NCBI GenBank assembly: GCA_944391315.1
Contig: CALXTD010000001.1
Span: 14,888 to 78,887 of the forward strand
DNA: 64,000 nucleotides
Origin: an uncultured Alphaproteobacteria bacterium
GTDB taxonomy: Bacteria > Pseudomonadota > Alphaproteobacteria > RF32 > CAG-239
Direction of reading: 5' to 3'
The notes under the pieces were generated by a model, which was given only the letters and a program-made list of their open reading frames with translations, made no database searches and had not been told where the DNA came from. This document shows positions 1 to 64,000 of the stretch, piece after piece; position 1 is the stretch's first letter; every line of letters begins with the position of its first letter. The position numbers and the translations under genes were made by a program.

Positions 1-1
1 G

Positions 2-1120
2 ACCGTTGAAGCTGATACCAACTCTGGTAACTTCGGTAAACTCATGTCTTGGGTTGATGAAATCCGCACTATGGAAGTTCGCGCTAATGCTGAAACTCCG
101 AAAGATGCTAAGCAAGCTCGTGACTTCGGTGCTCAGGGTATTGGTTTGGCTCGTACCGAACACATGTTCTTTGATGCTAACCGTATTTCTGATATGCGCG
201 CTATGATCCTTTCTGACAATGAAGAAGGTCGTCGTGCCGCTTTGGCTCGCTTGTTGCCTTATCAGAAGCAGGACTTCAAAGATTTGTTCAAAATTATGGA
301 CGGTCTGCCGGTTAACGTTCGTTTGCTCGACCCGCCTCTTCACGAGTTCTTGCCGCACACTGATGCTGAAATGCTCGAACTCGCTAACAAGATGGGCATG
401 ACTCTCGAAAAAGTTAAACAGCGCGCTAATGCTTTGCACGAAGCTAACCCGATGCTTGGTCACCGTGGTTGCCGTTTGCCGATTACCTATCCGGAAATCT
501 GTGAAATGCAAACTCGCGCTATCTTGGAAGCTGCTTTGGAATGCCAAGATGAAGGTATTAAAGTTTTGCCGGAAATCGAAGTTCCTTTGACTGGTTCTAA
601 GAAAGAGCTCGATATTGTTAAAAACATTATTGATACAACCGCTGAAAAAGTCTTCGCCGAGAAAGGTAAGAAGATTAAGTATGAAGTCGGTTCAATGATT
701 GAGTTGCCGCGCGCTGCTTTGCGTGCTGACGAATTGGCTCAGTCTGCTGAATTCTTCGGATTTGGTACAAACGACTTGACCCAAACAACTTTGGGTATGA
801 GCCGTGATGATACCGGTGCTATTCTTGACGAATATCGCGCTCGTGGTGTTTATGTTGCTGATCCGTTTGCATCTATCGATGTTGATGGTGTTGGTATGCT
901 TGTTAAGATGGCTTGCGAAAAAGCTCGCAGCACCAACCCGACCATTACGCTTGGCGTATGTGGTGAACACGGTGGTGATCCGGCATCTATCGACTTCTTC
1001 CAGACTTGTGACATGAACTATGTTTCATGCTCTCCGTTCCGTGTACCGGTTGCTCGTTTGGCAGCAGCTCAAGCAGCGGTTAAGTATGGAAAGACTAAGG
1101 CGTCTAAGAAGGCCGCATAA
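2..1120 (+). CDS. ppdK: Pyruvate phosphate dikinase, C-terminal (PEP-utilising TIM-barrel) part; 5' end lies outside the window
   Basis: The ORF runs in from the window edge; the translation (GIGLARTEHMFF, PEP-utilizing domain, C-terminal KYGKTKASKKAA) is typical of PPDK. Confidence 0.9.
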   Translation, partial: TVEADTNSGNFGKLMSWVDEIRTMEVRANAETPKDAKQARDFGAQGIGLARTEHMFFDANRISDMRAMILSDNEEGRRAALARLLPYQKQDFKDLFKIMDGLPVNVRLLDPPLHEFLPHTDAEMLELANKMGMTLEKVKQRANALHEANPMLGHRGCRLPITYPEICEMQTRAILEAALECQDEGIKVLPEIEVPLTGSKKELDIVKNIIDTTAEKVFAEKGKKIKYEVGSMIELPRAALRADELAQSAEFFGFGTNDLTQTTLGMSRDDTGAILDEYRARGVYVADPFASIDVDGVGMLVKMACEKARSTNPTITLGVCGEHGGDPASIDFFQTCDMNYVSCSPFRVPVARLAAAQAAVKYGKTKASKKAA

Positions 1121-1123
1121 TTA

Positions 1124-1286
1124 AACTGTGTATAACGGGCGACTAATACAGATTTTGCGGATAGGAAAAATGCTCACCTACTTCTATGTAGGCTCCGCTT
1201 TTTCCTTCCTGAAATCTTATTATTCGCCTCGTTCTCCACAGTTTAAGTTAAACTGTGTATAACAAGCACATCTAGAGGCATTTTAC
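1124..1286. repeat. Structured intergenic repeat element, copy A (conserved flanks plus a variable hairpin), followed by a long hairpin/T-run at 1275-1370
   Basis: Conserved blocks gtataacgggcgactaatacagattttgcgg ... cttaaatcttattattcg ... aactgtgtataaca.gcacatctagaggcatttta are shared with 26684-26978. Confidence 0.6.
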
Positions 1287-1500
1287 GCTGTCTCGAAAAA
1301 TTCACGTACTGTTTTTGTATGCTAAAATTTTTCCCACAGCGAGAAATGCCTCTATTTTTTGTGTTTTTGTTAATGTAGGTTGATATAAAGGCCAATTAGG
1401 AGAGCGAGAGATATTCTTTAATAACTTGACAAATATTTTAAAAACGTTACTTTAGCTTTTGTTTTTAATTCTTATTATGTTTAATTAAATACTTACAATT

Positions 1501-2100
1501 ATGATGAATTTACCAAGTTTTGAAGAGGTTTATATTTGCTCACAAATGCAAGTGGACCGTTATCATGAGTTATTGCAAGAAGGTGAAAATGTTTCTGATG
1601 ATGAGGTTGGTGTTTTAGAAGATGCTTATGAGTCTCATCGGCAAGTTTTGGAGCTTTTGCAAAAAATGTTTGAAGAGAGTTTTCCTAACATTAAGGTTAT
1701 GTTGTCGGGGGCTTTGTCTTATAACCAGTTTTCGGCTTATTGGGGATTGTTGCTCAAATATCCGGAGCTTTGTAGAGGCATTGAATGGAAAATTTTTACG
1801 GCTTTTTCTGAGGTGGCGCGCAAGATTCAATACAAATCACCGCAAGAGGCTTTTAGAAAGTGTTTGCCTGAAATTTCTGCCTTGTTTGCGACGCCGGTGA
1901 TGGTGGCTTATGTGTGGGAACGCTGCAATCAGTCAACCAGTTTGATTTTTGCGTTTTTGCGTTGGCTTTCTTCGGATTTGTTTTCGGCTGAGATTGGGGC
2001 AAATCTGGAGAAATTTTATAAGGCAATTCTTGATTATTCCAAGGGAAAAGAATGGACTGAAAATCAAAAATTGTTGGTTGAGATGTTGAAATCTCATTAA
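1501..2100 (+). CDS. Hypothetical protein (orphan cassette)
   Basis: 199-aa ORF; AT-rich upstream region with TTGACA at 1426; stop followed by a hairpin and T-run at 2101-2145. No recognisable motif. Confidence 0.5.
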   Translation: MMNLPSFEEVYICSQMQVDRYHELLQEGENVSDDEVGVLEDAYESHRQVLELLQKMFEESFPNIKVMLSGALSYNQFSAYWGLLLKYPELCRGIEWKIFTAFSEVARKIQYKSPQEAFRKCLPEISALFATPVMVAYVWERCNQSTSLIFAFLRWLSSDLFSAEIGANLEKFYKAILDYSKGKEWTENQKLLVEMLKSH

Positions 2101-2143
2101 AACACAAAAAACTGCCGGCTTTATGCGGGCAGTTTTTTGTGTT

Positions 2144-2698
2144 TTAAAACTCGGTAAACAAAACAGGGCGGACATCATTTAATGCCGTTTGTTCTGCATA
2201 GCGAATTCCATGAGTTGAATAGCAGCAGACGCAGTCTTCGCAAGGGGAGGTGGCTGATACAATGCTTTTTATCAGCGGTGCTTTAATCTTTTCAAGACTT
2301 TGGTTGACCTCTTTGATGTTGCGAAAAATGGCGATTGTTTCCTCAATGGAGGGTAAGAAGGCTTGTCCTGCTTTAATGCCGTTTTGATGGTAATTAAAAC
2401 AATAAGACGCTGCTTCGACTCTTCCGGAGTGTTTCTCTGCTTGTTCGAGCAACATTTGGGTGGCTTCTTTGCCTGATAGATTTTGTGGAATTACTAAGCG
2501 TAAGTTGTTTGAAGCCCAAGGAAGCCTGTGTTGGTCAAGGCAAAATGACCAAAATCCTTTGCTCTCCACCAGTGCTACTATTGCAGAAATTTCTTGGTCT
2601 TCTTTTTGCTCAAAAGAAGTGCTTCCGTCGCTGTAATAAAACATTCCTGCGGCAATCTTGCGGCTGGGGTCATCTGTTTGTAAAATTGTTTTATCCAT
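2144..2698 (-). CDS. Hypothetical cytoplasmic protein with a possible distant DUF1566-like C-terminal core (HRLPW ... YSTHG ... VRPVLF)
   Basis: 184-aa ORF with no signal peptide. Weak motif resemblance to the W-x-LP / WSS / VRxV core of the secreted family elsewhere in this window. Confidence 0.55.
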   Translation of the reverse strand: MDKTILQTDDPSRKIAAGMFYYSDGSTSFEQKEDQEISAIVALVESKGFWSFCLDQHRLPWASNNLRLVIPQNLSGKEATQMLLEQAEKHSGRVEAASYCFNYHQNGIKAGQAFLPSIEETIAIFRNIKEVNQSLEKIKAPLIKSIVSATSPCEDCVCCYSTHGIRYAEQTALNDVRPVLFTEF

Positions 2699-2832
2699 AA
2701 TCTATAACTTAATAATAATAAACTTTTAGCTTTATAAAAGAGAGGTGTTTTTTTGTCAAGAAAAAGAATTAAAAAAACAAAAAAATGGTATTGACATTGA
2801 TGATGGAATCATGTATATAAGTCTCAACAAAT

Positions 2833-2906
2833 TGCTTCATCGTCTAATGGTAGGACAGCGGACTCTGACTCCGTTAATCGTGGTTCGAATCCATGTGAAG
2901 CAGCCA
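2833..2906 (+). tRNA. tRNA-Gln (anticodon CUG)
   Basis: Cloverleaf folded by hand. Acceptor stem UGCUUCA/UGAAGCA, D-loop AAUGGUAGGACA, anticodon stem GCGGA/UCCGU with loop CUCUGAC, T-loop GGUUCGAAUCC, discriminator G and encoded CCA. Confidence 0.85.
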
Positions 2907-2917
2907 AGTTATGTAGA

Positions 2918-2955
2918 GGTTGGATTTTACGGTCTAACCTCTTTTTTTTAGGTTA
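2918..2955 (+). terminator. Intrinsic terminator after tRNA-Gln
   Basis: Stem agaggttgg / ctaacctct followed by a run of eight T. Confidence 0.45.
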
Positions 2956-3081
2956 TTAAGTGTTGTCAGTTGTTTTTTTGTGCTTTTCAATTAATCATTA
3001 TAATTGAATCATTTTGTTGTTAATGAAATGGTAATTGTTGAATATGAATAATTACTATATTATTATTTTTTTACTAAAGTA

Positions 3082-6000
3082 ATGTTTAAATTTCAATGTT
3101 GTTGCGAGGGAAGCATGTCAAAAACTATTGAAGAATTGAAAAGAATTTGGCTGCAAGATAATAAAGCCTTTAAAACTAAAGAACTTGGTGGATTACAAAC
3201 ATTTATTACTGATATTTTCAAATGTCCTCAATTATTTAATCTTAAACAAGGATATGAAAGTACGTCTGATAAAGATAGAAAAAATGAATTTACAATTGAG
3301 AAAAATAAAAATAAACGAAGAGCTGACATTGTTATTTTTATAAAAGGTAATGATATTGTTATTCCTGTTGAAGTTGAAAGATATGGAAATATTGGGGCTG
3401 GTGTTTCACAACTTATTGATTATCAAAACGATTATCAAAAATCCTATGGTATTCTGACGGATGGTTATTCTTGGAGATTTTATAATAATACAGTTTATAA
3501 AGTATTTACATTGGATGAAATACTTGAAAAATTTGATGTATTTGAGACGTTTTGGAGAGATTATATTACTGAGGAAAATTATTATCTTAATTTTTTTTGT
3601 GGAGGAGATGGCCAATCAACTATAGAGGAAAGTTTAAAAGTTGAAGAAAATAAAGAATTATTTTTTGAAGATATAACTAATCTAATTCAAAAATTTAAAA
3701 ATAAATTAGATATAGTTGGGTACTTATGCGAAAAAGGGACCGTTGATAGTAATAAAAAAGCTACTGAAATTGCTTATGCATATTTCATACAATTTATTCT
3801 TTACAAAAATTTAGTTGATAATTGCTATTCAACTTTCCATGAAGAATTTACGAAAAGAATGCATAATATATATAAAGGTTTAAAAGCAGGATTATACAGA
3901 ACTGTTTCATTAGAAGTATTTTCAATTTCAGGATTTATTTCTGATAAGTTATATAAGCCTTTTAGTAAAGAACAAGAATATATTAATAAAAAATTAAATG
4001 AAGTTATCAGAAAGCCTGAAGTATTGTTAGACGAGGTTACATTATGGTTAGATATAATTGTTTTTATTAAAAAATACAATTTTGCAAATATGAAAAATGA
4101 AATTTTTGGCTATATATATGAAAATTATCTTAAAGAATTATATTCGGAGGAAAATAAAGGTCAATATTTTACCGATCCGGCAATTGTTAACTTCATGCTT
4201 GATGAAGTTGGTTATACAATAAAAAACATTAAGAAGTTGCATAAAAAGGGAGCGTTGTCAATTATAGATCCTTCGTGTGGAAGTGGAACTTTTTTATATA
4301 GTGTAGTAGATAGAATTGTTACGGCCTTGTTTGATGGAACAGAACCAAGTGCTGAGGTAGTTGAAAAAATTGTCAATGATAATGTTTTTGGTCTAGATAT
4401 AGAAGAATTTCCTTTATATCTTGCTGAAATGAATATCTTAATGAGAATGCTTCCAATTATCATTAATAAAGATTACACAAATCCGATTGATAAAAAAATT
4501 AAAGTATTTAAAACTCAAGATAGTATTTCAGAATTTATAGATGCGGGAATAAGTGGGCAGATTGATGCAGGTCTAGATGAGAATACAGGACAATATTCTT
4601 TATTTAATCCATCTATTTTGGAACTTTCTTATAAAAGTTATATTCGAGATGAAGACGATTTGAAAGAAATGAAACAAAGTATACGTCCGCCAAGAAAAAG
4701 ATTCGATTTTGTGGTAGGGAATCCTCCATACATTGGATATAATGAATGTTGTAAACAGAAAGTTTTGTTTACTCAATTAGATAATATTCGCATGGATAAT
4801 ATTTATGGTGTAAATTTAAATACAGTTCCTGGGTATAAAAAGTCTTATTCTCCTAAACCTAATTTATTTGCCTTTTTTATTGCCCTTGGAGGAGGATTGT
4901 TAAAAATAAAGGGTAAATTATGCTATATTATACCGCAAACAGTTTTGACAGCTCAAGATCTTGATGTTTTAAGATATTATTTATCTAATAATGTAACGCT
5001 TGAAAAGATTTTAACCTTTAGCGGAAAATTATTTATAGGAAGAGGTATAAAAGGAAAAAATCCGATTGCAACATCTAGTCTTATTTTTATTATCAATAAA
5101 ACAACTCCTAAAAATGGTAATATAGTTAAAGTAATTAATTATACGAAGCATGATACATCTGATTTAAGTAAAATTTTGAACTCTCGTAAAAATAAAATTG
5201 TGAAAGAGATTTTACAGAAAGACTTACTGAATAACATAGAAAATTGGAATTTTTTAACTAAAACTAAAGAAGAAATTTTTTTAATAAAAAACTATATTCA
5301 AAATTCAATGTCTATAGAAGAGTTTAGAAGGACATTACCTAATTATGATTTTATACAATTTGATAAAGGTGTAGTATTTGATAAGAAAAAGATTGATCTT
5401 GAGGAAAAGGATTGGAAAATAATAAAAAAAATAAAAGGATATACTAAGTTAGGTACAAGTGGATATCTTGAAGATAAAGAAATAAGATATCCAGAGGGGG
5501 CTCAAGGTAAAAATATTTTTTTAAATAAATATAAAATTGTGTGGAGATATATGAATCCAGACGGTTTTTATTTTTCCGATGAAAATATAATGATAGATTT
5601 TAATTATGTGATAATATCATCTAATGATAAAAAAGAAATTTTGATGTTATTGTCTTTACTTAATTCAAAATTATCTAATTTTATATTTTATTTTTATTTA
5701 AAACTAGCTAACGAAAAAGATATGTTGTGCGGAATTAAGTCAATAAAACAATTTATTCGGGTTCCAAAAATAACGGAAAATAATAAATATTTAAAAGAAG
5801 AAATAGTAATTCAAACGCAAAAGATGTTAGATTTAGAGAATAAAAAGTTATCTGATTTTGTAGATTTTACAGATATTACGATGCAGAAATTTGATAAGGT
5901 GTCTTTTGATAATAATTCTTTTATCCTTACAAAAAATGACGAAAAATATAAATTAAAAATTAGAAATTTACAAAAGCTCTCCGTTATAAAAGAGAATTTT

Positions 6001-6219
6001 GAAATAAAAAAGTTAAAAGTAGAAAATATGAACTTACTTGAATTAAAAAACATGAGTATTTTAGATAAAGATGAAAAGAATAAAATAAAAGATTATATTG
6101 ATGATTTAATATTTGCTTTATATTTTGATATATCTTTAGATGGTTTAGATTATAAGAACTCTATGGATCTTAAGAAGCGTTGTGTTAAAAATAAATTTTA
6201 TAGTAATATTAATCTATAA
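3082..6219 (+). CDS. Single-chain restriction-modification-like enzyme (MmeI-like Type IIG/IIL architecture): HsdR_N/Mrr-like N-terminal nuclease-fold domain, gamma-class N6-adenine methyltransferase domain, C-terminal specificity domain. The likely true start is the ATG at 3116.
   Basis: N-terminus RRADIVIFIKGNDIVIPVEVERYGN ... ILTDGYSWRFY fits the HsdR_N PD-(D/E)xK pattern; motif I IIDPSCGSGTFLYS; motif IV FDFVVGNPPYIGY; ~500 aa beyond motif IV. GC is very low (~25-27%) against ~40-45% in the flanks. Confidence 0.75.
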   Translation: MFKFQCCCEGSMSKTIEELKRIWLQDNKAFKTKELGGLQTFITDIFKCPQLFNLKQGYESTSDKDRKNEFTIEKNKNKRRADIVIFIKGNDIVIPVEVERYGNIGAGVSQLIDYQNDYQKSYGILTDGYSWRFYNNTVYKVFTLDEILEKFDVFETFWRDYITEENYYLNFFCGGDGQSTIEESLKVEENKELFFEDITNLIQKFKNKLDIVGYLCEKGTVDSNKKATEIAYAYFIQFILYKNLVDNCYSTFHEEFTKRMHNIYKGLKAGLYRTVSLEVFSISGFISDKLYKPFSKEQEYINKKLNEVIRKPEVLLDEVTLWLDIIVFIKKYNFANMKNEIFGYIYENYLKELYSEENKGQYFTDPAIVNFMLDEVGYTIKNIKKLHKKGALSIIDPSCGSGTFLYSVVDRIVTALFDGTEPSAEVVEKIVNDNVFGLDIEEFPLYLAEMNILMRMLPIIINKDYTNPIDKKIKVFKTQDSISEFIDAGISGQIDAGLDENTGQYSLFNPSILELSYKSYIRDEDDLKEMKQSIRPPRKRFDFVVGNPPYIGYNECCKQKVLFTQLDNIRMDNIYGVNLNTVPGYKKSYSPKPNLFAFFIALGGGLLKIKGKLCYIIPQTVLTAQDLDVLRYYLSNNVTLEKILTFSGKLFIGRGIKGKNPIATSSLIFIINKTTPKNGNIVKVINYTKHDTSDLSKILNSRKNKIVKEILQKDLLNNIENWNFLTKTKEEIFLIKNYIQNSMSIEEFRRTLPNYDFIQFDKGVVFDKKKIDLEEKDWKIIKKIKGYTKLGTSGYLEDKEIRYPEGAQGKNIFLNKYKIVWRYMNPDGFYFSDENIMIDFNYVIISSNDKKEILMLLSLLNSKLSNFIFYFYLKLANEKDMLCGIKSIKQFIRVPKITENNKYLKEEIVIQTQKMLDLENKKLSDFVDFTDITMQKFDKVSFDNNSFILTKNDEKYKLKIRNLQKLSVIKENFEIKKLKVENMNLLELKNMSILDKDEKNKIKDYIDDLIFALYFDISLDGLDYKNSMDLKKRCVKNKFYSNINL

Positions 6220-6323
6220 ATTTAATATTATAATTTTTTCAATAGTTTTATTTCAGATTGCTTAAACGGTAAAGTTAAGCATTTTTATATTTGAGTTTTG
6301 TCTGATAAGTTCAGCCAAGTTTT

Positions 6324-6349
6324 AACCGCCGATTACGGCGGTTTTTTTG
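6324..6349 (+). terminator. Intrinsic terminator downstream of the RM-like gene
   Basis: Stem aaccgccg / cggcggtt followed by a T-run. Confidence 0.4.
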
Positions 6350-6427
6350 TGTTAAAAATATGGCAAAAAAGCTTAACAAATTTTGCCGGCGGTTTTAATA
6401 TATCAGCAAATAAAATAAGGATGAAAT

Positions 6428-7780
6428 ATGGAAGATTTATTTGCAGCAATGGCAAAACCGCAACCGGTTGCGGCAGAAGCTCCTGATGGGCTGAAAGAAT
6501 ATAGTGTTACCGAGATTTCGGCAGAGATTAAGCGCTGTGTTGAAACGCGGTTTAATCGGATTAAGGTTAAAGGTGAGATTTTTGGTTGCAAGCGTGCTGA
6601 TTCCGGTCATTATTACCTTTCTTTGAAAGATGAAAATGCGGTTATTTCTGCCGTGTGTTGGCGTGGGGTGGCTTCTGGTTTAAAATTTAAACCTGAAGAC
6701 GGACTTGAGGTTGTTGCGGTTGGTAAGATTACGACTTTTGCCGGAAAGTCGTCTTATCAATTGGTGATCGATCAGCTTGAAATTTCCGGTACCGGCGCTT
6801 TGTTAAAACTGTTGGAAGAGCGTAAAAAGCAGTTTGCCGCCGAGGGGCTTTTTGATCAGACTCATAAAAAGAAAATTCCTTATTTGCCACAGACAATCGG
6901 TGTGGTTACTTCTGCCAGCGGTGCGGTTATTCGTGATATTATTCATCGTGTGCGGGATCGCTTTCCTTCACATATTTTGTTGTGGCCGACGCCGGTGCAA
7001 GGAGAAGGAGCTGCTGAAAAAGTGGCGGCTGCCGTTAAAGGATTTAATGCTCTTTCTAAAGGCGGAAAAATTGCTCGTCCGGATGTGATTATTGTAGCGC
7101 GTGGCGGTGGTAGTCTTGAAGATTTGTGGCCTTTTAACGAAGAAGTTGTTATTCGTGCCGTTTATGATTCTGAGATTCCGATTATTTCTGCGGTGGGTCA
7201 TGAGACGGATACGATGTTGATTGATTATGTGGCTGATGTGCGGGCACCAACTCCGACCGGTGCGGCTGAGTTTGCGGTTCCCGTGAAGGCGGAGCTTGAG
7301 GCAAGTTTGGCAACTTCTCAGGCCAGATTAGTCAATGCTTTGCATCGCTATCTGATTAATTATAAAACTATTATTGATGGATTGGGACGTGGTATTCCTA
7401 ATCTTAATCAGATTTTGCAAGACTATTATCAGCGGCTTGATGATCGTACAGAGCGGCTCAAGCTTTCTATCAGAAATGTGATGCAGCAAAAAAACAATAC
7501 TTTGCAGATGGTGCCGCTTAAAGCTTATTACATCATGAACCTATTTGAAAAAAATCAAGAAAATTTAAAGAATTTGATGTTAAGACTTGAATCAGTTTCA
7601 GTCGAATCTGTGCTGCGGCGCGGGTTTGCCTGGGTGAAGGACAGCAAGCAAAAAACGGTTTATTCAACTGATCAGGCAAAAGCCAGCAGTGTGTTGGAAA
7701 TTCGTTTTGCAGACGGAGCCATTAAAACAAAACCAGTGGTGAAAAAGAATGAATTACAAGGCGATTTATTTGATTGTTAG
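6428..7780 (+). CDS. xseA: Exodeoxyribonuclease VII large subunit
   Basis: OB-fold N-terminus (YSVTEISAEIKRCVETRFNRIKVKGEI) and the XseA catalytic core are conserved over 450 aa. Confidence 0.9.
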   Translation: MEDLFAAMAKPQPVAAEAPDGLKEYSVTEISAEIKRCVETRFNRIKVKGEIFGCKRADSGHYYLSLKDENAVISAVCWRGVASGLKFKPEDGLEVVAVGKITTFAGKSSYQLVIDQLEISGTGALLKLLEERKKQFAAEGLFDQTHKKKIPYLPQTIGVVTSASGAVIRDIIHRVRDRFPSHILLWPTPVQGEGAAEKVAAAVKGFNALSKGGKIARPDVIIVARGGGSLEDLWPFNEEVVIRAVYDSEIPIISAVGHETDTMLIDYVADVRAPTPTGAAEFAVPVKAELEASLATSQARLVNALHRYLINYKTIIDGLGRGIPNLNQILQDYYQRLDDRTERLKLSIRNVMQQKNNTLQMVPLKAYYIMNLFEKNQENLKNLMLRLESVSVESVLRRGFAWVKDSKQKTVYSTDQAKASSVLEIRFADGAIKTKPVVKKNELQGDLFDC

Positions 7781-8606
7781 TGCATTGCTGATGAGCAATG
7801 CGGTTCAGGGGGCAGAGCCTCTTGAGTTTTGTGGAAAGCGCGTTCAGGGTGGTTTGGTCGTTGCTCATAAAGACAATGTTTATAAAGTTTTGCAAAACGG
7901 AAAAGAAGTACCGGTCAGTGAGGATGGCGACTTTTTGCTTGCCTTTGACAGAGATGCTCCTTTGCAGCAAAAAATAGTTATTTCAACAAATATTCCTGAA
8001 GAAGATTATCCGGAAGATAATTATACTTTTACCATTATTCCGACCAAGTGGGATGTGCAAAAAGTAAACGGTGTGGCTCAGAGCAAGGTGACGCCTTCGC
8101 AGCAGGACAGTGATGAGATTTTAAGAGAAAATCAGAGTGTCAGAATTGCATTGACCGAGAATAACAGTGATAAATCTTATTGGAAAAGCGGGTTTATTGA
8201 GCCGTTAGATGATTATCGAATCAGCGGGCAGTTTGGCGGACAAAGAATAATTAATAAAATTCCTAAGAGTCCGCATCGTGGTATGGACATGGCTGCTCCA
8301 GAAGGTACAGAGATTAAAGCTGCTGCTGATGGTGTGGTTAAGCTGAGCGGCGGTGATTTTTTCTATAGCGGAAATATGGTTATTATCGACCATGGACAAT
8401 CATTGCATACAATGTATGCGCATATGAAAGATGTGAAGGTTAAAGAAGGCGATTTTGTAAAGCAGGGCGAGGTTATCGGAACTGTCGGAAAAACAGGTCG
8501 TGCAACCGGTCCTCATCTTCATTGGGGCGCATCCTTTAATAATGTTCGTTTTAATCCTGAACATTTGCTTGAACTTGGCAAAAAAGAGTATTGTGAAAAA
8601 ATATAA
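7749..8606 (+). CDS. M23 family metallopeptidase with signal peptide
   Basis: Signal peptide; M23 signature HRGMDMAAPEGTEI ... GRATGPHLHWG; 32-nt overlap with xseA. Confidence 0.85.
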   Translation: MNYKAIYLIVSALLMSNAVQGAEPLEFCGKRVQGGLVVAHKDNVYKVLQNGKEVPVSEDGDFLLAFDRDAPLQQKIVISTNIPEEDYPEDNYTFTIIPTKWDVQKVNGVAQSKVTPSQQDSDEILRENQSVRIALTENNSDKSYWKSGFIEPLDDYRISGQFGGQRIINKIPKSPHRGMDMAAPEGTEIKAAADGVVKLSGGDFFYSGNMVIIDHGQSLHTMYAHMKDVKVKEGDFVKQGEVIGTVGKTGRATGPHLHWGASFNNVRFNPEHLLELGKKEYCEKI

Positions 8607-8617
8607 CAAGAGAGGAT

Positions 8618-9040
8618 ATGATGGAAGTCGTTGCCGAATCTCAATTTGATAATCTGTGCTGCCTTGTGGTTGATGATGATAAGTTTTCACGGTCTTTTAT
8701 TAAGACTGCTCTTTATCAGATTGGTATTAAGACCATCAAAGAAGCTGCTTCTGCAAGTGAAGCCGTCGAAATTTTGAGAAATTTTAATGTTAATTTGGTG
8801 TTGTTGGACCAGATTATGGAAGAAAAGACCGGTATTGAATTTGCGTCAGAAATACGTGGAGGAAAAATTTCAGACAATAAGGATATTCCTATCGTTATGA
8901 TTACGGTTGATAATCACGAAAAAACAGTTCTTGCAGCCAGAAATTTGGGGATTAAAGAATATTTGATAAAGCCGATTTCTCCTCAGGCACTGAAAAAAAG
9001 AATTATAAATACTTTAGAACAGAAAACGGACGGACAATAA
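8618..9040 (+). CDS. Single-domain response regulator (CheY-like receiver)
   Basis: LVVDDD ... KTIKEAAS ... phospho-acceptor context; RBS gagagga upstream. Confidence 0.8.
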   Translation: MMEVVAESQFDNLCCLVVDDDKFSRSFIKTALYQIGIKTIKEAASASEAVEILRNFNVNLVLLDQIMEEKTGIEFASEIRGGKISDNKDIPIVMITVDNHEKTVLAARNLGIKEYLIKPISPQALKKRIINTLEQKTDGQ

Positions 9041-9041
9041 A

Positions 9042-9869
9042 ATGGAACTTGATATACATATTTTGTTACTTTCAATTTTGCAAGGTATAACGGAGTTTTT
9101 GCCGGTTAGCTCTTCGGGGCATTTGATTTTGTTTTCAAAATTTACAACATTCCCTGATCAGGGATTAGCGCTGGATGTTGCTGTTCATGTTGGCTCAATT
9201 ATTGCCGTTATGATTTATTTTTCTGCAACGATTTGGCAGATTATTAAAGGGTTGGCCAAAAGTTACTTCCTTCCGAATTTTAAAAATGATGGGAATCGTT
9301 TGTTTTGGTTGATATTTGTTGCAACAATTCCGGCGGTTATTTTTGGGCTTTGGTTGAAAGATAACGGAATGGAGAATTTTAGAAGCACACGTTTGGTTGG
9401 ATGGACGATATTGTGCTTTGGAATTTTATTGTTTATCGCAGACAAGGTTGGCATGACTATTCGTAAAGTTGAGCATTTGACTTTGCTTGATGCTGTGTTA
9501 ATCGGTTTGGCTCAATGTTTGGCTTTGATTCCGGGGACAAGCCGTTCCGGAATTACGATTACGATGGGGCGTTTCTTGGGAATGGAGAGAAGAGAAGCGG
9601 CAAAGTTTTCGATGTTGTTATCTATTCCGACGATATTCGGAGCCGGTTGTTTGGTGGCTTTTGAACTTTATCAAGCCGGTGATATGGCGGCAATTACCGA
9701 TGCTTTTAATGGAATTGTTTATTCTTTTGTGGCTTCTTTGATTGCTATTTATATCATGATGTGGTGGCTTAAAAAATCAACGTTTTTGCCGTTTGTGATT
9801 TATCGAATTATTTTAGGAAGTTGTTTGTTATTAGATTCTTATGGATATTTAGATAAATTTATGCAATAA
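9042..9869 (+). CDS. uppP: Undecaprenyl-diphosphatase
   Basis: LQGITEFLPVSSSGHL motif and an 8-TM profile typical of BacA/UppP. Confidence 0.9.
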   Translation: MELDIHILLLSILQGITEFLPVSSSGHLILFSKFTTFPDQGLALDVAVHVGSIIAVMIYFSATIWQIIKGLAKSYFLPNFKNDGNRLFWLIFVATIPAVIFGLWLKDNGMENFRSTRLVGWTILCFGILLFIADKVGMTIRKVEHLTLLDAVLIGLAQCLALIPGTSRSGITITMGRFLGMERREAAKFSMLLSIPTIFGAGCLVAFELYQAGDMAAITDAFNGIVYSFVASLIAIYIMMWWLKKSTFLPFVIYRIILGSCLLLDSYGYLDKFMQ

Positions 9870-9924
9870 AGTCTTGCAATTTAAATTTAATTACGCTAAA
9901 AGATAAGACGTTAACAAAAGCAAA

Positions 9925-10010
9925 GCCCTGATGGCGAAATTGGTAGACGCGCATGCTTCAGGTGCATGTTGGCTCAGCCAGTGGAAGTTCGAGTCTTCTT
10001 CAGGGCACCA
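9925..10010 (+). tRNA. tRNA-Leu (anticodon CAG) with long variable arm and encoded CCA
   Basis: GCCCUGAUGGCGAAAUUGGUAGACGC D-arm; anticodon stem CAUGC/GCAUG with loop UUCAGGU; T-arm GUUCGAGUC; acceptor GCCCUGA/UCAGGGC. Confidence 0.85.
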
Positions 10011-10011
10011 T

Positions 10012-10042
10012 AAAAAAATCCTCCCTAGTGGAGGTTTTTTTT
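10012..10042 (+). terminator. Intrinsic terminator after tRNA-Leu
   Basis: cctcc-ctagt-ggagg hairpin followed by a run of eight T. Confidence 0.5.
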
Positions 10043-10188
10043 ATGGTGATTTTAAATAAGATTCTCGAACTTTCAGAAGGAAGTTTGACTAGGAGGAGAG
10101 GCAGACGGGAGTATGCCGGTGAGGGCATAGCCCGAGCGACGACGAAGCGGCCGAGGATTTGCTTGCAAACCGCAGGTCAGTCTTCTTC

Positions 10189-10209
10189 AGGGCACCATAC
10201 TAAAAAAAG
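10189..10209 (+). repeat. 21-bp direct repeat of the tRNA-Leu 3' end (agtcttcttcagggcaccata), followed by its own terminator at 10213-10240
   Basis: Exact match to 9992-10012. Confidence 0.7.
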
Positions 10210-10290
10210 ACCCCGACGGGTCTTTTTTTAGTATGGTGGAACGTTTTGTTACTCAGCGAGGACGGCGATAGCGGCCATAGCTAAGGTTAT

Positions 10291-10343
10291 AAAAAATCTC
10301 CCCTTTGAAAAAAATTTTCAAAGGGGAGATTTTTTATTTTTTA
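10291..10343. terminator. Bidirectional intrinsic terminator; serves the minus-strand gene ending at 10334
   Basis: Long stem tctcccctttgaaaa / ttttcaaaggggaga with an A-run upstream and a T-run downstream. Confidence 0.5.
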
Positions 10344-11323
10344 AGTTTTAATCTTTCAGCCAATATCATTCTTATGGTTTTGGCGCGGTGCATTTTGTGA
10401 TAGGTTTCATAGCTTATCAGCACTATGCCGGAGATTATCAGCGGCAAGAGGTAATAGATAATGCGGTAAGCGATTAATGCGCCGAAAAGCATAGCAGTAT
10501 TGTGGTCTCCGGGGATAATCAACAGAAACAGTCCTTCGAAGACGCCCAAGCCGCCGGGGACTTGCGAAAAAGTTCCTAAAACTTGGGCAATGATGAACAC
10601 ACCGATAAAGACATCAAAGGGAATTGGAACAAAAGTCGTTAATGTAAAATACAGAACCAGCGAAGCCATTAAAATGTCTGCGCCACCGATGATGACTTGT
10701 TCCAAGGCTAAGCGGATGTTCGGGATTTCAAATTTTATGCCTTTTATGGTTATCGGCTCTTTGTAAAACAAGCTGATGCCAAAGTAAATGGCCAAGCCAA
10801 CGGCTGACAATATGGTGACGATTAATGTGGTTAGCTTTGATACGCTACCTTCGCCAAAAGCATGATCAGGTGTTAAAAAGTAGCCGACGATAATCAGGAA
10901 AAAGCAGGCAACCAGATATGTGAAGCCGGAAAAAGTGACCATTTTTACAATTTCGTATCCATGAAAGCGCCAGCGGGTATAAAGTCGATATCTGATAGCG
11001 CCTCCGGAAACAATTGCGTGACCGGCATTGTTGCTGACGGAAAAGCCGATGAAACCGGCAAAAATCCATTTCCATGCAGCGAGCTTTCTTTTGATGTATC
11101 TTAGTGCCAACCAGTCATAAGATGACAAAGCGACATAGCCGCAGAATGAGGCCAGACAGGCCATTAATAAATTATGCTGCGGGATGCTGAACAATGCGTC
11201 TTTGATATCAGAAAACGGGTATTTTGACAGCTGGTGATAAATCATATAAGCCGCCAGTCCGAAGAAAAACAGTCCGGACCAGGAGAGGATTTTTTTTAGT
11301 ATTCTTTTGGCTTGAAATGACAT
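10334..11323 (-). CDS. Polytopic membrane protein, UPF0104 / MprF flippase-domain-like
   Basis: 329 aa with ~8 predicted TM helices. Resemblance to the lysyl-phosphatidylglycerol synthase TM region is an inference from the hydrophobic pattern. Confidence 0.65.
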   Translation of the reverse strand: MSFQAKRILKKILSWSGLFFFGLAAYMIYHQLSKYPFSDIKDALFSIPQHNLLMACLASFCGYVALSSYDWLALRYIKRKLAAWKWIFAGFIGFSVSNNAGHAIVSGGAIRYRLYTRWRFHGYEIVKMVTFSGFTYLVACFFLIIVGYFLTPDHAFGEGSVSKLTTLIVTILSAVGLAIYFGISLFYKEPITIKGIKFEIPNIRLALEQVIIGGADILMASLVLYFTLTTFVPIPFDVFIGVFIIAQVLGTFSQVPGGLGVFEGLFLLIIPGDHNTAMLFGALIAYRIIYYLLPLIISGIVLISYETYHKMHRAKTIRMILAERLKLKK

Positions 11324-11412
11324 TTTTCTTTTTCCTTTTGATTTTTATTTGCTTTCTAATATATAGGCTTAATCTTAATTGGCAACCATAAGCGTATGTT
11401 TTATTCAGAACT

Positions 11413-13128
11413 TTAGAGTTTGTTGCAGGCTTTTTTGAGCCAGTCTTTTGCGGCACCGATGATATAAGGAGACAGCGCGGCAAACACACGGGCGTGATAG
11501 TCATTTATCCAGTTTATTTCTTCCGGAGAGAGCTGGTCTTTGTTGATTAAGTTTTTGTCATAAGGAACAAGTGTCAGCGGTGAAAAACACAGCATGCCGT
11601 TTTGTTTGTCCGGTAAAATTTCAACAAGGTTTTCAATTCTGATGCCATAGTAGTTTTCTTTATAATATCCGGGCTCGATAGAGGTTATCATGCCTGCTTG
11701 CAGCGGGTGGGGCGAATAGCCGGTGGATATGCCGAGAGGGCCTTCGTGGACGTTTAGAAAACATCCGACGCCGTGTCCGGTGCCATGAGCATAATTCAGA
11801 CCATGTTTCCACAAAGGTGAGCGGGCCAGTGCGTCAAGAGATTGACCGCTGCTTCCTTGCGGAAAAACAGCGCGGCTTAAACTGATGTGGCCTTTGAGGA
11901 CGGTGGTATAGTTGGCTTTCATTTCTTCCGTTGGTTTGCCGATGGCAATGGTTCTGGTGATGTCGGTTGTTCCGTCATAATATTGAGCGCCACTGTCTAA
12001 TAAGAGCAAAGAGCCGTTTTGTAAGGCTTTGTTGCTTTTGACGGAAGGTTGATAGTGAACAATTGCACCATTAGAGCCAAAAGCGGCGATGGTTTCAAAG
12101 CTCTCAGAAAAATAATGTTCTTGCTTTTGGCGAAAGCCATGAAGTTCGGCAACAATTTCCATTTCGGTTTTTCCTGCGCCGTTTTCTTCCAACCAACTTA
12201 AAAAATTAATCATGGCGACGCCGTCGCGAATATGGGCGCGGCGCATTCCTTCCAGCTCAACAGAATTTTTTATGGCTTTTGCGGTTTCGCAGATGTCTTT
12301 GTGCGGAAGAGCCGTTATTTTATATTTTTCAAATAAGTTTTTTATGGCTTGAGGGGTTTTGTTTTCATCAATATAGAGGCTTTGTTTTTTGAAAGATTTT
12401 AGGGTTTCTTCAAGAGCTTCGAGCGGATAAGTCGAGAACGGATATTGATTTTCACCATAATCTAAATTTCCACCGAAAACGGTTGTGTTTCCGTTTCTTT
12501 CCACGAGGACGTAAGCTCGGATTATCGGTGTATCTGGCAGGCATTTGGCACGTAGGTTAAGTAACCACGAAGCAGAATCGGCGGCGCAAAACAACCAGCC
12601 GGCAGCATCGGTCGGATTTAAAAAGTCCAGAACTTCTCCGATTTTTTCTTCTCGACTGAGGCCGGCGAATTCAATTTCGTGTTCAAAAACACGGCCTTTG
12701 ACCAAAGGCATGGTGGGGTCAACTTTTTCTGAAGAGGGAATCCAGCGGATGTCAGAAAGTGTTTTTTGAAAAGAATCGAAATCTTTTATCGACAGGCAGT
12801 TAGGGTTGAAGCCTAAGCGAAATTTTGGGGGCAGATTTTGTTGCAGCCATTTAGTCATGGAGATTTCTGCCGTGCAGACGACTTCTATTATTTGCGAATC
12901 GGTTTCTAACGGGGCTTGCAAGGCGTAACGACCATCGACAAACAAAACAGAGCGGCCTTGGGTCTTTATCAGCAATGTTCCGGCAGAGCCTGAAAATCCG
13001 GTTAATTTTAGGATTTTGTTTTCGGCAGGGTGAATGTCTTCGCCCAAAAACATATTGTTACGCGGCAGAAAATAGCCATCTAATTTTTCGGTTTTTAATT
13101 GCTCGATTATATTTTCAAGGGCGGTCAT
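11413..13128 (-). CDS. pepP: Xaa-Pro aminopeptidase (M24B, aminopeptidase P family)
   Basis: Creatinase/prolidase N-terminal domain and a C-terminal pita-bread fold; HGTGHGVGCFLNVHEGP metal-binding motif. Confidence 0.85.
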   Translation of the reverse strand: MTALENIIEQLKTEKLDGYFLPRNNMFLGEDIHPAENKILKLTGFSGSAGTLLIKTQGRSVLFVDGRYALQAPLETDSQIIEVVCTAEISMTKWLQQNLPPKFRLGFNPNCLSIKDFDSFQKTLSDIRWIPSSEKVDPTMPLVKGRVFEHEIEFAGLSREEKIGEVLDFLNPTDAAGWLFCAADSASWLLNLRAKCLPDTPIIRAYVLVERNGNTTVFGGNLDYGENQYPFSTYPLEALEETLKSFKKQSLYIDENKTPQAIKNLFEKYKITALPHKDICETAKAIKNSVELEGMRRAHIRDGVAMINFLSWLEENGAGKTEMEIVAELHGFRQKQEHYFSESFETIAAFGSNGAIVHYQPSVKSNKALQNGSLLLLDSGAQYYDGTTDITRTIAIGKPTEEMKANYTTVLKGHISLSRAVFPQGSSGQSLDALARSPLWKHGLNYAHGTGHGVGCFLNVHEGPLGISTGYSPHPLQAGMITSIEPGYYKENYYGIRIENLVEILPDKQNGMLCFSPLTLVPYDKNLINKDQLSPEEINWINDYHARVFAALSPYIIGAAKDWLKKACNKL

Positions 13129-13129
13129 T

Positions 13130-14005
13130 TTATTTCTCCATAACTGCGGCGCACCAATCGTCGATTTGATAAAGTTTTATGAGTTTTAGTCCTTGTTGTT
13201 CATGAGCGGAAATTACCCAGTCTTTTTGGTCAGTAACAAAGCCGGATAAAATTGCGTAGCCGCCTTGATTTAAGGCTTTATATAAATCAGGAGCCATTTC
13301 AATCAAGGGGCGGGCCAATATGTTGGATAAAATGAGGTCATAAGGGGCATTGTTTTGCACAAAGTCTGATTTATAGCCATCGCTGACGGCGGCATGGATA
13401 ATTTCTTCTTCGTGGTTGGTGGCGGCGTTTTGTAAAGTGACAATAACGGCTTCTTCGTCGATGTCTACAGCGGTGATTTTTGCAGAAGAGCCAAAGAGTT
13501 TGGCTGCGCCGAGTGACAAAATGCCGGAGCCGGTTCCCATATCCAGAATTTTTTGGTGTTTTATGTTTTGGTTATTTAGCCAGCACAAAGCCTCCAAGCA
13601 GCCGCGGGTGGTCGGATGTTCGGAGCCAAAAGCCGTAGCAGCGTATATTTGCAGCGGTATTTTATCGGTTTTTGGAGCTTGTTTTTCGTGGATGCCATAA
13701 ATTAAAAAATCAGCAACCTCAACCGGTGGAAATTTAATGACATAGTCTTTGAGCCAGTTTTGGCTTTCAAGTAAAGTTTTTTCGTATGTTGGAAGGGTAA
13801 GTCCTTGATTTTGTGCGGCGGATGTAAAGTCTTGTTCGTTAAAGTTTATATCAGCATAAGCCGTAAGTTCTTCTTTGCCGTCATCGTGATAATCTAAGCT
13901 GGAGGTTGTGAAGTAGTCGTCAATGAAGTTGGTTAGATTTTCATCATATTTTTCTTGGGGCGCAAATTTGATTTGCCAGCAGCTGCCGCCTTTGTTTTCC
14001 GTCAT
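13130..14005 (-). CDS. prmA: Ribosomal protein L11 methyltransferase
   Basis: SAM-binding motif ILDMGTGSGILSLGAAK and LSNILARPL; abuts the pepP start. Confidence 0.85.
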   Translation of the reverse strand: MTENKGGSCWQIKFAPQEKYDENLTNFIDDYFTTSSLDYHDDGKEELTAYADINFNEQDFTSAAQNQGLTLPTYEKTLLESQNWLKDYVIKFPPVEVADFLIYGIHEKQAPKTDKIPLQIYAATAFGSEHPTTRGCLEALCWLNNQNIKHQKILDMGTGSGILSLGAAKLFGSSAKITAVDIDEEAVIVTLQNAATNHEEEIIHAAVSDGYKSDFVQNNAPYDLILSNILARPLIEMAPDLYKALNQGGYAILSGFVTDQKDWVISAHEQQGLKLIKLYQIDDWCAAVMEK

Positions 14006-14111
14006 TTTGTTTTTTTCCTAATTCTCTTTAATTTTGCTAAAGATTTGTTTACTTTATTGTGATAATAGTTCTTATCATATAAATATTAAAGATTTTTTTA
14101 AGAGTTTGGAT

Positions 14112-14885
14112 ATGAAAAAAACGGTTGTTCTTTTTAGTGCTTTATTGCTGGCTTCCTGTGCAATTCATGCCGGAGATCATTCTTTTTGGAATGAGCGTAA
14201 TGAGTGGATAGAATCGCATAATACTTATCCGGTTGAGTTCTTTTCTCAGGAGCCGATGTTGTTGAAAACAGACTATGTTTATGAAAACAGCCGTAAGTCA
14301 AAAGAGGTTTTGACAACTTATACCGGTTATTCGATGATTTCGAGCAAGACATATCAGAAAAACTATTATATAGCTGATAAAGTTAAAGCAGTTATGGAAG
14401 GCGGTTTGGTTGGAATCGGGTCTCCGATTTTGTTTGCCAAAGGCGAATCTGTGCCTTTGCTTGGGCAGGTCGTGGTTGATAATACGGACTTTGTGTTGGC
14501 GCCGGACAAAAGCGGTGAGTATGTTGTTTTAGTTCGCCGCGACGGGTCGGTTTATCCTAAAATAGGCGAGATAAGAAATAATCGTTTGCTTTTGTTAGAT
14601 GAGCATTTTATGCCAAAGCCAGATGATTTTCATTTTTCTCCGGTGGTCGAGGGTAAAATACAGCAGACCAAGCCGGTTAATGGTTATGATTTGCGCTATG
14701 AAGGCATTAAAAACGGAAAAATTACCATGACTTATATGGTTTACAATCCGGTGAATAATTCCAGCGGACAATTTGAGACTTTTGCTTTTCCGCAGAAGGC
14801 CGGTTTGTATCGTATCAATAATCTTGAGATAAAGATTTTGAGTGCCGATAATGATAAAATCGACTTTATGGTTGTGAAAGATTAA
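14112..14885 (+). CDS. Hypothetical lipoprotein
   Basis: MKKTVVLFSALLLASC lipobox. The longer track ORF starting at 14034 lacks a signal peptide and is probably too long. Confidence 0.6.
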   Translation: MKKTVVLFSALLLASCAIHAGDHSFWNERNEWIESHNTYPVEFFSQEPMLLKTDYVYENSRKSKEVLTTYTGYSMISSKTYQKNYYIADKVKAVMEGGLVGIGSPILFAKGESVPLLGQVVVDNTDFVLAPDKSGEYVVLVRRDGSVYPKIGEIRNNRLLLLDEHFMPKPDDFHFSPVVEGKIQQTKPVNGYDLRYEGIKNGKITMTYMVYNPVNNSSGQFETFAFPQKAGLYRINNLEIKILSADNDKIDFMVVKD

Positions 14886-14989
14886 ATTAATCCTCAATGT
14901 AAAAAAAATATTGTGGGGGCTTGATTTTAATAAAATTTTAGAGTAAAAAAGCTCTGAATTAGAGTTTTTTTTATATCGGAGATTAATTA

Positions 14990-15751
14990 ATGTCAGGTCA
15001 TTCCCAGTTTAAAAATATTATGTATCGTAAAGGGGCGCAAGACGCAAAAAAAGCAAAGGTTTTTGCTAAGCTGGCCCGTGATATTACCATTGCAGCGAAG
15101 AGTGGTTTACCTGAGCCGGATAAAAATCCGCGCTTGCGTTTGGCTATTCAGGCAGCTCGTGCAGAAAGTATGCCGAAAGACAATATTGAACGCGCTATTG
15201 CCAAGGCTACTCAAACAGCCGGTGGTGCTGATTATGTTTCTGCTCGTTATGAAGGATTTGGTCCGGGGAAGGTTGCTATTATCGTTGAGGCCTTGACCGA
15301 TAATAAAAATCGTACGGCCGGTAATGTTCGCACAATTTTTGGTAAACGCGGCGGTGTTATGGGTGAGAGCGGATCGGTTGCCTTTAACTTTGAGCGTATC
15401 GGTTATATTAAATATCCGCTTTCTGTTGCAGAGCCCGATAAGATGTTTGAAACAGCTTTGGAAGCCGGTGCAAATGATGTTGCTTCTGATGATGAGGCTC
15501 ATGAGATTGAGACTTTGCCAGATGATTTGAATATGGTTACCGAAACTTTGGAAAAGGCTTTCGGTACACCTTCTGCTTCTCGTTTGGATTGGAAGCCGAC
15601 CGTTAAGACTGATGTAACAGATTTGGAAACTGCTCAGAAGTTTTTGGAATTTGTTGATGCATTGGAAGATGATGACGATGTTCAAAAAGTTTATCACAAC
15701 GCCGAGTTTTCGGAAGAGGTGTTGAAAGCTTTGGAAAGCAGCGAAGATTAA
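14990..15751 (+). CDS. yebC: YebC/PmpR family DNA-binding regulatory protein
   Basis: MSGHSQFKNIMYRKGAQDAKKAKVFAKLARDITIAAK is the canonical YebC N-terminus. Confidence 0.9.
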   Translation: MSGHSQFKNIMYRKGAQDAKKAKVFAKLARDITIAAKSGLPEPDKNPRLRLAIQAARAESMPKDNIERAIAKATQTAGGADYVSARYEGFGPGKVAIIVEALTDNKNRTAGNVRTIFGKRGGVMGESGSVAFNFERIGYIKYPLSVAEPDKMFETALEAGANDVASDDEAHEIETLPDDLNMVTETLEKAFGTPSASRLDWKPTVKTDVTDLETAQKFLEFVDALEDDDDVQKVYHNAEFSEEVLKALESSED

Positions 15752-15800
15752 TTATCAAGGCAGGTTTAAGAGCCTGCCTTTTTTGTTTTAGGGGAGCAAA

Positions 15801-16292
15801 ATGAGAATCTTGGGGCTTGATCCCAGTTTGTCATCAACCGGCTGGGGTGTTATTGAAGTTGAAAATAATCGTATGAAATATGTGGCGGATGGTTTTATCA
15901 AAACTGATCCTAAGCAGCCTTTGCCCGAGCGTTTGGCTCAGATTCATAAAACACTTAATGAAGTGATTGAGCTCTACAAACCTCAAGAAGCCGCAATAGA
16001 ACAGGTTTTTTTGAACGACAATCCAAAATCAACCATAAAACTCGGTATGGCGCGCGGCGTGGTGATTTTGGCGCCGTCGCTATTTAATATTCCGGTGACA
16101 GAGTATGAGCCGACTTTGGTTAAAAAAGCCGTTGTAGGGGTGGGGCGTGCCGAAAAGTCTCAGGTGGAGGCGATGATAAAGGTTTTGCTTCCGGGGTGTA
16201 AGCCTAAAAATAATGACTCTTCCGATGCTTTGGCGATGGCGATTACGCATAATGCTTTTCGGAAGTCTGCAGCCATAAAACAAGCTTATTAA
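15801..16292 (+). CDS. ruvC: Crossover junction endodeoxyribonuclease RuvC
   Basis: MRILGLDPSLSSTGWGVIE and the RNase H-like fold catalytic residues. Confidence 0.9.
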   Translation: MRILGLDPSLSSTGWGVIEVENNRMKYVADGFIKTDPKQPLPERLAQIHKTLNEVIELYKPQEAAIEQVFLNDNPKSTIKLGMARGVVILAPSLFNIPVTEYEPTLVKKAVVGVGRAEKSQVEAMIKVLLPGCKPKNNDSSDALAMAITHNAFRKSAAIKQAY

Positions 16293-16373
16293 ATTTTTTT
16301 TGTTGATTTTTGTACATAAGATGATAATCTACTAAAGATTTAATCTTATTGTGTTACAAAAAAATATATAATT

Positions 16374-16982
16374 ATGAAAACAATTATTGTAAATGAGGCG
16401 GTTGAGCGGCTAAGAGCTATAGATCGTAATGCTTATATCCAAAAAAACAAGTTGATGCGGCGTTTTGATGAGAAGTTTCATACTTCATTATCTCAGAAAG
16501 ATGCTGATGATTTGTCTTTTGTTGATATTTTAAAAGCGCCGTGTGATGCCGATAAGGATATGGTGTATTCTGAATTGAAGAAAGTTGTAAATCATGGGCT
16601 TTCGGCGGAAGACAAAGAGTTTCTTTATCAGATTACGGAAACATGTTTGATTGATACGGCAACAGGTGACTTTGATGCTTTAATTGAAGACATTTTGCTG
16701 CCTTTGGCAGATTCTGTTTATTGGCAGAGGGCTTTGGGAATTCCGGCGCGATTTGAAGATGAGCGAGAGATAAGTGCTTTTTATTTTTATAAAGAGCCGT
16801 TTTGGATGGCTGAATATTTTGTAGCTTTGCCGTATGCGTATAGATGTGAGGCGATTTTGGTGCAGAACGGATATGTTCTTTCGGTTAAAATTGTCCCTTC
16901 GTTGCAAGATATTCCGCAGCTTAAAAGTTTGTTAAAGATGTCGGGAGATCGCTTTTTTAGGCTTTTTCATCCCAGAGAATAA
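16374..16982 (+). CDS. Hypothetical protein (orphan cassette inserted between ruvC and ruvA)
   Basis: 202-aa ORF with an AT-rich upstream region, immediately followed by a strong hairpin terminator. Confidence 0.55.
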   Translation: MKTIIVNEAVERLRAIDRNAYIQKNKLMRRFDEKFHTSLSQKDADDLSFVDILKAPCDADKDMVYSELKKVVNHGLSAEDKEFLYQITETCLIDTATGDFDALIEDILLPLADSVYWQRALGIPARFEDEREISAFYFYKEPFWMAEYFVALPYAYRCEAILVQNGYVLSVKIVPSLQDIPQLKSLLKMSGDRFFRLFHPRE

Positions 16983-16983
16983 A

Positions 16984-17014
16984 AACGGAATTCTTTTGAA
17001 TTCCGTTTTTATTT
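16984..17014 (+). terminator. Intrinsic terminator
   Basis: acggaattc / gaattccgt stem followed by a T-run. Confidence 0.55.
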
Positions 17015-17110
17015 TGTTCTTGATTTTTGTTAAAAAGTTCTTGCGTCTTAAGGGGAAGTTTTATATCTTGATTGTAGGTTGTAAAATGAGTTTAAGACAG
17101 GTGAATTTTA

Positions 17111-17785
17111 ATGATTGCAAAATTGCGCGGGGTTGTTGATACGCTCGGGAGTGATTATTGTATTATTGATGTGAACGGCGTGGGCTATTTGGTTTTTGCT
17201 TCGGCAAAAACTTTGGCTAAACTTGCTCGCGGGGCGCAGGTGGCATTATTGATTGAGACAATTGTGCGGGAAGACAGTATCTCGCTGTTCGGCTTTGCCG
17301 ATGCTTGGGAAAAAGAGTGGTTTTTGACTCTGACCAAAGTGCAAGGTGTGGGGGCCAAAGTTTGTTTGGCAATCTTATCGGTTTTATCCCCTATGCAGTT
17401 GGCACAAGCTGTTTCAGCTCAGGATAAAGCCTCATTTACACGCGCGGCCGGTGTGGGGCCAAAGTTAGCAGCGCGAATTGTTACCGAACTTAAAGATAAA
17501 ATTGTGACTATTCCTATGGAGGCAAGTATGAAGTCTGATCTTTCTTCAACAGTGGACGGAACGGCAGGAACGGAAACCGAAGGCTATGAAGATGCGTTGG
17601 TTGAAATGCAGTCTGAAGACAGCTCGATGAATATTGATGATGCGGTGTCGGCGCTGGTTAATCTCGGATATCAGCGAATTGAGGCTTATCGTGCGGTTAA
17701 TCTGGCTGCAAAAAATAATCCTGAGGCGGATGTGCCGAATTTGATTAAACTTGCTCTTAAAGAATTTGCTACGAAAGAAGTCTAG
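17111..17785 (+). CDS. ruvA: Holliday junction branch-migration complex subunit RuvA
   Basis: MIAKLRGVV N-terminus, HhH domain, C-terminal domain III. Confidence 0.9.
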   Translation: MIAKLRGVVDTLGSDYCIIDVNGVGYLVFASAKTLAKLARGAQVALLIETIVREDSISLFGFADAWEKEWFLTLTKVQGVGAKVCLAILSVLSPMQLAQAVSAQDKASFTRAAGVGPKLAARIVTELKDKIVTIPMEASMKSDLSSTVDGTAGTETEGYEDALVEMQSEDSSMNIDDAVSALVNLGYQRIEAYRAVNLAAKNNPEADVPNLIKLALKEFATKEV

Positions 17786-17788
17786 TCT

Positions 17789-18865
17789 ATGTCTGAAAAT
17801 AATCGAATCGTTAGTCCCGAAAAAATTAATGAAGATGACAATGAAAGTGCGAATCCGGTCAGCTTGCGTCCGAATTCTTTGGCTGAATTTGTCGGGCAGC
17901 GTGCTGTTTGTGATAATTTGAAAGTGTTTATTGAAGCGGCAAAAGTTCGCGGAGATGCATTAGATCACGTTTTGTTGTTTGGGCCTCCGGGACTTGGAAA
18001 AACAACTTTGGCCTCTATTATTGCAAAAGAGTTGGGTGTTGGTTTTAGGGCGACCTCGGCGCCAATGATTAGCAAGTCCGGTGATTTGGCTGCAATCTTA
18101 ACCAATTTGGAACGCAATGATGTGTTGTTTATTGATGAAATTCACCGCTTGAATCCGGCAATTGAAGAGGTTCTTTATTCCGCAATGGAAGATTTTCAGC
18201 TTGATTTGATTATCGGTGAAGGGCCTTCAGCTCGGTCGGTGCGAATCGATTTGCAGCCATTTACACTGGTTGGGGCGACGACACGTTCCGGTTTGCTGTC
18301 TACGCCGTTGCGTGAGCGTTTTGGTATTCCTCTGCGCTTAGATTTTTATTCGCCCGAGGATTTGGAAAAAATTGTTATCCGTGGAGCAAATCTTTTGGGA
18401 ATGCCGATTTCAGAAAACGGAGCGCGGGAAATTGCTAAGCGTTCGCGCGGAACGCCGCGTGTGGCAGGACGTCTTTTGCGGCGTGTGCGTGATTTCGGAA
18501 TTGTATCAAAAGCTGCGGAAGTTGATAATAAAATTGCTGATACGGCGCTCAGACGGCTTGATGTGGATGACTTTGGGCTTGATGCCTTTGACCGTCGTTA
18601 TCTGAACTGTATTTTGCATAATTATGGCGGAGGGCCGGTCGGAGCAGACACTTTGGCGGCAGCTTTGTCAGAAGAGCGAGACACGATTGAGGAAGTGATT
18701 GAGCCGTTTTTGCTCAAGCTTGGCTTCTTGCAACGGACACCGCGCGGGCGTGTTATTTCTGATTCCGGTTGTGATTATTTGGGGGCGCCACGCTTAAGAA
18801 AAGGCGTTAAACCAGCGTCCGAACAATTTGATTTGCTTAAAATTATTGAAGAAGAGGAAGTTTGA
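17789..18865 (+). CDS. ruvB: Holliday junction ATP-dependent DNA helicase RuvB
   Basis: [13 protein letters not shown] Walker A, FIDEIHRL Walker B, winged-helix C-terminus. Confidence 0.95.
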
Positions 18866-18866
18866 T

Positions 18867-19307
18867 ATGGTTGATGTAAAAGCTCCTGAAGGTGTTTTTG
18901 ACGGCAAAGTTTTTAAGTTTCCGGCACGGGTGTATTATGAAGATACGGATGCCGGTGGTGTGGTTTATTATGCCAATTATCTGAAATTTGCCGAGCGGGC
19001 ACGTACCGAATATATTCGTGCGCTTGGAATGTGTCAGCAACAGGCTTTGGAAGCAGAAGATAAGTGCGGTTTTATGGTTCGTTCTTTGACTGTGGACTAT
19101 AAAGCGCCGGCGGTACTTGATGATTTGTTGACCGTGACTTGTGAGATGGTAGAAGTTAGCGGGGCAAGAGCAGAGATGAAGCAAGAAGTTTTGTGCGGTG
19201 AAAAACTGCTTGCACTGATTTCGGTTAAGTTGGCTCATGTTTCTTTGTTGCGCAAACGTCCAGTTCGTATTCCGGAAGATTTGGTGCAAAAAATTGAGGC
19301 ATTGTGA
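18867..19307 (+). CDS. ybgC: Tol-Pal-associated acyl-CoA thioesterase YbgC (4HBT family)
   Basis: Hotdog-fold motif YYEDTDAGGVVYYANYLKFAERARTEY. Start taken at MVDVKA, directly after the ruvB stop. Confidence 0.8.
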   Translation: MVDVKAPEGVFDGKVFKFPARVYYEDTDAGGVVYYANYLKFAERARTEYIRALGMCQQQALEAEDKCGFMVRSLTVDYKAPAVLDDLLTVTCEMVEVSGARAEMKQEVLCGEKLLALISVKLAHVSLLRKRPVRIPEDLVQKIEAL

Positions 19308-19452
19308 AAAAAAGGTTTCAGTCATATTATCAAATATCTCGTCTTAGGCGGGATATTTTTTATATGAAATAAAGGTTTGACAAAAATATCTAACGGCTCT
19401 ATGCTGTTCGAACATTTTTATTATTTTATTCATTTATAATTTTTTATATATT

Positions 19453-20205
19453 ATGGTAAAGTATAGATCTATTCTTTCAGGTTTATGTACGGCAAGCACT
19501 GAGTTGTTCTCTTTGCACAAGAGTATGCCATCAAAAGTCAAAAAGACTCCCATGCTTTCGGCAGCGGATAAGGTTCAGCTTTTTGTTGATTCTTATTTGA
19601 GTGATTACTGCGCTTTTTATGATGTTGAACAAGGCGAGGTTCTTCAAATTGTGGTTCCGGCAAAAAGTTTGCAAAGTTATGTGATGGTTAATGAGGCGCG
19701 TGGCTTCCATGGTGTTGAGGTGTTGCGCTGTTGTCAGCAAGCAAAGCAAACAAATTTTGTGGGCGAGAGTTCGAATCGCGTTTTGCAGCATGGAAAGGTT
19801 GTGCGTTGGAAATATGCCGAAGTTTATTTAGTGCATAAGGCTTCTGACGGAACTTATGCTTTTGAAAAACTGTTTGCCAAAGATGAATGGCTTGACGGGG
19901 GCAAAGTTGCTGATGCTTTTAAGCGTGTGGCAATGTCTTCTAACCTTCATATTACGGGAAATGTTTTTCGTAGTGAGGTAAATCTTTTTAACTCGTTGCC
20001 GGCAATAAAAATTTCTGCTTGGTGTCAGGCTTTGGACAATGATTGTTTTTTGCTCTGTGATTTGAATAATGGGGCGATCCGTTGTTTGCCTTATGCAAAA
20101 GCGGCGTTTTCAGAATTTTCTGATTTGCGCCATATCCGTACCGGTGCCTTGTTTTTGCGCTTGGCATCTTTGGTTCCGGGAGAATACCGTTATGAAAGAA
20201 TTTGA
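19453..20205 (+). CDS. Hypothetical protein, paralog 1 of a three-member tandem family
   Basis: 250 aa; shares EKLFAKDEWLDGGKVADAFKRVA and C-terminal LLCDLNNGAIRCLP motifs with the next two ORFs. Confidence 0.55.
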   Translation: MVKYRSILSGLCTASTELFSLHKSMPSKVKKTPMLSAADKVQLFVDSYLSDYCAFYDVEQGEVLQIVVPAKSLQSYVMVNEARGFHGVEVLRCCQQAKQTNFVGESSNRVLQHGKVVRWKYAEVYLVHKASDGTYAFEKLFAKDEWLDGGKVADAFKRVAMSSNLHITGNVFRSEVNLFNSLPAIKISAWCQALDNDCFLLCDLNNGAIRCLPYAKAAFSEFSDLRHIRTGALFLRLASLVPGEYRYERI

Positions 20206-20213
20206 CTGATTGA

Positions 20214-20237
20214 GCCGGCTTTGTGCCGGCTTTTTTG
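20214..20237 (+). terminator. Intrinsic terminator
   Basis: gccggc-tttgt-gccggc followed by tttttt. Confidence 0.55.
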
Positions 20238-20351
20238 TGCTTGAAAAATCAATATTTTTGAAAATTTTGGAAAATTTTTCATTTTAGGGCTTGATATGTT
20301 TTTCATTTTATGATATAGCCTTTAATGAAAACTTATTAATTTATATATATT

Positions 20352-21068
20352 ATGAAATTAGATATATCATTTGGTCAGCAGCTGACCATAGATTATGGCA
20401 CAAAAAGAGGCCACGGCCCTCATCCTGCGTTTAAAAATTTTACAGATAAAATCCGTAAAATGCTAAAAACGCGAAGCTTTCAAGACTTCTGCAAGGCGCA
20501 GGGGGTGAAGAGCGGAAGCCTTTTGCAAATAACGATAGGGCATGAAAATATCCCCTATAAGTTAAATGATTTCGGTGACTATTTAGAAGGTTACCGAATC
20601 GTGAAGGAGGGTGAAGACAAGCAGTTTTTGTTCAAGCGCGGCAAATGCATTGAGCGTCCTCGTTTTGGTGAACTGATCATTTGTCATTCTGAGATGTTTT
20701 ATGTATGGTATGTTAACAAAGCATGGCATGCAGAAAAACTTTTGGGTGATGATGAATGGCTTGATAGAACTAAGGTTGCGGCTGCGTTTTTGAAGCTGGC
20801 CGAGGAACGTAACTATGCCGTTGGTGCGGTTGAGCTTTATTATGATGAAACTAAAAAACGCGCTTGCTGGAAGGCCGATGCAGTTGGCATAGAAAACAAA
20901 GAGCAACGCGAATTGATTTGCTGCTTTGACGGCGGAACGTTGAAAGACCTTCCTGCCGGAAGCTTAAAAGCTGAACCGAAGGATATTGGTGTTGGTCGGT
21001 ATTTGAAGACTAAATTTAACCACTTTATTTATAGAGGAAGTGGAAAATTTGGTCGAGTTACCGATTAA
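20352..21068 (+). CDS. Hypothetical protein, paralog 2
   Basis: 238 aa; EKLLGDDEWLDRTKVAAAFLKLA and LICCFDGGTLKDLP motifs. Confidence 0.55.
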   Translation: MKLDISFGQQLTIDYGTKRGHGPHPAFKNFTDKIRKMLKTRSFQDFCKAQGVKSGSLLQITIGHENIPYKLNDFGDYLEGYRIVKEGEDKQFLFKRGKCIERPRFGELIICHSEMFYVWYVNKAWHAEKLLGDDEWLDRTKVAAAFLKLAEERNYAVGAVELYYDETKKRACWKADAVGIENKEQRELICCFDGGTLKDLPAGSLKAEPKDIGVGRYLKTKFNHFIYRGSGKFGRVTD

Positions 21069-21078
21069 ACTTAATGAA

Positions 21079-21111
21079 AGTGTCGCAACTTTTGTTGCGG
21101 CACTTTTTTTC
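21079..21111 (+). terminator. Intrinsic terminator
   Basis: gtgtcgcaac-tttt-gttgcggcac followed by a T-run. Confidence 0.55.
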
Positions 21112-21131
21112 GATTTAAATAAACTTTTTGT

Positions 21132-21160
21132 TTGACAAAATTTCGTCAATATGGTATATC
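21132..21160 (+). promoter_or_regulatory. Sigma70-like promoter candidate (TTGACA-N17-TATATC) for paralog 3
   Basis: Exact TTGACA hexamer, a 17-bp spacer and a TATAtc hexamer, 40 bp upstream of the 21201 ATG. Confidence 0.3.
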
Positions 21161-21200
21161 CTTATTTGAAATAAATTTATTATTAAAAAAATATTATTTT

Positions 21201-21986
21201 ATGGAAGCAAAAATTAAAATCAATGGAGTGACACGCGTTATTGGTACTGAAAAACTCAGCTGTGGTGCAAATTCATACTATCGCTCGCCTAGTGAGAGTT
21301 ATGATGAAAAAGTCGAACGGTTTTTTAAGCATTCTGAATATGTCAATTTTGCTATGGAAAACCTCGGACTGTCGGACGGAGATACCGTTCAGCTTCAGAA
21401 GCCAACAAGGCATAATGAAGCCATAGTTGATTGTGGTCCTTTTGGCAAAAAAGCCAATGAGCATATTTATCTGGAAAATGTGCTGATTGTTTCGGGGGAT
21501 GCCAATGGTTGTTATAATTATGTGGCGACTTTGGAACAGTCTAAAAACAGCGGACAATACCAGAAAAAAGCGCGACGCGTGCACGAATCGGCTACTTATT
21601 TGGTTCAGAGAAAATATGCAGGCTATAGGCTAGAAAAACTTCTCGACAACTTGGATTGGCTTGATGTGGTAAAGTCAGAGAAAGCTATGATGCGTTTAGC
21701 TAAAATACATGGCTATAAGTCTGAGGAGCCCACAGAAATAAGAAGCTGCAAAATCCGAACTGAAAAGTTTTCGCTCGATTTGAAAATTGCTCGAGTTAAG
21801 AAAGTTAAGTCTTTCTTTGGAAAGGTTAGAATCGTGGTTCTTTCTCTGAATTCCGGCAAAATTTGGTTGTTGCCGGCTGATCAAGTTGAACTTGGGGAAG
21901 ATGTATCGCAAAAGAAATGCATCATGACCCAGTTCGTGTGGCTCAGACAGGTAGGAACCAGCGGAAATTTCTACATCTCCGAGTAA
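21201..21986 (+). CDS. Hypothetical protein, paralog 3 (start chosen at MEAKIKING; the longer track ORF would overlap the promoter-like site)
   Basis: LEKLLDNLDWLDVVKSEKAMMRLA and VVLSLNSGKIWLLP motifs. Confidence 0.5.
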   Translation: MEAKIKINGVTRVIGTEKLSCGANSYYRSPSESYDEKVERFFKHSEYVNFAMENLGLSDGDTVQLQKPTRHNEAIVDCGPFGKKANEHIYLENVLIVSGDANGCYNYVATLEQSKNSGQYQKKARRVHESATYLVQRKYAGYRLEKLLDNLDWLDVVKSEKAMMRLAKIHGYKSEEPTEIRSCKIRTEKFSLDLKIARVKKVKSFFGKVRIVVLSLNSGKIWLLPADQVELGEDVSQKKCIMTQFVWLRQVGTSGNFYISE

Positions 21987-21992
21987 AAAATT

Positions 21993-22017
21993 GGCTGCCT
22001 TCGGGCGGCCTTTTTTG
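21993..22017 (+). terminator. Intrinsic terminator
   Basis: ggctgcc-ttcg-ggcggcc followed by tttttt. Confidence 0.5.
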
Positions 22018-22145
22018 TTTCTGGTTAAAAAAATTTTTCTTAGATTGCTTTTTATGGTTGAAAAAATTTTTTTTATTGCTAAGTTATCTCTTGTATTAGT
22101 TGTTTAACAATTAAGATTTACAAAAAACCATATGGAGTAATTAAT

Positions 22146-22613
22146 ATGAAAAAACTTTTGAGTTTGTTCTGCGCTTTCGCTTTCTTAACAGGTTGTTCCG
22201 CTTTTGATTCTAACGGCGGTCTGTTTGGCGGTGCTGAGTGCGAATCTAGAGAAGCTCGTGACTTCATGGCTCATGCTGAAGATAGAGTTTTCTTTGCTTT
22301 CGATAGCTCTGCTTTGTCTGACAATGCTGTTGAGATTTTGCAAACACAGGTTGATTGGTTGAAAGCTAACGAAAATGTTGACGTTATCGTTCAAGGTTAC
22401 TGCGATGAAAGAGGTACCAGAGAGTACAACTTGGCCTTGGGTGAACGTCGTGCAAATGCCGTTAAACAATACCTGATTTCTCAAGGTGTTGCTGCTGACA
22501 GAATTTCTACAATCTCTTACGGTAAAGAAAGACCGGCTGTTCTCGGTAACAACGAAACCGCTTGGGCTCAGAACCGTCGTGCTGTAACTGTTGTTAAGGC
22601 TTCTGCTGAATAA
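22146..22613 (+). CDS. pal: Peptidoglycan-associated lipoprotein Pal (OmpA-like domain)
   Basis: Lipobox LTGCS; OmpA-like motif GYCDERGTREYNLALGERRANAV. Confidence 0.9.
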   Translation: MKKLLSLFCAFAFLTGCSAFDSNGGLFGGAECESREARDFMAHAEDRVFFAFDSSALSDNAVEILQTQVDWLKANENVDVIVQGYCDERGTREYNLALGERRANAVKQYLISQGVAADRISTISYGKERPAVLGNNETAWAQNRRAVTVVKASAE

Positions 22614-22771
22614 TTACAGTCAGATTGTATTCTGGTTTGAAAAAAGTGTTCGCTTATCGGGCGAGCACTTTTTTTCTGTTCAGAGGCTGAAAAATAAGGC
22701 TTGAGATTGAAGGAAAATTGCTTTACTCTAGGCTGTGAATTTGAAATTTTTTTCGTATTGGGAGCTTTGTG

Positions 22772-23644
22772 ATGAAAAATTGGAAACTGTCGTTGGTTGT
22801 TTTGTCTTGTGCGGTTATGCCACTGGCTGCTTGGGCTCAGACAGGGCTTGAGGCTGATGTGCGGCAGTTGCGCGATGATTTGCGTGTGTTGCAAAATCAA
22901 ATTTATCGTGGGCAGATAGATGGTGATCCGACGGCAAATTCCGGTACTGTACAACAGCGCCTTAGCCAGATGGAAGAGACCGTGCGCCAGATTTCAGGAC
23001 GTATGGATGAGTTAGAGCATCAGTTTAAGCAAGTTGATGAGCGCTTTAAGGTGCTTAATCAGGATATTGATGTGCGCTTTAAGCTTCTGGAAGGAAAAAA
23101 GATTGATGCCAAAGGTTTGGGTACTGAAGCTAAGGGAAAAAAGTTTGACGCGCCAGTTGCTGCGAATCCGGCAAAGTCTTTGTCCGGTGATTCTGTCAGC
23201 GGTGAAGAGCTTGCTCCTTTAGAATTGCCTAAGAAAGAGGCTCCGAAACCAGTTGCCAAGCTCTCGGTTGATGAGCTGTATAAAAAAGCGATGGATGCTT
23301 ATAATGCCTCTGATTATGCCGCAGCAGAAGCTTCGTTTAATCTTATTCTGAAAGATTATCCGAAAGAGAAATTAGCCGGTAATGCTCAGTATTGGCTGGG
23401 TGAAGTTTCTTATCAGCGCAAAGATTATGCTAAGGCTGCCGTTGCTTTTGGTAAGGCTTATAAAGACTATAAAGACGGAAACAAAGGTGCTGACAGCCTT
23501 TATAAGCTCGGAATGTCGATGCAACAGCTTGATAAAAAAGCTGAGGCTTGTGCGGCTTATCAATCTTTGCCAACAGAGTTTCCGAAAGCTGATAAGGCTT
23601 TGTTGTCTAAAGCTGCCGCTGCTGCGAAAAAACTTTGCAAGTAA
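22772..23644 (+). CDS. cpoB: Tol-Pal system protein CpoB/YbgF (coiled-coil plus TPR)
   Basis: Signal peptide, long coiled coil, C-terminal TPR (YWLGEVSYQRKDYAKAAVAFGKAYKDY); lies directly after pal. Confidence 0.8.
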   Translation: MKNWKLSLVVLSCAVMPLAAWAQTGLEADVRQLRDDLRVLQNQIYRGQIDGDPTANSGTVQQRLSQMEETVRQISGRMDELEHQFKQVDERFKVLNQDIDVRFKLLEGKKIDAKGLGTEAKGKKFDAPVAANPAKSLSGDSVSGEELAPLELPKKEAPKPVAKLSVDELYKKAMDAYNASDYAAAEASFNLILKDYPKEKLAGNAQYWLGEVSYQRKDYAKAAVAFGKAYKDYKDGNKGADSLYKLGMSMQQLDKKAEACAAYQSLPTEFPKADKALLSKAAAAAKKLCK

Positions 23645-23668
23645 TTGCGCAGTTGTTTGAGGCTGTTA

Positions 23669-24751
23669 ATGGAAAAATTTTTTGCTGCGAATCCGATTGT
23701 TGGTGATGTTATTGCCGCCGGTGTTTCCGGCGGTGCCGATTCATTGGCACTGGTATTGCGGCTTAATGACTGGGCAAAGAAAAACGGTAAAAAAGTTGTG
23801 GCGTTGACGGTTGATCATAAGCTGCGTTCCGAATCGGGCGATGAGGCAGCTTATGTGGCGCAACTGATGAAGCAATTTGGAATCGAGCATCATATTCTAA
23901 CTTGGGAAGGCGAAAAGCCGACCTCGGGAATCGAAGAAGCGGCGCGTTTGGCTCGTTATCGTTTGATTGCTGATTGGTGTCAGAAAACCGGTGTTAAGGT
24001 TTATGCAACCGGACATCATATGCGCGATCAGGCGGAGACCTTTTTGCTGCGGTTGGCTCGTGGAAGCGGGGTTTCAGGTTTGAGTGGTATTTTGCCTTGC
24101 AGCGAGATGGCGGGCTTGAAAATTATTCGGCCGCAGCTTGGTGATGCTCCCGAAGAACTTAAAGCTTATTTGAAGGAAAAAAATGTGCAATGGGTGGAAG
24201 ACCCTTCTAATCAAAATGATGATTTTTTACGTGTGAAAATTCGTAAGTTTTTGCCCCTTCTGGAAACAGAGGTCGGAATTTCGGTTCGGCGCTTGGCTGA
24301 TACCTGTGGTGTTTTGGCGCGGACCAGAAGCTTTGTTGACAGCGAAGTTTCAAAGCTGTTTTCAAATAATGTTAAAAAATGGGCAAAAGTTGGGGCTTCT
24401 TTGCCGTTGTCCTTTTTTGCATCGCTTCATGAAGAAATGCAGTATCGGCTGTTGGCTTTGATGATTAAAACCATTGGGCAAAATATCTATACTCCAGAAG
24501 CAAAAGAGGTCTTGAATATTGTTGAGAGTTTACTCTCTTCTGCTCCAAAGGGGCGGACACTCGGCGGATGTGAAATCTTTGTGTTTCAAAAATGCTTGTG
24601 GGTAGTGGCCGAACGCGCCTCTGCTCAAGTGCTTTCAAAAAAAGTTTGGGAGGATTTTGTTAAAGATAATCCTCGTTTTGAAAAAGTGTCGTTGCCCTAT
24701 AAATTGCGGGCGGCGCTTGTCTTGGGCGGAAAAGGGGAAAATGCCTCTTGA
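23669..24751 (+). CDS. tilS: tRNA(Ile)-lysidine synthetase
   Basis: PP-loop AGVSGGADSLAL; start moved to the ATG after RBS gagg, because the track ORF overlaps the cpoB stop. Confidence 0.85.
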   Translation: MEKFFAANPIVGDVIAAGVSGGADSLALVLRLNDWAKKNGKKVVALTVDHKLRSESGDEAAYVAQLMKQFGIEHHILTWEGEKPTSGIEEAARLARYRLIADWCQKTGVKVYATGHHMRDQAETFLLRLARGSGVSGLSGILPCSEMAGLKIIRPQLGDAPEELKAYLKEKNVQWVEDPSNQNDDFLRVKIRKFLPLLETEVGISVRRLADTCGVLARTRSFVDSEVSKLFSNNVKKWAKVGASLPLSFFASLHEEMQYRLLALMIKTIGQNIYTPEAKEVLNIVESLLSSAPKGRTLGGCEIFVFQKCLWVVAERASAQVLSKKVWEDFVKDNPRFEKVSLPYKLRAALVLGGKGENAS

Positions 24752-24811
24752 GTTTTTGACTCTTTCTCCCTATATTTAATAGTTGCTTGATTATTTTGAT
24801 AAGGAAACTCA

Positions 24812-26674
24812 ATGAAACAGTTTAAGTCTATGGCGGTGTGGCTTGCCGCGTTGGTTATCTTGTCCGTGCTGATGAATGGTGCAGGGCCTTCTTATCAGGG
24901 AAAAGGGCAGTCGCTCGCTTTTTCTGATTTTATGAATATGGCGGAAAATAAAAAAGTCAGCAGCGTGGTGATTGAGGGGGCGCAAATTACCGGCGTTTTG
25001 AGTGATGGCAGCGCATTTAATTCTTATTCTCCCTATGATCCGAGCATGGTTGAAACCTTGCGCAAAAATGGAGTGAAGGTTGAGGCTCGGCCGCTGGATA
25101 CGTCTTCTTCAACTTTTTGGAATGTATTTATTTCTTGGTTTCCGATGATTTTGTTGGTCGGCGTGTGGATTTATTTCATGCGGCAGGCAAACTCCGGCAA
25201 TAATAAGGCCATGAGTTTTGGAAAGTCGCGCGCTCGTCTGATTGAAAACAACAAAAAAGTAACCTTTGCCGATGTGGCCGGTTGTGACGAATCGAAGCAA
25301 GAGCTCGAAGAGATTATCGATTTCTTGAAAGATCCGGCTAAGTTTCAACGTTTGGGCGGAAAAATTCCGAAGGGCGTTTTGCTTGTCGGCCCTCCGGGAA
25401 CAGGTAAAACCTTGTTGGCCAAAGCGGTGGCCGGTGAGGCTAATGTGCCGTTCTTCTCAATTTCTGGTTCGGACTTTGTGGAGATGTTTGTCGGTGTCGG
25501 TGCGTCACGCGTGCGTGATATGTTTGCTCAGGCTAAGAAAAATGCTCCTTGCTTGTTGTTCATTGATGAAATTGATGCGGTAGGGCGTCATCGCGGTGCC
25601 GGTCTTGGCGGCGGTAATGATGAGCGCGAGCAGACCTTAAACCAGCTTCTTGTCGAAATGGATGGTTTTGATGCTAATGAAAATGTGATTTTGATTGCAG
25701 CAACCAACCGTCCCGATGTTTTGGACCCGGCTTTGCTGCGTCCGGGGCGTTTTGACCGTCAGGTTACGGTGGCTAATCCTGATGTTAAAGGGCGTGAGGA
25801 GATTTTGAAAGTTCATGTGCGCAAAGTTCCTTTGGCAAAAGATGTGAATTTGTCGGTTATTGCTCGCGGAACGCCGGGGTTCTCCGGTGCCGATTTGGCA
25901 AACCTTGTGAATGAAGCAGCCTTGCTGGCGGCGCGCAAAAACAAGCGCAAAGTTACCTCAAAAGACTTTGATGATGCGAAAGACAAAGTCCTTATGGGGA
26001 ATGAGCGTAAGTCGATGGCAATGGATGAAAAAGAGAAAAAACTCACCGCTTATCATGAGGCCGGACACGCAATTTGCGGTCTGTTTACCGAAGGGGCTGA
26101 CCCTATTCACAAAGCAACGATTATTCCGCGCGGTCGGGCGCTGGGTATGGTGCAATATCTGCCGGAAAAAGATCGTTATTCCTTCTCTCGGCAGCAGATG
26201 TTGGCGCGCCTTGTTTCGGTTATGGGGGGACGTGCGGCCGAAGAGCTTAAGTTCGGGCATTCGGAAGTAACCTCCGGTGCGTCTTCTGATATCGCTGCGG
26301 CAACAAATCTTGCGCGTTCCATGGTGACCGAATGGGGAATGAGCGATAAGCTTGGTCCGGTTCTTTATGCTGAAAATTCCGGTGAAGTCTTTTTAGGCAA
26401 GTCGGTTACGCAGAACAAAAATATGAGTGAAGATACCGCGCGTCTTGTTGATGCAGAAATCAAGTCCTTAGTGCTTGATGCGCACGACAAAGCCGTCTCT
26501 CTTTTGAAAGAGAAAAACACCGAGTGGGAGCGTTTGGCACAAGCCCTCATTGAGTATGAAACCCTTACCGGCGAAGACATTGACAAGGTCATCAAAGGTG
26601 AGCCGATTGACATCACTCATGATGCGCCGGTGGCGGAGGAGAAGAGGACGCAGGCGTCTGTCCCTGAGCTATAA
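24812..26674 (+). CDS. ftsH: ATP-dependent zinc metalloprotease FtsH
   Basis: Two N-terminal TM segments, AAA Walker A GPPGTGKT, second region of homology, HEAGHA zinc motif. Confidence 0.95.
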
Positions 26675-26683
26675 AAAAAGTTC

Positions 26684-26978
26684 GTATAATGGTCGACTAA
26701 TACAGATTTTGCGGATAGGAAAAATGCTCATGTACTACTGTGTACACTGCGCTTTTTCCTTCCTTAAATCTTATTATTCGACTCATTCTCCAAACTTTTT
26801 GAAAACTGTGTATAACAGCACATCTAGAGGCATTTTACTAAAAGCTCGTATAACGGGCAACTAATACAGATTTTGCGGGTCTCCGACATCCTCACGTACT
26901 GCTCTGTACGCTGCGGTGTCGTCGCCCTTAAATCTTATTATTTGCCGCGTTCTACGAGCTTTTACAAAGCGCGTGCAA
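26684..26978. repeat. Structured intergenic repeat element, locus B (two tandem units)
   Basis: gtataa.gg.c.actaatacagattttgcgg ... cttaaatcttattatt.g occurs twice, with one gtgtataacagcacatctagaggcatttta block; homologous to 1124-1286. Confidence 0.6.
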
Positions 26979-27017
26979 TGGGTAACTTATAGAAAATTTA
27001 TTTTGTCTAAATTTGGG

Positions 27018-27046
27018 TTGACATTTTGAGAGAGGTTTGTTATTTT
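27018..27046 (+). promoter_or_regulatory. Sigma70-like promoter candidate (TTGACA-N17-TATTTT)
   Basis: Hexamers and spacing read directly; lies 40 bp upstream of the 27088 ATG. Confidence 0.3.
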
Positions 27047-27087
27047 TTGCTTGTTCATCTTATTATTAATTTAAACATTATAAATTT

Positions 27088-27873
27088 ATGAAAAAAAATT
27101 ATTATTTTGTAATAGGTCAAAAAGATCTTGATGTGGTGGAAGCCATTAAGCTTTTAGAGGCTTATCATTTGCCGTATCGCTGTTTGGAAACGCCTTATAT
27201 CTTTACGAAAACCGAAGAAAATGAGCTTAAGCAAAAAGGTTATGAGCCTTATTATGTTCATGTGTCGTATCGTTCTTTTCCGGATGAAGAGGAAAAGTTT
27301 GACAGTTCCTTCCTTTATCGGTTAATCGGTTTGTTGAATAAAACCATTTCGGATTGGCAACGCGATGTGATGACTTATTGCGAGAGGCCTTTTGAAAAAG
27401 AGTGGTCAAATCGTCTAAGGGGCTTTGTGATACGTGGTTGTTCGCGTTCGTATATTGAAAAATTGCAAGCTGAAAATCGGAAAGCTTTGGGTTTTGATGA
27501 CAAGGCAGAAGAAATGGCTATTCAAGCTGTGGACGAGGCGATGAAGCGTTTTTCATCAAATCGAGATTATTTGATTGTTCACTGGGATTATAAGCCCCAG
27601 AGTTCGGAATTTGAAGCTTTTTTGCCGGTGTTAGACCGAGTTTTCTGGTTGCAGAATTTTGTAAACGTTCTGATTGTAACGTCTGAATGTGCTTTGTATT
27701 ACGGCTATCGGAATATTGCTTGGGATATGGTTACTTTTGGCACGGCGACGGCCTGCGTTACGGATAATATGACGGATTTTCTTTATTCGATTGCTCATCA
27801 TCGAATGGAAGATGCCGAAAAGTTCTTGAAAACTAAAACAGCCGAACTTCGCAACCTCGGTCTTTTGTGGTAA
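27088..27873 (+). CDS. Hypothetical protein (orphan cassette)
   Basis: 261-aa ORF with its own promoter-like site and terminator; no recognisable motifs. Confidence 0.55.
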   Translation: MKKNYYFVIGQKDLDVVEAIKLLEAYHLPYRCLETPYIFTKTEENELKQKGYEPYYVHVSYRSFPDEEEKFDSSFLYRLIGLLNKTISDWQRDVMTYCERPFEKEWSNRLRGFVIRGCSRSYIEKLQAENRKALGFDDKAEEMAIQAVDEAMKRFSSNRDYLIVHWDYKPQSSEFEAFLPVLDRVFWLQNFVNVLIVTSECALYYGYRNIAWDMVTFGTATACVTDNMTDFLYSIAHHRMEDAEKFLKTKTAELRNLGLLW

Positions 27874-27879
27874 AACCTT

Positions 27880-27910
27880 AGGAGAAAGGAAAATTCCTTT
27901 CTCCTTTTTT
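27880..27910 (+). terminator. Intrinsic terminator
   Basis: aggagaaagg-aaaatt-cctttctcct followed by tttttt. Confidence 0.55.
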
Positions 27911-28018
27911 GTTACAATCTTTAATATCTTGTTTTCGGAATAAACGCAGAAAGGGCTTGTCGATCGGGTTTTTTGTGTTTATGATGTTGCTATATTTTTT
28001 ATTAAAGTGAGGGTTTTT

Positions 28019-29365
28019 ATGAGTGATAAATTATTTGGAACAGACGGTGTGCGCGGGGTTGCCAATCAATTTCCGATGACGGCTGATTTTGCGCTTAAAC
28101 TGGCGATGGCGGCCGGAAATTTGGTTTGCACGTCAAAGAAAAAAGTGGCGATTGCCCGAGATACCCGTGTTTCGGGCAAAATGCTCGAATCGGCTTTGGC
28201 CTCCGGTTTTATGGCGGCCGGTGTTGATGTGTTGTTGCTTGGGGTTTTGCCAACGCCGGCTTTGACTACGGTCACCCCAACGCTTGATGTTGATATGGCG
28301 GTAATGATTACCGCGTCACACAACCCGTATCATGACAATGGTATCAAGCTAATTAATGCTCAAGGCGACAAGTTTTCTGATGAAGATACCGCCAAAATCG
28401 AAGCGGCGCTAAAAGCCGAAGATTTTTCTCTTTCTCCTGATAATATCGGGCAAGTGACAGAAGTTCCCGATGCGGTTGTAGCCTATTTAGATAAGGTTTT
28501 GCCGATTGTCGGTGCTGATGAGCAGCCGCTTAAAGGCTTGCGTATTGTGCTTGATTGTGCCAATGGAGCTTTTTATAAAATTATGCCCGAGATTTATAAA
28601 AATCTTGGTGCCGGTGTGATTGCTTTGGCGCATGAACCTGATGGTTGTAACATCAACAAAGACTGCGGTTCTCAGCATATTGATAATATGCTCAAAGTTG
28701 TTAAAGAAGCTCATGCTCACCTTGGTATTGCTTGCGACGGCGATGGTGACAGAATCATTGTTTGCAACGAAAAAGGCGAAAAAGTTGCGAGCGAACAGCT
28801 GATTGCATTTCTTGCGCAAAATATGAAAGAGCAAGGTGTTCTTAACAATCGTCCGGTGGTTTCGACAATCGTGTCTAATACCGGATTAGATAGTTTTATC
28901 CGCTCTTTGGGGGTTGAATATTATGCAACCAAAGTCGGTGAGCGCTATGTGATTGAAAAGATGAAAGAAGTCAAAGCAGCTGTTGGCGGTGAAGAATCAG
29001 GGCATTTAGTGTTGGGAGATTATTCAAAAACCGGTGATGCTTTGGTTGTTGGTTTGTTCTTGAGTTTGGCTTTGGTCAACAGCAAAAAGAAAATGAGCGA
29101 GCTGTTTCCGGTCTTTTCTTTGGAGCCGGTGGCGGCGTTTAATTTGCGTTTTGCTGATAATGCCGTGGTTAAAAAAATTATGGCCGATGAACAAGTTTTG
29201 AAAGCAGCCGATGCGGCTTCACAAAAAGTGGCAACCTGCGGGCGCGTGGTTTTCCGTGCCTCGGGGACAGAGCCGGTGGTTCGTATTTGGGTTGGCGGCA
29301 AAGATGAAACTTTGGTTAATGAAGCTGCTGCTGATATTAAAAAAGCTGTTGAACAAGCTGCTTAA
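28019..29365 (+). CDS. glmM: Phosphoglucosamine mutase
   Basis: LFGTDGVRG N-terminus, active-site ITASHNP, GEESGH motif. Confidence 0.9.
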   Translation: MSDKLFGTDGVRGVANQFPMTADFALKLAMAAGNLVCTSKKKVAIARDTRVSGKMLESALASGFMAAGVDVLLLGVLPTPALTTVTPTLDVDMAVMITASHNPYHDNGIKLINAQGDKFSDEDTAKIEAALKAEDFSLSPDNIGQVTEVPDAVVAYLDKVLPIVGADEQPLKGLRIVLDCANGAFYKIMPEIYKNLGAGVIALAHEPDGCNINKDCGSQHIDNMLKVVKEAHAHLGIACDGDGDRIIVCNEKGEKVASEQLIAFLAQNMKEQGVLNNRPVVSTIVSNTGLDSFIRSLGVEYYATKVGERYVIEKMKEVKAAVGGEESGHLVLGDYSKTGDALVVGLFLSLALVNSKKKMSELFPVFSLEPVAAFNLRFADNAVVKKIMADEQVLKAADAASQKVATCGRVVFRASGTEPVVRIWVGGKDETLVNEAAADIKKAVEQAA

Positions 29366-29435
29366 TTTTTGATGTCTAGTTATATGAAAAAAACGCGGGG
29401 ATTTGCTCCTCGCGTTTTTTGTTGAAGATAAAAAC

Positions 29436-30287
29436 CTAAAAAGCGAGGACGGGGCGGACCTCGCGGCTGGAGTACTTACTGCCGTTGTTGCGCAAACCGT
29501 AACTGTCGCCAAAGTATGAGGCCCACGCGAAGTCGTAATTGCTCTCGGACGACGACCAAGCGTAGGTGCTGTCTGTGAATGTAGTCCCACCGACCTTCTC
29601 AAATCCTAAATTTATTGCCGTTTGGTTATTATAATATGAGGTAAATATTCCTGCTGCCGGTAAGCACCAATCTCCCGCACTCGTTCCTTCCGTTTTATAC
29701 TCATTTGCTGCCCATACCGCAGGATACTTGCTCTTATTTCCCGCTGCCATTATTTTTTTACTATTCTCACAACTTGCGACGTCTTGTGAGGCTGATGAAG
29801 CTGAACTATAGTTCGTTAAACCAGAGATATCGACATATTCTGATGACCACTTATAGCTGCCTATCGACTTTAAGGCCAGCGCCTGTCCGCCGCCAGTACC
29901 ATCTATATAGACTACGATTCCTATTGGCGTTTTACCTAACATTAAATTCGACGAACAACTCTTATCCGAATATAATATACTTCCTATATAGCAGACTTCT
30001 TTTGGTGTTTCTAAATCCTCCACCTTCTGTTCGATCTCCATTATTTTATTTGTTTGTTCTGTTATCTTATTCGTTAATTCTGTAATTTTTTCTGTTATCT
30101 CGGTTTTGATTTCGTTGATACTGCAATTCCAAGCTTCACCGAAGGGGCATTTTATGCCGCTGTCGCATGCTGTGCTGCTGGTGTAACCGAGGGAAGAACA
30201 AGTCGGGGTTGGAACGCAGGTTTGGGCTTGGGTTATGCCGCAACTTATTATGATTGCCGTTGTGGTGTAATAGAATATTCTTTTCAT
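29436..30287 (-). CDS. Secreted protein: signal peptide, Cys-rich CxxPxCxxLGYT module, coiled-coil heptads, C-terminal DUF1566 (Lcl-C-terminal-like) domain
   Basis: Start at MKRIFYY after RBS gaggag; motifs GDWCLPAAGIF, YAWSSSE and C-terminal EVRPVLAF are shared with the 41.9-46.1 kb genes. Confidence 0.7.
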   Translation of the reverse strand: MKRIFYYTTTAIIISCGITQAQTCVPTPTCSSLGYTSSTACDSGIKCPFGEAWNCSINEIKTEITEKITELTNKITEQTNKIMEIEQKVEDLETPKEVCYIGSILYSDKSCSSNLMLGKTPIGIVVYIDGTGGGQALALKSIGSYKWSSEYVDISGLTNYSSASSASQDVASCENSKKIMAAGNKSKYPAVWAANEYKTEGTSAGDWCLPAAGIFTSYYNNQTAINLGFEKVGGTTFTDSTYAWSSSESNYDFAWASYFGDSYGLRNNGSKYSSREVRPVLAF

Positions 30288-30303
30288 TTTTGTTCTCCTC
30301 ATT

Positions 30304-31113
30304 TTAATAAGCTGGGCAAAAGCCGCAATAATAAGTATAGTTGTTTTGGCAGGTGGTCATGTACCACAAGCCCGAACATTCTTCATATTCGCAAATCATT
30401 CCTTGCGGGCAAGTGGTGTATTTTCCCAAGTTCGGGCAAGGTTTGCAGTTATCATATTTAATTACATCACCGGATTGGCAAGTTTCGGCATCGGCTTCCC
30501 CACCCATTGAGCCGCAATCTTGAAAGCCGTCACAAGGATTAGGTTTGACTTTATATTTTTTAATACCGTCGCAGTCTAAACAAGCTTCGCCGTCTTGAAT
30601 ATAACCTTCGGGAATAGAGGTCACATCATAGCCTTCGCCGCAAGGCGTGCAATCGCAAGAGGCATATTTGCCACCGCAAGCTTCGCCAACACCATAATAA
30701 GGTGCTTCACAAGTTACATAACCTGATGGGCAAACAGAAATGCATTCGGAATAATACGGACCATAAGGACATTTCTTGCCGCCGAGTTTATAGCCATCAG
30801 GACAAGAAGCATAAATAAAGCCTTCATTAAAGCAACGGTCACGAGGATTAAAATCATAGTCCGGCGGATTACTGGAGTTGCCAAAGATATTGTCTTCGCA
30901 TTCGGACATATCAGTCACAAAACAGACGGCGGCTAATTGAATTTCATCAGGTGAAGGCAAACGCGGAGCAGAATAAAGGTGTGTGTGAAGCGTGTCGGCA
31001 AGTTGTGTTTCATCTATGATAAAAGAAATATCAGCTTTGGCGTTGCTTGGAAAAAGTCCTGTCACCAAACAAAGCGCCGCGGCCAGAACCGCCTTTTGTC
31101 GTGAGATAAACAT
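30304..31113 (-). CDS. Secreted cysteine-rich protein; homologous to the N-terminal half of the fused gene at 41924-43636
   Basis: Signal peptide; CFNEGFIYASCPDGYKLGGKKCPYGPYYSECISVCPSGYVTCEAPYYGVGEACGGKYASCDCTPCGEGYD is nearly collinear with the 41924 product. Confidence 0.7.
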   Translation of the reverse strand: MFISRQKAVLAAALCLVTGLFPSNAKADISFIIDETQLADTLHTHLYSAPRLPSPDEIQLAAVCFVTDMSECEDNIFGNSSNPPDYDFNPRDRCFNEGFIYASCPDGYKLGGKKCPYGPYYSECISVCPSGYVTCEAPYYGVGEACGGKYASCDCTPCGEGYDVTSIPEGYIQDGEACLDCDGIKKYKVKPNPCDGFQDCGSMGGEADAETCQSGDVIKYDNCKPCPNLGKYTTCPQGMICEYEECSGLWYMTTCQNNYTYYCGFCPAY

Positions 31114-31256
31114 AATACTTCTCCTATCTCGTTTGCCTTCACGACTCGATTATAGCATAATTTCGCAAAGTTTTCAATATAATTTTTATTTTGAGATGGG
31201 AGAGTAGTGAAAAAATTCTTGATTTTTTTTAAGTCTTTATTTACTTTACGGGATGT

Positions 31257-31508
31257 ATGATGCAATCAGTTGGAGTTTGTTTTATAGGAGGCTCTATGAA
31301 TAGTCGCATTATCGAAAATTATGATTGGTCTAAATATAACTCTAAGACACAAGCTCGTCGCGGTAATATGGAACTGATTGCCGCTACTGTAATTAAAGGT
31401 GGGGAAATTGTTTCTACCCCATCTCGTCAGCGTTTTGTTTGGCCGCGCAGCTTTGAAGAAAGTAATAGCCGTATTCTTTCTCGCCGTGTGTGGGGGCAGG
31501 CTAAATAA
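31257..31508 (+). CDS. Small hypothetical protein
   Basis: 83-aa ORF with no recognised motif. Confidence 0.35.
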   Translation: MMQSVGVCFIGGSMNSRIIENYDWSKYNSKTQARRGNMELIAATVIKGGEIVSTPSRQRFVWPRSFEESNSRILSRRVWGQAK

Positions 31509-31829
31509 ATGTTTCGCGGTTTGGCGGCTCTGTTTTCTTCCGGAATTTTGCTTAATCCCGTGGCTTTGTTAGCCCTTATTCTTGGGGTGATTGAAGGCGT
31601 TAAGTTTGATTCTGCTCAGCTTTTTGAGTTTTTTACAAATTGGCCGGTTTATGCTTTAGCTGTTTTTGCGGCGGTTCTGTATAATTTTACTTTAGCGCGC
31701 CAATATCGTGATGAGAACGAAACTTCTCTTGATTATGCAAAAATGATTGCAAATTCTATGCGGACAGCTGTTTCTTTTATGGTTATTAATATTTTATCCG
31801 TATTGTTTATAAATTTTCTTATCTGGTAA
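31509..31829 (+). CDS. Small hypothetical membrane protein
   Basis: 106 aa with 3 predicted TM helices. Confidence 0.5.
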   Translation: MFRGLAALFSSGILLNPVALLALILGVIEGVKFDSAQLFEFFTNWPVYALAVFAAVLYNFTLARQYRDENETSLDYAKMIANSMRTAVSFMVINILSVLFINFLIW

Positions 31830-31831
31830 GT

Positions 31832-31870
31832 TAAAACCCCTTTGATAAAATTTCAAAGGGGTTTTTGTTT
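31832..31870. terminator. Bidirectional intrinsic terminator
   Basis: aaaacccctttga / tcaaaggggtttt stem flanked by A- and T-runs; sits between convergent genes. Confidence 0.55.
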
Positions 31871-31880
31871 GGATATATCT

Positions 31881-32054
31881 CTACAGCGATATGTCAACAT
31901 TTGTGCCGACAGTCGATGAGCTTGGTACTGAGCGGTCAGGGTCTAATAAGGTCTCTATTACCTGCTGCTGCATTTCAATCTGTTGTTTTACCAACGACAT
32001 CTGCATCTCTTGTACGGCAAGGGCATATGAACTTATTGCACCTAATTCAGCCAT
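31881..32054 (-). CDS. YjfB-like putative motility protein family (PF14070-like) small protein
   Basis: MAELGAISSYALAVQEMQMSLVKQQIEMQQQVIETLLD ... NVDISL matches the family pattern; RBS ggaga; start moved in from the longer track ORF. Confidence 0.5.
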   Translation of the reverse strand: MAELGAISSYALAVQEMQMSLVKQQIEMQQQVIETLLDPDRSVPSSSTVGTNVDISL

Positions 32055-32147
32055 GTTGTTTCTCCATTTTAGATTGCTTCTTGCACTTATCCTTACTATC
32101 AAGATTGATTATAGCATAAAAATCTTAAACTTTCACTAAAAAAATGG

Positions 32148-32176
32148 TGGACAAAATTTCGAAAACGTTGTATTAT
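32148..32176 (+). promoter_or_regulatory. Sigma70-like promoter candidate (TGGACA-N17-TATTAT)
   Basis: Read directly; 24 bp upstream of the 32200 ATG. Confidence 0.3.
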
Positions 32177-32199
32177 TCGGCAAATTTAAGGAGTTTTGC

Positions 32200-33780
32200 A
32201 TGCAAAATAAGATTAACCTGTCAACACTGAATGCAAAGATTGCGCAAGAGATTGTGCAATTTAAGCGCTTTGATTTGCTTGTAAAACATTTTCCGACGGC
32301 AAAGCAGATGGTGGAATATTCAAATTTTGTTCCACAATATCCTCAGCGAAAAAATTCGGTTTTGGCTTTGTTGGTGCAGAGCGGTGATGCTTTTTTGTTG
32401 CGTCGTTTTTGGGATTTTTATTTTGTGAAGCAGTCTGCTCCTGCTGAATGTGAAGAAAAATTTCTTGATGGGACAGATGCTGCCGGTCAAATGATAAATT
32501 ATCATTATTTTCGTAATGATGCGCCGTTTGAGGTCTTGCGTGAAGAGGCTGCTTTTCGGAATGTTGATTGTGCTGACTTTAATTATTCTCTTACACCAAA
32601 ACAAGCTGCTCGTTGGAAAATTTATAGTTTTTTGAAACAAAAGCGTAAATCTTTGGAGAAAAAGAAGCCATTGTCGGTAAATATTTCTCCTTTTGAAAGA
32701 AAATTTGATGCTTCGACAAAGACAATTAATGAAGCTGTAACATTGCCCAATAGTGGTGCTTGGCAAAAAGACGTTAAGCCCTTTGATAAGGTTGTTTTTG
32801 TTCGAGATAAAGAAAATTTTTCGGAACAAGTGGATTTAGATATTGCTTCTGATGTTTCTTTTACTGAGCAGGTTTTTAGAAATGCAGACTTTCCTGATGA
32901 ATTTTTTTGGGCAGGAGATATGCTGCGTTTGTGGAATAAGGCCTTTCCAAAGTTTGAGAAAAACGAGGCGGCGCTTTTTTTTGCTAAAAATAATGGGGTT
33001 TTGATGCTTCATCAGGATAGATCTTCGCAAAAGTTGAATTTGAAGTCAGGTAACGATGCGTCTGCATATTTACAATATAATAATGATGATTTTTTGGTGT
33101 TTGGAATTAATTATAAAAAGTGCTATTTGGAAGAAAAATATTTTCAAAATATTATTCGACATGAGTTGACTCATGGCGTTGATTTGTTTGATGATAAAGT
33201 TTGTTCTTATGAGTTTTCTGAATCTGATTTTATGAAATTTTGTGATGTGTTGCTTTATCAAGAACGTCATAACTTTGTGCGAAATGTCGTTAATTATTAT
33301 AGTCCGGAAGATCGTCGTGTTGAATTATTGGCAAAAATTATGGAGCGAGATTCTGAGGCTGTTAATAATCATCCTCTTATACCTTCAATTAAAAATTCTT
33401 TTACTGCGTTTACCAAATGGCGGCTTGAAAATAATCAGCAAAAAATTGAGCAATTTAATGGGCTGGTTCGCAAAAATCTGGGAGAGCATCGCTATAATAA
33501 GTGGTGTGAGGTGTTTGATGCTTTTGAAGATTATGCTGCTTCAGATACTTCTTTTGATTGGAAACATGCTTGGGATAAGCCGGATGCTAAAAATGAGAAA
33601 AAATTTCGCGCCTTTTTGAGTCACTTTTATAAAACCTTGGGAACAGGAGAGCGCATTGTTGATATCTGGGAAAATAAACTTGCCCATATGGCGGATGACT
33701 TTCTTGATAAAAATTCTTCTCAAAAAAGATTTTCAGCGCTTGATTTGTTTGGTAAAAATATTAAAAATAAAGAAATCTAG
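32200..33780 (+). CDS. Hypothetical protein with HExxH zincin-like motif (IIRHELTHGVDLFDD)
   Basis: 526-aa orphan ORF with an HELTH motif mid-protein. Confidence 0.6.
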   Translation: MQNKINLSTLNAKIAQEIVQFKRFDLLVKHFPTAKQMVEYSNFVPQYPQRKNSVLALLVQSGDAFLLRRFWDFYFVKQSAPAECEEKFLDGTDAAGQMINYHYFRNDAPFEVLREEAAFRNVDCADFNYSLTPKQAARWKIYSFLKQKRKSLEKKKPLSVNISPFERKFDASTKTINEAVTLPNSGAWQKDVKPFDKVVFVRDKENFSEQVDLDIASDVSFTEQVFRNADFPDEFFWAGDMLRLWNKAFPKFEKNEAALFFAKNNGVLMLHQDRSSQKLNLKSGNDASAYLQYNNDDFLVFGINYKKCYLEEKYFQNIIRHELTHGVDLFDDKVCSYEFSESDFMKFCDVLLYQERHNFVRNVVNYYSPEDRRVELLAKIMERDSEAVNNHPLIPSIKNSFTAFTKWRLENNQQKIEQFNGLVRKNLGEHRYNKWCEVFDAFEDYAASDTSFDWKHAWDKPDAKNEKKFRAFLSHFYKTLGTGERIVDIWENKLAHMADDFLDKNSSQKRFSALDLFGKNIKNKEI

Positions 33781-33805
33781 TTTATTTTTTTTTCTTTGAA
33801 AAGGT

Positions 33806-35617
33806 TTGATTGTGGCGGATATTGCTTACGGGCTAGAAGTGTTGAAAAAACATATTGCCATTGCACCGGAAAAACCTGGGGTTTATCGGATGATCGGTGA
33901 GGGCGATAAGGTTCTTTATGTCGGTAAAGCAAAAAATATTAAAAAACGAATCGTTGCTTATTCTCATTTTAATCGTTTGCCGGCTCGTTTGCAGCGTATG
34001 GTTTCCGAAATTAAACGTATGGAATTTATTATCGTTGAAAGCGAAGCCAAAGCTCTTTTGGTTGAAAACGAACTGATTAAAAATCTTGAACCTAAATATA
34101 ATATTCTGCTAAAAGATGATAAAACCTTTCCTCACTTGATGATTGACGTTCAATCCGAATTTCCGGCGTTGCGCAAGTATCGTGGTGCGCGCAATGACAA
34201 GTGTAAATATTTTGGGCCTTTTGCCAGTATCGGTGCGGTTAATTCCGTGTTGGATACGGTGCAGAAAGCTTTTTTGTTGCGGTCTTGCCGCGATAATGTG
34301 TTTCATAATCGCCAGCGTCCCTGTTTGCTTTATCAGATTAAACGTTGTTCGGCTCCTTGCGTGGGAAAAATTTCTCAAGACAATTATCGTAAGCTGGTTA
34401 ACGAAGCGCTTGATTTCTTGGAAGGAAAGAACACCAAAATCCAAGATGAGTTTTCAAAACTGATGCAACAGGCCAGCGATAATCTCGATTTTGAACTGGC
34501 GATGTCTTATCGCGACAGAATCCGTGCGCTAACCAATGTGCAGAGCGGTAATATGGTGGAATATGCCGATATTAAGTCTTGCGATGTGGTGGCTTTGGCT
34601 CGGAAAAGCGATATGGTTTGCATTCAGGTGTTTTTTATTCGTTCCGGTCAAAACTGTGGTAATGTGCCTTATTTTCCAAAGCAAGCCGAAGGCGCTGAAG
34701 ATGCGGAAATTTTAGAAGCTTTTTTGAGTTCTTTTTACAATAATCATTTTCCGCCCAAAGAGATTATTGTTTCCGAGACTTTGCCGGGGAAAGACTTTTT
34801 GCAAGAAGCCCTCGGTGTTAAAATAAACACTTATCAAAAGGGTAACAAATTTAAATTGCAAGAGCGTGCACGTGAAAATGCTTTGGCTTCCATAGAGCGA
34901 AAAATAGCACTTGAGGCCTCGGTGCTTTCTAATCTGACGGAAATGCAACAGATATTTTCTTTGCCGAGAATCCCGCAACGAATCGAAGTTTATGATAACT
35001 CTCATATTCAAGGGGCTTATGCCATCGGAGCCATGATTGTGGCGACGCCTGATGGTTTTGATAAAAAACAATATCGCACGTTTAATATCAAAAATCCTGA
35101 CATTACCAATGATGACTTTGCGATGATGAAGGAGGTTTTAACGCGGCGCTTTGAGCGTATGACGCCTGAGAATCGTCCTGACGTGATATTGTTAGACGGT
35201 GGGCTCGGACAGCTTCACGCCGTGCATGAGGCACTTAAAAACTATGATCTTTCCGGTATTGCAATCATTGCCATTTCTAAAGGACCGGAGCGTAATGCCG
35301 GTAAGGAATTTTATCATCAAATGGGAAAAGAAAGTTTTTCTTTGCCGTTCCAATCTCCGATTGCTTTTTATATGCAAAATATTCGTGATGAAGCGCATCG
35401 CTTTGCTATCGGAACGCATCGCAAGCGCCGCGAAAAATCAATTTATAAATCGCGTCTTGATGAAATTGAGGGAATCGGCGCTTCACGTAAGCGCGATTTG
35501 CTTAACCATTTTGGGTCGGTTGAGGAAATTTCTCAAGCTTCGCTCAAAGATATTGAAAAAGTTACCGGTATAAGTAAAAAAACAGCGGAAAAAATTTATA
35601 ACTACTTCCATAGTTGA
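33806..35617 (+). CDS. uvrC: Excinuclease ABC subunit C
   Basis: GIY-YIG N-terminus (PGVYRMIGEGDKVLYVGKAKNIKKR), UvrBC-interacting region, RNase H-like and HhH C-terminus. Confidence 0.9.
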   Translation: MIVADIAYGLEVLKKHIAIAPEKPGVYRMIGEGDKVLYVGKAKNIKKRIVAYSHFNRLPARLQRMVSEIKRMEFIIVESEAKALLVENELIKNLEPKYNILLKDDKTFPHLMIDVQSEFPALRKYRGARNDKCKYFGPFASIGAVNSVLDTVQKAFLLRSCRDNVFHNRQRPCLLYQIKRCSAPCVGKISQDNYRKLVNEALDFLEGKNTKIQDEFSKLMQQASDNLDFELAMSYRDRIRALTNVQSGNMVEYADIKSCDVVALARKSDMVCIQVFFIRSGQNCGNVPYFPKQAEGAEDAEILEAFLSSFYNNHFPPKEIIVSETLPGKDFLQEALGVKINTYQKGNKFKLQERARENALASIERKIALEASVLSNLTEMQQIFSLPRIPQRIEVYDNSHIQGAYAIGAMIVATPDGFDKKQYRTFNIKNPDITNDDFAMMKEVLTRRFERMTPENRPDVILLDGGLGQLHAVHEALKNYDLSGIAIIAISKGPERNAGKEFYHQMGKESFSLPFQSPIAFYMQNIRDEAHRFAIGTHRKRREKSIYKSRLDEIEGIGASRKRDLLNHFGSVEEISQASLKDIEKVTGISKKTAEKIYNYFHS

Positions 35618-35668
35618 AAAAACTGAAATATTATATTTTTAACTTTTTGTTTGTTAACTTAACTAAGG

Positions 35669-36379
35669 GTGAGTATCGTGTATAATTTACCAAATCTTTT
35701 AACAATCTCTCGTATTGTTGTTATTCCCGTTATTTTTCTTTCAATTTATATTCATTCTTTGATGTGGTCGGTATTGGCGGCGGTATTGTTTATTATTGCC
35801 TCAATTACCGATTATTTTGACGGATATTTGGCGCGCAGTCGTAATGAAACTTCGGCTTTTGGGCGTTTGTTTGATCCGATTGCCGATAAGTTATTGGTGG
35901 TTTCTGCTCTGCTGATTATTGTCGCAAATCGTATGGTGCATGAAATCAGCTATATTCCGGTGGTTATTATCATGTGCCGCGAAGTCTTGGTCTCGGGCTT
36001 GCGCGAATTTTTGGCTGAGGTTAAAATCGGGATGCCTGTTACGCGTTTGGCTAAGTGGAAAACAGGTTTCCAGATGACAGCTCTGTCCTTAATCCTTTTG
36101 GGTGGGGTTAGTTCTTTCTTTGCTATTTCCGGTGAACTGTTGCTTTGGGTTGCCGGTGTGTTGACCTTTATTACCGGATATCAGTATTTTGAAAAAGGAA
36201 TGGAATATGTGCGCGGTGAAGCGGCTTCTCAGACAATTAAAAAAGAAGTGAAAGCGGCTACGCAGAAGGTTATTCAAGCTGCGGAAAAAGTAAAAAAGGT
36301 TGTTAAAAATAAAGCCAGAAAGTCTTCTGTGGCAAAAGCTAAAAAGGCTAAAGCAGCGTCTGCTCCAAAAGCAAAATAA
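35669..36379 (+). CDS. pgsA: CDP-diacylglycerol--glycerol-3-phosphate 3-phosphatidyltransferase with a ~50-aa Lys/Ala-rich C-terminal tail
   Basis: LPNLLTISRI ... DGYLAR ... FGRLFDPIADK CDP-alcohol phosphatidyltransferase motif; tail KAKKAKAASAPKAK. Confidence 0.85.
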   Translation: MSIVYNLPNLLTISRIVVIPVIFLSIYIHSLMWSVLAAVLFIIASITDYFDGYLARSRNETSAFGRLFDPIADKLLVVSALLIIVANRMVHEISYIPVVIIMCREVLVSGLREFLAEVKIGMPVTRLAKWKTGFQMTALSLILLGGVSSFFAISGELLLWVAGVLTFITGYQYFEKGMEYVRGEAASQTIKKEVKAATQKVIQAAEKVKKVVKNKARKSSVAKAKKAKAASAPKAK

Positions 36380-36396
36380 GTTGAGGAATATGTCTT

Positions 36397-37089
36397 TTGT
36401 CTGATATGCAAAAAAAACATATTTTGGTTGTTGATGATGATACAAGGCTTCGCTCTTTGTTGCAAAGGTTTTTGCTTAAGAGCGATTTCCTTGTGTCTTC
36501 TGCAAAAAATGCAAATGAGGCAAGAGCTCGGCTTTCTCAATATGATTTTGATTTGATTATTCTTGATATTATGATGCCCGAAGAATCGGGGCTTGAGTTT
36601 TTGCAAAAACTTCGTCAAGAAAGTGATGTTCCGGTTATTTTGTTGACGGCTATGGGCGAAACGGCAGATAGAATTGCCGGACTAGAGACCGGTGCTGATG
36701 ATTATTTGCCAAAGCCATTTGAGCCACAGGAACTTATTTTGCGGATTAAAAATATTTTGCGGCGCACTCCGGCTCAAAAACTTGCAGCTCCGGAAACGCT
36801 TTCTTTGGGGTTATGTGTGTATAATCTTACAACAAAAGAGCTTTTAACCAAGCAAGGACAGGTGGTGCATATTACACCAGTGGAACAGGCTTTGCTTTCG
36901 GTTTTGGCTCAGAAATTCGGGCAGGTTTTTTCTCGTGAAAAACTGGCAGAACTCTTAGGGGCAGGGCAGAGCCCTCGTTCGATTGATGTGCAGATTACTC
37001 GTTTGCGCAAGAAAATAGAAAAAGATTCTAAAAATCCGCGCTTTTTGCAGACTGTTCGCGGCAAGGGATATATGCTCCTTTCGGAGTAA
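36397..37089 (+). CDS. OmpR-family two-component response regulator (ChvI-like)
   Basis: Receiver domain (LVVDDD, DLIILDIMMP) plus winged-helix domain (LTKQGQVVHITPVEQALL, RGKGYML). Confidence 0.85.
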   Translation: MSDMQKKHILVVDDDTRLRSLLQRFLLKSDFLVSSAKNANEARARLSQYDFDLIILDIMMPEESGLEFLQKLRQESDVPVILLTAMGETADRIAGLETGADDYLPKPFEPQELILRIKNILRRTPAQKLAAPETLSLGLCVYNLTTKELLTKQGQVVHITPVEQALLSVLAQKFGQVFSREKLAELLGAGQSPRSIDVQITRLRKKIEKDSKNPRFLQTVRGKGYMLLSE

Positions 37090-37191
37090 AGTTTTTTTTT
37101 CATTTTGAAATGTTTTGTTAGTTTATTTTACTGGAATTTATTTTCTTTTCATTCTACTATCTAAGCAGTTAAAATTTTGGAGTGTTTTATT

Positions 37192-38550
37192 ATGCATGTT
37201 AAATTTCCTAAAGCCGTCGATAGCTCGTTGCGCTATTTGAAGCTTAAATTTTTGCCAAAGACACTGTTCTTTCGCACTATGTTATTAATCTTTATTCCGC
37301 TGATTGTGGTTCAGGTTGTTTCGATTGTAGCATTTTTTAACGGAAACTGGTCTCGTATGGGGCGGAAGTTGTCTGAAAATTTGACCTCAGATATTGCTAC
37401 GGTTATTGATTATAGCCAAGGGAATGCAAAAAAATTGGCACAGATTTCGTCATTAACTGAAAAGAATATGAATTTGAATGTTACTTTCTATGATAATGAT
37501 AAAAAACACCAGTTTATGCACAAGGCGACTAAAGACAATAAGCTGATTACCGGATTTTTGGAGGAATCGTTAAAAGAAAGATTTCCTGATTATGATACGG
37601 TTGTTTATATGACAGACAAGCGCGAAGTCTTGTGGATTTTGGTTGATACGCCTCAAGGACTTTATCGCTTTGACACTTCTTCGAAAAATATTTTTACCAG
37701 TGCGGTATTTGGATTTGTGGCTTGGATGGTCGGAACATCTTTACTACTGTTTTTGGTAGCGGTTATGTTCTTGAGAATACAGGTTCGTTCTATTGCTGAT
37801 TTGGCTCATTTCTCTGAAGATTTTGGTAAAGGAATCGATAATAAAGACTTTAAGCCTTATGGTTCTTCCGAAGTGCGCAAGGCTGGTCTTGCTTTTATTA
37901 AAATGAAGGAACGTATTCAGCGTCAGATAAGTGAACGCACGCAGATGTTGGCCGGTGTTTCTCATGATTTGCGCACGCCTTTGACCCGCATGCGTTTGCA
38001 GGCTGAAATGATGCCTAAAGGGCAGGACAGAGATGACTTGATGCAAGATATTTCTGAAATGGAAAAGATGCTCGATGGTTATTTGGATTTTGTTAGCGGA
38101 GAAGCCGGAGAAAAATCAACCTTTGTGGATATGAATGAGTTGATTTTGAGTATCCTCAATAAGTTCCGTAACAAAAATGCGCTTATTCGCTATGCGACAA
38201 ATGATCAGGTCAGCGCTATTCAAGGGCGTGAGCAAGGCTTAAAACGTGCTTTGACTAATATTATTTCTAATGCTTTTAATTATGGTAAGACCGTTGCCGT
38301 TAAGCTTGAAAGTAATAATCACCGTATGGAGATTACGGTTGATGATGATGGTCCGGGGATTCCGGAAGATAAGCGTGATGATGTCTTCAAAGCTTTTTAC
38401 AGAGTTGAAGGCTCTCGCAATAAAGAAACCGGTGGTGTCGGTTTAGGGTTGTCCATTGCCAAAGATGTTATCAGCTCTCATGGTGGTACAATTACTTTGG
38501 GCGATAGTGATATGGGAGGCTTGAGGGTACTCATTAGTATTCCCTTATAG
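37192..38550 (+). CDS. Sensor histidine kinase (ChvG/EnvZ-like)
   Basis: Two TM helices, HAMP domain, H-box SHDLRTPLTRM, N/G boxes (NAFNYG, DDGPGIP, GGVGLGLSI). Confidence 0.85.
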   Translation: MHVKFPKAVDSSLRYLKLKFLPKTLFFRTMLLIFIPLIVVQVVSIVAFFNGNWSRMGRKLSENLTSDIATVIDYSQGNAKKLAQISSLTEKNMNLNVTFYDNDKKHQFMHKATKDNKLITGFLEESLKERFPDYDTVVYMTDKREVLWILVDTPQGLYRFDTSSKNIFTSAVFGFVAWMVGTSLLLFLVAVMFLRIQVRSIADLAHFSEDFGKGIDNKDFKPYGSSEVRKAGLAFIKMKERIQRQISERTQMLAGVSHDLRTPLTRMRLQAEMMPKGQDRDDLMQDISEMEKMLDGYLDFVSGEAGEKSTFVDMNELILSILNKFRNKNALIRYATNDQVSAIQGREQGLKRALTNIISNAFNYGKTVAVKLESNNHRMEITVDDDGPGIPEDKRDDVFKAFYRVEGSRNKETGGVGLGLSIAKDVISSHGGTITLGDSDMGGLRVLISIPL

Positions 38551-38654
38551 CAAACCGTTCCGCTATTTCTTTAGCTGAAAAAATTCCCCGTCAATTATTT
38601 TTTTTGACGGGGTTTTCTTTTGTTAAAGGCATATTAATATTATGTTGTTATATT

Positions 38655-40244
38655 ATGAAAAAAGTTTTGTTGAGAGTGCTTATGGCTGATACTGAAATAA
38701 ATGATTCTACTGACTTGTCCGTTGCTGATATGATGGGGCAAGTTGAACCGGCAGCAGTGAGTGATTTTGAGGCGGGGAAAGTTGAGCTTTCTGTTCCGCG
38801 TAAATATATTCCGGTTAAAAAAGAGCCTAAAAAACAGCCTGAGGCAAAGCCAAAACCGCCGTTAGGAAAAGCTGTTCCGGTTTTTCGGACAGAAACTTAT
38901 GTTGATGATGACGGGATTGAGCATATGATGCCGCCAAGCTATGATAAGTCAAAAATGAATCTTCCTCAGGCAAAATTTAAACGTCCGGAAAATATGTCTA
39001 TGATTAGAGACGATGAGGTAGTGTCAGAACAAATTCGACAAGAAGAGGCTCAAAAGGCAGCGCAAGAAGAGACACCTGATTTTATTCGGGAGTGGCAAAA
39101 TTCTTCGTCTGATGCCGATAGCGAAGTTAATGATATTTTAGATGATGACGGTGTTGTTGATTTAGCTATCGAAGGAGAAGATGAGGAACCAGATGTTTCT
39201 GAAAAAACAGAGAATAGTCTGATTAAGCCCGAAGATGATATCCTTGTAAGCGGTGTTGATGAGAGTGATAATCAATCTGAGCTTTTGAGTGCGGAAGAAG
39301 ATGCTGAATTTGATATGGATCAGATTAATAAACTGTTGGCAGAGCAGGCAGAAGCTGAACCTAAAGATGAAGTTTTGGATTTAAATATTGATGATTTGTT
39401 GGGAGACGGTGAGCAGAGGGCGGAAGTAGAAGAGCAACATGTTATTCCAAAGTTTGAAATAGATGATGTGGAAAGCGAGACGTCTCCGGCGTCATTGCCC
39501 ATGCTTGAAGTTGAGCCGGTTAAAGAGATTACGGAAGAAAAAATACCGACCATAGAAGCTGAACCGGTTGAAGAAGTTACATCGGAAGTGATGCCGATTA
39601 TAGAACCTGAACCGGCTGTAGAGGCTGAACCTATTACAGAAGCTGCGCCGAGTGTGACGGAAGATGTTTCTCTCCCAGAGCCGGAAGAGATTGTTGAGGC
39701 GCCTGAACCGATCATAGAAGCCGAACCAATTAAAGAGGTTGTTGCGGAAGAGGCTATAATTGATGAGGCTAAACCTGAAGAAATGCCTTCAGTTGAAGCT
39801 AAAAATGAAGAGCCAAGGACTATTGAGCTTGAGCCAGCAGTGGCTTCTGCTTTAGTTGAAAAAATTGAAGATGTTCCGTCGGTTGAGGATAGCTCTTCTC
39901 CTCAACAACAATTGGAAGAGGCATCTCTTTTTGTTCGGCAATATAGCGGTCATCTTGATGATTCTTACTTTGTGGTTTCTGCTAAAAATCTTCCTGAGGA
40001 ATTTGTTGGCGCTCCTTCGCAAAACAGCATACAAATTAATGTCGGAACATCAGATTATGGTTGGAGTGTTTTGTTTGCCAACGGAATCTTGATGGGGATT
40101 TCTGATGTTAGAATGTTTCAGTTGAAATATGGTAAACTTCCGGCAACGGGAGGAACGCTAATGTATGGAACTAAAAAAATGAAGTTCTCCGAAGTGGAGA
40201 GAATCGTTCTTTATCAAAGTCCTCAGTATTTTTCTTATGTGTAA
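38655..40244 (+). CDS. Acidic low-complexity protein with EAEP/EPxxE repeats and a conserved-looking C-terminal domain; start uncertain
   Basis: Long ORF; the repeat block EAEPVEEVTSEVMPIIEPEPAVEAEPITEA; function unknown. Confidence 0.5.
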   Translation: MKKVLLRVLMADTEINDSTDLSVADMMGQVEPAAVSDFEAGKVELSVPRKYIPVKKEPKKQPEAKPKPPLGKAVPVFRTETYVDDDGIEHMMPPSYDKSKMNLPQAKFKRPENMSMIRDDEVVSEQIRQEEAQKAAQEETPDFIREWQNSSSDADSEVNDILDDDGVVDLAIEGEDEEPDVSEKTENSLIKPEDDILVSGVDESDNQSELLSAEEDAEFDMDQINKLLAEQAEAEPKDEVLDLNIDDLLGDGEQRAEVEEQHVIPKFEIDDVESETSPASLPMLEVEPVKEITEEKIPTIEAEPVEEVTSEVMPIIEPEPAVEAEPITEAAPSVTEDVSLPEPEEIVEAPEPIIEAEPIKEVVAEEAIIDEAKPEEMPSVEAKNEEPRTIELEPAVASALVEKIEDVPSVEDSSSPQQQLEEASLFVRQYSGHLDDSYFVVSAKNLPEEFVGAPSQNSIQINVGTSDYGWSVLFANGILMGISDVRMFQLKYGKLPATGGTLMYGTKKMKFSEVERIVLYQSPQYFSYV

Positions 40245-40246
40245 AA

Positions 40247-40280
40247 GAAAAGCTCTGTTTTTTCAAACAGAGCTTTTTAA
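40247..40280. terminator. Bidirectional intrinsic terminator
   Basis: aaagctctgttt / aaacagagcttt stem with flanking A- and T-runs. Confidence 0.55.
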
Positions 40281-40283
40281 TTG

Positions 40284-41123
40284 TTATCTATTTATTGGAA
40301 AAATCTGAACATTTGAATTTACCAGACTATTGTCTACCGGAACTTCTTGTTCGAGGAGCTCTTCGGCTTTGGTCTTCATATGTGCTGTTTTAGTGTTTGT
40401 TCTCAAGCTTGGAGCTAAAGGATAAGCATCTTTGGGCAGGCGCAAAAGCATGTAGCCGGTGCCGCCGCCATAAGTCGGGCCAGACAAGCCGATTGAGTAA
40501 TAGCCGCCGATATAGCCATAGTCTAAGTCAATGTAATCAATCGAGAAAACAGTTTTGATTGAGGTTTGGCCGATGGCGTTCATTTGGCACATATATCCGG
40601 AATCTTCCATGATGATGTTTGAAACACTTTTGGCAAATAAAATCGTTTTGGCGGCTAAGCAATCCGGTGTTTGACCATTGAAGCTGACGTCATAGTTCAA
40701 CACCAAATTTATTTGTTGATTGCCGCGGGCAACGGTTACGTCAGTCAGTTTTACCGAATCAACATAGAAATAAGCCTGAGTTATGCCGCTTTTTATCGGA
40801 AGTTGAATGTAGTTTTCAAGGCAGACGTGACTGCTGGGATCCGCCTCGCAAATCAGTGCGGTTTTACGGCTGTTGTTTTGCAGCAGGTGAAGCAGGCTAT
40901 TGTGAATATATTCGCGGCTCATGGATAGTTCGGCCGGTGCGCATTGTTTGCTGCGGCACACAACAACAGAGCTTGGTTGGCGCAATCTTGAGTTTTCTAC
41001 AACAGTTTGCTCGTTTAACGGGTTAGATACGAATTCTTTGAAATTCATCGTCCGCAAGTAGCAACCGCTTAGCATTAAGCATAATGCAGATAAAATTATC
41101 TTCTGACGAATCTGTCCGGACAC
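40284..41123 (-). CDS. Hypothetical lipoprotein
   Basis: Lipobox LMLSGCYL; 279 aa. Confidence 0.6.
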   Translation of the reverse strand: MSGQIRQKIILSALCLMLSGCYLRTMNFKEFVSNPLNEQTVVENSRLRQPSSVVVCRSKQCAPAELSMSREYIHNSLLHLLQNNSRKTALICEADPSSHVCLENYIQLPIKSGITQAYFYVDSVKLTDVTVARGNQQINLVLNYDVSFNGQTPDCLAAKTILFAKSVSNIIMEDSGYMCQMNAIGQTSIKTVFSIDYIDLDYGYIGGYYSIGLSGPTYGGGTGYMLLRLPKDAYPLAPSLRTNTKTAHMKTKAEELLEQEVPVDNSLVNSNVQIFPINR

Positions 41124-41251
41124 GATTGTATATTCCTTATAATATCAGCTTGAAAAAGTTTATAAACTGTTGTTATCATAAGACATAGTTTTTCAAACAA
41201 CAAAGTTTTTTTTGCGGTTATTAAACGGATTTTTATTTTTGGGTCTGAGAA

Positions 41252-41734
41252 GTGAAGTTTATTTTTTATTTTATGTTTGCGTTTTTGGGGTTAGGTTTAC
41301 CTTCTTTGGCGGCAAAGAATGCTGGTTATGTAAAAGTTATTGACGGCGACAGCTTGATGGTTGGCACAACAGAAGTTCGCCTTGAAGGAATTGATGCACC
41401 GGAATATAAGCAAAAGTGTTTTGATGCTAAGGGAAAAGAATATGCCTGCGGGATAAAAGCTCTTGAATATCTCAAAAAGCTGATAGCGCAAGGTAAAGTT
41501 GACTGCAAAAAAATTACGATTGATCGTTATCATCGACAAGTTTCTGTGTGCTATGTTAATGGAGAGGATATTAACCGCGCTATGGTCGCTGCCGGTTGGG
41601 CCGTGGCTTATGATCGTTATGATGATTCTTATATCGGAGATGAAAAAGCTGCTAAAAAGGCAGAGCGCGGAATTTGGCAGGGCAAGTTTATGAAGCCGGA
41701 AATTTGGCGCGCGTTGCACCGCCGACGGAACTGA
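41252..41734 (+). CDS. Secreted thermonuclease (SNase/micrococcal-nuclease-like)
   Basis: Signal peptide; VIDGDSL ... RLEGIDAPE ... AVAYDRY ... AERGIWQG matches the SNase fold motifs. Confidence 0.8.
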   Translation: MKFIFYFMFAFLGLGLPSLAAKNAGYVKVIDGDSLMVGTTEVRLEGIDAPEYKQKCFDAKGKEYACGIKALEYLKKLIAQGKVDCKKITIDRYHRQVSVCYVNGEDINRAMVAAGWAVAYDRYDDSYIGDEKAAKKAERGIWQGKFMKPEIWRALHRRRN

Positions 41735-41923
41735 TTAGACATAAGAATAACTATTTGAATCTCCAAAAAAAACTTAAACTAGAATCGTAAAATATCACTC
41801 TATCTTATTGTATTTGTTAAATTTTTTGCCAAAAATTCAAATACCTGTTGCAAGTAAATCGAATCTATGTTACAGTAGAATCGTGAAGACATGTGTAAGT
41901 TGCGATAAGCAAGAGGTGGTATT

Positions 41924-43636
41924 ATGGTGAAGAATATGATTATAGGGACAACTGTGTTCGGATTAGGCCTTATGACGAACACGGCATTAGGTGCAACTTT
42001 AAGTACCGGAACCTTACTTTACCATAGCACGCCAATCGGCTCTAGCCTGTTTACAAATCTACATTCTACACACACACAACTTGTAAAACAGCATGTGTCT
42101 TCACTTTCTGTGAGCAAAGATATTTCAAAAAATAAAGAATATAAGACAGCAGCGGTATGTTTTATTTCCGACACGGCGGCGTGCAGTGATAATCAGTTTG
42201 GTGGCTCAGGAGATTCTGACTTTGAATTTAGCAATAAAGAACGCTGCTTTAATGAAGGCTTTACGGTCACAGATTGTCCGGACGGATATAAACCGGGAGG
42301 AAAGAAGTGTCCATATGGTCCGTATTACAGCGAATGTGTTTCGGCTTGTCCGACGGATTATGTGACTTGTGAAGAACCATATGTCGGTGTGGGGGAAGCT
42401 TGCGGCGGTAAATATGCGTCATGTACTTGTACGCCTTGCGGAGAAGGTTTTGATTATACCGAAATTCCCGAAGGTTATGAACAAGTCGGTGAGGCTTGTT
42501 TGGACTGTGACGGACAAACAAAATATAAAGTTACACCGGCAGCCTGTGAAGGCTTCCTGCAATGCGGAGATTTAGGGCCGATTTTTGGAACGGAGACTTG
42601 CTTGTCGGGTACGACGACACTTTATAAAGAATGTAAAACCTGTCCGAATATCGGAAAATATTCATCTTCTTCACCCGAATGTTCGGCGCCGTTTACCTGT
42701 AGTTATGAAGATTGCTCGGGAAAATATTATCAGAGCGGTTGTGTAGAGGGCTTTACCTGGGATGAAACGGCCAAGACTTGTACTTGTGATGGTGTGGATT
42801 GGTGTGCGATAACACCGAGCTGCACGGATTTGGGCTATAAGCAACAAACCTGTAACGGTCCGGCGCTCAAATGTCCGTTCAATGTCGATTATTCATTCTG
42901 CACCGGAGAATGTAGCCCGCTGTTTAAAAATACTTGTAAAGGCACCGGCTACGCCGGTGGCGCAGGCTCTGCCTGCGGTGGCAAATATGCTTCTTGCGAA
43001 TGCGCTGAGGGATATAAATGGGAAAATGGTCAATGTAAGGCAGAAGCGATATGGGGACAGTGCAGTGGCTATGCTGCACAGTGTTCACTTGGGGATATCT
43101 TATTCAGCGACGGAACTTGCAGCGCGAATACGGTATCGGGTAAAACACCGATAGCGGTTGTGGTCTATAAATCGGGCAACTGCGGACAAGCGATGGCGTT
43201 AAAGTCGATAGGCAACTATGAGTGGGGTGGGTATGGTACAGATATCTCGACATTACCGAACTATACATCAAACTCAGCAGCCTCAAAAGACTATGCAAGT
43301 TGTGAGAATAGTAAAAAGATAAGAGCACAGGGAAATAGCAGTACCTATCCGGCAGTATGGGCAGCATATAACTATACAACAACAGGAACAAAGGTCGGAG
43401 ATTGGTGCTTGCCGGCGGCAGGAATATTTACCTCATATTATAACAATCAAAGCGTTATCAATACGGGATTCAGCCGAGCGGGTGGAACACAATTCACAAT
43501 CAGCACCTACGCTTGGTCGTCGTCCGAGTACACTGACTACTACGCGTGGGGCTCACACTTTGTCCACAGTTACGGTTTGACCGGCGGCACCAATAAGGAC
43601 CGCAGCAGCGAGGTCCGCCCCGTCCTCGAGTTTTAG
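41924..43636 (+). CDS. Secreted fusion protein: Cys-rich N-terminal region plus C-terminal DUF1566 (Lcl-C-terminal-like) domain
   Basis: RBS gaggtgg; Cys-rich half collinear with 30304-31113; C-terminal GDWCLPAAGIF ... YAWSSSE ... EVRPVLEF. Confidence 0.75.
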   Translation: MVKNMIIGTTVFGLGLMTNTALGATLSTGTLLYHSTPIGSSLFTNLHSTHTQLVKQHVSSLSVSKDISKNKEYKTAAVCFISDTAACSDNQFGGSGDSDFEFSNKERCFNEGFTVTDCPDGYKPGGKKCPYGPYYSECVSACPTDYVTCEEPYVGVGEACGGKYASCTCTPCGEGFDYTEIPEGYEQVGEACLDCDGQTKYKVTPAACEGFLQCGDLGPIFGTETCLSGTTTLYKECKTCPNIGKYSSSSPECSAPFTCSYEDCSGKYYQSGCVEGFTWDETAKTCTCDGVDWCAITPSCTDLGYKQQTCNGPALKCPFNVDYSFCTGECSPLFKNTCKGTGYAGGAGSACGGKYASCECAEGYKWENGQCKAEAIWGQCSGYAAQCSLGDILFSDGTCSANTVSGKTPIAVVVYKSGNCGQAMALKSIGNYEWGGYGTDISTLPNYTSNSAASKDYASCENSKKIRAQGNSSTYPAVWAAYNYTTTGTKVGDWCLPAAGIFTSYYNNQSVINTGFSRAGGTQFTISTYAWSSSEYTDYYAWGSHFVHSYGLTGGTNKDRSSEVRPVLEF

Positions 43637-43660
43637 GGCAGAGATGAGATAAGGAGAAAG

Positions 43661-45181
43661 ATGATGATGAACAGGAAAAGTTTGATGATTTCGACGATGC
43701 TTATGTCTGCTATGGGTGTCAGTGGTGTTGTCGGGAATGTGTGGGCGGCAGATGTTCAATGCTTGAAAACGCCGAGTTGCGAAGAGCTGGGTTATACCGA
43801 AGTTGCGTGTTTTCAGAATAACGGCGTGAAATGTCCGTATGGCGATAAATATTTTTGCGTCTGCCCGACGAATTATAAATTTACCTGTACCGGAGAAAAT
43901 CAAACCGGCGGTGTGGGTGATAATTGCGACGGGAAATATGCGTCTTGCTCTTGTTCTAGCGGCTTGATGTGGGGTGACGGTGCTTGTGTTGAACACTGTC
44001 CAGTTGGTTCGATTTTGTTTGATGACTTCACTTGCAGTGATGATGTTGCCTCCGGCAAGACTCCTATCGGTGTCGTGGTTTATAAAGACGGTAAAGGCGC
44101 CGGTCAGGCTTTGGCGCTGAATTGGGTGGAAAATAAAACAAGCTACTATTGGTCTACGGAAAATATTGATATTACTTCTTTAACTAACTATGCAACAGCA
44201 GACAAGGCATCTCAAGACTTTTTCAGCTGTTCAAATAGTCAAAAAATCATGGCACAAGGAAATTCTACAAAATATCCAGCGGTATGGGCGGCTTATAATT
44301 ATACAACGACAGGAACAAGTGTAGGTCAATGGTGTTTGCCATCAGCCGGTATCATAACGGAATATTACAATAATCAAGACATAATAAATACTGCGTTTAG
44401 CCGCGCTAATGGTGCCGCTTTTACTAATACGACTTACACGTGGTCTTCCACAGAAGCTATGAGTAATAAGGCTTGGCTATCTTCTTTTGGTGCCAATTAT
44501 GGTTTGACCTATGGTTCCATGGAAAAAGATTATGGTCGTCATGTCCGCCCGGTGGTTGGGTTCTGTAATGATGCGGAGAATTATGTTTATGACCAAGCGA
44601 CGGATAGTTGTGTGAAAGATAATATTTGTCGTTTGGGAAGTATTTTCTATTCTGATATGACTTGCTCGATGCGGCTTAAAGACGGCAAAACGCCTATAGG
44701 CGTTGTGGTCTATGTAGATGAAAACGGCGCAAACGCTCAAGTTATGGCGTTAAAGTCGATAGGCAGCTATGAGTGGGGCGGCTATGGTACGGACTCGGGC
44801 TTGACGAACTATACATCAGCCTCAGCAGCCTCACAAGACTATGCAAGTTGTGAGAATAGTAAAAAGATAAGAGCACAGGGAAATAGCAGTACCTATCCGG
44901 CAGTATGGGCAGCATATAACTATACAACAACAGGAACAAAGGCTGGAGATTGGTGCTTACCGGCAGCAGGAATATTTACCTCAATCTACAATAATCAAAG
45001 CACCATAAACACGGGATTCAGCCGAGCGGGTGGGACACAATTCACATCGAGTACCTACGCTTGGTCGTCGTCCGAGTACAGTAGTAACGACGCGTGGCGC
45101 TCCTACTTCTACTCCAGTTACGGTTTGTACGGCAGCTATAAGCGCTACGACTTCGAGGTCCGCCCCGTCCTCGCTTTTTAG
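43661..45181 (+). CDS. Secreted protein with two DUF1566-like domains (start may be the 2nd or 3rd ATG of MMMNRK)
   Basis: Signal peptide MMNRKSLMISTMLMSA is identical to that of the next gene; two copies of the W-x-LP / WSS / VRPV core. Confidence 0.75.
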   Translation: MMMNRKSLMISTMLMSAMGVSGVVGNVWAADVQCLKTPSCEELGYTEVACFQNNGVKCPYGDKYFCVCPTNYKFTCTGENQTGGVGDNCDGKYASCSCSSGLMWGDGACVEHCPVGSILFDDFTCSDDVASGKTPIGVVVYKDGKGAGQALALNWVENKTSYYWSTENIDITSLTNYATADKASQDFFSCSNSQKIMAQGNSTKYPAVWAAYNYTTTGTSVGQWCLPSAGIITEYYNNQDIINTAFSRANGAAFTNTTYTWSSTEAMSNKAWLSSFGANYGLTYGSMEKDYGRHVRPVVGFCNDAENYVYDQATDSCVKDNICRLGSIFYSDMTCSMRLKDGKTPIGVVVYVDENGANAQVMALKSIGSYEWGGYGTDSGLTNYTSASAASQDYASCENSKKIRAQGNSSTYPAVWAAYNYTTTGTKAGDWCLPAAGIFTSIYNNQSTINTGFSRAGGTQFTSSTYAWSSSEYSSNDAWRSYFYSSYGLYGSYKRYDFEVRPVLAF

Positions 45182-45208
45182 GGCAGAGATGAGATAAGGA
45201 GAAGTAAG

Positions 45209-46129
45209 ATGATGAACAGGAAAAGTTTGATGATTTCGACGATGCTTATGTCTGCGGTCGGCGTTGGTGTCGGAAATGTTTGGGCGCAATGTGCGACCGA
45301 GGACTGTGCAGCGCTGGGTTATACTGAGGCGTATAATTCCAGCGGAAATTGCTTGAAATGTCCGTTTGGGGAAGCGTATAACTGTGAAGCCGGTTACATC
45401 TGCCCTGAAGGATATAATTATACATGTTCCGGTACCGGCTATTCCGGCGGCGTTGGAGAAGCCTGCAACGGGAAATATGCTGAATGTGCCTGCAAAGAAG
45501 GGTATAAGTTAGTGGATGGAGAATGTATTAAGCCAGCAGAATTTGGACAGTGCAGTGGCTATGCGGCACAATGTTCACTTGGTGATATCTTGTTCAGTGA
45601 CGGCACGTGTAGCGCGAATAAGGTATCAGGCAAAACGCCGATAGCGGTCGTGGTTTATAAATCCGGTAGCTGTGGACAGGCACTAGCGCTGAATTCGATA
45701 GGCAACTATGAGTGGTCAACGGAACATGTCGATATCTCGACATTACCGAACTTATCGCACTCTCAAGCCTTACAAGACTTTGCAAGTTGTGAGAATAGTA
45801 AAAAAATAATGGCAGCGGGAAATAAGAGCAAGTATCCTGCGGTATGGGCAGCCTATAACTATACGACAACAGGAACGAAGGTCGGAGATTGGTGCTTGCC
45901 GGCGGCAGGAATATTTACCTCATATTTTAATAACAAAACGGCAATAAATTTAGGATTTGAGAAGGCCGGTGGGACTACATTCACAACCAGCACTGAAGCT
46001 TGGTCGTCGTCCGAGGACAATAACGGCAACGCGTGGTACTCAGGCTTTAACTACGGTTACGGTTTGGACTACAACCGCTACTACAGTAAGCTCTACAGCC
46101 TCAAGGTCCGCCCCGTCCTCGCTTTTTAG
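45209..46129 (+). CDS. Secreted Cys-rich protein with one DUF1566-like domain
   Basis: Same RBS and signal-peptide block as at 43661; C-terminal KVRPVLAF. Confidence 0.75.
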   Translation: MMNRKSLMISTMLMSAVGVGVGNVWAQCATEDCAALGYTEAYNSSGNCLKCPFGEAYNCEAGYICPEGYNYTCSGTGYSGGVGEACNGKYAECACKEGYKLVDGECIKPAEFGQCSGYAAQCSLGDILFSDGTCSANKVSGKTPIAVVVYKSGSCGQALALNSIGNYEWSTEHVDISTLPNLSHSQALQDFASCENSKKIMAAGNKSKYPAVWAAYNYTTTGTKVGDWCLPAAGIFTSYFNNKTAINLGFEKAGGTTFTTSTEAWSSSEDNNGNAWYSGFNYGYGLDYNRYYSKLYSLKVRPVLAF

Positions 46130-46202
46130 GTTTTATCTTGAGAACAAAAAAATTCCCCGTTCGGTTCGCCGTGTGGGGAAGTTTTTTTTGAGTTGTGCAA
46201 AA

Positions 46203-47285
46203 TTATTTGATTTCGCCGATGTACATTCCCAAAGCCTGAGCAGCTTTGACGCAATCGCTGTGGGTGTCAAGCAGGGTCGTGCCTTTTTTGACAACTTCTT
46301 CAATGCTGACTGCTTGAACATGGCCGTCTTTCCAGATAACCATTTTGTTGGTTTCATCATTAGCCAGCAATTCAATCGCCTTCGCACCGAAAATGGCGGC
46401 CAAATAGCGGTCAAACATGCTCGGTGTGCCGGAACGCTGAATGTGTCCCAAGGTGGTGACGCGGGTCTGGAAGTCTTTGTAACGAATGTTAATCTCAGAA
46501 GACAAATATTGTCCGACACCGCCATAAACAGCCTCGCCAATCATGTTTTTAGCGGCTGAAATATGCTCGCCGTCCTCGGTCTTGATGCCTTCGGACACAA
46601 CAATTACGGCGTGATTGCGGCCGGAAGCCTTAATTTCTTTCAACTTCTTGATAATATTATCAATTTTATAAGGAATCTCCGGTATTAAGCAGACATCTGC
46701 TTGTCCGGCCAAAGCTGACTGCATGGCCAAATGTCCGGCGTCACGTCCCATAACTTCACAAATAAGAGCGCGTTGGTGTGAACGAGCAGTTAACTCTAAG
46801 CTGTCAATCGCGGTGGTGCAAACCTGACAAGCTGAGTTGAAACCAACCGAAAATTCAGTAATTGGGGTGTCATTATCAATGGTTTTCGGAATGCCGATCA
46901 TTTTGATTCCGGCGCCTTTGCAATAATTGCCGGTGATGTTCATGCTGCCGTCGCCGCCGACAACAATTACGGCGTCAAGCCCTAATTCTCTGACGCCTTC
47001 ACCAAAGCGGCGAGACATCTCGCTCAGGGCTTCCATCTTGACGCCCTTGTTTAATGAGCCGAGGTAAGAACCGCTTAATCTGGGCCATGGAGTGTCTGAA
47101 AAATTTTGTATCGTTAATTCTTCATAGGACAATGGTTTTTCGGTCAAGCCTTCTGTTCCGTTATGAATGCCGAAAACCTTCCACCCTTTTTGGCTGGCGC
47201 CGTTGACAACCGCGCGTATGACGGCATTTAAGCCGGCGCAATCTCCGCCGCTGGTTAAAATTCCTATCCTCTTTTCATTAGTCAT
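46203..47285 (-). CDS. pfkA: 6-phosphofructokinase (PfkA family; PPi-dependent type is an inference)
   Basis: GILTSGGDCAGLNAVIRAVV, GGDGS, MGR motifs. Confidence 0.9.
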   Translation of the reverse strand: MTNEKRIGILTSGGDCAGLNAVIRAVVNGASQKGWKVFGIHNGTEGLTEKPLSYEELTIQNFSDTPWPRLSGSYLGSLNKGVKMEALSEMSRRFGEGVRELGLDAVIVVGGDGSMNITGNYCKGAGIKMIGIPKTIDNDTPITEFSVGFNSACQVCTTAIDSLELTARSHQRALICEVMGRDAGHLAMQSALAGQADVCLIPEIPYKIDNIIKKLKEIKASGRNHAVIVVSEGIKTEDGEHISAAKNMIGEAVYGGVGQYLSSEINIRYKDFQTRVTTLGHIQRSGTPSMFDRYLAAIFGAKAIELLANDETNKMVIWKDGHVQAVSIEEVVKKGTTLLDTHSDCVKAAQALGMYIGEIK

Positions 47286-47419
47286 CTTAAACTCCTGTAT
47301 TCTTTTTTTGTTGCAATGTTTCTCTTTTTGCTGTATAATGTATTACAAATTTTATTGGGGGATTTCCAGTAAAATTTTAGTTTATCATACGTTTTTTTTG
47401 AAAAAGGACATAAAATCAG

Positions 47420-47632
47420 ATGTTTAAAGATGATCAGCTCGGAAAACTCCAGCACCAGTTGTGTGAACTTAAGCTTGAAGAGCGCCGAATCAGTTCTGAT
47501 ATAAGACATTTGGTTGCTAAAAATAAAACTATCGACTTTTTTCAGGCAAAGCAGCTTAATTCTTCTCGTCTCGGTCTAAAAACTAAGATTAAGTCGGTCG
47601 AGGCAAAGATTATGCCGAATATTATCGCATAA
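47420..47632 (+). CDS. Small DUF465/YdcH-like protein
   Basis: 70 aa with an LKLEERRISSDIRHL pattern resembling DUF465; weak. Confidence 0.4.
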   Translation: MFKDDQLGKLQHQLCELKLEERRISSDIRHLVAKNKTIDFFQAKQLNSSRLGLKTKIKSVEAKIMPNIIA

Positions 47633-47732
47633 GTTATGCATTTTTTGCTTGCAAAATAAAATAGCTTGTGTTATTGCTTGCCTAAATTTTGGTTTTAACC
47701 CTTTATGAGAATTGTGAAAAGAGGTGATTTAA

Positions 47733-47939
47733 GTGGTTCAGGTTACTGTTATCGGAAATGACGTTAATCAGTCTTTGAAGGTTTTGAAGAAGAAAATGCA
47801 GCGTGAAGGTATCTTTCGTGAAATGAAGCTTCGTCGTTGTCATGAAAAAAATTCTGAGAAAAAGGCTCGTCGTCAGGCTGAGGCTATTCGCCGCGCCCGT
47901 AAACAGCTGCGTAAGCGCTTAGATACTGAAGGGTTCTAG
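47733..47939 (+). CDS. rpsU: 30S ribosomal protein S21 (GTG start)
   Basis: [15 protein letters not shown] ... [17 protein letters not shown] is the alpha-type S21; RBS gaggtg. Confidence 0.9.
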
Positions 47940-47994
47940 TTTTTTCGGTTCATCTTCTATAAAAAGCCGTCTCGCTTAAACGAGGCGGCTTTTT

Positions 47995-48312
47995 TGTTGT
48001 TAGTTGTGATGGTGTGCGGTGTTGGGGCGGCATGAGTGCGAGGTATGGGAGAGACGATGTGCGGCTAATTTTGTCTAAAGCAAAGGGCGGGAACAAGCTT
48101 TTTTTAGAGGAGGTGAAAGGGGGATGAGCGTTTAAAAGAGTGGGAGGAGAGGTGGAAAAGGTGGATTTTAGAGGGCTAAAATTTGCTGAAGGTGAGGGTG
48201 ATGGGATAGCGGGCAGAATTTTGAGAGAGGGTAAGGAAGAGGTGGACAAAGAGCGGCAGATAAATGATAAGGGTTAAATGAGGGGGATAAGGAGGACCGA
48301 AGAGACTTATTT
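47995..48312 (+). repeat. C-depleted purine/G-rich low-complexity tract (~7% C on the plus strand) with many GGG/GGGG runs
   Basis: Counted by hand: about 22 C in 300 nt at 48001-48300, with repeated gagg/gggg/gaggg words. Confidence 0.7.
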
Positions 48313-48385
48313 GATTTCTTGTTTTTTATGTAAAAATGCTGTAAAATATTGTTAGTGTTATGGGCGGATGATTTTAAGGTTCGGT

Positions 48386-49432
48386 ATGAAAGTTGAAGAT
48401 TTTGAGACATTGGTTGAAAATTGCAAGTTCTTTTTAGATGATGAAAAAGTTCGGTTTGTTCCTTATTCAATCAAAGACAACAAGCGGGTTGCGAAAATTC
48501 TTATTGAAAATAAGATGACAAATATTTCTTTGGATGAATTTAATGAAATCGCAAAGCAAAGCGCACCGCTTTATCAAGCCAGAAAAAAGCTTAAGCAAAA
48601 ATCGCTTGATAAGTATAATGCCATGTCACCTGAAGAAGTTGCCAAGCTGTCCATGGAGAATAAAGTTGAATATTTGGAGCTTTTATTTCCTCGTAACCAA
48701 ACGAAGGAAAATGTTGAAGATATATGCCGTAAAAATGAAGAAAATATTCGCGCCTGTTTGTTTCATTTAGATTTTCCTCAGAGCTTTTGGCAAAAGGAAA
48801 AAGAGCAAGCTACTCGTTATGCTTCTTTAGTGGCGAAATCTCCGGAGATAACGCAAAAGTTAAAAAATTGGCAGGATACGAGCTTGGACGATAAAAAAGA
48901 AGTGATAAAACAGTCGCTGAAAATTTTTGAATATGTTTATGGCGATGCTCCAAAGCTTGAGTTTTTTACTGAGGCGCAAGAACGCGAACGATTAGTCAAA
49001 TTAGGTTATCCCGAAGAGGTGCATGTCAATGCAGCGAATTATCATGAAGGTGTCATCAGTTTTAATACTGATAGATTGCAAGAAAGTGACAACCTTTTTG
49101 CGGTGTCGGTTCCCTTTCATGAAGGGACACATTATCGGCAAGATGTTCAAAGTTTTGGCGATACTCTTGTTGACAGGATTTTTCAGAGCAGTGTGACTAA
49201 TCTTCTTGCTTATGACAATGAGCGTAATGATAAGCAAGACAAGAATTATAAAGATCTTTATACCATGTTGCCGTGTGAGGTGCATGCTTATGGGCTGCAA
49301 GAATATATGGAAAATGAGCTTATTGAAAAAGCCGGAATTCAAAAGGCTAATAATAAGGATACACCTGTGGTTAAACGTATTCATGATAAAGGATATAGTA
49401 TGGCAAAAGTAAATCAGTACCGCAGTCGGTAA
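48386..49432 (+). CDS. Hypothetical protein with HExxH motif (VPFHEGTHYRQD); start taken at MKVEDFE
   Basis: Orphan ORF; a second HExxH-bearing protein in the window. Confidence 0.55.
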   Translation: MKVEDFETLVENCKFFLDDEKVRFVPYSIKDNKRVAKILIENKMTNISLDEFNEIAKQSAPLYQARKKLKQKSLDKYNAMSPEEVAKLSMENKVEYLELLFPRNQTKENVEDICRKNEENIRACLFHLDFPQSFWQKEKEQATRYASLVAKSPEITQKLKNWQDTSLDDKKEVIKQSLKIFEYVYGDAPKLEFFTEAQERERLVKLGYPEEVHVNAANYHEGVISFNTDRLQESDNLFAVSVPFHEGTHYRQDVQSFGDTLVDRIFQSSVTNLLAYDNERNDKQDKNYKDLYTMLPCEVHAYGLQEYMENELIEKAGIQKANNKDTPVVKRIHDKGYSMAKVNQYRSR

Positions 49433-49451
49433 GATGAGTTTATTCTTATCA

Positions 49452-49489
49452 AAAAAAACAGTCTTGAGGAAAGTCAAGACTGTTTTTTT
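49452..49489. terminator. Bidirectional intrinsic terminator
   Basis: cagtcttga-ggaaag-tcaagactg with flanking A- and T-runs. Confidence 0.55.
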
Positions 49490-49506
49490 AGTGTTATGTA
49501 CGTTGT

Positions 49507-50847
49507 TTATTCAAAATACTGAATATACAGCCATGCGCAGCCGATGGCGACGCTTATCAGCATGACAGGTATTGACCATTTCAAAAACCGGATGAAGCTG
49601 ATGTGGTTGCCGTGTCTTTGTGCCAAGCCGGCGACAATTACGTTGGCCGAAGCACCAATCAAGGTTCCGTTGCCGCCGAAGCATGCACCGAGTGATAATG
49701 CCCACCAAACCGGCATCATGGCCTCGCGGCCGCCTAAGTCGGCTTCCATGGATTTTATCATCGGAATCATGGTGGCAACAAACGGAATGTTATCAATCGC
49801 GCTGGATACCAAAGCCGATACCCAAATGATTAAGAGCATGGTCTTGGATATGCTGCCTTCGGTCATCTTGATAAATTCTTGTCCGAGCAAGGTTAAAACA
49901 CCGGTTTCTTCCAAGCCGTAAACAATGACAAACAAACCTGAGAAGAAGAAGATGGTTGTCCAGTCAACCATGGCCAAGGCTTCAGCCGTTTTGGCTTCGC
50001 GTTCGTCGTGGCGATTGCCCCAAGTGTAAAGCAAGAGCAAAACAGCCGCGCCACAGATGGCAATCGTGCCGTTGGCAATATGCAGATACTCAGCCGAAAT
50101 GAAGGCTATGATAACCGTAAACAAAACGAACAAGCATTTAATCAACAAGCCTTTGTCGGTGATGGCTTTGCGCTCATCAATTTTCATAACCTCGGCTCTT
50201 TTCTTGAGGTCGGTTTTTAAGTGGCGGCCCCAGAAAAAGTCAAATATCAGTACAATGACAATCATTGTGGTGATGACAACCGGTGTCAGCTCTTTGACAA
50301 AGTCCATGAATGACAAGTTGAGCGCTGAACCGATTAAGATGTTAGGTGGGTCACCAATCAAAGTTGCCGTACCACCGATATTTGATGAAAAGATTTCGAG
50401 AATCAAATAAGGGTAGGGGTTGACTTTAAGTTTTTGGGTGATTTGAAATGTTACCGGCACAATTAATAAAACGGTGGTAACATTGTCCAAAAAGGCCGAG
50501 AAAAAGGTCGTTACCAAAGCTAATACCGCCAATAATCCACGCGGGTTGGCTCTGACTTTTTTGGCTCCCCAAAAGGCGACGTATTGGAACATTCCTGATT
50601 TTTCGCAGATGCCGACAATCGTCATCATACCAATCAGGAGTGCCAAAGTGTTAAAGTCAATACCTTTTAAGGCAGTGGTCTGAGTTAAAATTCCTGAAAA
50701 AATCATAACGGCAGCCGCTAACAAAGCAACGACGGCGCGGTTTAATTTTTCCGTGAATAGAATCAGGTAGCAGATGACCACGATTGCAGTGGCAACTATC
50801 TGCGGATTTAAGCCAAATATCAGATGTGAAGCTGTTGCTGCATCCAT
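49507..50847 (-). CDS. ArsB/NhaD-superfamily anion permease (paralog 1)
   Basis: 446 aa, ~12 TM helices, LDNVTTVLLIVPV and GGTATLIGDPPNILIGSA motifs. Confidence 0.85.
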   Translation of the reverse strand: MDAATASHLIFGLNPQIVATAIVVICYLILFTEKLNRAVVALLAAAVMIFSGILTQTTALKGIDFNTLALLIGMMTIVGICEKSGMFQYVAFWGAKKVRANPRGLLAVLALVTTFFSAFLDNVTTVLLIVPVTFQITQKLKVNPYPYLILEIFSSNIGGTATLIGDPPNILIGSALNLSFMDFVKELTPVVITTMIVIVLIFDFFWGRHLKTDLKKRAEVMKIDERKAITDKGLLIKCLFVLFTVIIAFISAEYLHIANGTIAICGAAVLLLLYTWGNRHDEREAKTAEALAMVDWTTIFFFSGLFVIVYGLEETGVLTLLGQEFIKMTEGSISKTMLLIIWVSALVSSAIDNIPFVATMIPMIKSMEADLGGREAMMPVWWALSLGACFGGNGTLIGASANVIVAGLAQRHGNHISFIRFLKWSIPVMLISVAIGCAWLYIQYFE

Positions 50848-50984
50848 TTTGTATTTCCTTTATTTTCTATTTCTTAGATTGTTTTCTACGGTTTTAGGTA
50901 TAGTCCAAAGTTGCTAAAAATATCTTAATTTTAGATTTTTCATAAAAAAAGCTCCCAAAATGGGAGCTTAGCACGATGTTTTGA

Positions 50985-51785
50985 CTAGAAATTGTCGTCT
51001 TCGTCACTAAAATCATCGTCGTTGAAATCATCATTTTCGAAAGAATCGTCTTGTTCCATGCTATCATCTTCAAGCATTAACGGCGTATTTTCCTCTTCAA
51101 TCTCTGATTTGCGGCGACGTCCGCGGCGCTTTTTCTGCGGTTTTTTCTTTTGCAGGGCGCCGATGATGTAGTTGCCGGCGATTTTGTAGAGGTCAACCAA
51201 GTGATTGTTATACATATGGTCGCCTTCTTCAATCATGGCAAAGTCAACTTCGACGTTGCGCTGTGTGTTTAAGCGGCGTGCCATGGTGGCAACACTGCTC
51301 GGATTTACAATCTCGTCTTTGCCGCCCTGAACGATTAATCCAGATGTTGGGCAAGGGGCTAAAAATGTGAAGTCTTTTTCATTAGCCGGAGGAGAAATGG
51401 CGATAAAGTTATTAATATCCGGTCTTCTCATCAAAAGCTGCAGTCCAATCCATGCACCAAAAGAATAACCTGCAATCCAGCATTGGCGTGCATCAGGGTT
51501 CATGGCTTGTAACCAATCTAATGCGCTGGTGGCATCGGCTAATTCTCCGGGGCCGTCCTCAAACTCACCTTGTGAGCGGCCGACGCTTCTGAAATTAAAG
51601 CGCAATACCGAAAAGCCCAAGTTTTGAAAACAACTGTACATGGTGTAGACCACTTTGTTGTTCATGGTGCCGCCGTATTGCGGGTGTGGGTGCAAGATTA
51701 AGGCAACCGGTGCCGTCGGGTTGCTGCTTTGGTGGTAGCGTCCCTCTAATCTGCCGGCGTGTCCGTTGAATATTACTTCACTCAT
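50985..51785 (-). CDS. Alpha/beta hydrolase with an acidic C-terminal tail
   Basis: Nucleophile elbow GYSFGA; tail DDFNDDDFSDEDDNF. Confidence 0.8.
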   Translation of the reverse strand: MSEVIFNGHAGRLEGRYHQSSNPTAPVALILHPHPQYGGTMNNKVVYTMYSCFQNLGFSVLRFNFRSVGRSQGEFEDGPGELADATSALDWLQAMNPDARQCWIAGYSFGAWIGLQLLMRRPDINNFIAISPPANEKDFTFLAPCPTSGLIVQGGKDEIVNPSSVATMARRLNTQRNVEVDFAMIEEGDHMYNNHLVDLYKIAGNYIIGALQKKKPQKKRRGRRRKSEIEEENTPLMLEDDSMEQDDSFENDDFNDDDFSDEDDNF

Positions 51786-51892
51786 TTTTATTTTCTCTTA
51801 TTAATATTAATTTAGTACAGTTGTGCTAGATTTTACTTCAGCAATACTATATAAATTGTTAATTTTCTTCAATTAAGGAAGCATAACACAAA

Positions 51893-52573
51893 ATGGAATC
51901 GAATTTCAAGATGATTCAGCAAGACATTGACGCCGTGTTGGCGCGTGATCCTGCTACTAAAAGCAAATTAGAAGCTATTCTTTGTTCGTCGGGGCTTCAT
52001 GCTATTGTTTTTCATAGATTTAATCATTGGTTGTGGCAAAATAATTTTAAGCTTACCGCTCGCTTCCTTTCTCAGGTTTCTCGTTTTTTGACCGGAATTG
52101 AAATTCATCCGGGGGCGCGAATCGGGAAAGCCTTTTTTATTGACCATGGTATGGGGGTGGTGATTGGTGAAACAACCGAAATCGGTGATAATGTGACACT
52201 TTATCATGATGTAACGCTTGGTGGAACAACGGTTTTTGATGAACATGGGAAGGTGACGACCAAGCGACACCCGACAATTGGAAATAATGTGATTATCGGT
52301 TCCGGCGCACAGGTTCTTGGCCCGATTGTTATCGGCGATAATGTTAAAATCGGGTCAAATGCGATTGTAACCAAAGATGTGGCTCCTAATACGACTGTTA
52401 TCGGAATGGCAGCTCATCATGTGGCAGAGTTTCGGCATTCTCGTGGTAAAAAGCAAAAATTTGCAGCTTATGGTTTGGTTAATGATGTGAAAGATCCGCT
52501 GGAAGCAAAATTATCTGAGCTTGAGGCTGAAATTAAAAGTCTTAAATCCGAATTAAAAGAGCTGAAAAAATGA
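51893..52573 (+). CDS. cysE: Serine O-acetyltransferase with a C-terminal coiled-coil extension
   Basis: Hexapeptide repeats ([38 protein letters not shown]). Confidence 0.85.
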
Positions 52574-53667
52574 TTGATTTACCGTTACTTGTTCCTGATA
52601 AAAAGCCAGCTGACGTGAAGGTTTGCGTGGCGATGTCCGGCGGTGTGGATAGTACCGCAGCCGTTCTTTTGCTTAAACAAGCCGGTTATGATGTTTTTGG
52701 TATGACGCTCGATTTATTGCAGCCTCCTTATGTGCCGGTTTATAGTTCAATTGCTGATGCGGCCAAAGTGGCGGAACAAATCGGAATTTCTCATTATTAT
52801 GTTGATGCCAAAGCTGAATTTAAGCGAGATGTGGTTGATTATTTTGCCGAATCTTATCTTAACGGAGAAACGCCGTCGCCTTGCATTTTTTGTAATCGTT
52901 TCATTAAGCTAGGACTTTTGGTGGAAAAAGCCAGAGAAATGGGAGCTGATGTGGTGGTGACCGGTCACTATGCCGAAATTTTACTGACAAAGCATGGCGT
53001 TGAGTTGCATCGTGCTAAAGATTTGGTGCGCGATCAAAGCTATTTTTTGAGTTTGGTGGGTAAAGAAAGTTTGCAAATGTTGCGTTGCCCCTTGGCTGCC
53101 TTTTCTAAAGAAGATACTCGTAAAATTGTTCAAGAGGCCGGTATTGAAATTTTTAACAAGCCGGATAGTCAAGATATTTGTTTTGTTTCTCAAGGAAAAT
53201 ATGCTGAACTTATTCATAAACTTCGTCCTGATTTCTTACTGAAAAAAGGAGATATTATAACAACAGACGGACGCGTTTTGGGCCAGCATAACGGTATCAT
53301 TCATTATACGGTCGGGCAGCGCCGCGGATTGGGAATCGGGGGTGGTCCGATTTATTATGTGTTGCGGCTTGATGCCTTGAAAAATCAGGTTGTGGTTGGG
53401 TCTTATGATGAGCTTAAGTGTTCAAAGGTTTATTTGCGTGATGTGAACTGGTTGGGAGAAGAACAGCCTGATATTTTATCCTGCGAAGTAAAACTCCGCT
53501 CACGGCAAAGTCTGGTGGCGGCAGAGGTTAAGTTTCTTGCAAAAAATCGGGCAGAGGTTTCTTTGCTTGGCGATTTTTACGGTTCTGCGGCCGGACAAGG
53601 GTGTTGTTTTTATGTCGGTTCTCGTGTTTTGGGCGGCGGTATTATTGAAAATGTAACTGAAGTGTAA
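52570..53667 (+). CDS. mnmA: tRNA-specific 2-thiouridylase
   Basis: PP-loop VAMSGGVDS; catalytic Cys context; 4-nt overlap with cysE. Confidence 0.9.
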
Positions 53668-53724
53668 CTTTTTTTAGTGTTTTTTTTGTGATATTATTAA
53701 TTAAAGGTGGCTCAGGAGGGCATT

Positions 53725-54351
53725 ATGAAAAGTATTTGGTATATTGCAGCACTACTCATGGGAATAGGCGTTTCTTGTAATGCTTATGCATTGCCGGCAA
53801 ATCCATGGGCGGCTCCGGCTCAATCTGCCTCCGGAGAAGCAAAGGCTTTGCCCAGTAATCCATGGGCCACAAAAAAAGCTCTGCCACAAGTTGATTATAC
53901 TAGGGAAGCTCCCAGACAACAAAATGTAAATATTTTTCAAGCTTTGGAAATGCAAAGCGCAGAAGAAACAGATGAGGAAAAACAAGAGGAGCAAACTATT
54001 AAGCAGCAGCTGCAGGAATTAAATGATACCTATGGGCCGGATATCATAAGAGCTTCGCAAGAGTATAGAAATAAGTTTTCTGACGGTATGGATGCGGTGG
54101 GAGATGCTTCTGCTGATTATAGTAAAAGAATTCAAAAAGGTTATAAAAATGTTACCGACACAACTAAGGCATATGGCAGAAAGATAAAAGACGGCTATGA
54201 TGATATGGTTGACACGGTTGAAGATTATGGGCGCAAAATTAAAAACGGTTATAATAGTGCTGTCAGTACGGCAAAATATTATGGAAGAAAGCTAAAGAGC
54301 AGTTTCAGAACACTCGGAAATGAGTTGTCGTCATTAAAAGGTGCATTTTAA
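53725..54351 (+). CDS. Secreted protein with internal YGRKIK(D/N)GY repeats
   Basis: Signal peptide; RBS aggaggg; three copies of the repeat. Confidence 0.55.
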   Translation: MKSIWYIAALLMGIGVSCNAYALPANPWAAPAQSASGEAKALPSNPWATKKALPQVDYTREAPRQQNVNIFQALEMQSAEETDEEKQEEQTIKQQLQELNDTYGPDIIRASQEYRNKFSDGMDAVGDASADYSKRIQKGYKNVTDTTKAYGRKIKDGYDDMVDTVEDYGRKIKNGYNSAVSTAKYYGRKLKSSFRTLGNELSSLKGAF

Positions 54352-54471
54352 GATAGAAAAGTTTGTCATGGTTGGGGTGTCAGCGATGATGCCCCTTTAA
54401 TTTTTATTGACGATTTTTTTATATTGCGCTTAAATCAGCGAAAAGTTTGTTTTTGAAAAAGGAATTTAAGC

Positions 54472-55188
54472 ATGAAGCCGGTTGTGATTTTGGTTTGTCC
54501 GCAGATGTGTGAAAATGTCGGTATGGCCGCACGCGCCATGATGAACTGTGGGCTTGATGAAATGCGCTTGGTTAATCCGAGAGAAAATCATCTTGATGAA
54601 AAAGCCATTGCCGCATCTTCCGGTGCAGAGAGAATCTTGCAACAGGCAAAGGTTTTTGCTTCAACAGCTGAGGCCGTGGCGGACTTAAACTTGCTTTATG
54701 CTTCTACCGCGCGGCGTCGTAATATGGTCAAAACAGTGGAAACCGCTCAAGCAGCGGCGCATGAAATTGTGGAAAAGGCTGCCCAAGGTGTGCGGTCAGG
54801 AATTTTGTTTGGTCCTGAGAGAACAGGGCTGCATAATGATGATGTGGCTTTGGCCGATAAAATTATTGAAATTCCGCTTAATCCGGAGCATTGCTCACTT
54901 AATTTGTCGCAGGCGGTTTTGTTGGTGAGTTATGAATGGTATAAAACGCAGGTTAATGTTCCAGAAGTGCAGATGGTGACGAATAATGGTGTATTGGCCA
55001 GCAAAGAAAAGCTTTATCATTTTTTTGACTTTTTAGAGAGCAAGCTAAAAGACTGCCGCGCTTTTCAAGATGATGAAAAACGTCCGAAAATGTTAATTAA
55101 TCTACATAATATCTTTTTGCGCGGGGAGCTGACCGAGCAAGAGCTTAATACGCTTTACGGAATTGTGACCTATCTCTCATCTCACTAG
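54472..55188 (+). CDS. TrmH/SpoU-family RNA 2'-O-methyltransferase (TrmJ-like)
   Basis: SPOUT motifs (ILVCPQMCENVGMAARAM ... LFGPERTGL ... IPLNPEHCSLNLSQAV). Confidence 0.8.
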   Translation: MKPVVILVCPQMCENVGMAARAMMNCGLDEMRLVNPRENHLDEKAIAASSGAERILQQAKVFASTAEAVADLNLLYASTARRRNMVKTVETAQAAAHEIVEKAAQGVRSGILFGPERTGLHNDDVALADKIIEIPLNPEHCSLNLSQAVLLVSYEWYKTQVNVPEVQMVTNNGVLASKEKLYHFFDFLESKLKDCRAFQDDEKRPKMLINLHNIFLRGELTEQELNTLYGIVTYLSSH

Positions 55189-55263
55189 AATCGGTCGGTG
55201 GTTAACGAATTTTTTCCTATTCTGTGTTTATACTAGACCGGCTGTTACTATATTTTAGGGAGA

Positions 55264-56604
55264 ATGCCTATGCACGGAGCAGAATTTGTTTCGTCGGAGC
55301 AGGTGATCTTTGGCTGGAATCCGATGATTGTGGCTAGTGTTATTTTAATCATCAGCTATATTATTTTATTTACAGAAAAAGTTAATCGTGCCGTTGTGGC
55401 GCTGGTTGGTGCTTGCGTTATGATCTTTTGTGGGGTGTTGACGCAAAGCACGGCTATTCAGGGAATTGATTTTAATACCTTGGCGCTGCTTATCGGTATG
55501 ATGATCGTGGTCGGAATTTGTGAAAAGTCCGGCATGTTTCAATATGTGGCAATTTGGGGGGCACAGCAGGTTAAGGCCAGTCCGCGCGGGTTGATGGCGG
55601 TTTTGGCTCTGGTTACGGCGGTGTTCTCGGCGTTTTTGGATAATGTGACGACGGTGCTTTTAACCGTTCCGGTCACTTTCCAGATTACGCATAAGCTTCG
55701 TATTAATCCTTATCCTTATTTGATTTTGGAGATTTTTGCCTCTAATATCGGTGGAACCGCAACCTTAATCGGTGATCCTCCTAATATTTTGCTAGGGTCT
55801 GCTCTTAATTTGTCATTTATGGATTTTCTCTATGAGCTTACTCCTGTTGTGATGGTTACTATGCTTGTTCTCATCGGTGTCTTTGATTTTGCTTATGGTC
55901 GACATATGAAAACCGATATGAAGCGTCGTGCTGAAGTTATGCGTATTGATAAGCGCCAGTCAATCACCGACAAGGTTTTACTGACAAAATGTTTGGTGGT
56001 TTTGTTTGGCGTTATCTTGGGCTTTATTTGTGCTGAGCATTTGCACATTGCAAACGGTACAATCGCTTTGTTTGGTGCGACAATTGCTATGTTGCTCTAT
56101 ACTTGGGGCAATCGTCATGATGAGCGTGAAGCCAAAACGGCGGAAATTTTTACGCTGGTTGACTGGACAACCATCTTTTTCTTTGCCGGGTTGTTTGCCA
56201 TTGTTTATGGTTTGGAAGAAACAGGCGTGTTACTCTTGCTCGGAAATAAGTTTGTCGAGCTGACCGATGGTAGCATTGATAAAGCCGTGTTCCTTGTTAT
56301 GTGGGTATCAGCCTTTGTTTCAACAGCTATCGACAATATCCCGTTTGTGGCAACTATGATTCCGGTTTTGAAATCTATGGAGCCGGGGATGGGTGGTCGC
56401 GAAGCCATGATGCCGGTTTGGTGGGCTTTGTCTCTCGGGTCATGCTTTGGCGGAAACGGCTCGCTTATTGCTGCTTCGGCCAATGTTATTGTGGCTGGTA
56501 TGGCGCAACGCGAAGGAACACCAATCTCGTTTATCGGGTTTTTGAAGTGGTCAATTCCGGTGATGATTGGCTCGGTGCTCATCGCATCACTCAAGTTTAT
56601 GTGA
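55264..56604 (+). CDS. ArsB/NhaD-superfamily anion permease (paralog 2, ~75% aa identity to 49507-50847, opposite strand)
   Basis: Collinear 446-aa alignment with the paralog. Confidence 0.85.
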   Translation: MPMHGAEFVSSEQVIFGWNPMIVASVILIISYIILFTEKVNRAVVALVGACVMIFCGVLTQSTAIQGIDFNTLALLIGMMIVVGICEKSGMFQYVAIWGAQQVKASPRGLMAVLALVTAVFSAFLDNVTTVLLTVPVTFQITHKLRINPYPYLILEIFASNIGGTATLIGDPPNILLGSALNLSFMDFLYELTPVVMVTMLVLIGVFDFAYGRHMKTDMKRRAEVMRIDKRQSITDKVLLTKCLVVLFGVILGFICAEHLHIANGTIALFGATIAMLLYTWGNRHDEREAKTAEIFTLVDWTTIFFFAGLFAIVYGLEETGVLLLLGNKFVELTDGSIDKAVFLVMWVSAFVSTAIDNIPFVATMIPVLKSMEPGMGGREAMMPVWWALSLGSCFGGNGSLIAASANVIVAGMAQREGTPISFIGFLKWSIPVMIGSVLIASLKFM

Positions 56605-56612
56605 TGTTTCTT

Positions 56613-56655
56613 CAAAAAAAAGCCGGAAAATTTCCGGCTTTTGCTTTTTTTTTGA
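56613..56655 (+). terminator. Intrinsic terminator
   Basis: agccggaaa-a-tttccggct followed by a long T-run. Confidence 0.6.
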
Positions 56656-56748
56656 GTTTTTTCTTAGATTCTTGTTGACAGAGCGAAAAAGTTATGTATA
56701 TTGCAATCAAAGATTTTTGTTTAATCTAAATTTTTGGATGGTTTAAAA

Positions 56749-57051
56749 ATGTACGCAGTAATTAAAACAGGCGGAAAACAGTATAAAGTTTCGACCGGTG
56801 ATGTCTTGAAAGTCGAAAAACTGGCCGCTGAAGAAGGTAAAGAAGTTATTTTTAACGAAGTTTTGGCTTTGGATAATACTGTCGGCACTCCTTTGGTTGA
56901 AGGTGCTTCGGTTAAAGCTACTGTTTTGAAACAGGCTAAAGATGCTAAAGTTATTATCTTCAAAAAGAAAAGAAGACAAAATTATCGTCGTAAAAACGGC
57001 CACAGACAGCAAATTACGCTGGTTAAAATTACCGATATTTGTGGCAAATAG
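56749..57051 (+). CDS. rplU: 50S ribosomal protein L21
   Basis: [14 protein letters not shown]. Confidence 0.9.
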
Positions 57052-57073
57052 TTAGAGTTAAGGAGAATTTGTT

Positions 57074-57328
57074 ATGGCACATAAGAAATCAGGCGGTAGC
57101 TCTTCTAACGGGCGCGACTCCATCGGACGTCGTTTGGGCTTGAAAAAATCCGGCGGTCAGGCTGTTATCCCCGGAAACATCATTATTCGTCAGCGTGGTA
57201 CTCAGTATCATGCCGGTGATAATGTCGGTATGGGTAAAGATCATACTCTGTTTGCAACAGCTGAAGGTAAAGTTCAGTTCGCAAAGAGCGGTACCCGTAC
57301 GATTGTTTCTGTTGTTACAGAAGACTAG
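57074..57328 (+). CDS. rpmA: 50S ribosomal protein L27
   Basis: [16 protein letters not shown]. Confidence 0.95.
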
Positions 57329-57340
57329 TATTCGGTTTGA

Positions 57341-58474
<1,134 letters not shown>

Positions 58475-58483
58475 GGAGTAAAA

Positions 58484-58861
58484 ATGGTGGTTAAAGCGGC
58501 TGTAAATAATATTAATGATATTAAAGATGATGACAGAATCGTTGAGATTGTTACCAAAACGCTTGATGATAACAAGGCCGAAGATGTTGTGGTTATGGAT
58601 TTGAAAGGTAAAACCTCAATTGCCAGTTATATGGTGATTGCCAGCGGAACATCACAGCGTCATGTGGCTTCTTTGGCTGAAAAGGTGCAGGAAAATCTTA
58701 AAAAAGCCGGTTATAAGTCAACGGTTGAAGGGGCGGAAAAAGCCGACTGGGTGTTGATTGATGCTTTTGACGTGATTGTTCATCTCTTCAAGCCGGAAGT
58801 GCGAGATTTTTACAGCATTGAGAAAATGTGGAGCAGTGTTGCTGAAATTCGCAAGATTTAG
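58484..58861 (+). CDS. rsfS: Ribosomal silencing factor RsfS (Iojap)
   Basis: Conserved DAFDVIVHLF ... YSIEKMW. Confidence 0.85.
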   Translation: MVVKAAVNNINDIKDDDRIVEIVTKTLDDNKAEDVVVMDLKGKTSIASYMVIASGTSQRHVASLAEKVQENLKKAGYKSTVEGAEKADWVLIDAFDVIVHLFKPEVRDFYSIEKMWSSVAEIRKI

Positions 58862-59008
58862 TTTCTTTTGAGAATCGCCCGTTGCGGCGATTTTTTTTGT
58901 GGTGGTATTTATAATTATTTGGTAAAATAATGAGAATTATGTGAGACGGGTTTTTCTTTAGGAATAATAGATGTTGAAAATGTTTCATTACGCTAAGGCA
59001 ATACCATT

Positions 59009-59212
59009 ATGAAAGATGGTTTATTTGGCATTAAAAAGAGCAATAGAAGTTTGCGCCCTTATGCTCACAGAGCGGGAACAGATAATCCTGAAAAAATCTA
59101 TGAATGGTTGGATAGTATTTTTGAAGGGAGAAGTAATTCCATATCTTGTTTAACCGAAGAAATTGTCTGGAAGGGACACGATAAGGTACTCAAATCCATC
59201 GTTGACGGTTGA
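59009..59212 (+). CDS. Small hypothetical ORF, in frame with the next ORF and separated from it by one TGA
   Basis: See findings; may be the 5' part of a disrupted gene. Confidence 0.35.
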   Translation: MKDGLFGIKKSNRSLRPYAHRAGTDNPEKIYEWLDSIFEGRSNSISCLTEEIVWKGHDKVLKSIVDG

Positions 59213-59215
59213 GAT

Positions 59216-59779
59216 TTGTTTTCTTTTGATTTGGAGCGGTTAGTCAAAGATGGTGTTGTTACGGCAATTTGGTGTAAGCAAGGGTCTGATGCCGGAGGAT
59301 ATAATGAAAAATTTGAAAAAGTTGCACTCGATGATATTGATTATTCTCCGCTGACATGGGAAAAGTGTGATGCCTCAAAAGACTTGTTATTTGGGGTTGT
59401 AAGACACTATCTGTACCAACAGTTGACTAAACGCTATGGAAAATTGCTTTTTTGGCTGGAGCAAGTTCCGGTGTATTGTCCATTGTCGCAAGCTCAAAAG
59501 ATTTTGCAAGAAGCATCGGGGCTGGTGGAATTAAGACGTGTTACGACTTATTATGATTCTGACTATTCTCCGGCAGTTTTGCGTCCGACGATTGCTGATG
59601 CGATTATCCAATGTCCGAAAGATATTTTGGATCAAGTTGTGGCCTTTGAATTTGTGGCGCCGTCAAGAGATACCAAAGACTATTATGACAAGGTGCTGGG
59701 TATGCATGTGTTGACAACCGTGTATTATGCCGGTGTTGTTCCGCAAGAAATTGCTGCACAAAAAGTGTCGTTGTACTAA
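59216..59779 (+). CDS. Hypothetical protein (TTG start), possibly the 3' part of a gene interrupted by an in-frame TGA
   Basis: 187-aa ORF in the same frame as 59009-59212. Confidence 0.45.
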   Translation: MFSFDLERLVKDGVVTAIWCKQGSDAGGYNEKFEKVALDDIDYSPLTWEKCDASKDLLFGVVRHYLYQQLTKRYGKLLFWLEQVPVYCPLSQAQKILQEASGLVELRRVTTYYDSDYSPAVLRPTIADAIIQCPKDILDQVVAFEFVAPSRDTKDYYDKVLGMHVLTTVYYAGVVPQEIAAQKVSLY

Positions 59780-59881
59780 AGTTATCAGAGCTTGAAATCC
59801 TTGCTTTCAAGGTTCAGGCTCTTTTTTGTCTTGACAGTGCTCGGTGATGATTTAAACTGTTTTCCGATAAAAGGAGGCATT

Positions 59882-60322
59882 ATGAAGGTTGTTATTTTAG
59901 CTATCGGAAAGTGCAAGCGAAACTCGCCGGAGTTTGCGCTGATTGCCGAGTATGTTAAGCGCTGCTCTTGGGAGATTATCATTAAAGAAAAAGATAATTC
60001 AACGCAAAGCGACGAAGCCAAGTTTTTAATTGAAAATATTCCTCATGGTGCCAAAGTCGTGGTGCTGGATGAGCGCGGAGTTAATATCAAAAGTACCGAA
60101 TTCGCCGCTAAAATTCAGGATTGGATGCTTGACGGTGTTTCTGAAATTTGTTTTCTTATCGGCGGAGCAGATGGGCATTTGCCTTCAACTCGTGAACGTG
60201 CCGACCTTATTCTTTCCTTTGGCAAACTGACGTTGCCGCATATGCTTATGCGGGCGGTTTTGACCGAGCAAATTTATCGCGCCTCAACTATCCTCAATCA
60301 TCATCCGTATCACCGCGAATGA
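59882..60322 (+). CDS. rlmH: 23S rRNA (pseudouridine1915-N3)-methyltransferase RlmH
   Basis: SPOUT fold, ~150 aa, GGADG motif (FLIGGADG); RBS aaaggagg. Confidence 0.85.
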   Translation: MKVVILAIGKCKRNSPEFALIAEYVKRCSWEIIIKEKDNSTQSDEAKFLIENIPHGAKVVVLDERGVNIKSTEFAAKIQDWMLDGVSEICFLIGGADGHLPSTRERADLILSFGKLTLPHMLMRAVLTEQIYRASTILNHHPYHRE

Positions 60323-60324
60323 GT

Positions 60325-62319
60325 TTATAAGTTCTTCATCGCCAGTTTTTCAAGTTCTTTAATTTTATCACGATAAATGACGGCTTCTTCAAACTCAAGA
60401 TTGGCGGCGGCGTCTTTCATCTTCTTGGTATATTCTTTGAGTTTTTTCTCAATATTTTTGACATCAGCAATTTCTTGTTTTTGCATTTTATCATCCTGAA
60501 CGTAATCGCTTTCGGTCATTTCGGTCAGGGTGTTGGATATGCTCTTTTTAATTGTCTTTGGCGTGATGCCGTGTTCGGCGTTATACTGCTGTTGTTTTTT
60601 GCGGCGTCTTTCGGTTTCTTCCAGCGCTTCTTTCATTGAACCGGTTATTTTGTCGGCGTATAGAATCACTCGGCCTTCCGCATTTCGGGCGGCGCGGCCA
60701 ATCGTTTGTATCAATGAGCGTGTCGAACGCAAAAAGCCTTCCTTATCGGCGTCTAATATCGCAACCAGCGAACATTCCGGAATATCCAAGCCTTCTCTTA
60801 ACAAGTTAATACCGACCAAAACATCAAAAACACCTAGTCGTAAATCGCGGATAATTTCTATTCTCTCCAACGTATCAATATCCGAATGCAAATAGCGAAC
60901 TTTTACACCGTTATCATGCAGGTATTCGGTCAAGTCCTCAGCCATTTTCTTGGTCAAAGTTGTGACCAAAACGCGCTCGCCTTTGGCTGCCGTTTTGCGA
61001 CATTCTTCCATTAAGTCATCAATCTGATTTTCAACAGGACGGACAATACACAGCGGATCGGCCAAGCCGGTCGGGCGAATAACCTGTTCGGTAAATGTGC
61101 CTTTGCTTTGTTCTAGTTCCCAGTCTCCGGGGGTGGCTGAGACAAAAATGCTTTGCCCCCTCATTTTATCCCATTCGGCAAATTTCAGCGGGCGGTTGTC
61201 AACGCAAGACGGAAGTCTGAACCCATATTGCGCCAAGGTGCTTTTGCGATTGAAGTCGCCCTTAAACATTCCGCCAATTTGAGGAATCGAGATATGGCTC
61301 TCATCCACAAAGAGAATCGCATTTGGCGGCAGGTATTCAAACAAAGTTGGTGGTGGATCGCCGGCTTTTCGGCCGGTCAAGTAACGCGAATAGTTTTCAA
61401 TGCCTTTGCAATGGCCGGTGGTTTCAAGCATCTCTAGGTCAAAGCGGGTGCGTTGTTCTATTCTTTGTGCTTCAAGCAACTGATTGTTTTGTTTAAACTC
61501 GCTAACTCTTTCTTCTAGCTCTTTTCTGATGCCGACCATTGCTTGCGCCAAAGCCGGACGCGGTGTGACATAGTGATTGGCCGGATAAATCGTGACTTCA
61601 TCCAAATCTTGAAGTTTTTTTCCGGTTAGCGAATCAAACTCGCTGATTGCTTCAATCTCATCACCAAAAAAGGATATTCTCCACCCCTTATCTTCATAAT
61701 GCGCCGGAAAAATGTCCAGCACATCGCCATTTACGCGGAAGGTGGAACGTACGAAATTTTGCTGATTGCGTTCATACTGCAACTCAGTTAATCTCTTGTA
61801 TATTTCTTTAGGCTCGATTTGGTCGCCGACGGCCAAAGGAATCGTCATCGCGGCATAAGAATCAACATCGCCCAAGCCGTAAATGCAAGATACTGAGGCG
61901 ATGATAATTACGTCGTTGCATTCCAAAATATCGCGCGTGGCAGCGTTTCTCATGCGGTCGATTTGCTCATTTAAGGCAGAATCTTTTTCAATATAAGTAT
62001 CGGTTTTAGGAACATAGGCTTCCGGCTGGTAATAATCGTAGTAAGACACAAAATACTCAACATGGTTATTCGGAAAAAACTCTTTCATTTCCGAATAAAG
62101 TTGTGCCGCTAAAATCTTGTTTGGAGCCATTATCATGGCCGGTCTTTGGCTTTGCTCAATGATCTTAGCCATGGTAAAGGTTTTTCCAGAGCCTGTTACG
62201 CCAAGTAGGACTTGAGACCGTTCTCCTCGTTGTAATCCTTCGCAGATTTCTTTGATGGCTTGAGGTTGGTCTCCGGCCGGTTCATAGGGGCTTTCTATCT
62301 TGAATTCTTTTTTGTGCAT
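60325..62319 (-). CDS. uvrB: Excinuclease ABC subunit B
   Basis: [12 protein letters not shown] Walker A, DESH, beta-hairpin, C-terminal UVR domain. Confidence 0.95.
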
Positions 62320-62320
62320 T

Positions 62321-64000
62321 TTATTTTATGGTTTCACTTAATGTGGCGCTCTTTAACGAATCGGTATATATCTTAGCAAAACTGCTGAAAGCGGCAATGT
62401 TGTTAATTGCTTTATCTATTTCTTTTAAGTCTATTTTATTGCTCTCAAAGCTGTCGGTCAAGACCTTAAATGCACTGCTGTAAGGTGTCTCCTTAAAGAA
62501 CGGCTCAAAGGTATTTTTTAAGCGTACGATTACCGTTTCTCTTCCGGCTTTTTTCAATGCGGTTGCCCAGTCTAAAACAAGTTGTGTTTGTTCTGCACTG
62601 AGTTTTTGACCCGGTTGCGGTTTTTCTATTAAATATTTTATGGTATCGGCAGCTTCGGCCCATTGACCATTGTCCCAGTAAATTTCGCTTTTCATCATAA
62701 GGCCGTTTTTACTGTAATCGTCCCTCAATAATTCAAGAGCAGCTTCCGGTTCTCCTAAAGCGGACAGTGCTTTGGCGCGTATTAAACGGCGGTGAGCGAC
62801 AATTGTCGGGGTTAAATCTTCATGCTCGGTCTGGTCCAAGATATTAAGTGCTTCTCCCGGTGATTCATTGAACAAGTTTATCAGAGCCATTCTGGTTCCT
62901 ACAACAGCTTTTTCCTGTGGGGTTAGGTTGCTTTTGGTATATTGTTCTGCCAGAATCTCATATGCTTGATCTAATAAATCAGCAGCAACTAATCTGTCGG
63001 CTAATTTGGGAATTATGTTGTTATAATATTTGCTTAACGGAGCCAACCAGCTGTAATCATTGTACAAAGCTAATGATTTTAGGCTGGCACTGCTGCTGTC
63101 TTGGTTGTTTATGTAAATGTTTTCAAAGATTTTTACCATTCTTTGTGTGACCAGATCTTCTTGCTCCGGGGCCACGATGCTTTTTAATGTTTGCAAGGTG
63201 CTTAGTGCTCTACCATAATCTTTGCCTTCCGCATAAGTTGTTGCAAGTGCATCTAAAACCTTCTCTTTAAATTTCTTTTCTTGCCATGCGTATCTTAGCT
63301 TTTCATATTCGGCAATAGCCTCTTTGTTTTTGGTGCTGCCGGCTCTTTTTTCTATCTCTAAGATATTATAACGGGCATAGGCAGAGTATTTCTCTGATGT
63401 TGTATTGGCCGTGTTGCGATATTCTCCGATGGCATTCAGCGGATAGCCAAGAATGTCAAGCTTTTTGGCCGTGTAATAGCTGATTAATGCGTTTTTATTG
63501 GTGACGTTGGTTGATGACCTGATGATGTCTATGTAATTTTGGAGGTTTAAGTCATCTTGCGCTAAAACGGCAGATTCAATTCCGGCTAAAGCTATTCTTC
63601 TTCTGATTTCGTTAGGGTATTCTTTTATCAGATAGTTATAGCTGCTTAGGATGATGTTATCTTCTGCTTTTGGTTTTTGTGCCGTTGAAATAAGGGCTCT
63701 CCAGAAGTTGGCTTCGTTTGAAGATACTAAATCTCCATAGGAAAATTCTTCAAGCGCAGCATCGTATCTTTTTAGCAAGAAGTTTGCTATGCCTTTTGCA
63801 ATGTGAAATTCTTCACTGAGAACGACAGGGCTTTTTTTCCCTTCTTGTTCTTGAAGTAGTTGTAGGGCATCGCTTCCTAAGCCTTTTGACAGGTAGTAGT
63901 AAGTCAAAAGCATTTCGGTTTTGGGTTTGTCTTTTTCTTTGGCAGAGGCTATGTCATTTAATAATGAGCTTTTGGCTGTATTAAAGTTTTCTGACAATAG
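62321..64000 (-). CDS. TPR-repeat protein; 5' end lies outside the window
   Basis: Long ORF running off the window edge; repeated TPR-like helical hairpins. Confidence 0.65.

What the first reader, a model, noticed from the sequence alone, without database searches (positions are those of the whole stretch)
2907..6423. Low-GC island next to tRNA-Gln carrying a single-chain RM-like enzyme and nothing else
The tRNA-Gln 3' end is followed directly by a ~3.4-kb block whose GC (~25-27%) is far below the flanking genes (~40-45%). The block holds one 1045-aa ORF with gamma-class N6-adenine methyltransferase motifs DPSCGSGTFL and NPPY and an HsdR_N/Mrr-like N-terminus. This is an MmeI-like Type IIG/IIL architecture in which one polypeptide cuts and methylates. 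No integrase, no att duplication of the tRNA 3' end and no companion methylase are visible. It could equally be a BREX/other defense-system PglX-like stray or a novel single-gene defense module. Insertion at a tRNA gene and the compositional break together point to horizontal acquisition.
Basis: partly seen in the sequence, partly recalled or inferred. Interest (0 to 1): 0.6.

Follow-up and report, generated by a model that had tools for sequence, protein, structure and literature searches.

The report
Strain-specific single-gene restriction-modification insertion at tRNA-Gln
A 3.4-kb piece of foreign, AT-rich DNA carrying one gene for a combined DNA-cutting and DNA-methylating enzyme was inserted precisely at the end of a tRNA-Gln gene in one strain of a gut alphaproteobacterium; it is a clean example of an ordinary kind of bacterial defence gene moving between genomes.

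Summary
tRNA-Gln(CTG) lies at 2833-2906. It is followed by a block of 25% GC (the rest of the window is 42%; GC3 is 17% against 41±6%). The block holds one intact gene and nothing else.

The real start is probably ATG 3115, giving 1034 aa rather than 1045.

The protein is a single-chain Type IIG/IIC restriction-modification enzyme. It has an N-terminal PD-(D/E)xK nuclease (HSDR_N_2; invariant D71 and E86, E88 at least 90% conserved), a helical linker, a gamma-class N6-adenine methyltransferase (DPSCGSGTFL, NPPY) and a C-terminal recognition domain. All four domains are under purifying selection.

It is not a sequence member of the MmeI family, not a BREX PglX and not a TspDTI-subfamily member. 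It belongs to a compact, uncharacterised family found in many phyla.

New result: contigs of the same species (98.7% identical flanks) and of a sister lineage have tRNA-Gln directly next to xseA. The insertion is exactly 3411 bp and is flanked by a 10-bp direct repeat, CAGCCAAGTT, made of the tRNA's last 6 nt plus 4.

Some relatives of the gene sit at tRNA 3' ends, one with a 43-bp repeat. Others sit next to recombinase genes. This is a new member of a known kind, of modest interest.

The parts
2833..2906 (+). tRNA-Gln (anticodon CTG), intact. It is the insertion target.
   Evidence: ARAGORN; Rfam RF00005, 61 bits; identical to the tRNA in the empty-site contigs.
2901..2910 (+). Left copy of the 10-bp direct repeat CAGCCAAGTT (the last 6 nt of the tRNA plus 4 nt downstream).
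   Evidence: Only two copies in the 64 kb, 0.09 expected. Present once in the empty sites. The blastn breakpoints overlap by exactly these 10 nt.
2911..6311 (+). Foreign insert, 3401 bp (3411 bp with one repeat copy), about 25% GC.
   Evidence: Absent from L175 (98.7%/95.9% identical flanks) and from L170-L173 (about 93%/88%). Composition.
2915..2950 (+). Hairpin plus T-run brought in by the insert. It now serves as the terminator-like element after tRNA-Gln.
   Evidence: Terminator scan. It is absent from the empty site, where the native terminator follows the tRNA.
3106..3111 (+). Shine-Dalgarno-like GAGGGA upstream of ATG 3115.
   Evidence: Sequence read. DNA homology to the homologues' loci begins at 3096-3105.
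3115..6219 (+). Gene for the 1034-aa single-chain Type IIG/IIC restriction-modification enzyme (the coordinates include the stop codon).
   Evidence: Pfam Eco57I 7.9e-18, MmeI_Mtase 1.4e-7, HSDR_N_2 7.8e-6. More than 900 homologues of about 1050 aa. dN/dS about 0.09-0.10.
3115..3594 (+). N-terminal PD-(D/E)xK nuclease domain (residues 1-160). Catalytic candidates are D71 (3325-3327), E86 (3370-3372) and E88 (3376-3378), within RRADIVIF...IPVEVERYG.
   Evidence: HSDR_N_2 scores 26.4 bits against a cut-off of 25. D71, P84 and E86 are invariant and E88 is at least 90% conserved in 33 homologues. The domain model has pLDDT 84 and an alpha-beta-beta-beta-alpha-beta order. The weak fold hits are mostly nucleases. 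The same 'D-EXE' pattern occurs in TspDTI and TsoI.
3595..4164 (+). Helical linker domain (residues about 161-350).
   Evidence: All-helical in the AF2 model. It corresponds to the helical linker of TspDTI and BpuSI.
4165..5094 (+). Gamma-class N6-adenine methyltransferase domain (residues about 351-660). Motif I DPSCGSGTFL lies at 4267-4296 and motif IV NPPY at 4720-4731.
   Evidence: Pfam Eco57I and MmeI_Mtase. Motif positions. Profile hits to BsaXI, BrxX, CamA, TaqI and MmeI methyltransferase domains.
5095..6216 (+). C-terminal target-recognition region and terminal helices (residues about 661-1034).
   Evidence: Best-modelled part of the structure (pLDDT 85-95). The CamA, TaqI-type and BpuSI alignments extend through it. 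It is the most variable region of the family and has the highest dN/dS, 0.13-0.18. There is a 26% match to the TsoI TRD.
6312..6321 (+). Right copy of the direct repeat CAGCCAAGTT.
6324..6350 (+). Native tRNA-Gln terminator (GC-rich hairpin plus T-run), displaced 3.4 kb from its tRNA by the insertion.
   Evidence: Terminator scan. It follows the tRNA directly in the empty sites. Relatives L016, L017 and L031 have the same layout.
6428..7780 (+). xseA (exonuclease VII large subunit), the host gene on the right flank. Its upstream region is unchanged.
   Evidence: Pfam Exonuc_VII_L 2e-94. The xseA-M23-RR-uppP-tRNA-Leu order is conserved in relatives.

Best explanation
The block is a recent, strain-specific horizontal insertion of 3401 bp of AT-rich foreign DNA. 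It landed exactly at the 3' end of tRNA-Gln(CTG) and duplicated 10 bp of target (CAGCCAAGTT). It left both the tRNA and the xseA promoter region intact.

Its only cargo is a 1034-aa single-chain Type IIG/IIC restriction-modification enzyme. The inferred mechanism is as follows. The C-terminal recognition domain binds a short, probably asymmetric, DNA site. The gamma-class methyltransferase domain uses S-adenosylmethionine to N6-methylate an adenine in that site on host DNA. The N-terminal PD-(D/E)xK nuclease (D71, E86, E88) is held by the helical linker and cuts unmethylated incoming DNA at a fixed distance from the site.

No companion methylase accompanies the gene in any context examined. 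The one protein must therefore protect the host on its own, as MmeI and TspDTI do.

What is shown: the insertion, its borders, the domain content, the conservation of catalytic residues and purifying selection. What is inferred: enzymatic activity, cleavage geometry, the recognition sequence and the recombination mechanism.

The insertion was most probably made by a recombinase not encoded in the insert. The likeliest is a tyrosine integrase acting in trans on a short core at the tRNA end, as in integrase-less cis-mobilisable islands.
For: Insertion:
- Five contigs lack the insert: L175 (98.7%/95.9% identical flanks) and L170-L173 (about 93%/88%). They carry orf183-tRNA-Gln-xseA uninterrupted.
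- Homology to the window breaks at 2910 and 6312, with a 10-nt overlap.
- The repeat is unique to these two places in the window.
- A shared 10-mer or longer at the tRNA end has P of about 0.005.

Foreign origin:
- GC z = -5.7 and GC3 z = -4.1.
- Homologues at 65-82% identity are likewise 26-30% GC genes in 31-54% GC flanks.

Enzyme:
- Pfam Eco57I, MmeI_Mtase and HSDR_N_2 all score above their cut-offs.
- D71, P84, E86, Q99, the GILTDG..W.FY block (I113-G117, W120 and F122 invariant; G112 and Y123 at least 90% conserved) and NPPY are invariant. In motif I (DPSCGSGTFL), D, P, G, S, G, F and L are invariant and C and T are at least 90% conserved.
- dN/dS is 0.09-0.10 overall, 0.09-0.10 in the nuclease domain and 0.04-0.05 in the methyltransferase domain.
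- The AF2 model (pLDDT 74) aligns over its full length with BpuSI and PglX and, with lower scores, with MmeI and DrdV.
- The biochemically active Thermus enzymes TspDTI, Tth111II and TsoI have the same domain order, the same atypical D-EXE nuclease motif and DPACGSG, and also lack a flanking methylase (PMC3384240).

Solitary state:
- No second amino-methyltransferase motif occurs in the 64 kb.
- No methylase is called next to the gene in nine independent contexts.

Recombinase in trans:
- In L179 a 58% homologue lies between direct repeats whose core equals the 3' end of a tRNA-Phe, beside a tyrosine integrase gene.
- In L178 a 61% homologue is an RM-only insert with a 43-bp repeat made of the tRNA-Phe 3' end plus its terminator.
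- In L001-L004 the 80% homologue also follows a tRNA-Gln.
Against: - No biochemical or methylome data exist for any member of this family, so cutting, methylation and the site are inferred.
- The nuclease motif is the atypical D...ExE form, with R rather than K after it.
- Foldseek with the isolated N-terminal domain gave no significant hit (best E = 0.16).
- The 10-bp repeat is short for a tRNA-targeting integrase. No integrase homologue was found in the 64-kb window and the rest of the genome was not available.
- The non-coding ends of the insert share no homology with other family loci. No conserved 'element end' supports a defined mobile unit.
- Synonymous sites are near saturation, so the dN/dS values are approximate.
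Confidence: 0.85

Rival explanations
1. The protein is effectively a solitary DNA methyltransferase, acting as an epigenetic regulator or a decayed RM. Its N-terminal domain no longer cuts DNA.
For: - The Lys of the canonical ExK is replaced (E-V-E-R).
- The isolated domain has no significant fold match.
- No activity data exist.
- Shorter relatives that match only residues about 525-910 exist.
Against: - D71 and E86 are invariant and E88 is at least 90% conserved. The nuclease domain has dN/dS of 0.09-0.10, about as constrained as the protein overall.
- The same D-EXE pattern is present in the active endonucleases TspDTI, Tth111II and TsoI, and in BamHI.
- Two family members, P0017 and P0018, carry canonical E-x-K at the same place.
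Confidence: 0.1
2. The gene is a stray PglX-type methyltransferase from a BREX (or DISARM) system that has lost its partners.
For: - PglX/BrxX structures are among the best Foldseek matches (8c45, E = 1.6e-17, TM about 0.43-0.45).
- NCBIfam and PADLOC PglX models give weak partial hits.
Against: - The NCBIfam BREX equivalogs score 41, 38 and 20 bits against cut-offs of 400, 500 and 900.
- The hits cover only the shared methyltransferase core.
- No PglZ, BrxC, BrxL or Drm genes appear in the window flanks or in any of nine homologue contexts.
- The protein has a conserved PD-(D/E)xK domain with the HSDR_N_2 signature.
Confidence: 0.02
3. Alternative mobility mechanism: the insert entered by a transposition-like or recombinase-independent event that makes staggered breaks and fills them in. 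This is the 'insertion with target duplication' described for RM-only units. The RM enzyme's own nuclease might help.
For: - The insert carries RM only. It has an exact 10-bp duplication and no recombinase gene.
- L178 shows an RM-only insert with a 43-bp duplication.
- Furuta et al. [quoted passage not shown]
Against: - No terminal inverted repeats occur at the insert ends.
- Three of nine contexts lie at tRNA 3' ends, which is typical of integrases rather than transposases.
- L179 has a tyrosine integrase and tRNA-derived repeats.
- Known Type IIG enzymes leave 2-nt overhangs, not 10- or 43-nt staggers (general knowledge; 11/9 cleavage is cited).
Confidence: 0.25
4. Alternative mobility mechanism: a circular or linear donor fragment integrated by a single illegitimate crossover at a 10-bp microhomology after natural transformation. 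No dedicated recombinase was involved.
For: - The structure is an insert flanked by a sequence that is present once in the empty site. This is what a Campbell-type crossover at a microhomology yields.
- The insert's left end looks like a region downstream of a tRNA, with a hairpin plus T-run directly after CAGCCAAGTT. This suggests that the donor copy also lay downstream of a tRNA-Gln.
Against: - Ten base pairs is a very short substrate.
- The recurrence at tRNA ends in independent events, with a 43-bp repeat in L178 and an integrase in L179, argues for a directed mechanism.
Confidence: 0.15

Closest known systems
Thermus TspDTI subfamily of Type IIC/IIG/IIS enzymes (TspDTI, Tth111II/TthHB27I, TsoI; PMC3384240)
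   Same: - The domain order is nuclease (about 1-160), helical linker (about 160-360), gamma methyltransferase, then TRD.
- Both have the atypical D-EXE nuclease motif in nearly the same local context: RAD.(I/V)F ... (V/I)ExER.G.
- The SAM motif is DP(A/S)CGSG.
- There is a long insertion between motifs III and IV.
- No methylase gene lies in the flanks.
- Some homologues carry canonical D-EXK.
   Different: - Against TsoI there is only 22.5% identity over 280 residues of the methyltransferase domain and 26% over 85 residues of the TRD. The nuclease and linker do not align.
- Motif IV is NPPY, not NPPW.
- The protein is about 80-110 residues shorter.
- The gene is 25% GC and sits in mesophilic gut bacteria.
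- The recognition site and cleavage distance are unknown.
MmeI family (Type IIL; PDB 5HR4; PMC2582602, PMC2731913)
   Same: - Single polypeptide with an N-terminal nuclease, a helical spacer, a gamma N6A methyltransferase and a C-terminal TRD.
- Solitary gene with no second methylase, so the host must be protected by the same protein.
- The structure aligns with the model (E = 4e-13).
   Different: - Only the first 78 of 259 positions of Pfam MmeI_Mtase match (31 bits). MmeI_N, MmeI_hel, MmeI_TRD and MmeI_C do not match at E up to 1.
- Structural alignment shows 12% identity.
- The profile E-value to the MmeI sequence is only 0.005, confined to motif I.
BpuSI / Eco57I group of Type IIG enzymes (PDB 3S1S; PMC3185434)
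   Same: - Pfam Eco57I is the best domain hit (7.9e-18).
- BpuSI aligns over the full length of the model (994 columns, E = 2e-17).
- Both have a PD-x(n)-ExK-type N-terminal nuclease.
   Different: - Identity is 11% and TM is 0.28-0.32.
- BpuSI did not appear among the hits at E up to 1 in phmmer or in the profile search of PDB sequences.
- Eco57I and BpuSI are accompanied by separate methyltransferases (general knowledge). This gene is alone.
RM genes as mobile units flanked by direct repeats (Furuta et al. 2010, PMC2853133); integrase-less cis-mobilisable islands at tRNA genes
   Same: - An RM-only insert is bounded by a duplicated target.
- The target overlaps the 3' end of a tRNA gene.
- Related copies lie next to integrase or resolvase genes or inside larger mobile elements.
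   Different: - The duplication is only 10 bp. It extends downstream of the tRNA rather than far into it.
- The tRNA-associated cases in that paper carry an integrase inside the insert, and this one does not.

Membership tests
Type IIG/IIC single-chain restriction-modification enzymes | PD-(D/E)xK endonuclease domain fused at the N-terminus | tested here: met
   - HSDR_N_2 scores 26.4 bits against a cut-off of 25.
- D71, P84 and E86 are invariant and E88 is at least 90% conserved.
- The domain model has an alpha-beta-beta-beta-alpha-beta core, pLDDT 84.
- Fold hits are weak and not significant; the best include nucleases: Cas4, HsdR, Hjc, DrdV.
- dN/dS is 0.09-0.10.
Type IIG/IIC single-chain restriction-modification enzymes | Gamma-class N6-adenine methyltransferase domain, with motif I before motif IV (NPPY) and the TRD C-terminal to it, in the same chain | tested here: met
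   - Pfam Eco57I 7.9e-18.
- DPSCGSGTFL at residues 385-394 and NPPY at 536-539.
- Profile hits to TaqI, CamA, BsaXI and BrxX.
- Structural alignments to CamA and BpuSI run through the C-terminal region.
Type IIG/IIC single-chain restriction-modification enzymes | SAM-stimulated cleavage at a fixed distance from a specific site, and methylation of that site | not testable with these tools
   This needs purified protein or a methylome.
MmeI family (Type IIL) | Sequence membership: the Pfam MmeI_N, MmeI_hel, MmeI_Mtase, MmeI_TRD and MmeI_C domains | tested here: not met
   Only MmeI_Mtase positions 7-84 of 259 match (31.4 bits). The other four models give no hit at E up to 1.
MmeI family (Type IIL) | Solitary gene, with no separate methyltransferase | tested here: met
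   No second amino-methyltransferase motif occurs in the 64 kb. No methylase is called next to the gene in nine contexts.
MmeI family (Type IIL) | Methylation of only one DNA strand | not testable with these tools
   This needs methylome or biochemical data.
Thermus TspDTI subfamily | Atypical D-EXE nuclease motif and a DPxCGSG SAM motif | tested here: met
   The window protein has RRADIVIF...IPVEVERYG and DPSCGSG. TsoI has GRADAIF...VIEYERPG and DPACGSG.
Thermus TspDTI subfamily | Full-length sequence similarity among members (BLAST E about 0 over the whole protein) and an NPPW motif IV | tested here: not met
   Against TsoI: 22.5% over 280 aa (E = 8.5e-9) and 26% over 85 aa. There is no alignment of the nuclease or the linker. 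Motif IV is NPPY.
BREX PglX | A match to the PglX equivalog models above cut-off, and BREX partner genes (PglZ, BrxC, BrxL) nearby | tested here: not met
   The scores are 41, 38 and 20 bits against cut-offs of 400, 500 and 900. The neighbours are tRNA-Gln and xseA. No BREX genes occur in the homologue contexts.
Type I / Type ISP restriction enzymes | Separate HsdS and HsdR subunits, or an SF2 helicase/translocase domain in the chain | tested here: not met
   There are no such Pfam hits. The region between the nuclease and the methyltransferase is a helical linker of about 190 residues. No neighbouring hsd genes are present.
Integrase-mediated tRNA-gene island | Direct repeats that include the 3' end of the target tRNA, with an empty site in relatives | tested here: met
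   The 10-bp repeat comprises 6 nt of the tRNA plus 4 nt. Five contigs carry the empty site.
Integrase-mediated tRNA-gene island | An integrase gene inside the island | tested here: not met
   The RM ORF is the only ORF in the insert. No homologue of the L179 integrase occurs in the window.

The most novel reading that the evidence does not exclude
Members of this compact RM family may move as naked single-gene units, by a target-duplicating insertion aimed at the junction between a tRNA 3' end and its terminator. The duplications seen are 10 bp here and 43 bp in L178, with no recombinase in the insert. Either the enzyme's own nuclease contributes, or a so far unrecognised host pathway does. 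That would give a tractable model for the unexplained 'RM insertion with target duplication' phenomenon.
Probability: 0.1. Interest if true: 0.7.

Novelty: new member of a known kind. Interest (0 to 1): 0.35.

Why it matters
The locus is a very clean natural before-and-after pair. The same species is seen with and without a 3.4-kb single-gene restriction-modification insert, and the junctions are resolved to the base. It documents strain-level turnover of defence genes in an uncultured gut alphaproteobacterium.

It also points to a compact, widely transferred and biochemically uncharacterised subfamily of Type IIG enzymes. Its recognition site could be read directly from methylomes of insert-bearing and insert-free strains.

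For specialists in RM mobility, the family offers several independent insertion events at tRNA ends: a 10-bp repeat, a 43-bp repeat, and an integrase-associated tandem array. These could help decide how recombinase-less RM units move. None of this overturns current understanding.

Tried and rejected
- **Empty site via XseA.**
  - Exact-protein look-ups of XseA found only the same insert-bearing arrangement.
  - Scans of GTDB genomes and JGI metagenomes with XseA reached only other species, at most 78% identity. There, the region upstream of xseA is not syntenic and tRNA-Gln lies elsewhere.
- **Empty site via orf183.** The exact-protein look-up of orf183 also found only the insert-bearing arrangement. 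The empty site was finally found through homologues of orf183.
- **Solved relatives.** phmmer and a profile search of PDB sequences found only methyltransferase-core matches. A profile of the N-terminal domain found nothing meaningful.
- **Vehicles.** There are no relatives on IMG/VR viral contigs and no full-length relatives on PLSDB plasmids. The Thermus and haloarchaeal plasmid hits are methyltransferase-core matches of 23-30%.
- **Conserved element ends.** DNA homology among family loci is limited to the ORF and its ribosome-binding site. No terminal inverted repeats were found.
- **Flanking repeats in other loci.** The 9-10-bp repeats in L001, L005, L007 and L176 are at chance level without an empty site.
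- **Homology-facilitated illegitimate recombination.** I considered this with the tRNA as anchor. The right junction shows no microhomology that would support it, so I did not pursue it.
- **Not attempted.**
  - I did not try to infer the recognition sequence from motif avoidance, because 64 kb is too little sequence.
  - I did not do a full Pfam scan of the other roughly 45 ORFs for a trans-acting integrase. Only a tblastn with the L179 integrase was run, and it was negative.

Full report
**Observation**

ARAGORN and Rfam place an intact tRNA-Gln(CTG) at 2833-2906 on the + strand. GC falls from about 42% to 21-30% from about 2950 to about 6310. The stretch 2907-6423 is 25.2% GC against 42.1% for the rest of the window, and it is the lowest-GC 3-kb stretch of the 64 kb.

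I compared the gene with 44 other long ORFs of the window. Its GC is 5.7 standard deviations low. Its GC3 is 16.7% against 41.5±6.1%, which is 4.1 standard deviations low.

The block holds one long ORF, 3082-6219. The biological start is almost certainly ATG 3115:
- It follows GAGGGA at 3106-3111.
- The 100%-identical database protein and the gene calls on the identical contigs are 1034 aa.
- All homologues start there.

Nothing else is in the block. There is no Rfam family other than the tRNA, and no ORF of at least 30 aa in the non-coding parts. The flanks are housekeeping genes. On the left are a PEP-utilising enzyme and two lineage-specific ORFs. On the right are xseA, an M23 peptidase, a response regulator, uppP and tRNA-Leu.

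**The insertion is demonstrated, and there is a target duplication**

In fact CAGCCAAGTT occurs at 2901-2910, made of the last 6 nt of the tRNA including CCA plus 4 nt. It occurs again at 6312-6321. These are its only two occurrences in the window, against 0.09 expected. A shared 10-mer or longer between the 30 nt around the tRNA end and the shuffled downstream spacer arises in 0.5% of trials.

Exact-protein look-ups with XseA and orf183 only recovered the same insert-bearing strain. Scans with XseA reached only other species, where the region upstream of xseA is not syntenic.

Homologues of the small ORF next to the tRNA, at 96% and 86% identity, led to five contigs: L175 and L170-L173. In these, orf183, tRNA-Gln and xseA are contiguous and the RM gene is absent.
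- L175 is 98.7% and 95.9% identical to the two flanks of the window, so it is the same species.
- L170-L173 are about 93% and 88% identical, a sister lineage.

In every case homology to the window breaks at 2910 and 6312, with a 10-nt overlap. The alignment shows CAGCCAAGTT once in the empty site. The event therefore added 3411 bp: 3401 bp of foreign DNA (2911-6311) plus one copy of the 10-bp target.

The GC-rich hairpin at 6324-6343 is the native tRNA-Gln terminator. Relatives have the same layout. The hairpin at 2915-2942 came in with the insert. The tRNA and the region upstream of xseA are unaltered.

**What the gene encodes**

Pfam gives three hits, all above their gathering scores:

| Model | Residues (1045 numbering) | E-value |
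|---|---|---|
| Eco57I | 434-649 | 7.9e-18 |
| MmeI_Mtase | 379-454 | 1.4e-7 |
| HSDR_N_2 | 66-135 | 7.8e-6 |

PADLOC calls it with Type I/II methyltransferase, PglX and Type IIG models, all through the methyltransferase core. The NCBIfam BREX PglX equivalogs score 41, 38 and 20 bits against cut-offs of 400-900.

More than 900 homologues of about 1050 aa were found. Where the source names them, they come from Patescibacteria, Dehalococcoidia, Phycisphaerae, Endomicrobia and Smithellaceae. Most are named only 'Eco57I restriction-modification methylase domain-containing protein'.

An exhaustive search of 1.8 billion representatives finds just 131 clusters at E below 1e-30. Fewer than twenty of these are full-length, so the family is compact.

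In an alignment of 33 members (1034 numbering), the conservation is as follows:
- D71, P84, E86, Q99 and NPPY (536-539) are invariant.
- In the block GILTDG..W.FY, I113-G117, W120 and F122 are invariant. G112 and Y123 are at least 90% conserved.
- In motif I, DPSCGSGTFL (385-394), D, P, G, S, G, F and L are invariant. C and T are at least 90% conserved.
- E88 is at least 90% conserved.
- Two members, P0017 and P0018, carry canonical E-x-K where the others have E-x-E.

Nei-Gojobori dN/dS was computed against the 80% and 82% homologues. Synonymous sites are near saturation, so the values are approximate.

| Region | dN/dS |
|---|---|
| Whole protein | 0.09-0.10 |
| Nuclease domain | 0.09-0.10 |
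| Helical linker | 0.04-0.05 |
| Methyltransferase domain | 0.04-0.05 |
| C-terminal region | 0.13-0.18 |

An AlphaFold model (pLDDT 74, pTM 0.62) shows four parts:
- an alpha/beta N-terminal domain (1-160);
- a helical region (about 175-350);
- a Rossmann methyltransferase with a disordered insertion of about 75 residues between motifs III and IV (452-527);
- a well-modelled C-terminal region.

Foldseek finds PglX/BrxX, BpuSI, CamA, M.BseCI, DrdV and MmeI at E of 1e-17 to 1e-13, but at only 10-19% identity. The N-terminal domain modelled alone (pLDDT 84) has no significant Foldseek match. Its best weak hits include PD-(D/E)xK nucleases: Cas4, an HsdR fragment, Hjc, RecU and the DrdV nuclease.

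Sequence searches of the PDB find only methyltransferase cores.

**Closest characterised enzymes**

The Thermus TspDTI subfamily (TspDTI, Tth111II/TthHB27I, TsoI) is described as follows (PMC3384240):
- Its domain order is nuclease (1-160, HSDR_N-like), helical linker (160-360), gamma methyltransferase, then TRD.
- It has an 'atypical D-EXE' nuclease motif and DPACGSG.
- It has no methylase in the flanks.
- Some of its homologues carry D-EXK.

The window protein shares all of this. The local motif context also agrees: RRADIVIF...IPVEVERYG here, and GRADAIF...VIEYERPG in TsoI.

Direct comparison with TsoI, however, gives only 22.5% identity over 280 methyltransferase residues and 26% over 85 TRD residues. 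Motif IV is NPPY rather than NPPW. The gene therefore works like these enzymes but is not a sequence member of that subfamily.

The same holds for MmeI. The architecture and the solitary arrangement agree, but four of the five MmeI Pfam domains do not match.

I reject the BREX PglX reading for three reasons: the scores are far below cut-off, BREX partners are absent from every context, and a conserved nuclease domain is present.

**Solitary state**

No other (N/D/S)PP(Y/F/W/H) motif in an ORF of at least 150 codons exists in the 64 kb. In nine independent genomic contexts of family members, no methyltransferase is called next to the gene. Host protection must therefore come from the same polypeptide. 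Whether it modifies one strand, as in Type IIL, cannot be told from sequence.

**How the gene travels**

Close homologues (65-82% identity) are also 26-30% GC genes embedded in flanks of 31-54% GC. DNA homology between loci is confined to the ORF and its ribosome-binding site. No relatives were found on IMG/VR viral contigs, and none at full length on PLSDB plasmids.

The contexts differ:
- **L001-L004 (80% homologue).** The gene lies 259 bp downstream of a tRNA-Gln(TTG), in the same orientation as here.
- **L178 (61%).** This is an RM-only insert bounded by a 43-bp direct repeat, 42 of 43 identical. The repeat consists of the last 9 nt of a tRNA-Phe plus its terminator.
- **L179/L180 (58%).**
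  - The gene lies between direct repeats of about 45 bp, present in three copies.
  - The core of the repeats equals the 11 nt before the CCA of an adjacent tRNA-Phe 3' half.
  - A tyrosine integrase gene lies next to it. This looks like tandem accretion at an att site.
- **L005 and L186.** The gene sits in elements with resolvase or large serine recombinase, primase, GmrSD or Mrr genes.
- **L007, L176 and L187.** These show no tRNA or recombinase in the sequence available.

The pattern resembles published cases of RM units flanked by direct repeats, including tRNA-linked ones (PMC2853133).

For the window, the most economical reading is site-specific integration at a short core at the tRNA-Gln end, by a recombinase supplied in trans or since lost. 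I put this at roughly 0.5. A transposition-like target-duplicating insertion gets about 0.25, and a crossover at a microhomology about 0.15. No homologue of the L179 integrase is in the window, and the rest of the genome was not available.

**Verdict**

This is a real, well-delimited, recently acquired single-gene restriction-modification insertion. The enzyme is a new, uncharacterised member of the known Type IIG/IIC class. The mode of arrival, at a tRNA end with a short direct repeat and no integrase, is a variation on documented RM mobility.

The main value added here is the base-resolution empty site and the correction of the 'no duplication' statement. Interest is modest, at 0.35. The only route to higher interest would be evidence that the family inserts without a recombinase.

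Noticed in passing
L179 about 1531-1571, 2815-2854 and 6533-6574; tRNA-Phe 3' half at about 6690-6745 (minus strand); integrase gene 6911-7969: A 58% homologue of the RM gene lies between copies of a direct repeat of about 45 bp. The core of the repeat (GAGTTGCGGCA on the tRNA strand) equals the end of an adjacent, 5'-disrupted tRNA-Phe that ARAGORN does not call. A tyrosine integrase gene lies beside it. A third repeat copy bounds a second small cassette (a 156-aa ORF). This suggests tandem accretion at an att site.
   Followed up: partly
L178 2790-2832 and 6431-6473: A 61% homologue is an RM-only insert flanked by a 43-bp direct repeat, 42 of 43 identical. The repeat is made of the last 9 nt of tRNA-Phe(GAA) plus its terminator. 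No recombinase is in the insert.
   Followed up: partly
L001 3927-4001 (and L002-L004): The 80% homologue sits 259 bp downstream of a tRNA-Gln(TTG), in an unrelated gene context (HAD phosphatase and aldose epimerase). This is a second, independent association with a tRNA-Gln gene. No empty site was available, and no convincing flanking repeat was found.
   Followed up: partly
window 1501-2100 (+) and 2144-2698 (-): Two ORFs of 199 and 184 aa lie between the PEP-utilising enzyme gene and tRNA-Gln. They have no Pfam family. The 184-aa one has only two homologue clusters in 5.8 billion proteins, both from the same lineage, so these are lineage-restricted orphan genes.
   Followed up: partly
window 6428 (5' side of xseA), compared with L008-L031: The order xseA-M23 peptidase-(response regulator)-uppP-tRNA-Leu is conserved across related uncultured gut and rumen alphaproteobacteria. 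Everything upstream of xseA differs between species, and tRNA-Gln lies elsewhere (for example 3 kb downstream on the other strand in L016 and L017). The 5' side of xseA is a synteny breakpoint in this group.
   Followed up: partly
window 4468-4695 (residues 452-527 of the 1034-aa protein): A segment of about 75 residues between methyltransferase motifs III and IV is modelled with pLDDT below 50 and is length-variable in the family. TsoI has a comparably long insertion at the same place.
   Followed up: no
window 2972-2982 and 6341-6351: An 11-mer, GTTTTTTTGTG, occurs both inside the left end of the insert and at the T-run of the native tRNA-Gln terminator. It is possibly chance (it is T-rich), or a hint that the donor copy also lay behind a tRNA terminator.
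   Followed up: no
window about 31750-33780: This is the second-lowest GC region of the window (34-36%). It includes a 526-aa ORF (32200-33780) with GC3 of 28.5%, the lowest after the RM gene. I did not examine it.
   Followed up: no
L013 (JAISVX010000003.1): An 829-kb contig labelled 'Lactobacillaceae bacterium' MAG carries the alphaproteobacterial xseA-M23-RR-uppP arrangement, with 68% XseA identity to the window. The taxonomic label of that record looks doubtful.
   Followed up: no

Follow-up and report, generated by a model that had tools for sequence, protein, structure and literature searches.

Three consecutive genes (g1, g2 and g3) at positions 41924-46129 of the window, which is the whole 64-kb stretch of DNA analysed here, and a fourth gene (g4) in a second locus at 29.4-31.1 kb are very probably variable-protein (target) genes of a diversity-generating retroelement (DGR). 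In DGRs, which are a known kind of system, secreted lectin-fold proteins have their binding site rewritten by a reverse transcriptase (RT); here the target family, in uncultured Alphaproteobacteria, is of unusual size. The initial annotation had read the array as a tandem, secreted-looking, cysteine-rich, DUF1566-like and mosaic family of recently duplicated genes; this description holds except for the recent duplication, and the DGR signature was missed. The pertinent observations are the anatomy of the variable regions (VRs), an adenine-specific pattern of differences from template repeats (TRs), the fold of the variable domain, the TR, Avd and RT cassettes of related genomes and the turnover of VRs among close relatives. 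On the DGR reading, what had been a nameless "DUF1566-like tandem array" gains a concrete mechanism that can be tested, in which hypermutation is directed at the surface with which exported lectin-fold proteins bind. The uncultured alphaproteobacterial lineage would carry dozens of genes for DGR-type variable proteins, four lying inside a 17-kb part of the window.

Gene organization

The ORF list gives g1 (41924-43636), g2 (43661-45181) and g3 (45209-46129) as co-oriented + strand ORFs of 570, 506 and 306 amino acids, respectively, with 24 nt between the g1 stop and the g2 start and 27 nt between the g2 stop and the g3 start; a nuclease gene and pfk are the neighbours of the array. The g1 protein, which has an orthologue in the syntenic locus L001 of a related genome, consists of a signal-peptide-like N-terminus, a disordered stretch, a long Cys-rich module (42149-43063, with two copies of the motif G..C.GKYASC.C; the protein contains 42 cysteines) and one C-type-lectin-fold unit that is a divergent member of the Lcl_C/DUF1566 type (43067-43633). 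A short Cys-rich module is followed in g2 by an internal unit 1 (43982-44563, residues 108-301) and a gene-terminal unit 2 (44612-45178, residues 318-506), and in g3 by a single lectin unit (45557-46126). The C-terminal domain of about 190 residues is thus common to all three proteins and present twice in g2, with the core GDWCLPAAGI...AWSSSE...VRPVL(A/E)F. The originally proposed trio of consecutive secreted-looking, Cys-rich proteins with a GDWCLPAAGIF...WSS...VRPVL core, two DUF1566-like units being assigned to the middle gene, is therefore borne out.

By inspection, the N-termini of the three proteins are basic and then hydrophobic and were taken as Sec-type signal peptides ending in ...ALG/AT or ...VWA/(A,Q), with no lipobox; the Cys-rich modules that make up the N-terminal parts have no Pfam match. 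A hairpin located 3' of g3 (46144-46189, + strand; A-tract, GC stem-loop and T-tract, DNA fold z = -2.65) is likely to be a bidirectional terminator that ends the g1-g2-g3 unit. This hairpin was not listed by the consensus terminator scan, and the promoter and terminator scan across the array yielded matches at chance level only. Because the hairpins 3' of g3 and g4 resemble ordinary terminators and there is none 3' of g1 or g2, no DGR target-site cruciform is proposed.

The self-comparison with 29.4-31.1 kb that had been suggested from the first reading uncovered two further family genes, both on the - strand. The g4 gene (29436-30302, 288 residues) encodes a signal or lipobox-like N-terminus (candidate lipobox IIS-C, by inspection), a coiled-coil-like linker and a lectin unit. 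Directly upstream, g5 (30304-31113, 269 residues) encodes the g1-type Cys-rich module as a standalone protein and shows 75% nucleotide identity to 42239-42555. Together, g5 and g4 are a split version of g1. The same type of gene pair is found again in L034, L082 and L212; the last of these, a contig of a different strain, carries two additional target pairs and contains neither a TR nor an RT.

Domain assignment and fold

The DUF1566 assignment falls short by profile score, with 18.6 bits for g2, 10.6 bits for g1 and no match for g3 against the PF07603 (Lcl_C/DUF1566) gathering cut-off of 34.9, and only 11 of 58 close family members match PF07603 at E < 0.01. It stands by homology through transitivity and by the fold, which is that of the solved Lcl C-terminal domain. 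An AF2 model of the whole g3 protein has pLDDT > 90 across the lectin unit. NCBIfam returned nothing for the three proteins, and PDB searches by sequence, with a single protein or the family profile, produced chance-level matches only. The C-terminal unit of the array proteins is a C-type-lectin fold of the Lcl_C/DUF1566 branch; the proteins are probably exported and surface-exposed, with a predicted ligand-binding (adhesin or receptor) role. One practical consequence is that such loci are missed by domain-threshold annotation.

Anatomy of the variable regions

In the gene-terminal units, the last ~80 nt consist almost exclusively of NNC codons and lie between an invariant TGGTCGTCGTCCGAG and an exactly kept GTCCGCCCCGTCCTCG; the VR covers the last 26-29 codons ahead of the conserved EVRPVL tail. 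The g1 VR (43514-43628, + strand, 115 nt) is composed of the 5' homology block TGGTCGTCGTCCGAG (43514-43528), 27 variable codons (43529-43609) and GAG followed by GTCCGCCCCGTCCTCG (43610-43628). The VR of g2 unit 2 (45062-45173, +, 112 nt) has the 5' homology at 45062-45076, 26 variable codons at 45077-45154 and GAG plus GTCCGCCCCGTCCTCG at 45155-45173, and the VR of g3 (46001-46121, +, 121 nt) has the 5' homology at 46001-46015, 29 variable codons at 46016-46102 and AAG plus GTCCGCCCCGTCCTCG at 46103-46121. The g4 VR, on the - strand, spans 29444-29558 and its variable codons 29463-29543. The window has exactly four copies of the 18-mer AGGTCCGCCCCGTCCTCG (43611, 45156 and 46104, +; 29444-29461, -), against a chance expectation of 0.00.

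Variability is confined to this short 3'-terminal stretch within the C-type-lectin fold and affects codon positions 1 and 2, position 3 being fixed as in an AAC design. Among 25 distinct 36-codon family VRs, the entropy at the three codon positions changes from 0.66/0.54/0.99 upstream to 1.28/1.18/0.81 in the VR and reaches 1.8-2.0 bits at positions 1 and 2 of AAC-derived codons. The conserved gaggtccgccccgtcctcg block is a 3' homology/IMH-type block and the variable stretch ahead of it is a DGR VR; neither comes from duplication. GTCCGCCCCGTCCTCG itself, for which an IMH function is predicted from the sequence, is matched exactly by the four VRs of the window as well as by the L034 and L082 TRs, and 3' of CTTTTT the VRs read AGG whereas the TRs read GTG. 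Two features count against the DGR reading. The VRs differ in length by multiples of 3, whereas one TR alone could not give rise to such variants, and the TR codon AAG is hardly ever altered in VRs, a near-constancy that requires selection as an explanation.

The fifth unit differs from the others. The VR position of g2 unit 1 (44441-44563) is not of the NNC type, and decay has left GTCCGCCCGGTGGTTGGG as the 3' block of this unit; in the genome of the window it is therefore a relic or a non-target VR; the orthologue of this unit in L001 has an NNC-type VR.

Template repeats and adenine specificity

Non-coding, AAC-rich TRs with VR-type flanks were identified in L034 (two copies), L082, L084 (two copies), L085, L086, L088 and L209, each with a conserved ~130-nt leader in front of it that belongs to no Rfam family. 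Comparison of the window VRs with layout-matched TRs showed mismatches at 64 of 117 template adenines (55%) and at 25 of 225 other positions (11%; p = 1e-17). In particular, the g1 VR differs from the 115-nt TR of a related contig at 19-22 of 39-40 A sites and 6-11 of 75-76 non-A sites, and the VR of g2 unit 2 differs from a composite of L034 TR-a and TR-b at 20/37 A sites versus 4/75 non-A sites; for the g3 VR (121 nt; 7 + 4 codons around AAG), no TR of matching layout was found. Differences are thus concentrated at template adenines, and the non-A mismatches of 5-15% are not close to zero because all TRs compared with the window VRs come from other species or strains. The cognate pair in L088, a related metagenome contig, differs at 18/40 A, 0/36 C, 0/25 G and 1/27 T sites (non-A, 1/88). 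A same-genome test in the MAG BRZ_SN bin90 gave 127/296 at A versus 38/600 at non-A (p = 3e-38), and TR-a compared with 21 VRs gave 49% mismatch at A versus 12-18% (p = 2e-63). In JGI metagenomes, the TR-specific junction GAGGTCCGCCCCGTCCTCGCTTTTTGTG had 0 exact matches; a shorter TR core was found there at 120 or more loci, of which 43 have an RT and none has the 3' block of this clade.

RT and Avd cassettes

Components of the RT/Avd/TR type are encoded in related genomes (L045, L084-L088 and L209-L211), in which Avd-leader-TR-RT cassettes occupy a conserved ligA/infC site; in L045 and L210/L211, the Avd and RT genes are not separated by a TR. The L045 RT matches Brt (1e-31) and RVT_1 (66.6 bits) and contains the motifs LPIGNLTSQ and YVDD, and Avd is recognized by PF22296 (59.6 bits) and NF033474 (E = 1e-15). 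Most RT and family contigs are a few kb long, and the genomes nearest to the window are mostly ENA metagenome assemblies; in practice, loci of this kind break short-read assemblies.

A further point against the DGR reading is that the 64-kb window contains no TR, RT or Avd, nor the flank markers ligA, infC and HTH: no RT was detected by a Y[x]DD regex scan, no window ORF of at least 80 residues was matched by phmmer with Brt and Avd queries, and tblastn of the ligA, infC, HTH, RT and Avd proteins of related cassettes gave no matches. The window VRs are therefore regarded as targets in trans, and an active TR, RT and Avd are presumably encoded elsewhere in the same genome. A phage origin was sought by tblastn against 50,697 phage records, which gave weak partial matches only.

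Relatives, mosaicism and turnover

The same three-gene array is present at the same site in the relative L001 (~90-95% identical). Diverged family members number in the hundreds, a single genome carries at least 22-31 units, and there are several TR variants. The orthologous VRs in L001 are completely different, lengths included, although the flanks are 90-100% identical, which implies that the VRs were rewritten or replaced recently. It also weighs against the DGR reading that several L001 orthologues carry another 3' block (…GTCATTGAG); recombination therefore also shifts whole C-terminal segments, and some of the VR differences may come from this process.

This turnover bears on the unlikely alternative that the VRs are relics, written by the DGR of an ancestor, and that RT or TR has since been lost or is inactive in the genome of the window, so that only point mutation and paralogue recombination continue. 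The absence of RT, Avd and TR from the window would fit such a history, as would the clearly decayed VR of the internal g2 unit and the diverged 3' block of many paralogues in related MAGs (in BRZ_SN bin90, the exact TR-like 18-mer is kept in only 7 of 26 units). However, in four of the five window units both homology blocks are free of substitutions, synonymous sites included, against 62-89% identity over the remainder of the units, the third-position C of the NNC codons is intact, and the contrast between wholly dissimilar VRs and nearly identical flanks points to recent rewriting or replacement.

The repeats of the array are real, if somewhat less similar than first estimated. The region 43246-43545 exists in four in-register copies; the ~270-bp blocks 43263-43535 and 44812-45085, initially read as ~93% identical, are 90.2% identical (248/275), and the segment reported to recur at 43609-43710 and 45155-45258 does so at 91.4% identity (96/105). 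A tract of ~100 nt (43288-43387, approximate bounds, +) is 100% identical to g2 unit 2 in 50-nt bins of sliding identity and is embedded in units that are otherwise ~75% identical, and the domain segments are only 55-75% identical to their syntenic orthologues, against 90-100% for the flanks. Gene conversion between paralogues adds mosaicism to the lectin units, and the early view of the family as mosaic and recombination-prone is upheld. Together with the tandem arrangement and the near-identical 24-27-nt spacers, these tracts are what an ordinary, recently duplicated surface-protein family would show, shaped by duplication, unequal crossing-over, gene conversion and diversifying selection with no retroelement. 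We nevertheless consider this account very improbable: it leaves unexplained both the fixed third-position C next to near-maximal entropy at positions 1 and 2 and the presence, beside Avd and RT, of AAC-rich, non-coding copies of precisely this stretch, and it is contradicted by the adenine-specific mismatch statistics. The duplication is not recent either, because the array is syntenic in L001 and the family comprises hundreds of diverged members, and that part of the first reading is rejected.

Numerous paralogues per genome and segmental mosaicism would also be expected of cassette-type antigenic variation, in which silent donors feed one expressed gene (Anaplasma msp2, Neisseria pilE/pilS, Borrelia vlsE). 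We rejected this least probable of the alternatives, for which there is hardly any room: each of the five family genes in the window is a complete ORF that has a start and a signal-like N-terminus of its own, the self-comparison of the window contains no promoterless partial coding cassettes, and the only partial copies are the AAC-rich TRs, which are unusable as coding donors.

Proposed mechanism

Under the favoured DGR reading, the g1-g4 proteins would be exported and consist of a Cys-rich, stalk-like module followed by the terminal Lcl_C/DUF1566-branch C-type-lectin unit. A TR RNA encoded elsewhere in the genome, with AAC at the variable codons, would serve as the template for a Brt-like RT that, assisted by Avd, misreads template adenines; the mutagenised cDNA would then replace the VR, guided by the GC-rich GTCCGCCCCGTCCTCG (an IMH-type element) at the 3' side and by TGGTCGTCGTCCGAG at the 5' side. 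The four window VRs would be remote targets of this process, which could create up to ~1e20 binding-site variants per VR with the scaffold unchanged, and additional gene conversion among paralogues would shuffle the remainder of the lectin unit.

The TR units each have their own ~130-nt leader; some are arranged in tandem between Avd and RT and others are detached from the RT and located beside an HTH regulator gene. A tentative extension, which we consider possible but on balance doubtful, is that one chromosomal Avd-RT pair serves 10-30 dispersed lectin-unit genes through a library of length-variant TRs, as a combinatorial and possibly separately regulated DGR. If so, targets with both homology blocks could be rewritten from different TRs, which would explain orthologous VRs of 112, 115 or 121 nt. 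Should the paralogues and the partly detached TRs all be used, the lineage would lend itself as a model for the choice of the RT among templates and targets, for the interplay of retrohoming with paralogue recombination and for the question of which ligands such a repertoire tracks.

Comparison with known systems

Lcl of Legionella is a collagen-like adhesin that, to our knowledge, is not diversified. Compared with the Lcl C-terminal domain (PF07603; PDB 8q4e), the window units, of ~190 residues, have ~70 extra N-terminal residues as well as insertions and remain below the Pfam cut-off. The Mtd/Avd/TR/Brt system of Bordetella phage BPP-1 (AY029185) belongs to a phage tail fibre and acts on a single target next to it, whereas the present one is chromosomal and multi-target and, unlike BPP-1, includes related cassettes with no TR between Avd and RT (L045, L210/L211). 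The DGR variable proteins of Bacteroides are related to Type V pilus tip adhesins (bioRxiv 10.1101/2024.11.15.621889; PDB 4EPS). We attribute the likeness of the window proteins to this 4eps-like type to the lectin head: they have a Cys-rich module instead of a pilin N-terminal domain, there is no stalk/anchor operon, and the hosts are Alphaproteobacteria rather than Bacteroidota.

VRs of the DUF1566 type are a recognised class of DGR target, belonging to category 'd' of Wu et al. 2018 (DUF1566/DUF823/Fib_succ_major targets with 'CLec2' VRs), which includes LdtA of Legionella pneumophila (PMC5758913). The Legionella DGR resembles the present system in being cellular and non-phage, in the location of the VR at the extreme C-terminus of the DUF1566-type C-lectin unit of an exported protein, in the AAC-rich TR logic, in the GC-rich block at the 3' end of the VR and in the presence of Avd and RT (here in related genomes). 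In contrast, LdtA is a single lipoprotein target that adjoins its DGR, whereas there are several targets per locus here and dozens of paralogues per genome, and the targets are remote from the RT, have Cys-rich N-terminal modules and, in g1-g3, show no lipobox on inspection. Multiple remote targets, seven in number, have been reported for the Treponema denticola DGR with TvpA (PMC4891356, PMC5758913; PDB 2y3c). TvpA is of the FGE-sulfatase type, unlike the Lcl_C-type window units, and against its seven targets a single MAG related to the window has 22 or more VR-type segments; several TR variants also occur in the present system; if the multi-target reading is true, this would be the largest target repertoire per genome within the cited DGR literature.

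Organization of the array and the family genes

Three consecutive genes in the same orientation on the forward strand form the array, namely g1 (41924-43636; 570 aa, 42 Cys), g2 (43661-45181; 506 aa, 21 Cys) and g3 (45209-46129; 306 aa, 17 Cys). The N-termini of the encoded proteins, basic and then hydrophobic, are read by inspection as signal peptides, in line with the initial annotation of three Cys-rich, secreted-type proteins. The C-terminal part of each protein is a ~190-aa unit (hereinafter the lectin unit) whose core reads GKTPI.VVVY ... GDWCLPAAGI ... AWSSSE ... VRPVL(A/E)F; g2 carries two such units, as originally described. The g1-g2 and g2-g3 spacers (24 and 27 nt) are near-identical and contain a GGAG-type ribosome-binding site; because of these spacers and of the hairpin with A and T tracts located 3' of g3 (46144-46189), we read the three genes as a single transcription unit. 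The near-identical nucleotide blocks do exist, but their measured identity is 90.2% (248/275) rather than the previously estimated ~93%; the recurring segment that includes the signal-peptide start was also recovered, with 91.4% identity (96/105). The 18-mer AGGTCCGCCCCGTCCTCG is found in exactly four copies in the window, with none expected by chance. Overall, the initial observation is confirmed, and its interpretation is partly supported. The GC content of the array (46-47%) is slightly higher than that of its surroundings (~40-44%).

Comparison with the 29.4-31.1 kb region, as had been proposed, reveals two further minus-strand members of the family: g5 (30304-31113), which encodes the g1-type N-terminal Cys-rich module alone, and g4 (29436-30302), in which a lectin unit follows a coiled-coil-like linker. 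The pair consisting of a standalone Cys-rich gene followed by a lectin-unit gene (window 29436-31113, minus strand) recurs in related genomes, in L034, a locus of the BRZ_SN bin90 metagenome-assembled genome (MAG; 5172-6816), in L082 (253-2026) and twice in L212, a contig from another sample (304-1884 and 8172-10122). In its layout, g1 resembles the two genes of such a pair joined into one, and this resemblance suggests that the Cys-rich and lectin proteins might act together. The Cys-rich module defines a clade-specific family of 696 proteins in which it is either fused or encoded by a separate upstream gene, and no Pfam domain was detected in this family. The structure model of the module is confident over aa 100-240, and a fold search with this model assigned no clear fold; the module could form a stalk or partner with disulfide bonds.

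Identity of the lectin unit

Direct searches with the array proteins are of limited help in identifying the lectin unit: the Pfam family Lcl_C (PF07603, formerly DUF1566) yields 18.6 bits, 10.6 bits and no match for the three proteins, against a cut-off of 34.9, and NCBIfam and PDB sequence searches returned nothing useful. An AlphaFold model of g3, built from 58 family sequences, has pLDDT >90 over the lectin unit, and a Foldseek search with this model retrieves 4eps (E 8e-7) and the C-terminal domain of Legionella Lcl, 8q4e (E 3.5e-4). When 1.84 billion representative proteins were searched exhaustively, 849 clusters were found, 357 of these at E <= 1e-10, some with tandem units, up to six. 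Eight of the 10 distant members that were compared with Lcl_C score above the threshold and, where comparable, their best Lcl_C stretches coincide with the region aligned to the window unit. Given the structural matches and these distant relatives, the lectin unit belongs, as a divergent member, to the Lcl_C/DUF1566 C-type lectin superfamily. Thus, the DUF1566 assignment made at the outset is right in substance, even though the direct Pfam match fails for g1-g3.

Anatomy of the variable regions

Alignment of the 3' ends of the units shows an invariant TGGTCGTCGTCCGAG, followed by 26-29 mostly NNC codons (among them TAC, GAC, AAC, GGC, CAC, AGC, CGC and TTC) and then by an invariant GAG GTCCGCCCCGTCCTCG; fixed codons (GCG TGG, TCA, TTT, AGT TAC GGT TTG, and AAG) interrupt the series. 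The four variable regions (VRs) in the window have their variable codons at 43529-43609, 45077-45154, 46016-46102 and 29463-29543. Codon positions 1 and 2 vary and position 3 is fixed at C, a pattern that is the reverse of neutral divergence and the one that adenine mutagenesis of AAC codons yields. Independently of any template, the entropies of codon positions 1/2/3 in 25 distinct 36-codon VRs of the family are 1.28/1.18/0.81, compared to 0.66/0.54/0.99 just upstream; in the AAC-derived codons, positions 1 and 2 reach 1.8-2.0 bits. Both homology blocks are exact in four of the five window units, within DNA that is otherwise 62-89% identical. The fifth is the internal unit of g2 (VR position 44441-44563). 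In the window, both its NNC design and its 3' block are gone, and it exemplifies a decayed target. The orthologous internal unit in the related contig L001 retains an NNC-type VR (12497-12613), the 3' block of which would also have to encode protein.

The template codon AAG is almost always retained in VRs, both in the window (for example, 43595-43597 and 45140-45142) and across the family. This codon contains two adenines and can mutate to the stop codon TAG, yet it is almost never altered, suggesting that it is probably held by purifying selection.

Templates and reverse transcriptases in related genomes

A scan of species-representative genomes yielded 135 relatives, and nearly all of the loci kept come from seven MAGs of uncultured Alphaproteobacteria or proteobacterium, with the addition of a 1.7-kb contig labelled 'uncultured Alistipes sp.' (L002, CASFSC010000116.1); the latter encodes a family member that shares 70% identity with g3, and its label most likely reflects mis-binning. 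In L034 and L082, non-coding AAC copies of the VR segment are located just downstream of the g4 orthologue, on the opposite strand. These template repeats (TRs) read TGGTCGTCGTCCGAG AAC AAT AAC AAC AAC GCG TGG ... GGT TTG AAC AAC AAC AAT AAG AAC AAC AGC AAC GAG GTCCGCCCCGTCCTCG CTTTTTGTG. The TRs are preceded by a leader, with the motif AAAAAGGACTGCCGACA, that is the same as the leader in reverse transcriptase (RT) cassettes. In both loci the leader-TR units lie on the minus strand, convergent with the g4 orthologue: two tandem leader-TR units at a contig end in L034 (6983-7320) and a single unit in L082 (2184-2440), the latter with an HTH_3 gene just upstream (2486-2848, minus strand). No RT or accessory protein (Avd) gene was found near these detached TRs.

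The enzymes of diversity-generating retroelements (DGRs) were identified among the fetched loci using the proteins of Bordetella phage BPP-1 as probes. In L045, an RT (Brt homologue, 1e-31; RVT_1, 66.6 bits; motifs LPIGNLTSQ and YVDD) is encoded directly 3' of Avd (PF22296, 59.6 bits; NF033474, E 1e-15) and a family gene. The nearest RT relatives are found at a conserved chromosomal site, in cassettes with the order Avd, ~130-nt leader, TR, RT, and then ligA and infC; L084-L086, L088 and L209 are canonical, and L087 consists of a TR end and an RT only. Between Avd and RT, L084 carries two tandem leader-TR units with differing codon layouts (621-1120). The Avd(-like)-RT cassettes of L045 (632-2491), L210 (6087-7958) and L211 (5626-7497) have no intervening TR, so the TRs of these genomes must be located elsewhere. 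A small HTH gene is present 3' of the RT, on the opposite strand, in L045 and L209-L211. Nearly all RT-bearing contigs of the clade (L084-L088, L209) are short (2-10 kb), and several RT clusters comprise hundreds of sequences, which fits assemblies breaking at repeated VR/TR sequences. The L086 and L088 contigs terminate at the very start of a 16S rRNA gene (10125-10191 and 8056-8092, respectively), which places the DGR cassette a few kb from an rRNA operon and might provide a means of placing the clade taxonomically.

Mismatches between VRs and TRs concentrate at template adenines. In L088, where TR and target share a contig, 18/40 A positions differ, compared to 0/36 C, 0/25 G and 1/27 T. 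In BRZ_SN bin90, comparison of eight of its 12 112-nt VRs with its own TR gives 127/296 at A and 38/600 at non-A positions (p 3e-38). The two TR copies of L034 show the same bias across VRs: TR-a, compared with 21 VRs of several genomes, is mismatched at 49% of A and 12-18% of non-A positions (p 2e-63), and TR-b, compared with 23 VRs, at 47% and 9-15% (p 2e-45). For the window VRs, layout-matched TRs of other species give 64/117 at A and 25/225 at non-A (p 1e-17), the best pair being that of g2 unit 2 (20/37 vs 4/75); the leftover non-A mismatches are expected because all these templates come from other genomes.

Turnover of the variable regions and the proposed mechanism

On the metagenome contig L001, the three-gene array is likewise flanked by the nuclease and pfk genes that border it in the window; the array is therefore old, contrary to the recent duplication suggested originally. 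Between the window and L001, identity is 90-100% in the flanks and in the Cys-rich parts and falls to 55-75%, in patches, in the lectin units. Orthologous VRs have in common only the fixed codons and differ in length (g1, 40 vs 39 aa; g3, 42 vs 39 aa); judging from these alignments, the VRs of the array were rewritten or replaced after the split of the two lineages. Divergence outside the VRs, altered 3' blocks in some L001 orthologues, and a 100-nt tract that is 100% identical between g1 and g2 unit 2 show that ordinary gene conversion between paralogues acts as well, in agreement with the notion of a recombination-prone, mosaic family.

The 64-kb window contains no homologue of TR, RT, Avd, leader, HTH, ligA or infC, and hence the four window VRs are remote targets. 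They could, alternatively, be relics, that is, targets of a DGR that this genome has since lost; this main rival appears unlikely. From the exact homology blocks, the intact NNC design of the four VRs, their dissimilarity to those of L001, and the gene pairs in L212, we infer that the genome of this organism does contain a DGR core. One L212 protein is identical to a protein encoded on the contig of the window, and the two Cys-rich and lectin pairs of L212 have NNC-type VRs ending GTCCGCCCCGT; one pair keeps the full TR-like 3' block and the other has GTCATTGAG. VR anatomy, template logic and fold are demonstrated here, as is the enzymatic core within the clade; it is very probable that g1-g3, together with g4, are remotely targeted DGR variable-protein genes whose products belong to the Lcl_C/DUF1566 lectin class, and that gene conversion between paralogues is superimposed.

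In the characterized DGRs of BPP-1, Legionella and Treponema, RT-Avd copies TR RNA into cDNA, misincorporating nucleotides at template adenines, and this cDNA is substituted for the VR; the IMH element at the 3' end of the VR makes the process directional, and homology delimits it on the 5' side (PMC5758913). By analogy, GTCCGCCCCGTCCTCG (followed by CTTTTT) would be an IMH-type element and TGGTCGTCGTCCGAG would provide the 5' homology. The products are probably exported binding proteins, with the variable face on the lectin unit. About 1e20 protein variants could be written from a 112-nt template.

Other features of the window

A 1045-aa Eco57I/MmeI-type (type IIG-like) restriction-modification gene (3082-6219, plus strand) adjoins tRNA-Gln (2833-2906) in a stretch of 26-31% GC, compared to ~42% elsewhere, and probably represents a defence gene gained by horizontal transfer next to a tRNA. 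Upstream of the array, a very acidic 546-aa protein with E/P/V/A-rich repeats (38604-40244, plus strand; 558 aa in L001) has no Pfam match; neither do four sizeable ORFs near the family genes (40284-41123, minus strand; 48368-49432, 32200-33780 and 27088-27873, plus strand). GC skew is positive in nearly all 2-kb bins of the window (maximum 0.27) and the majority of genes are on the plus strand, as expected of a leading-strand segment.

Comparison with known DGR systems

Wu et al. assigned 14% of the DGRs they surveyed to targets with DUF1566, DUF823 or Fib_succ_major domains ('CLec2' VRs), typified by Legionella LdtA, and counted no more than eight tandem and seven remote targets for any DGR (PMC5758913). 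In a later survey of MAGs, DUF1566 is likewise among the domains that carry VRs (PMC11661182), and the Bacteroides DGR variable proteins of 'domain group 1' have 4EPS as their fold match (bioRxiv 10.1101/2024.11.15.621889). The TR core CAACAACGCGTGGAACT by itself matches at least 120 loci of diverse biome origin, and an RT accompanies 43 of them. In light of these surveys and matches, DGR targets of the DUF1566 type are already known, and the window contributes new members. Three related MAGs encode at least 26, 31 and 16 family units, respectively, and one related MAG contains at least 22 distinct VR-type segments; nine DGRs have been reported in Thiohalocapsa (PMC10907252). It is conceivable, if rather doubtful, that the clade runs a multi-template, many-target DGR network. 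The less ordinary traits belong to the related loci rather than to the window, and include the size of the family, VR/TR lengths in one-codon steps (112, 115, 118 and 121 nt), the tandem TRs of L084, the RT-detached TRs by an HTH gene (L034, L082), and the TR-less Avd-RT cassettes.
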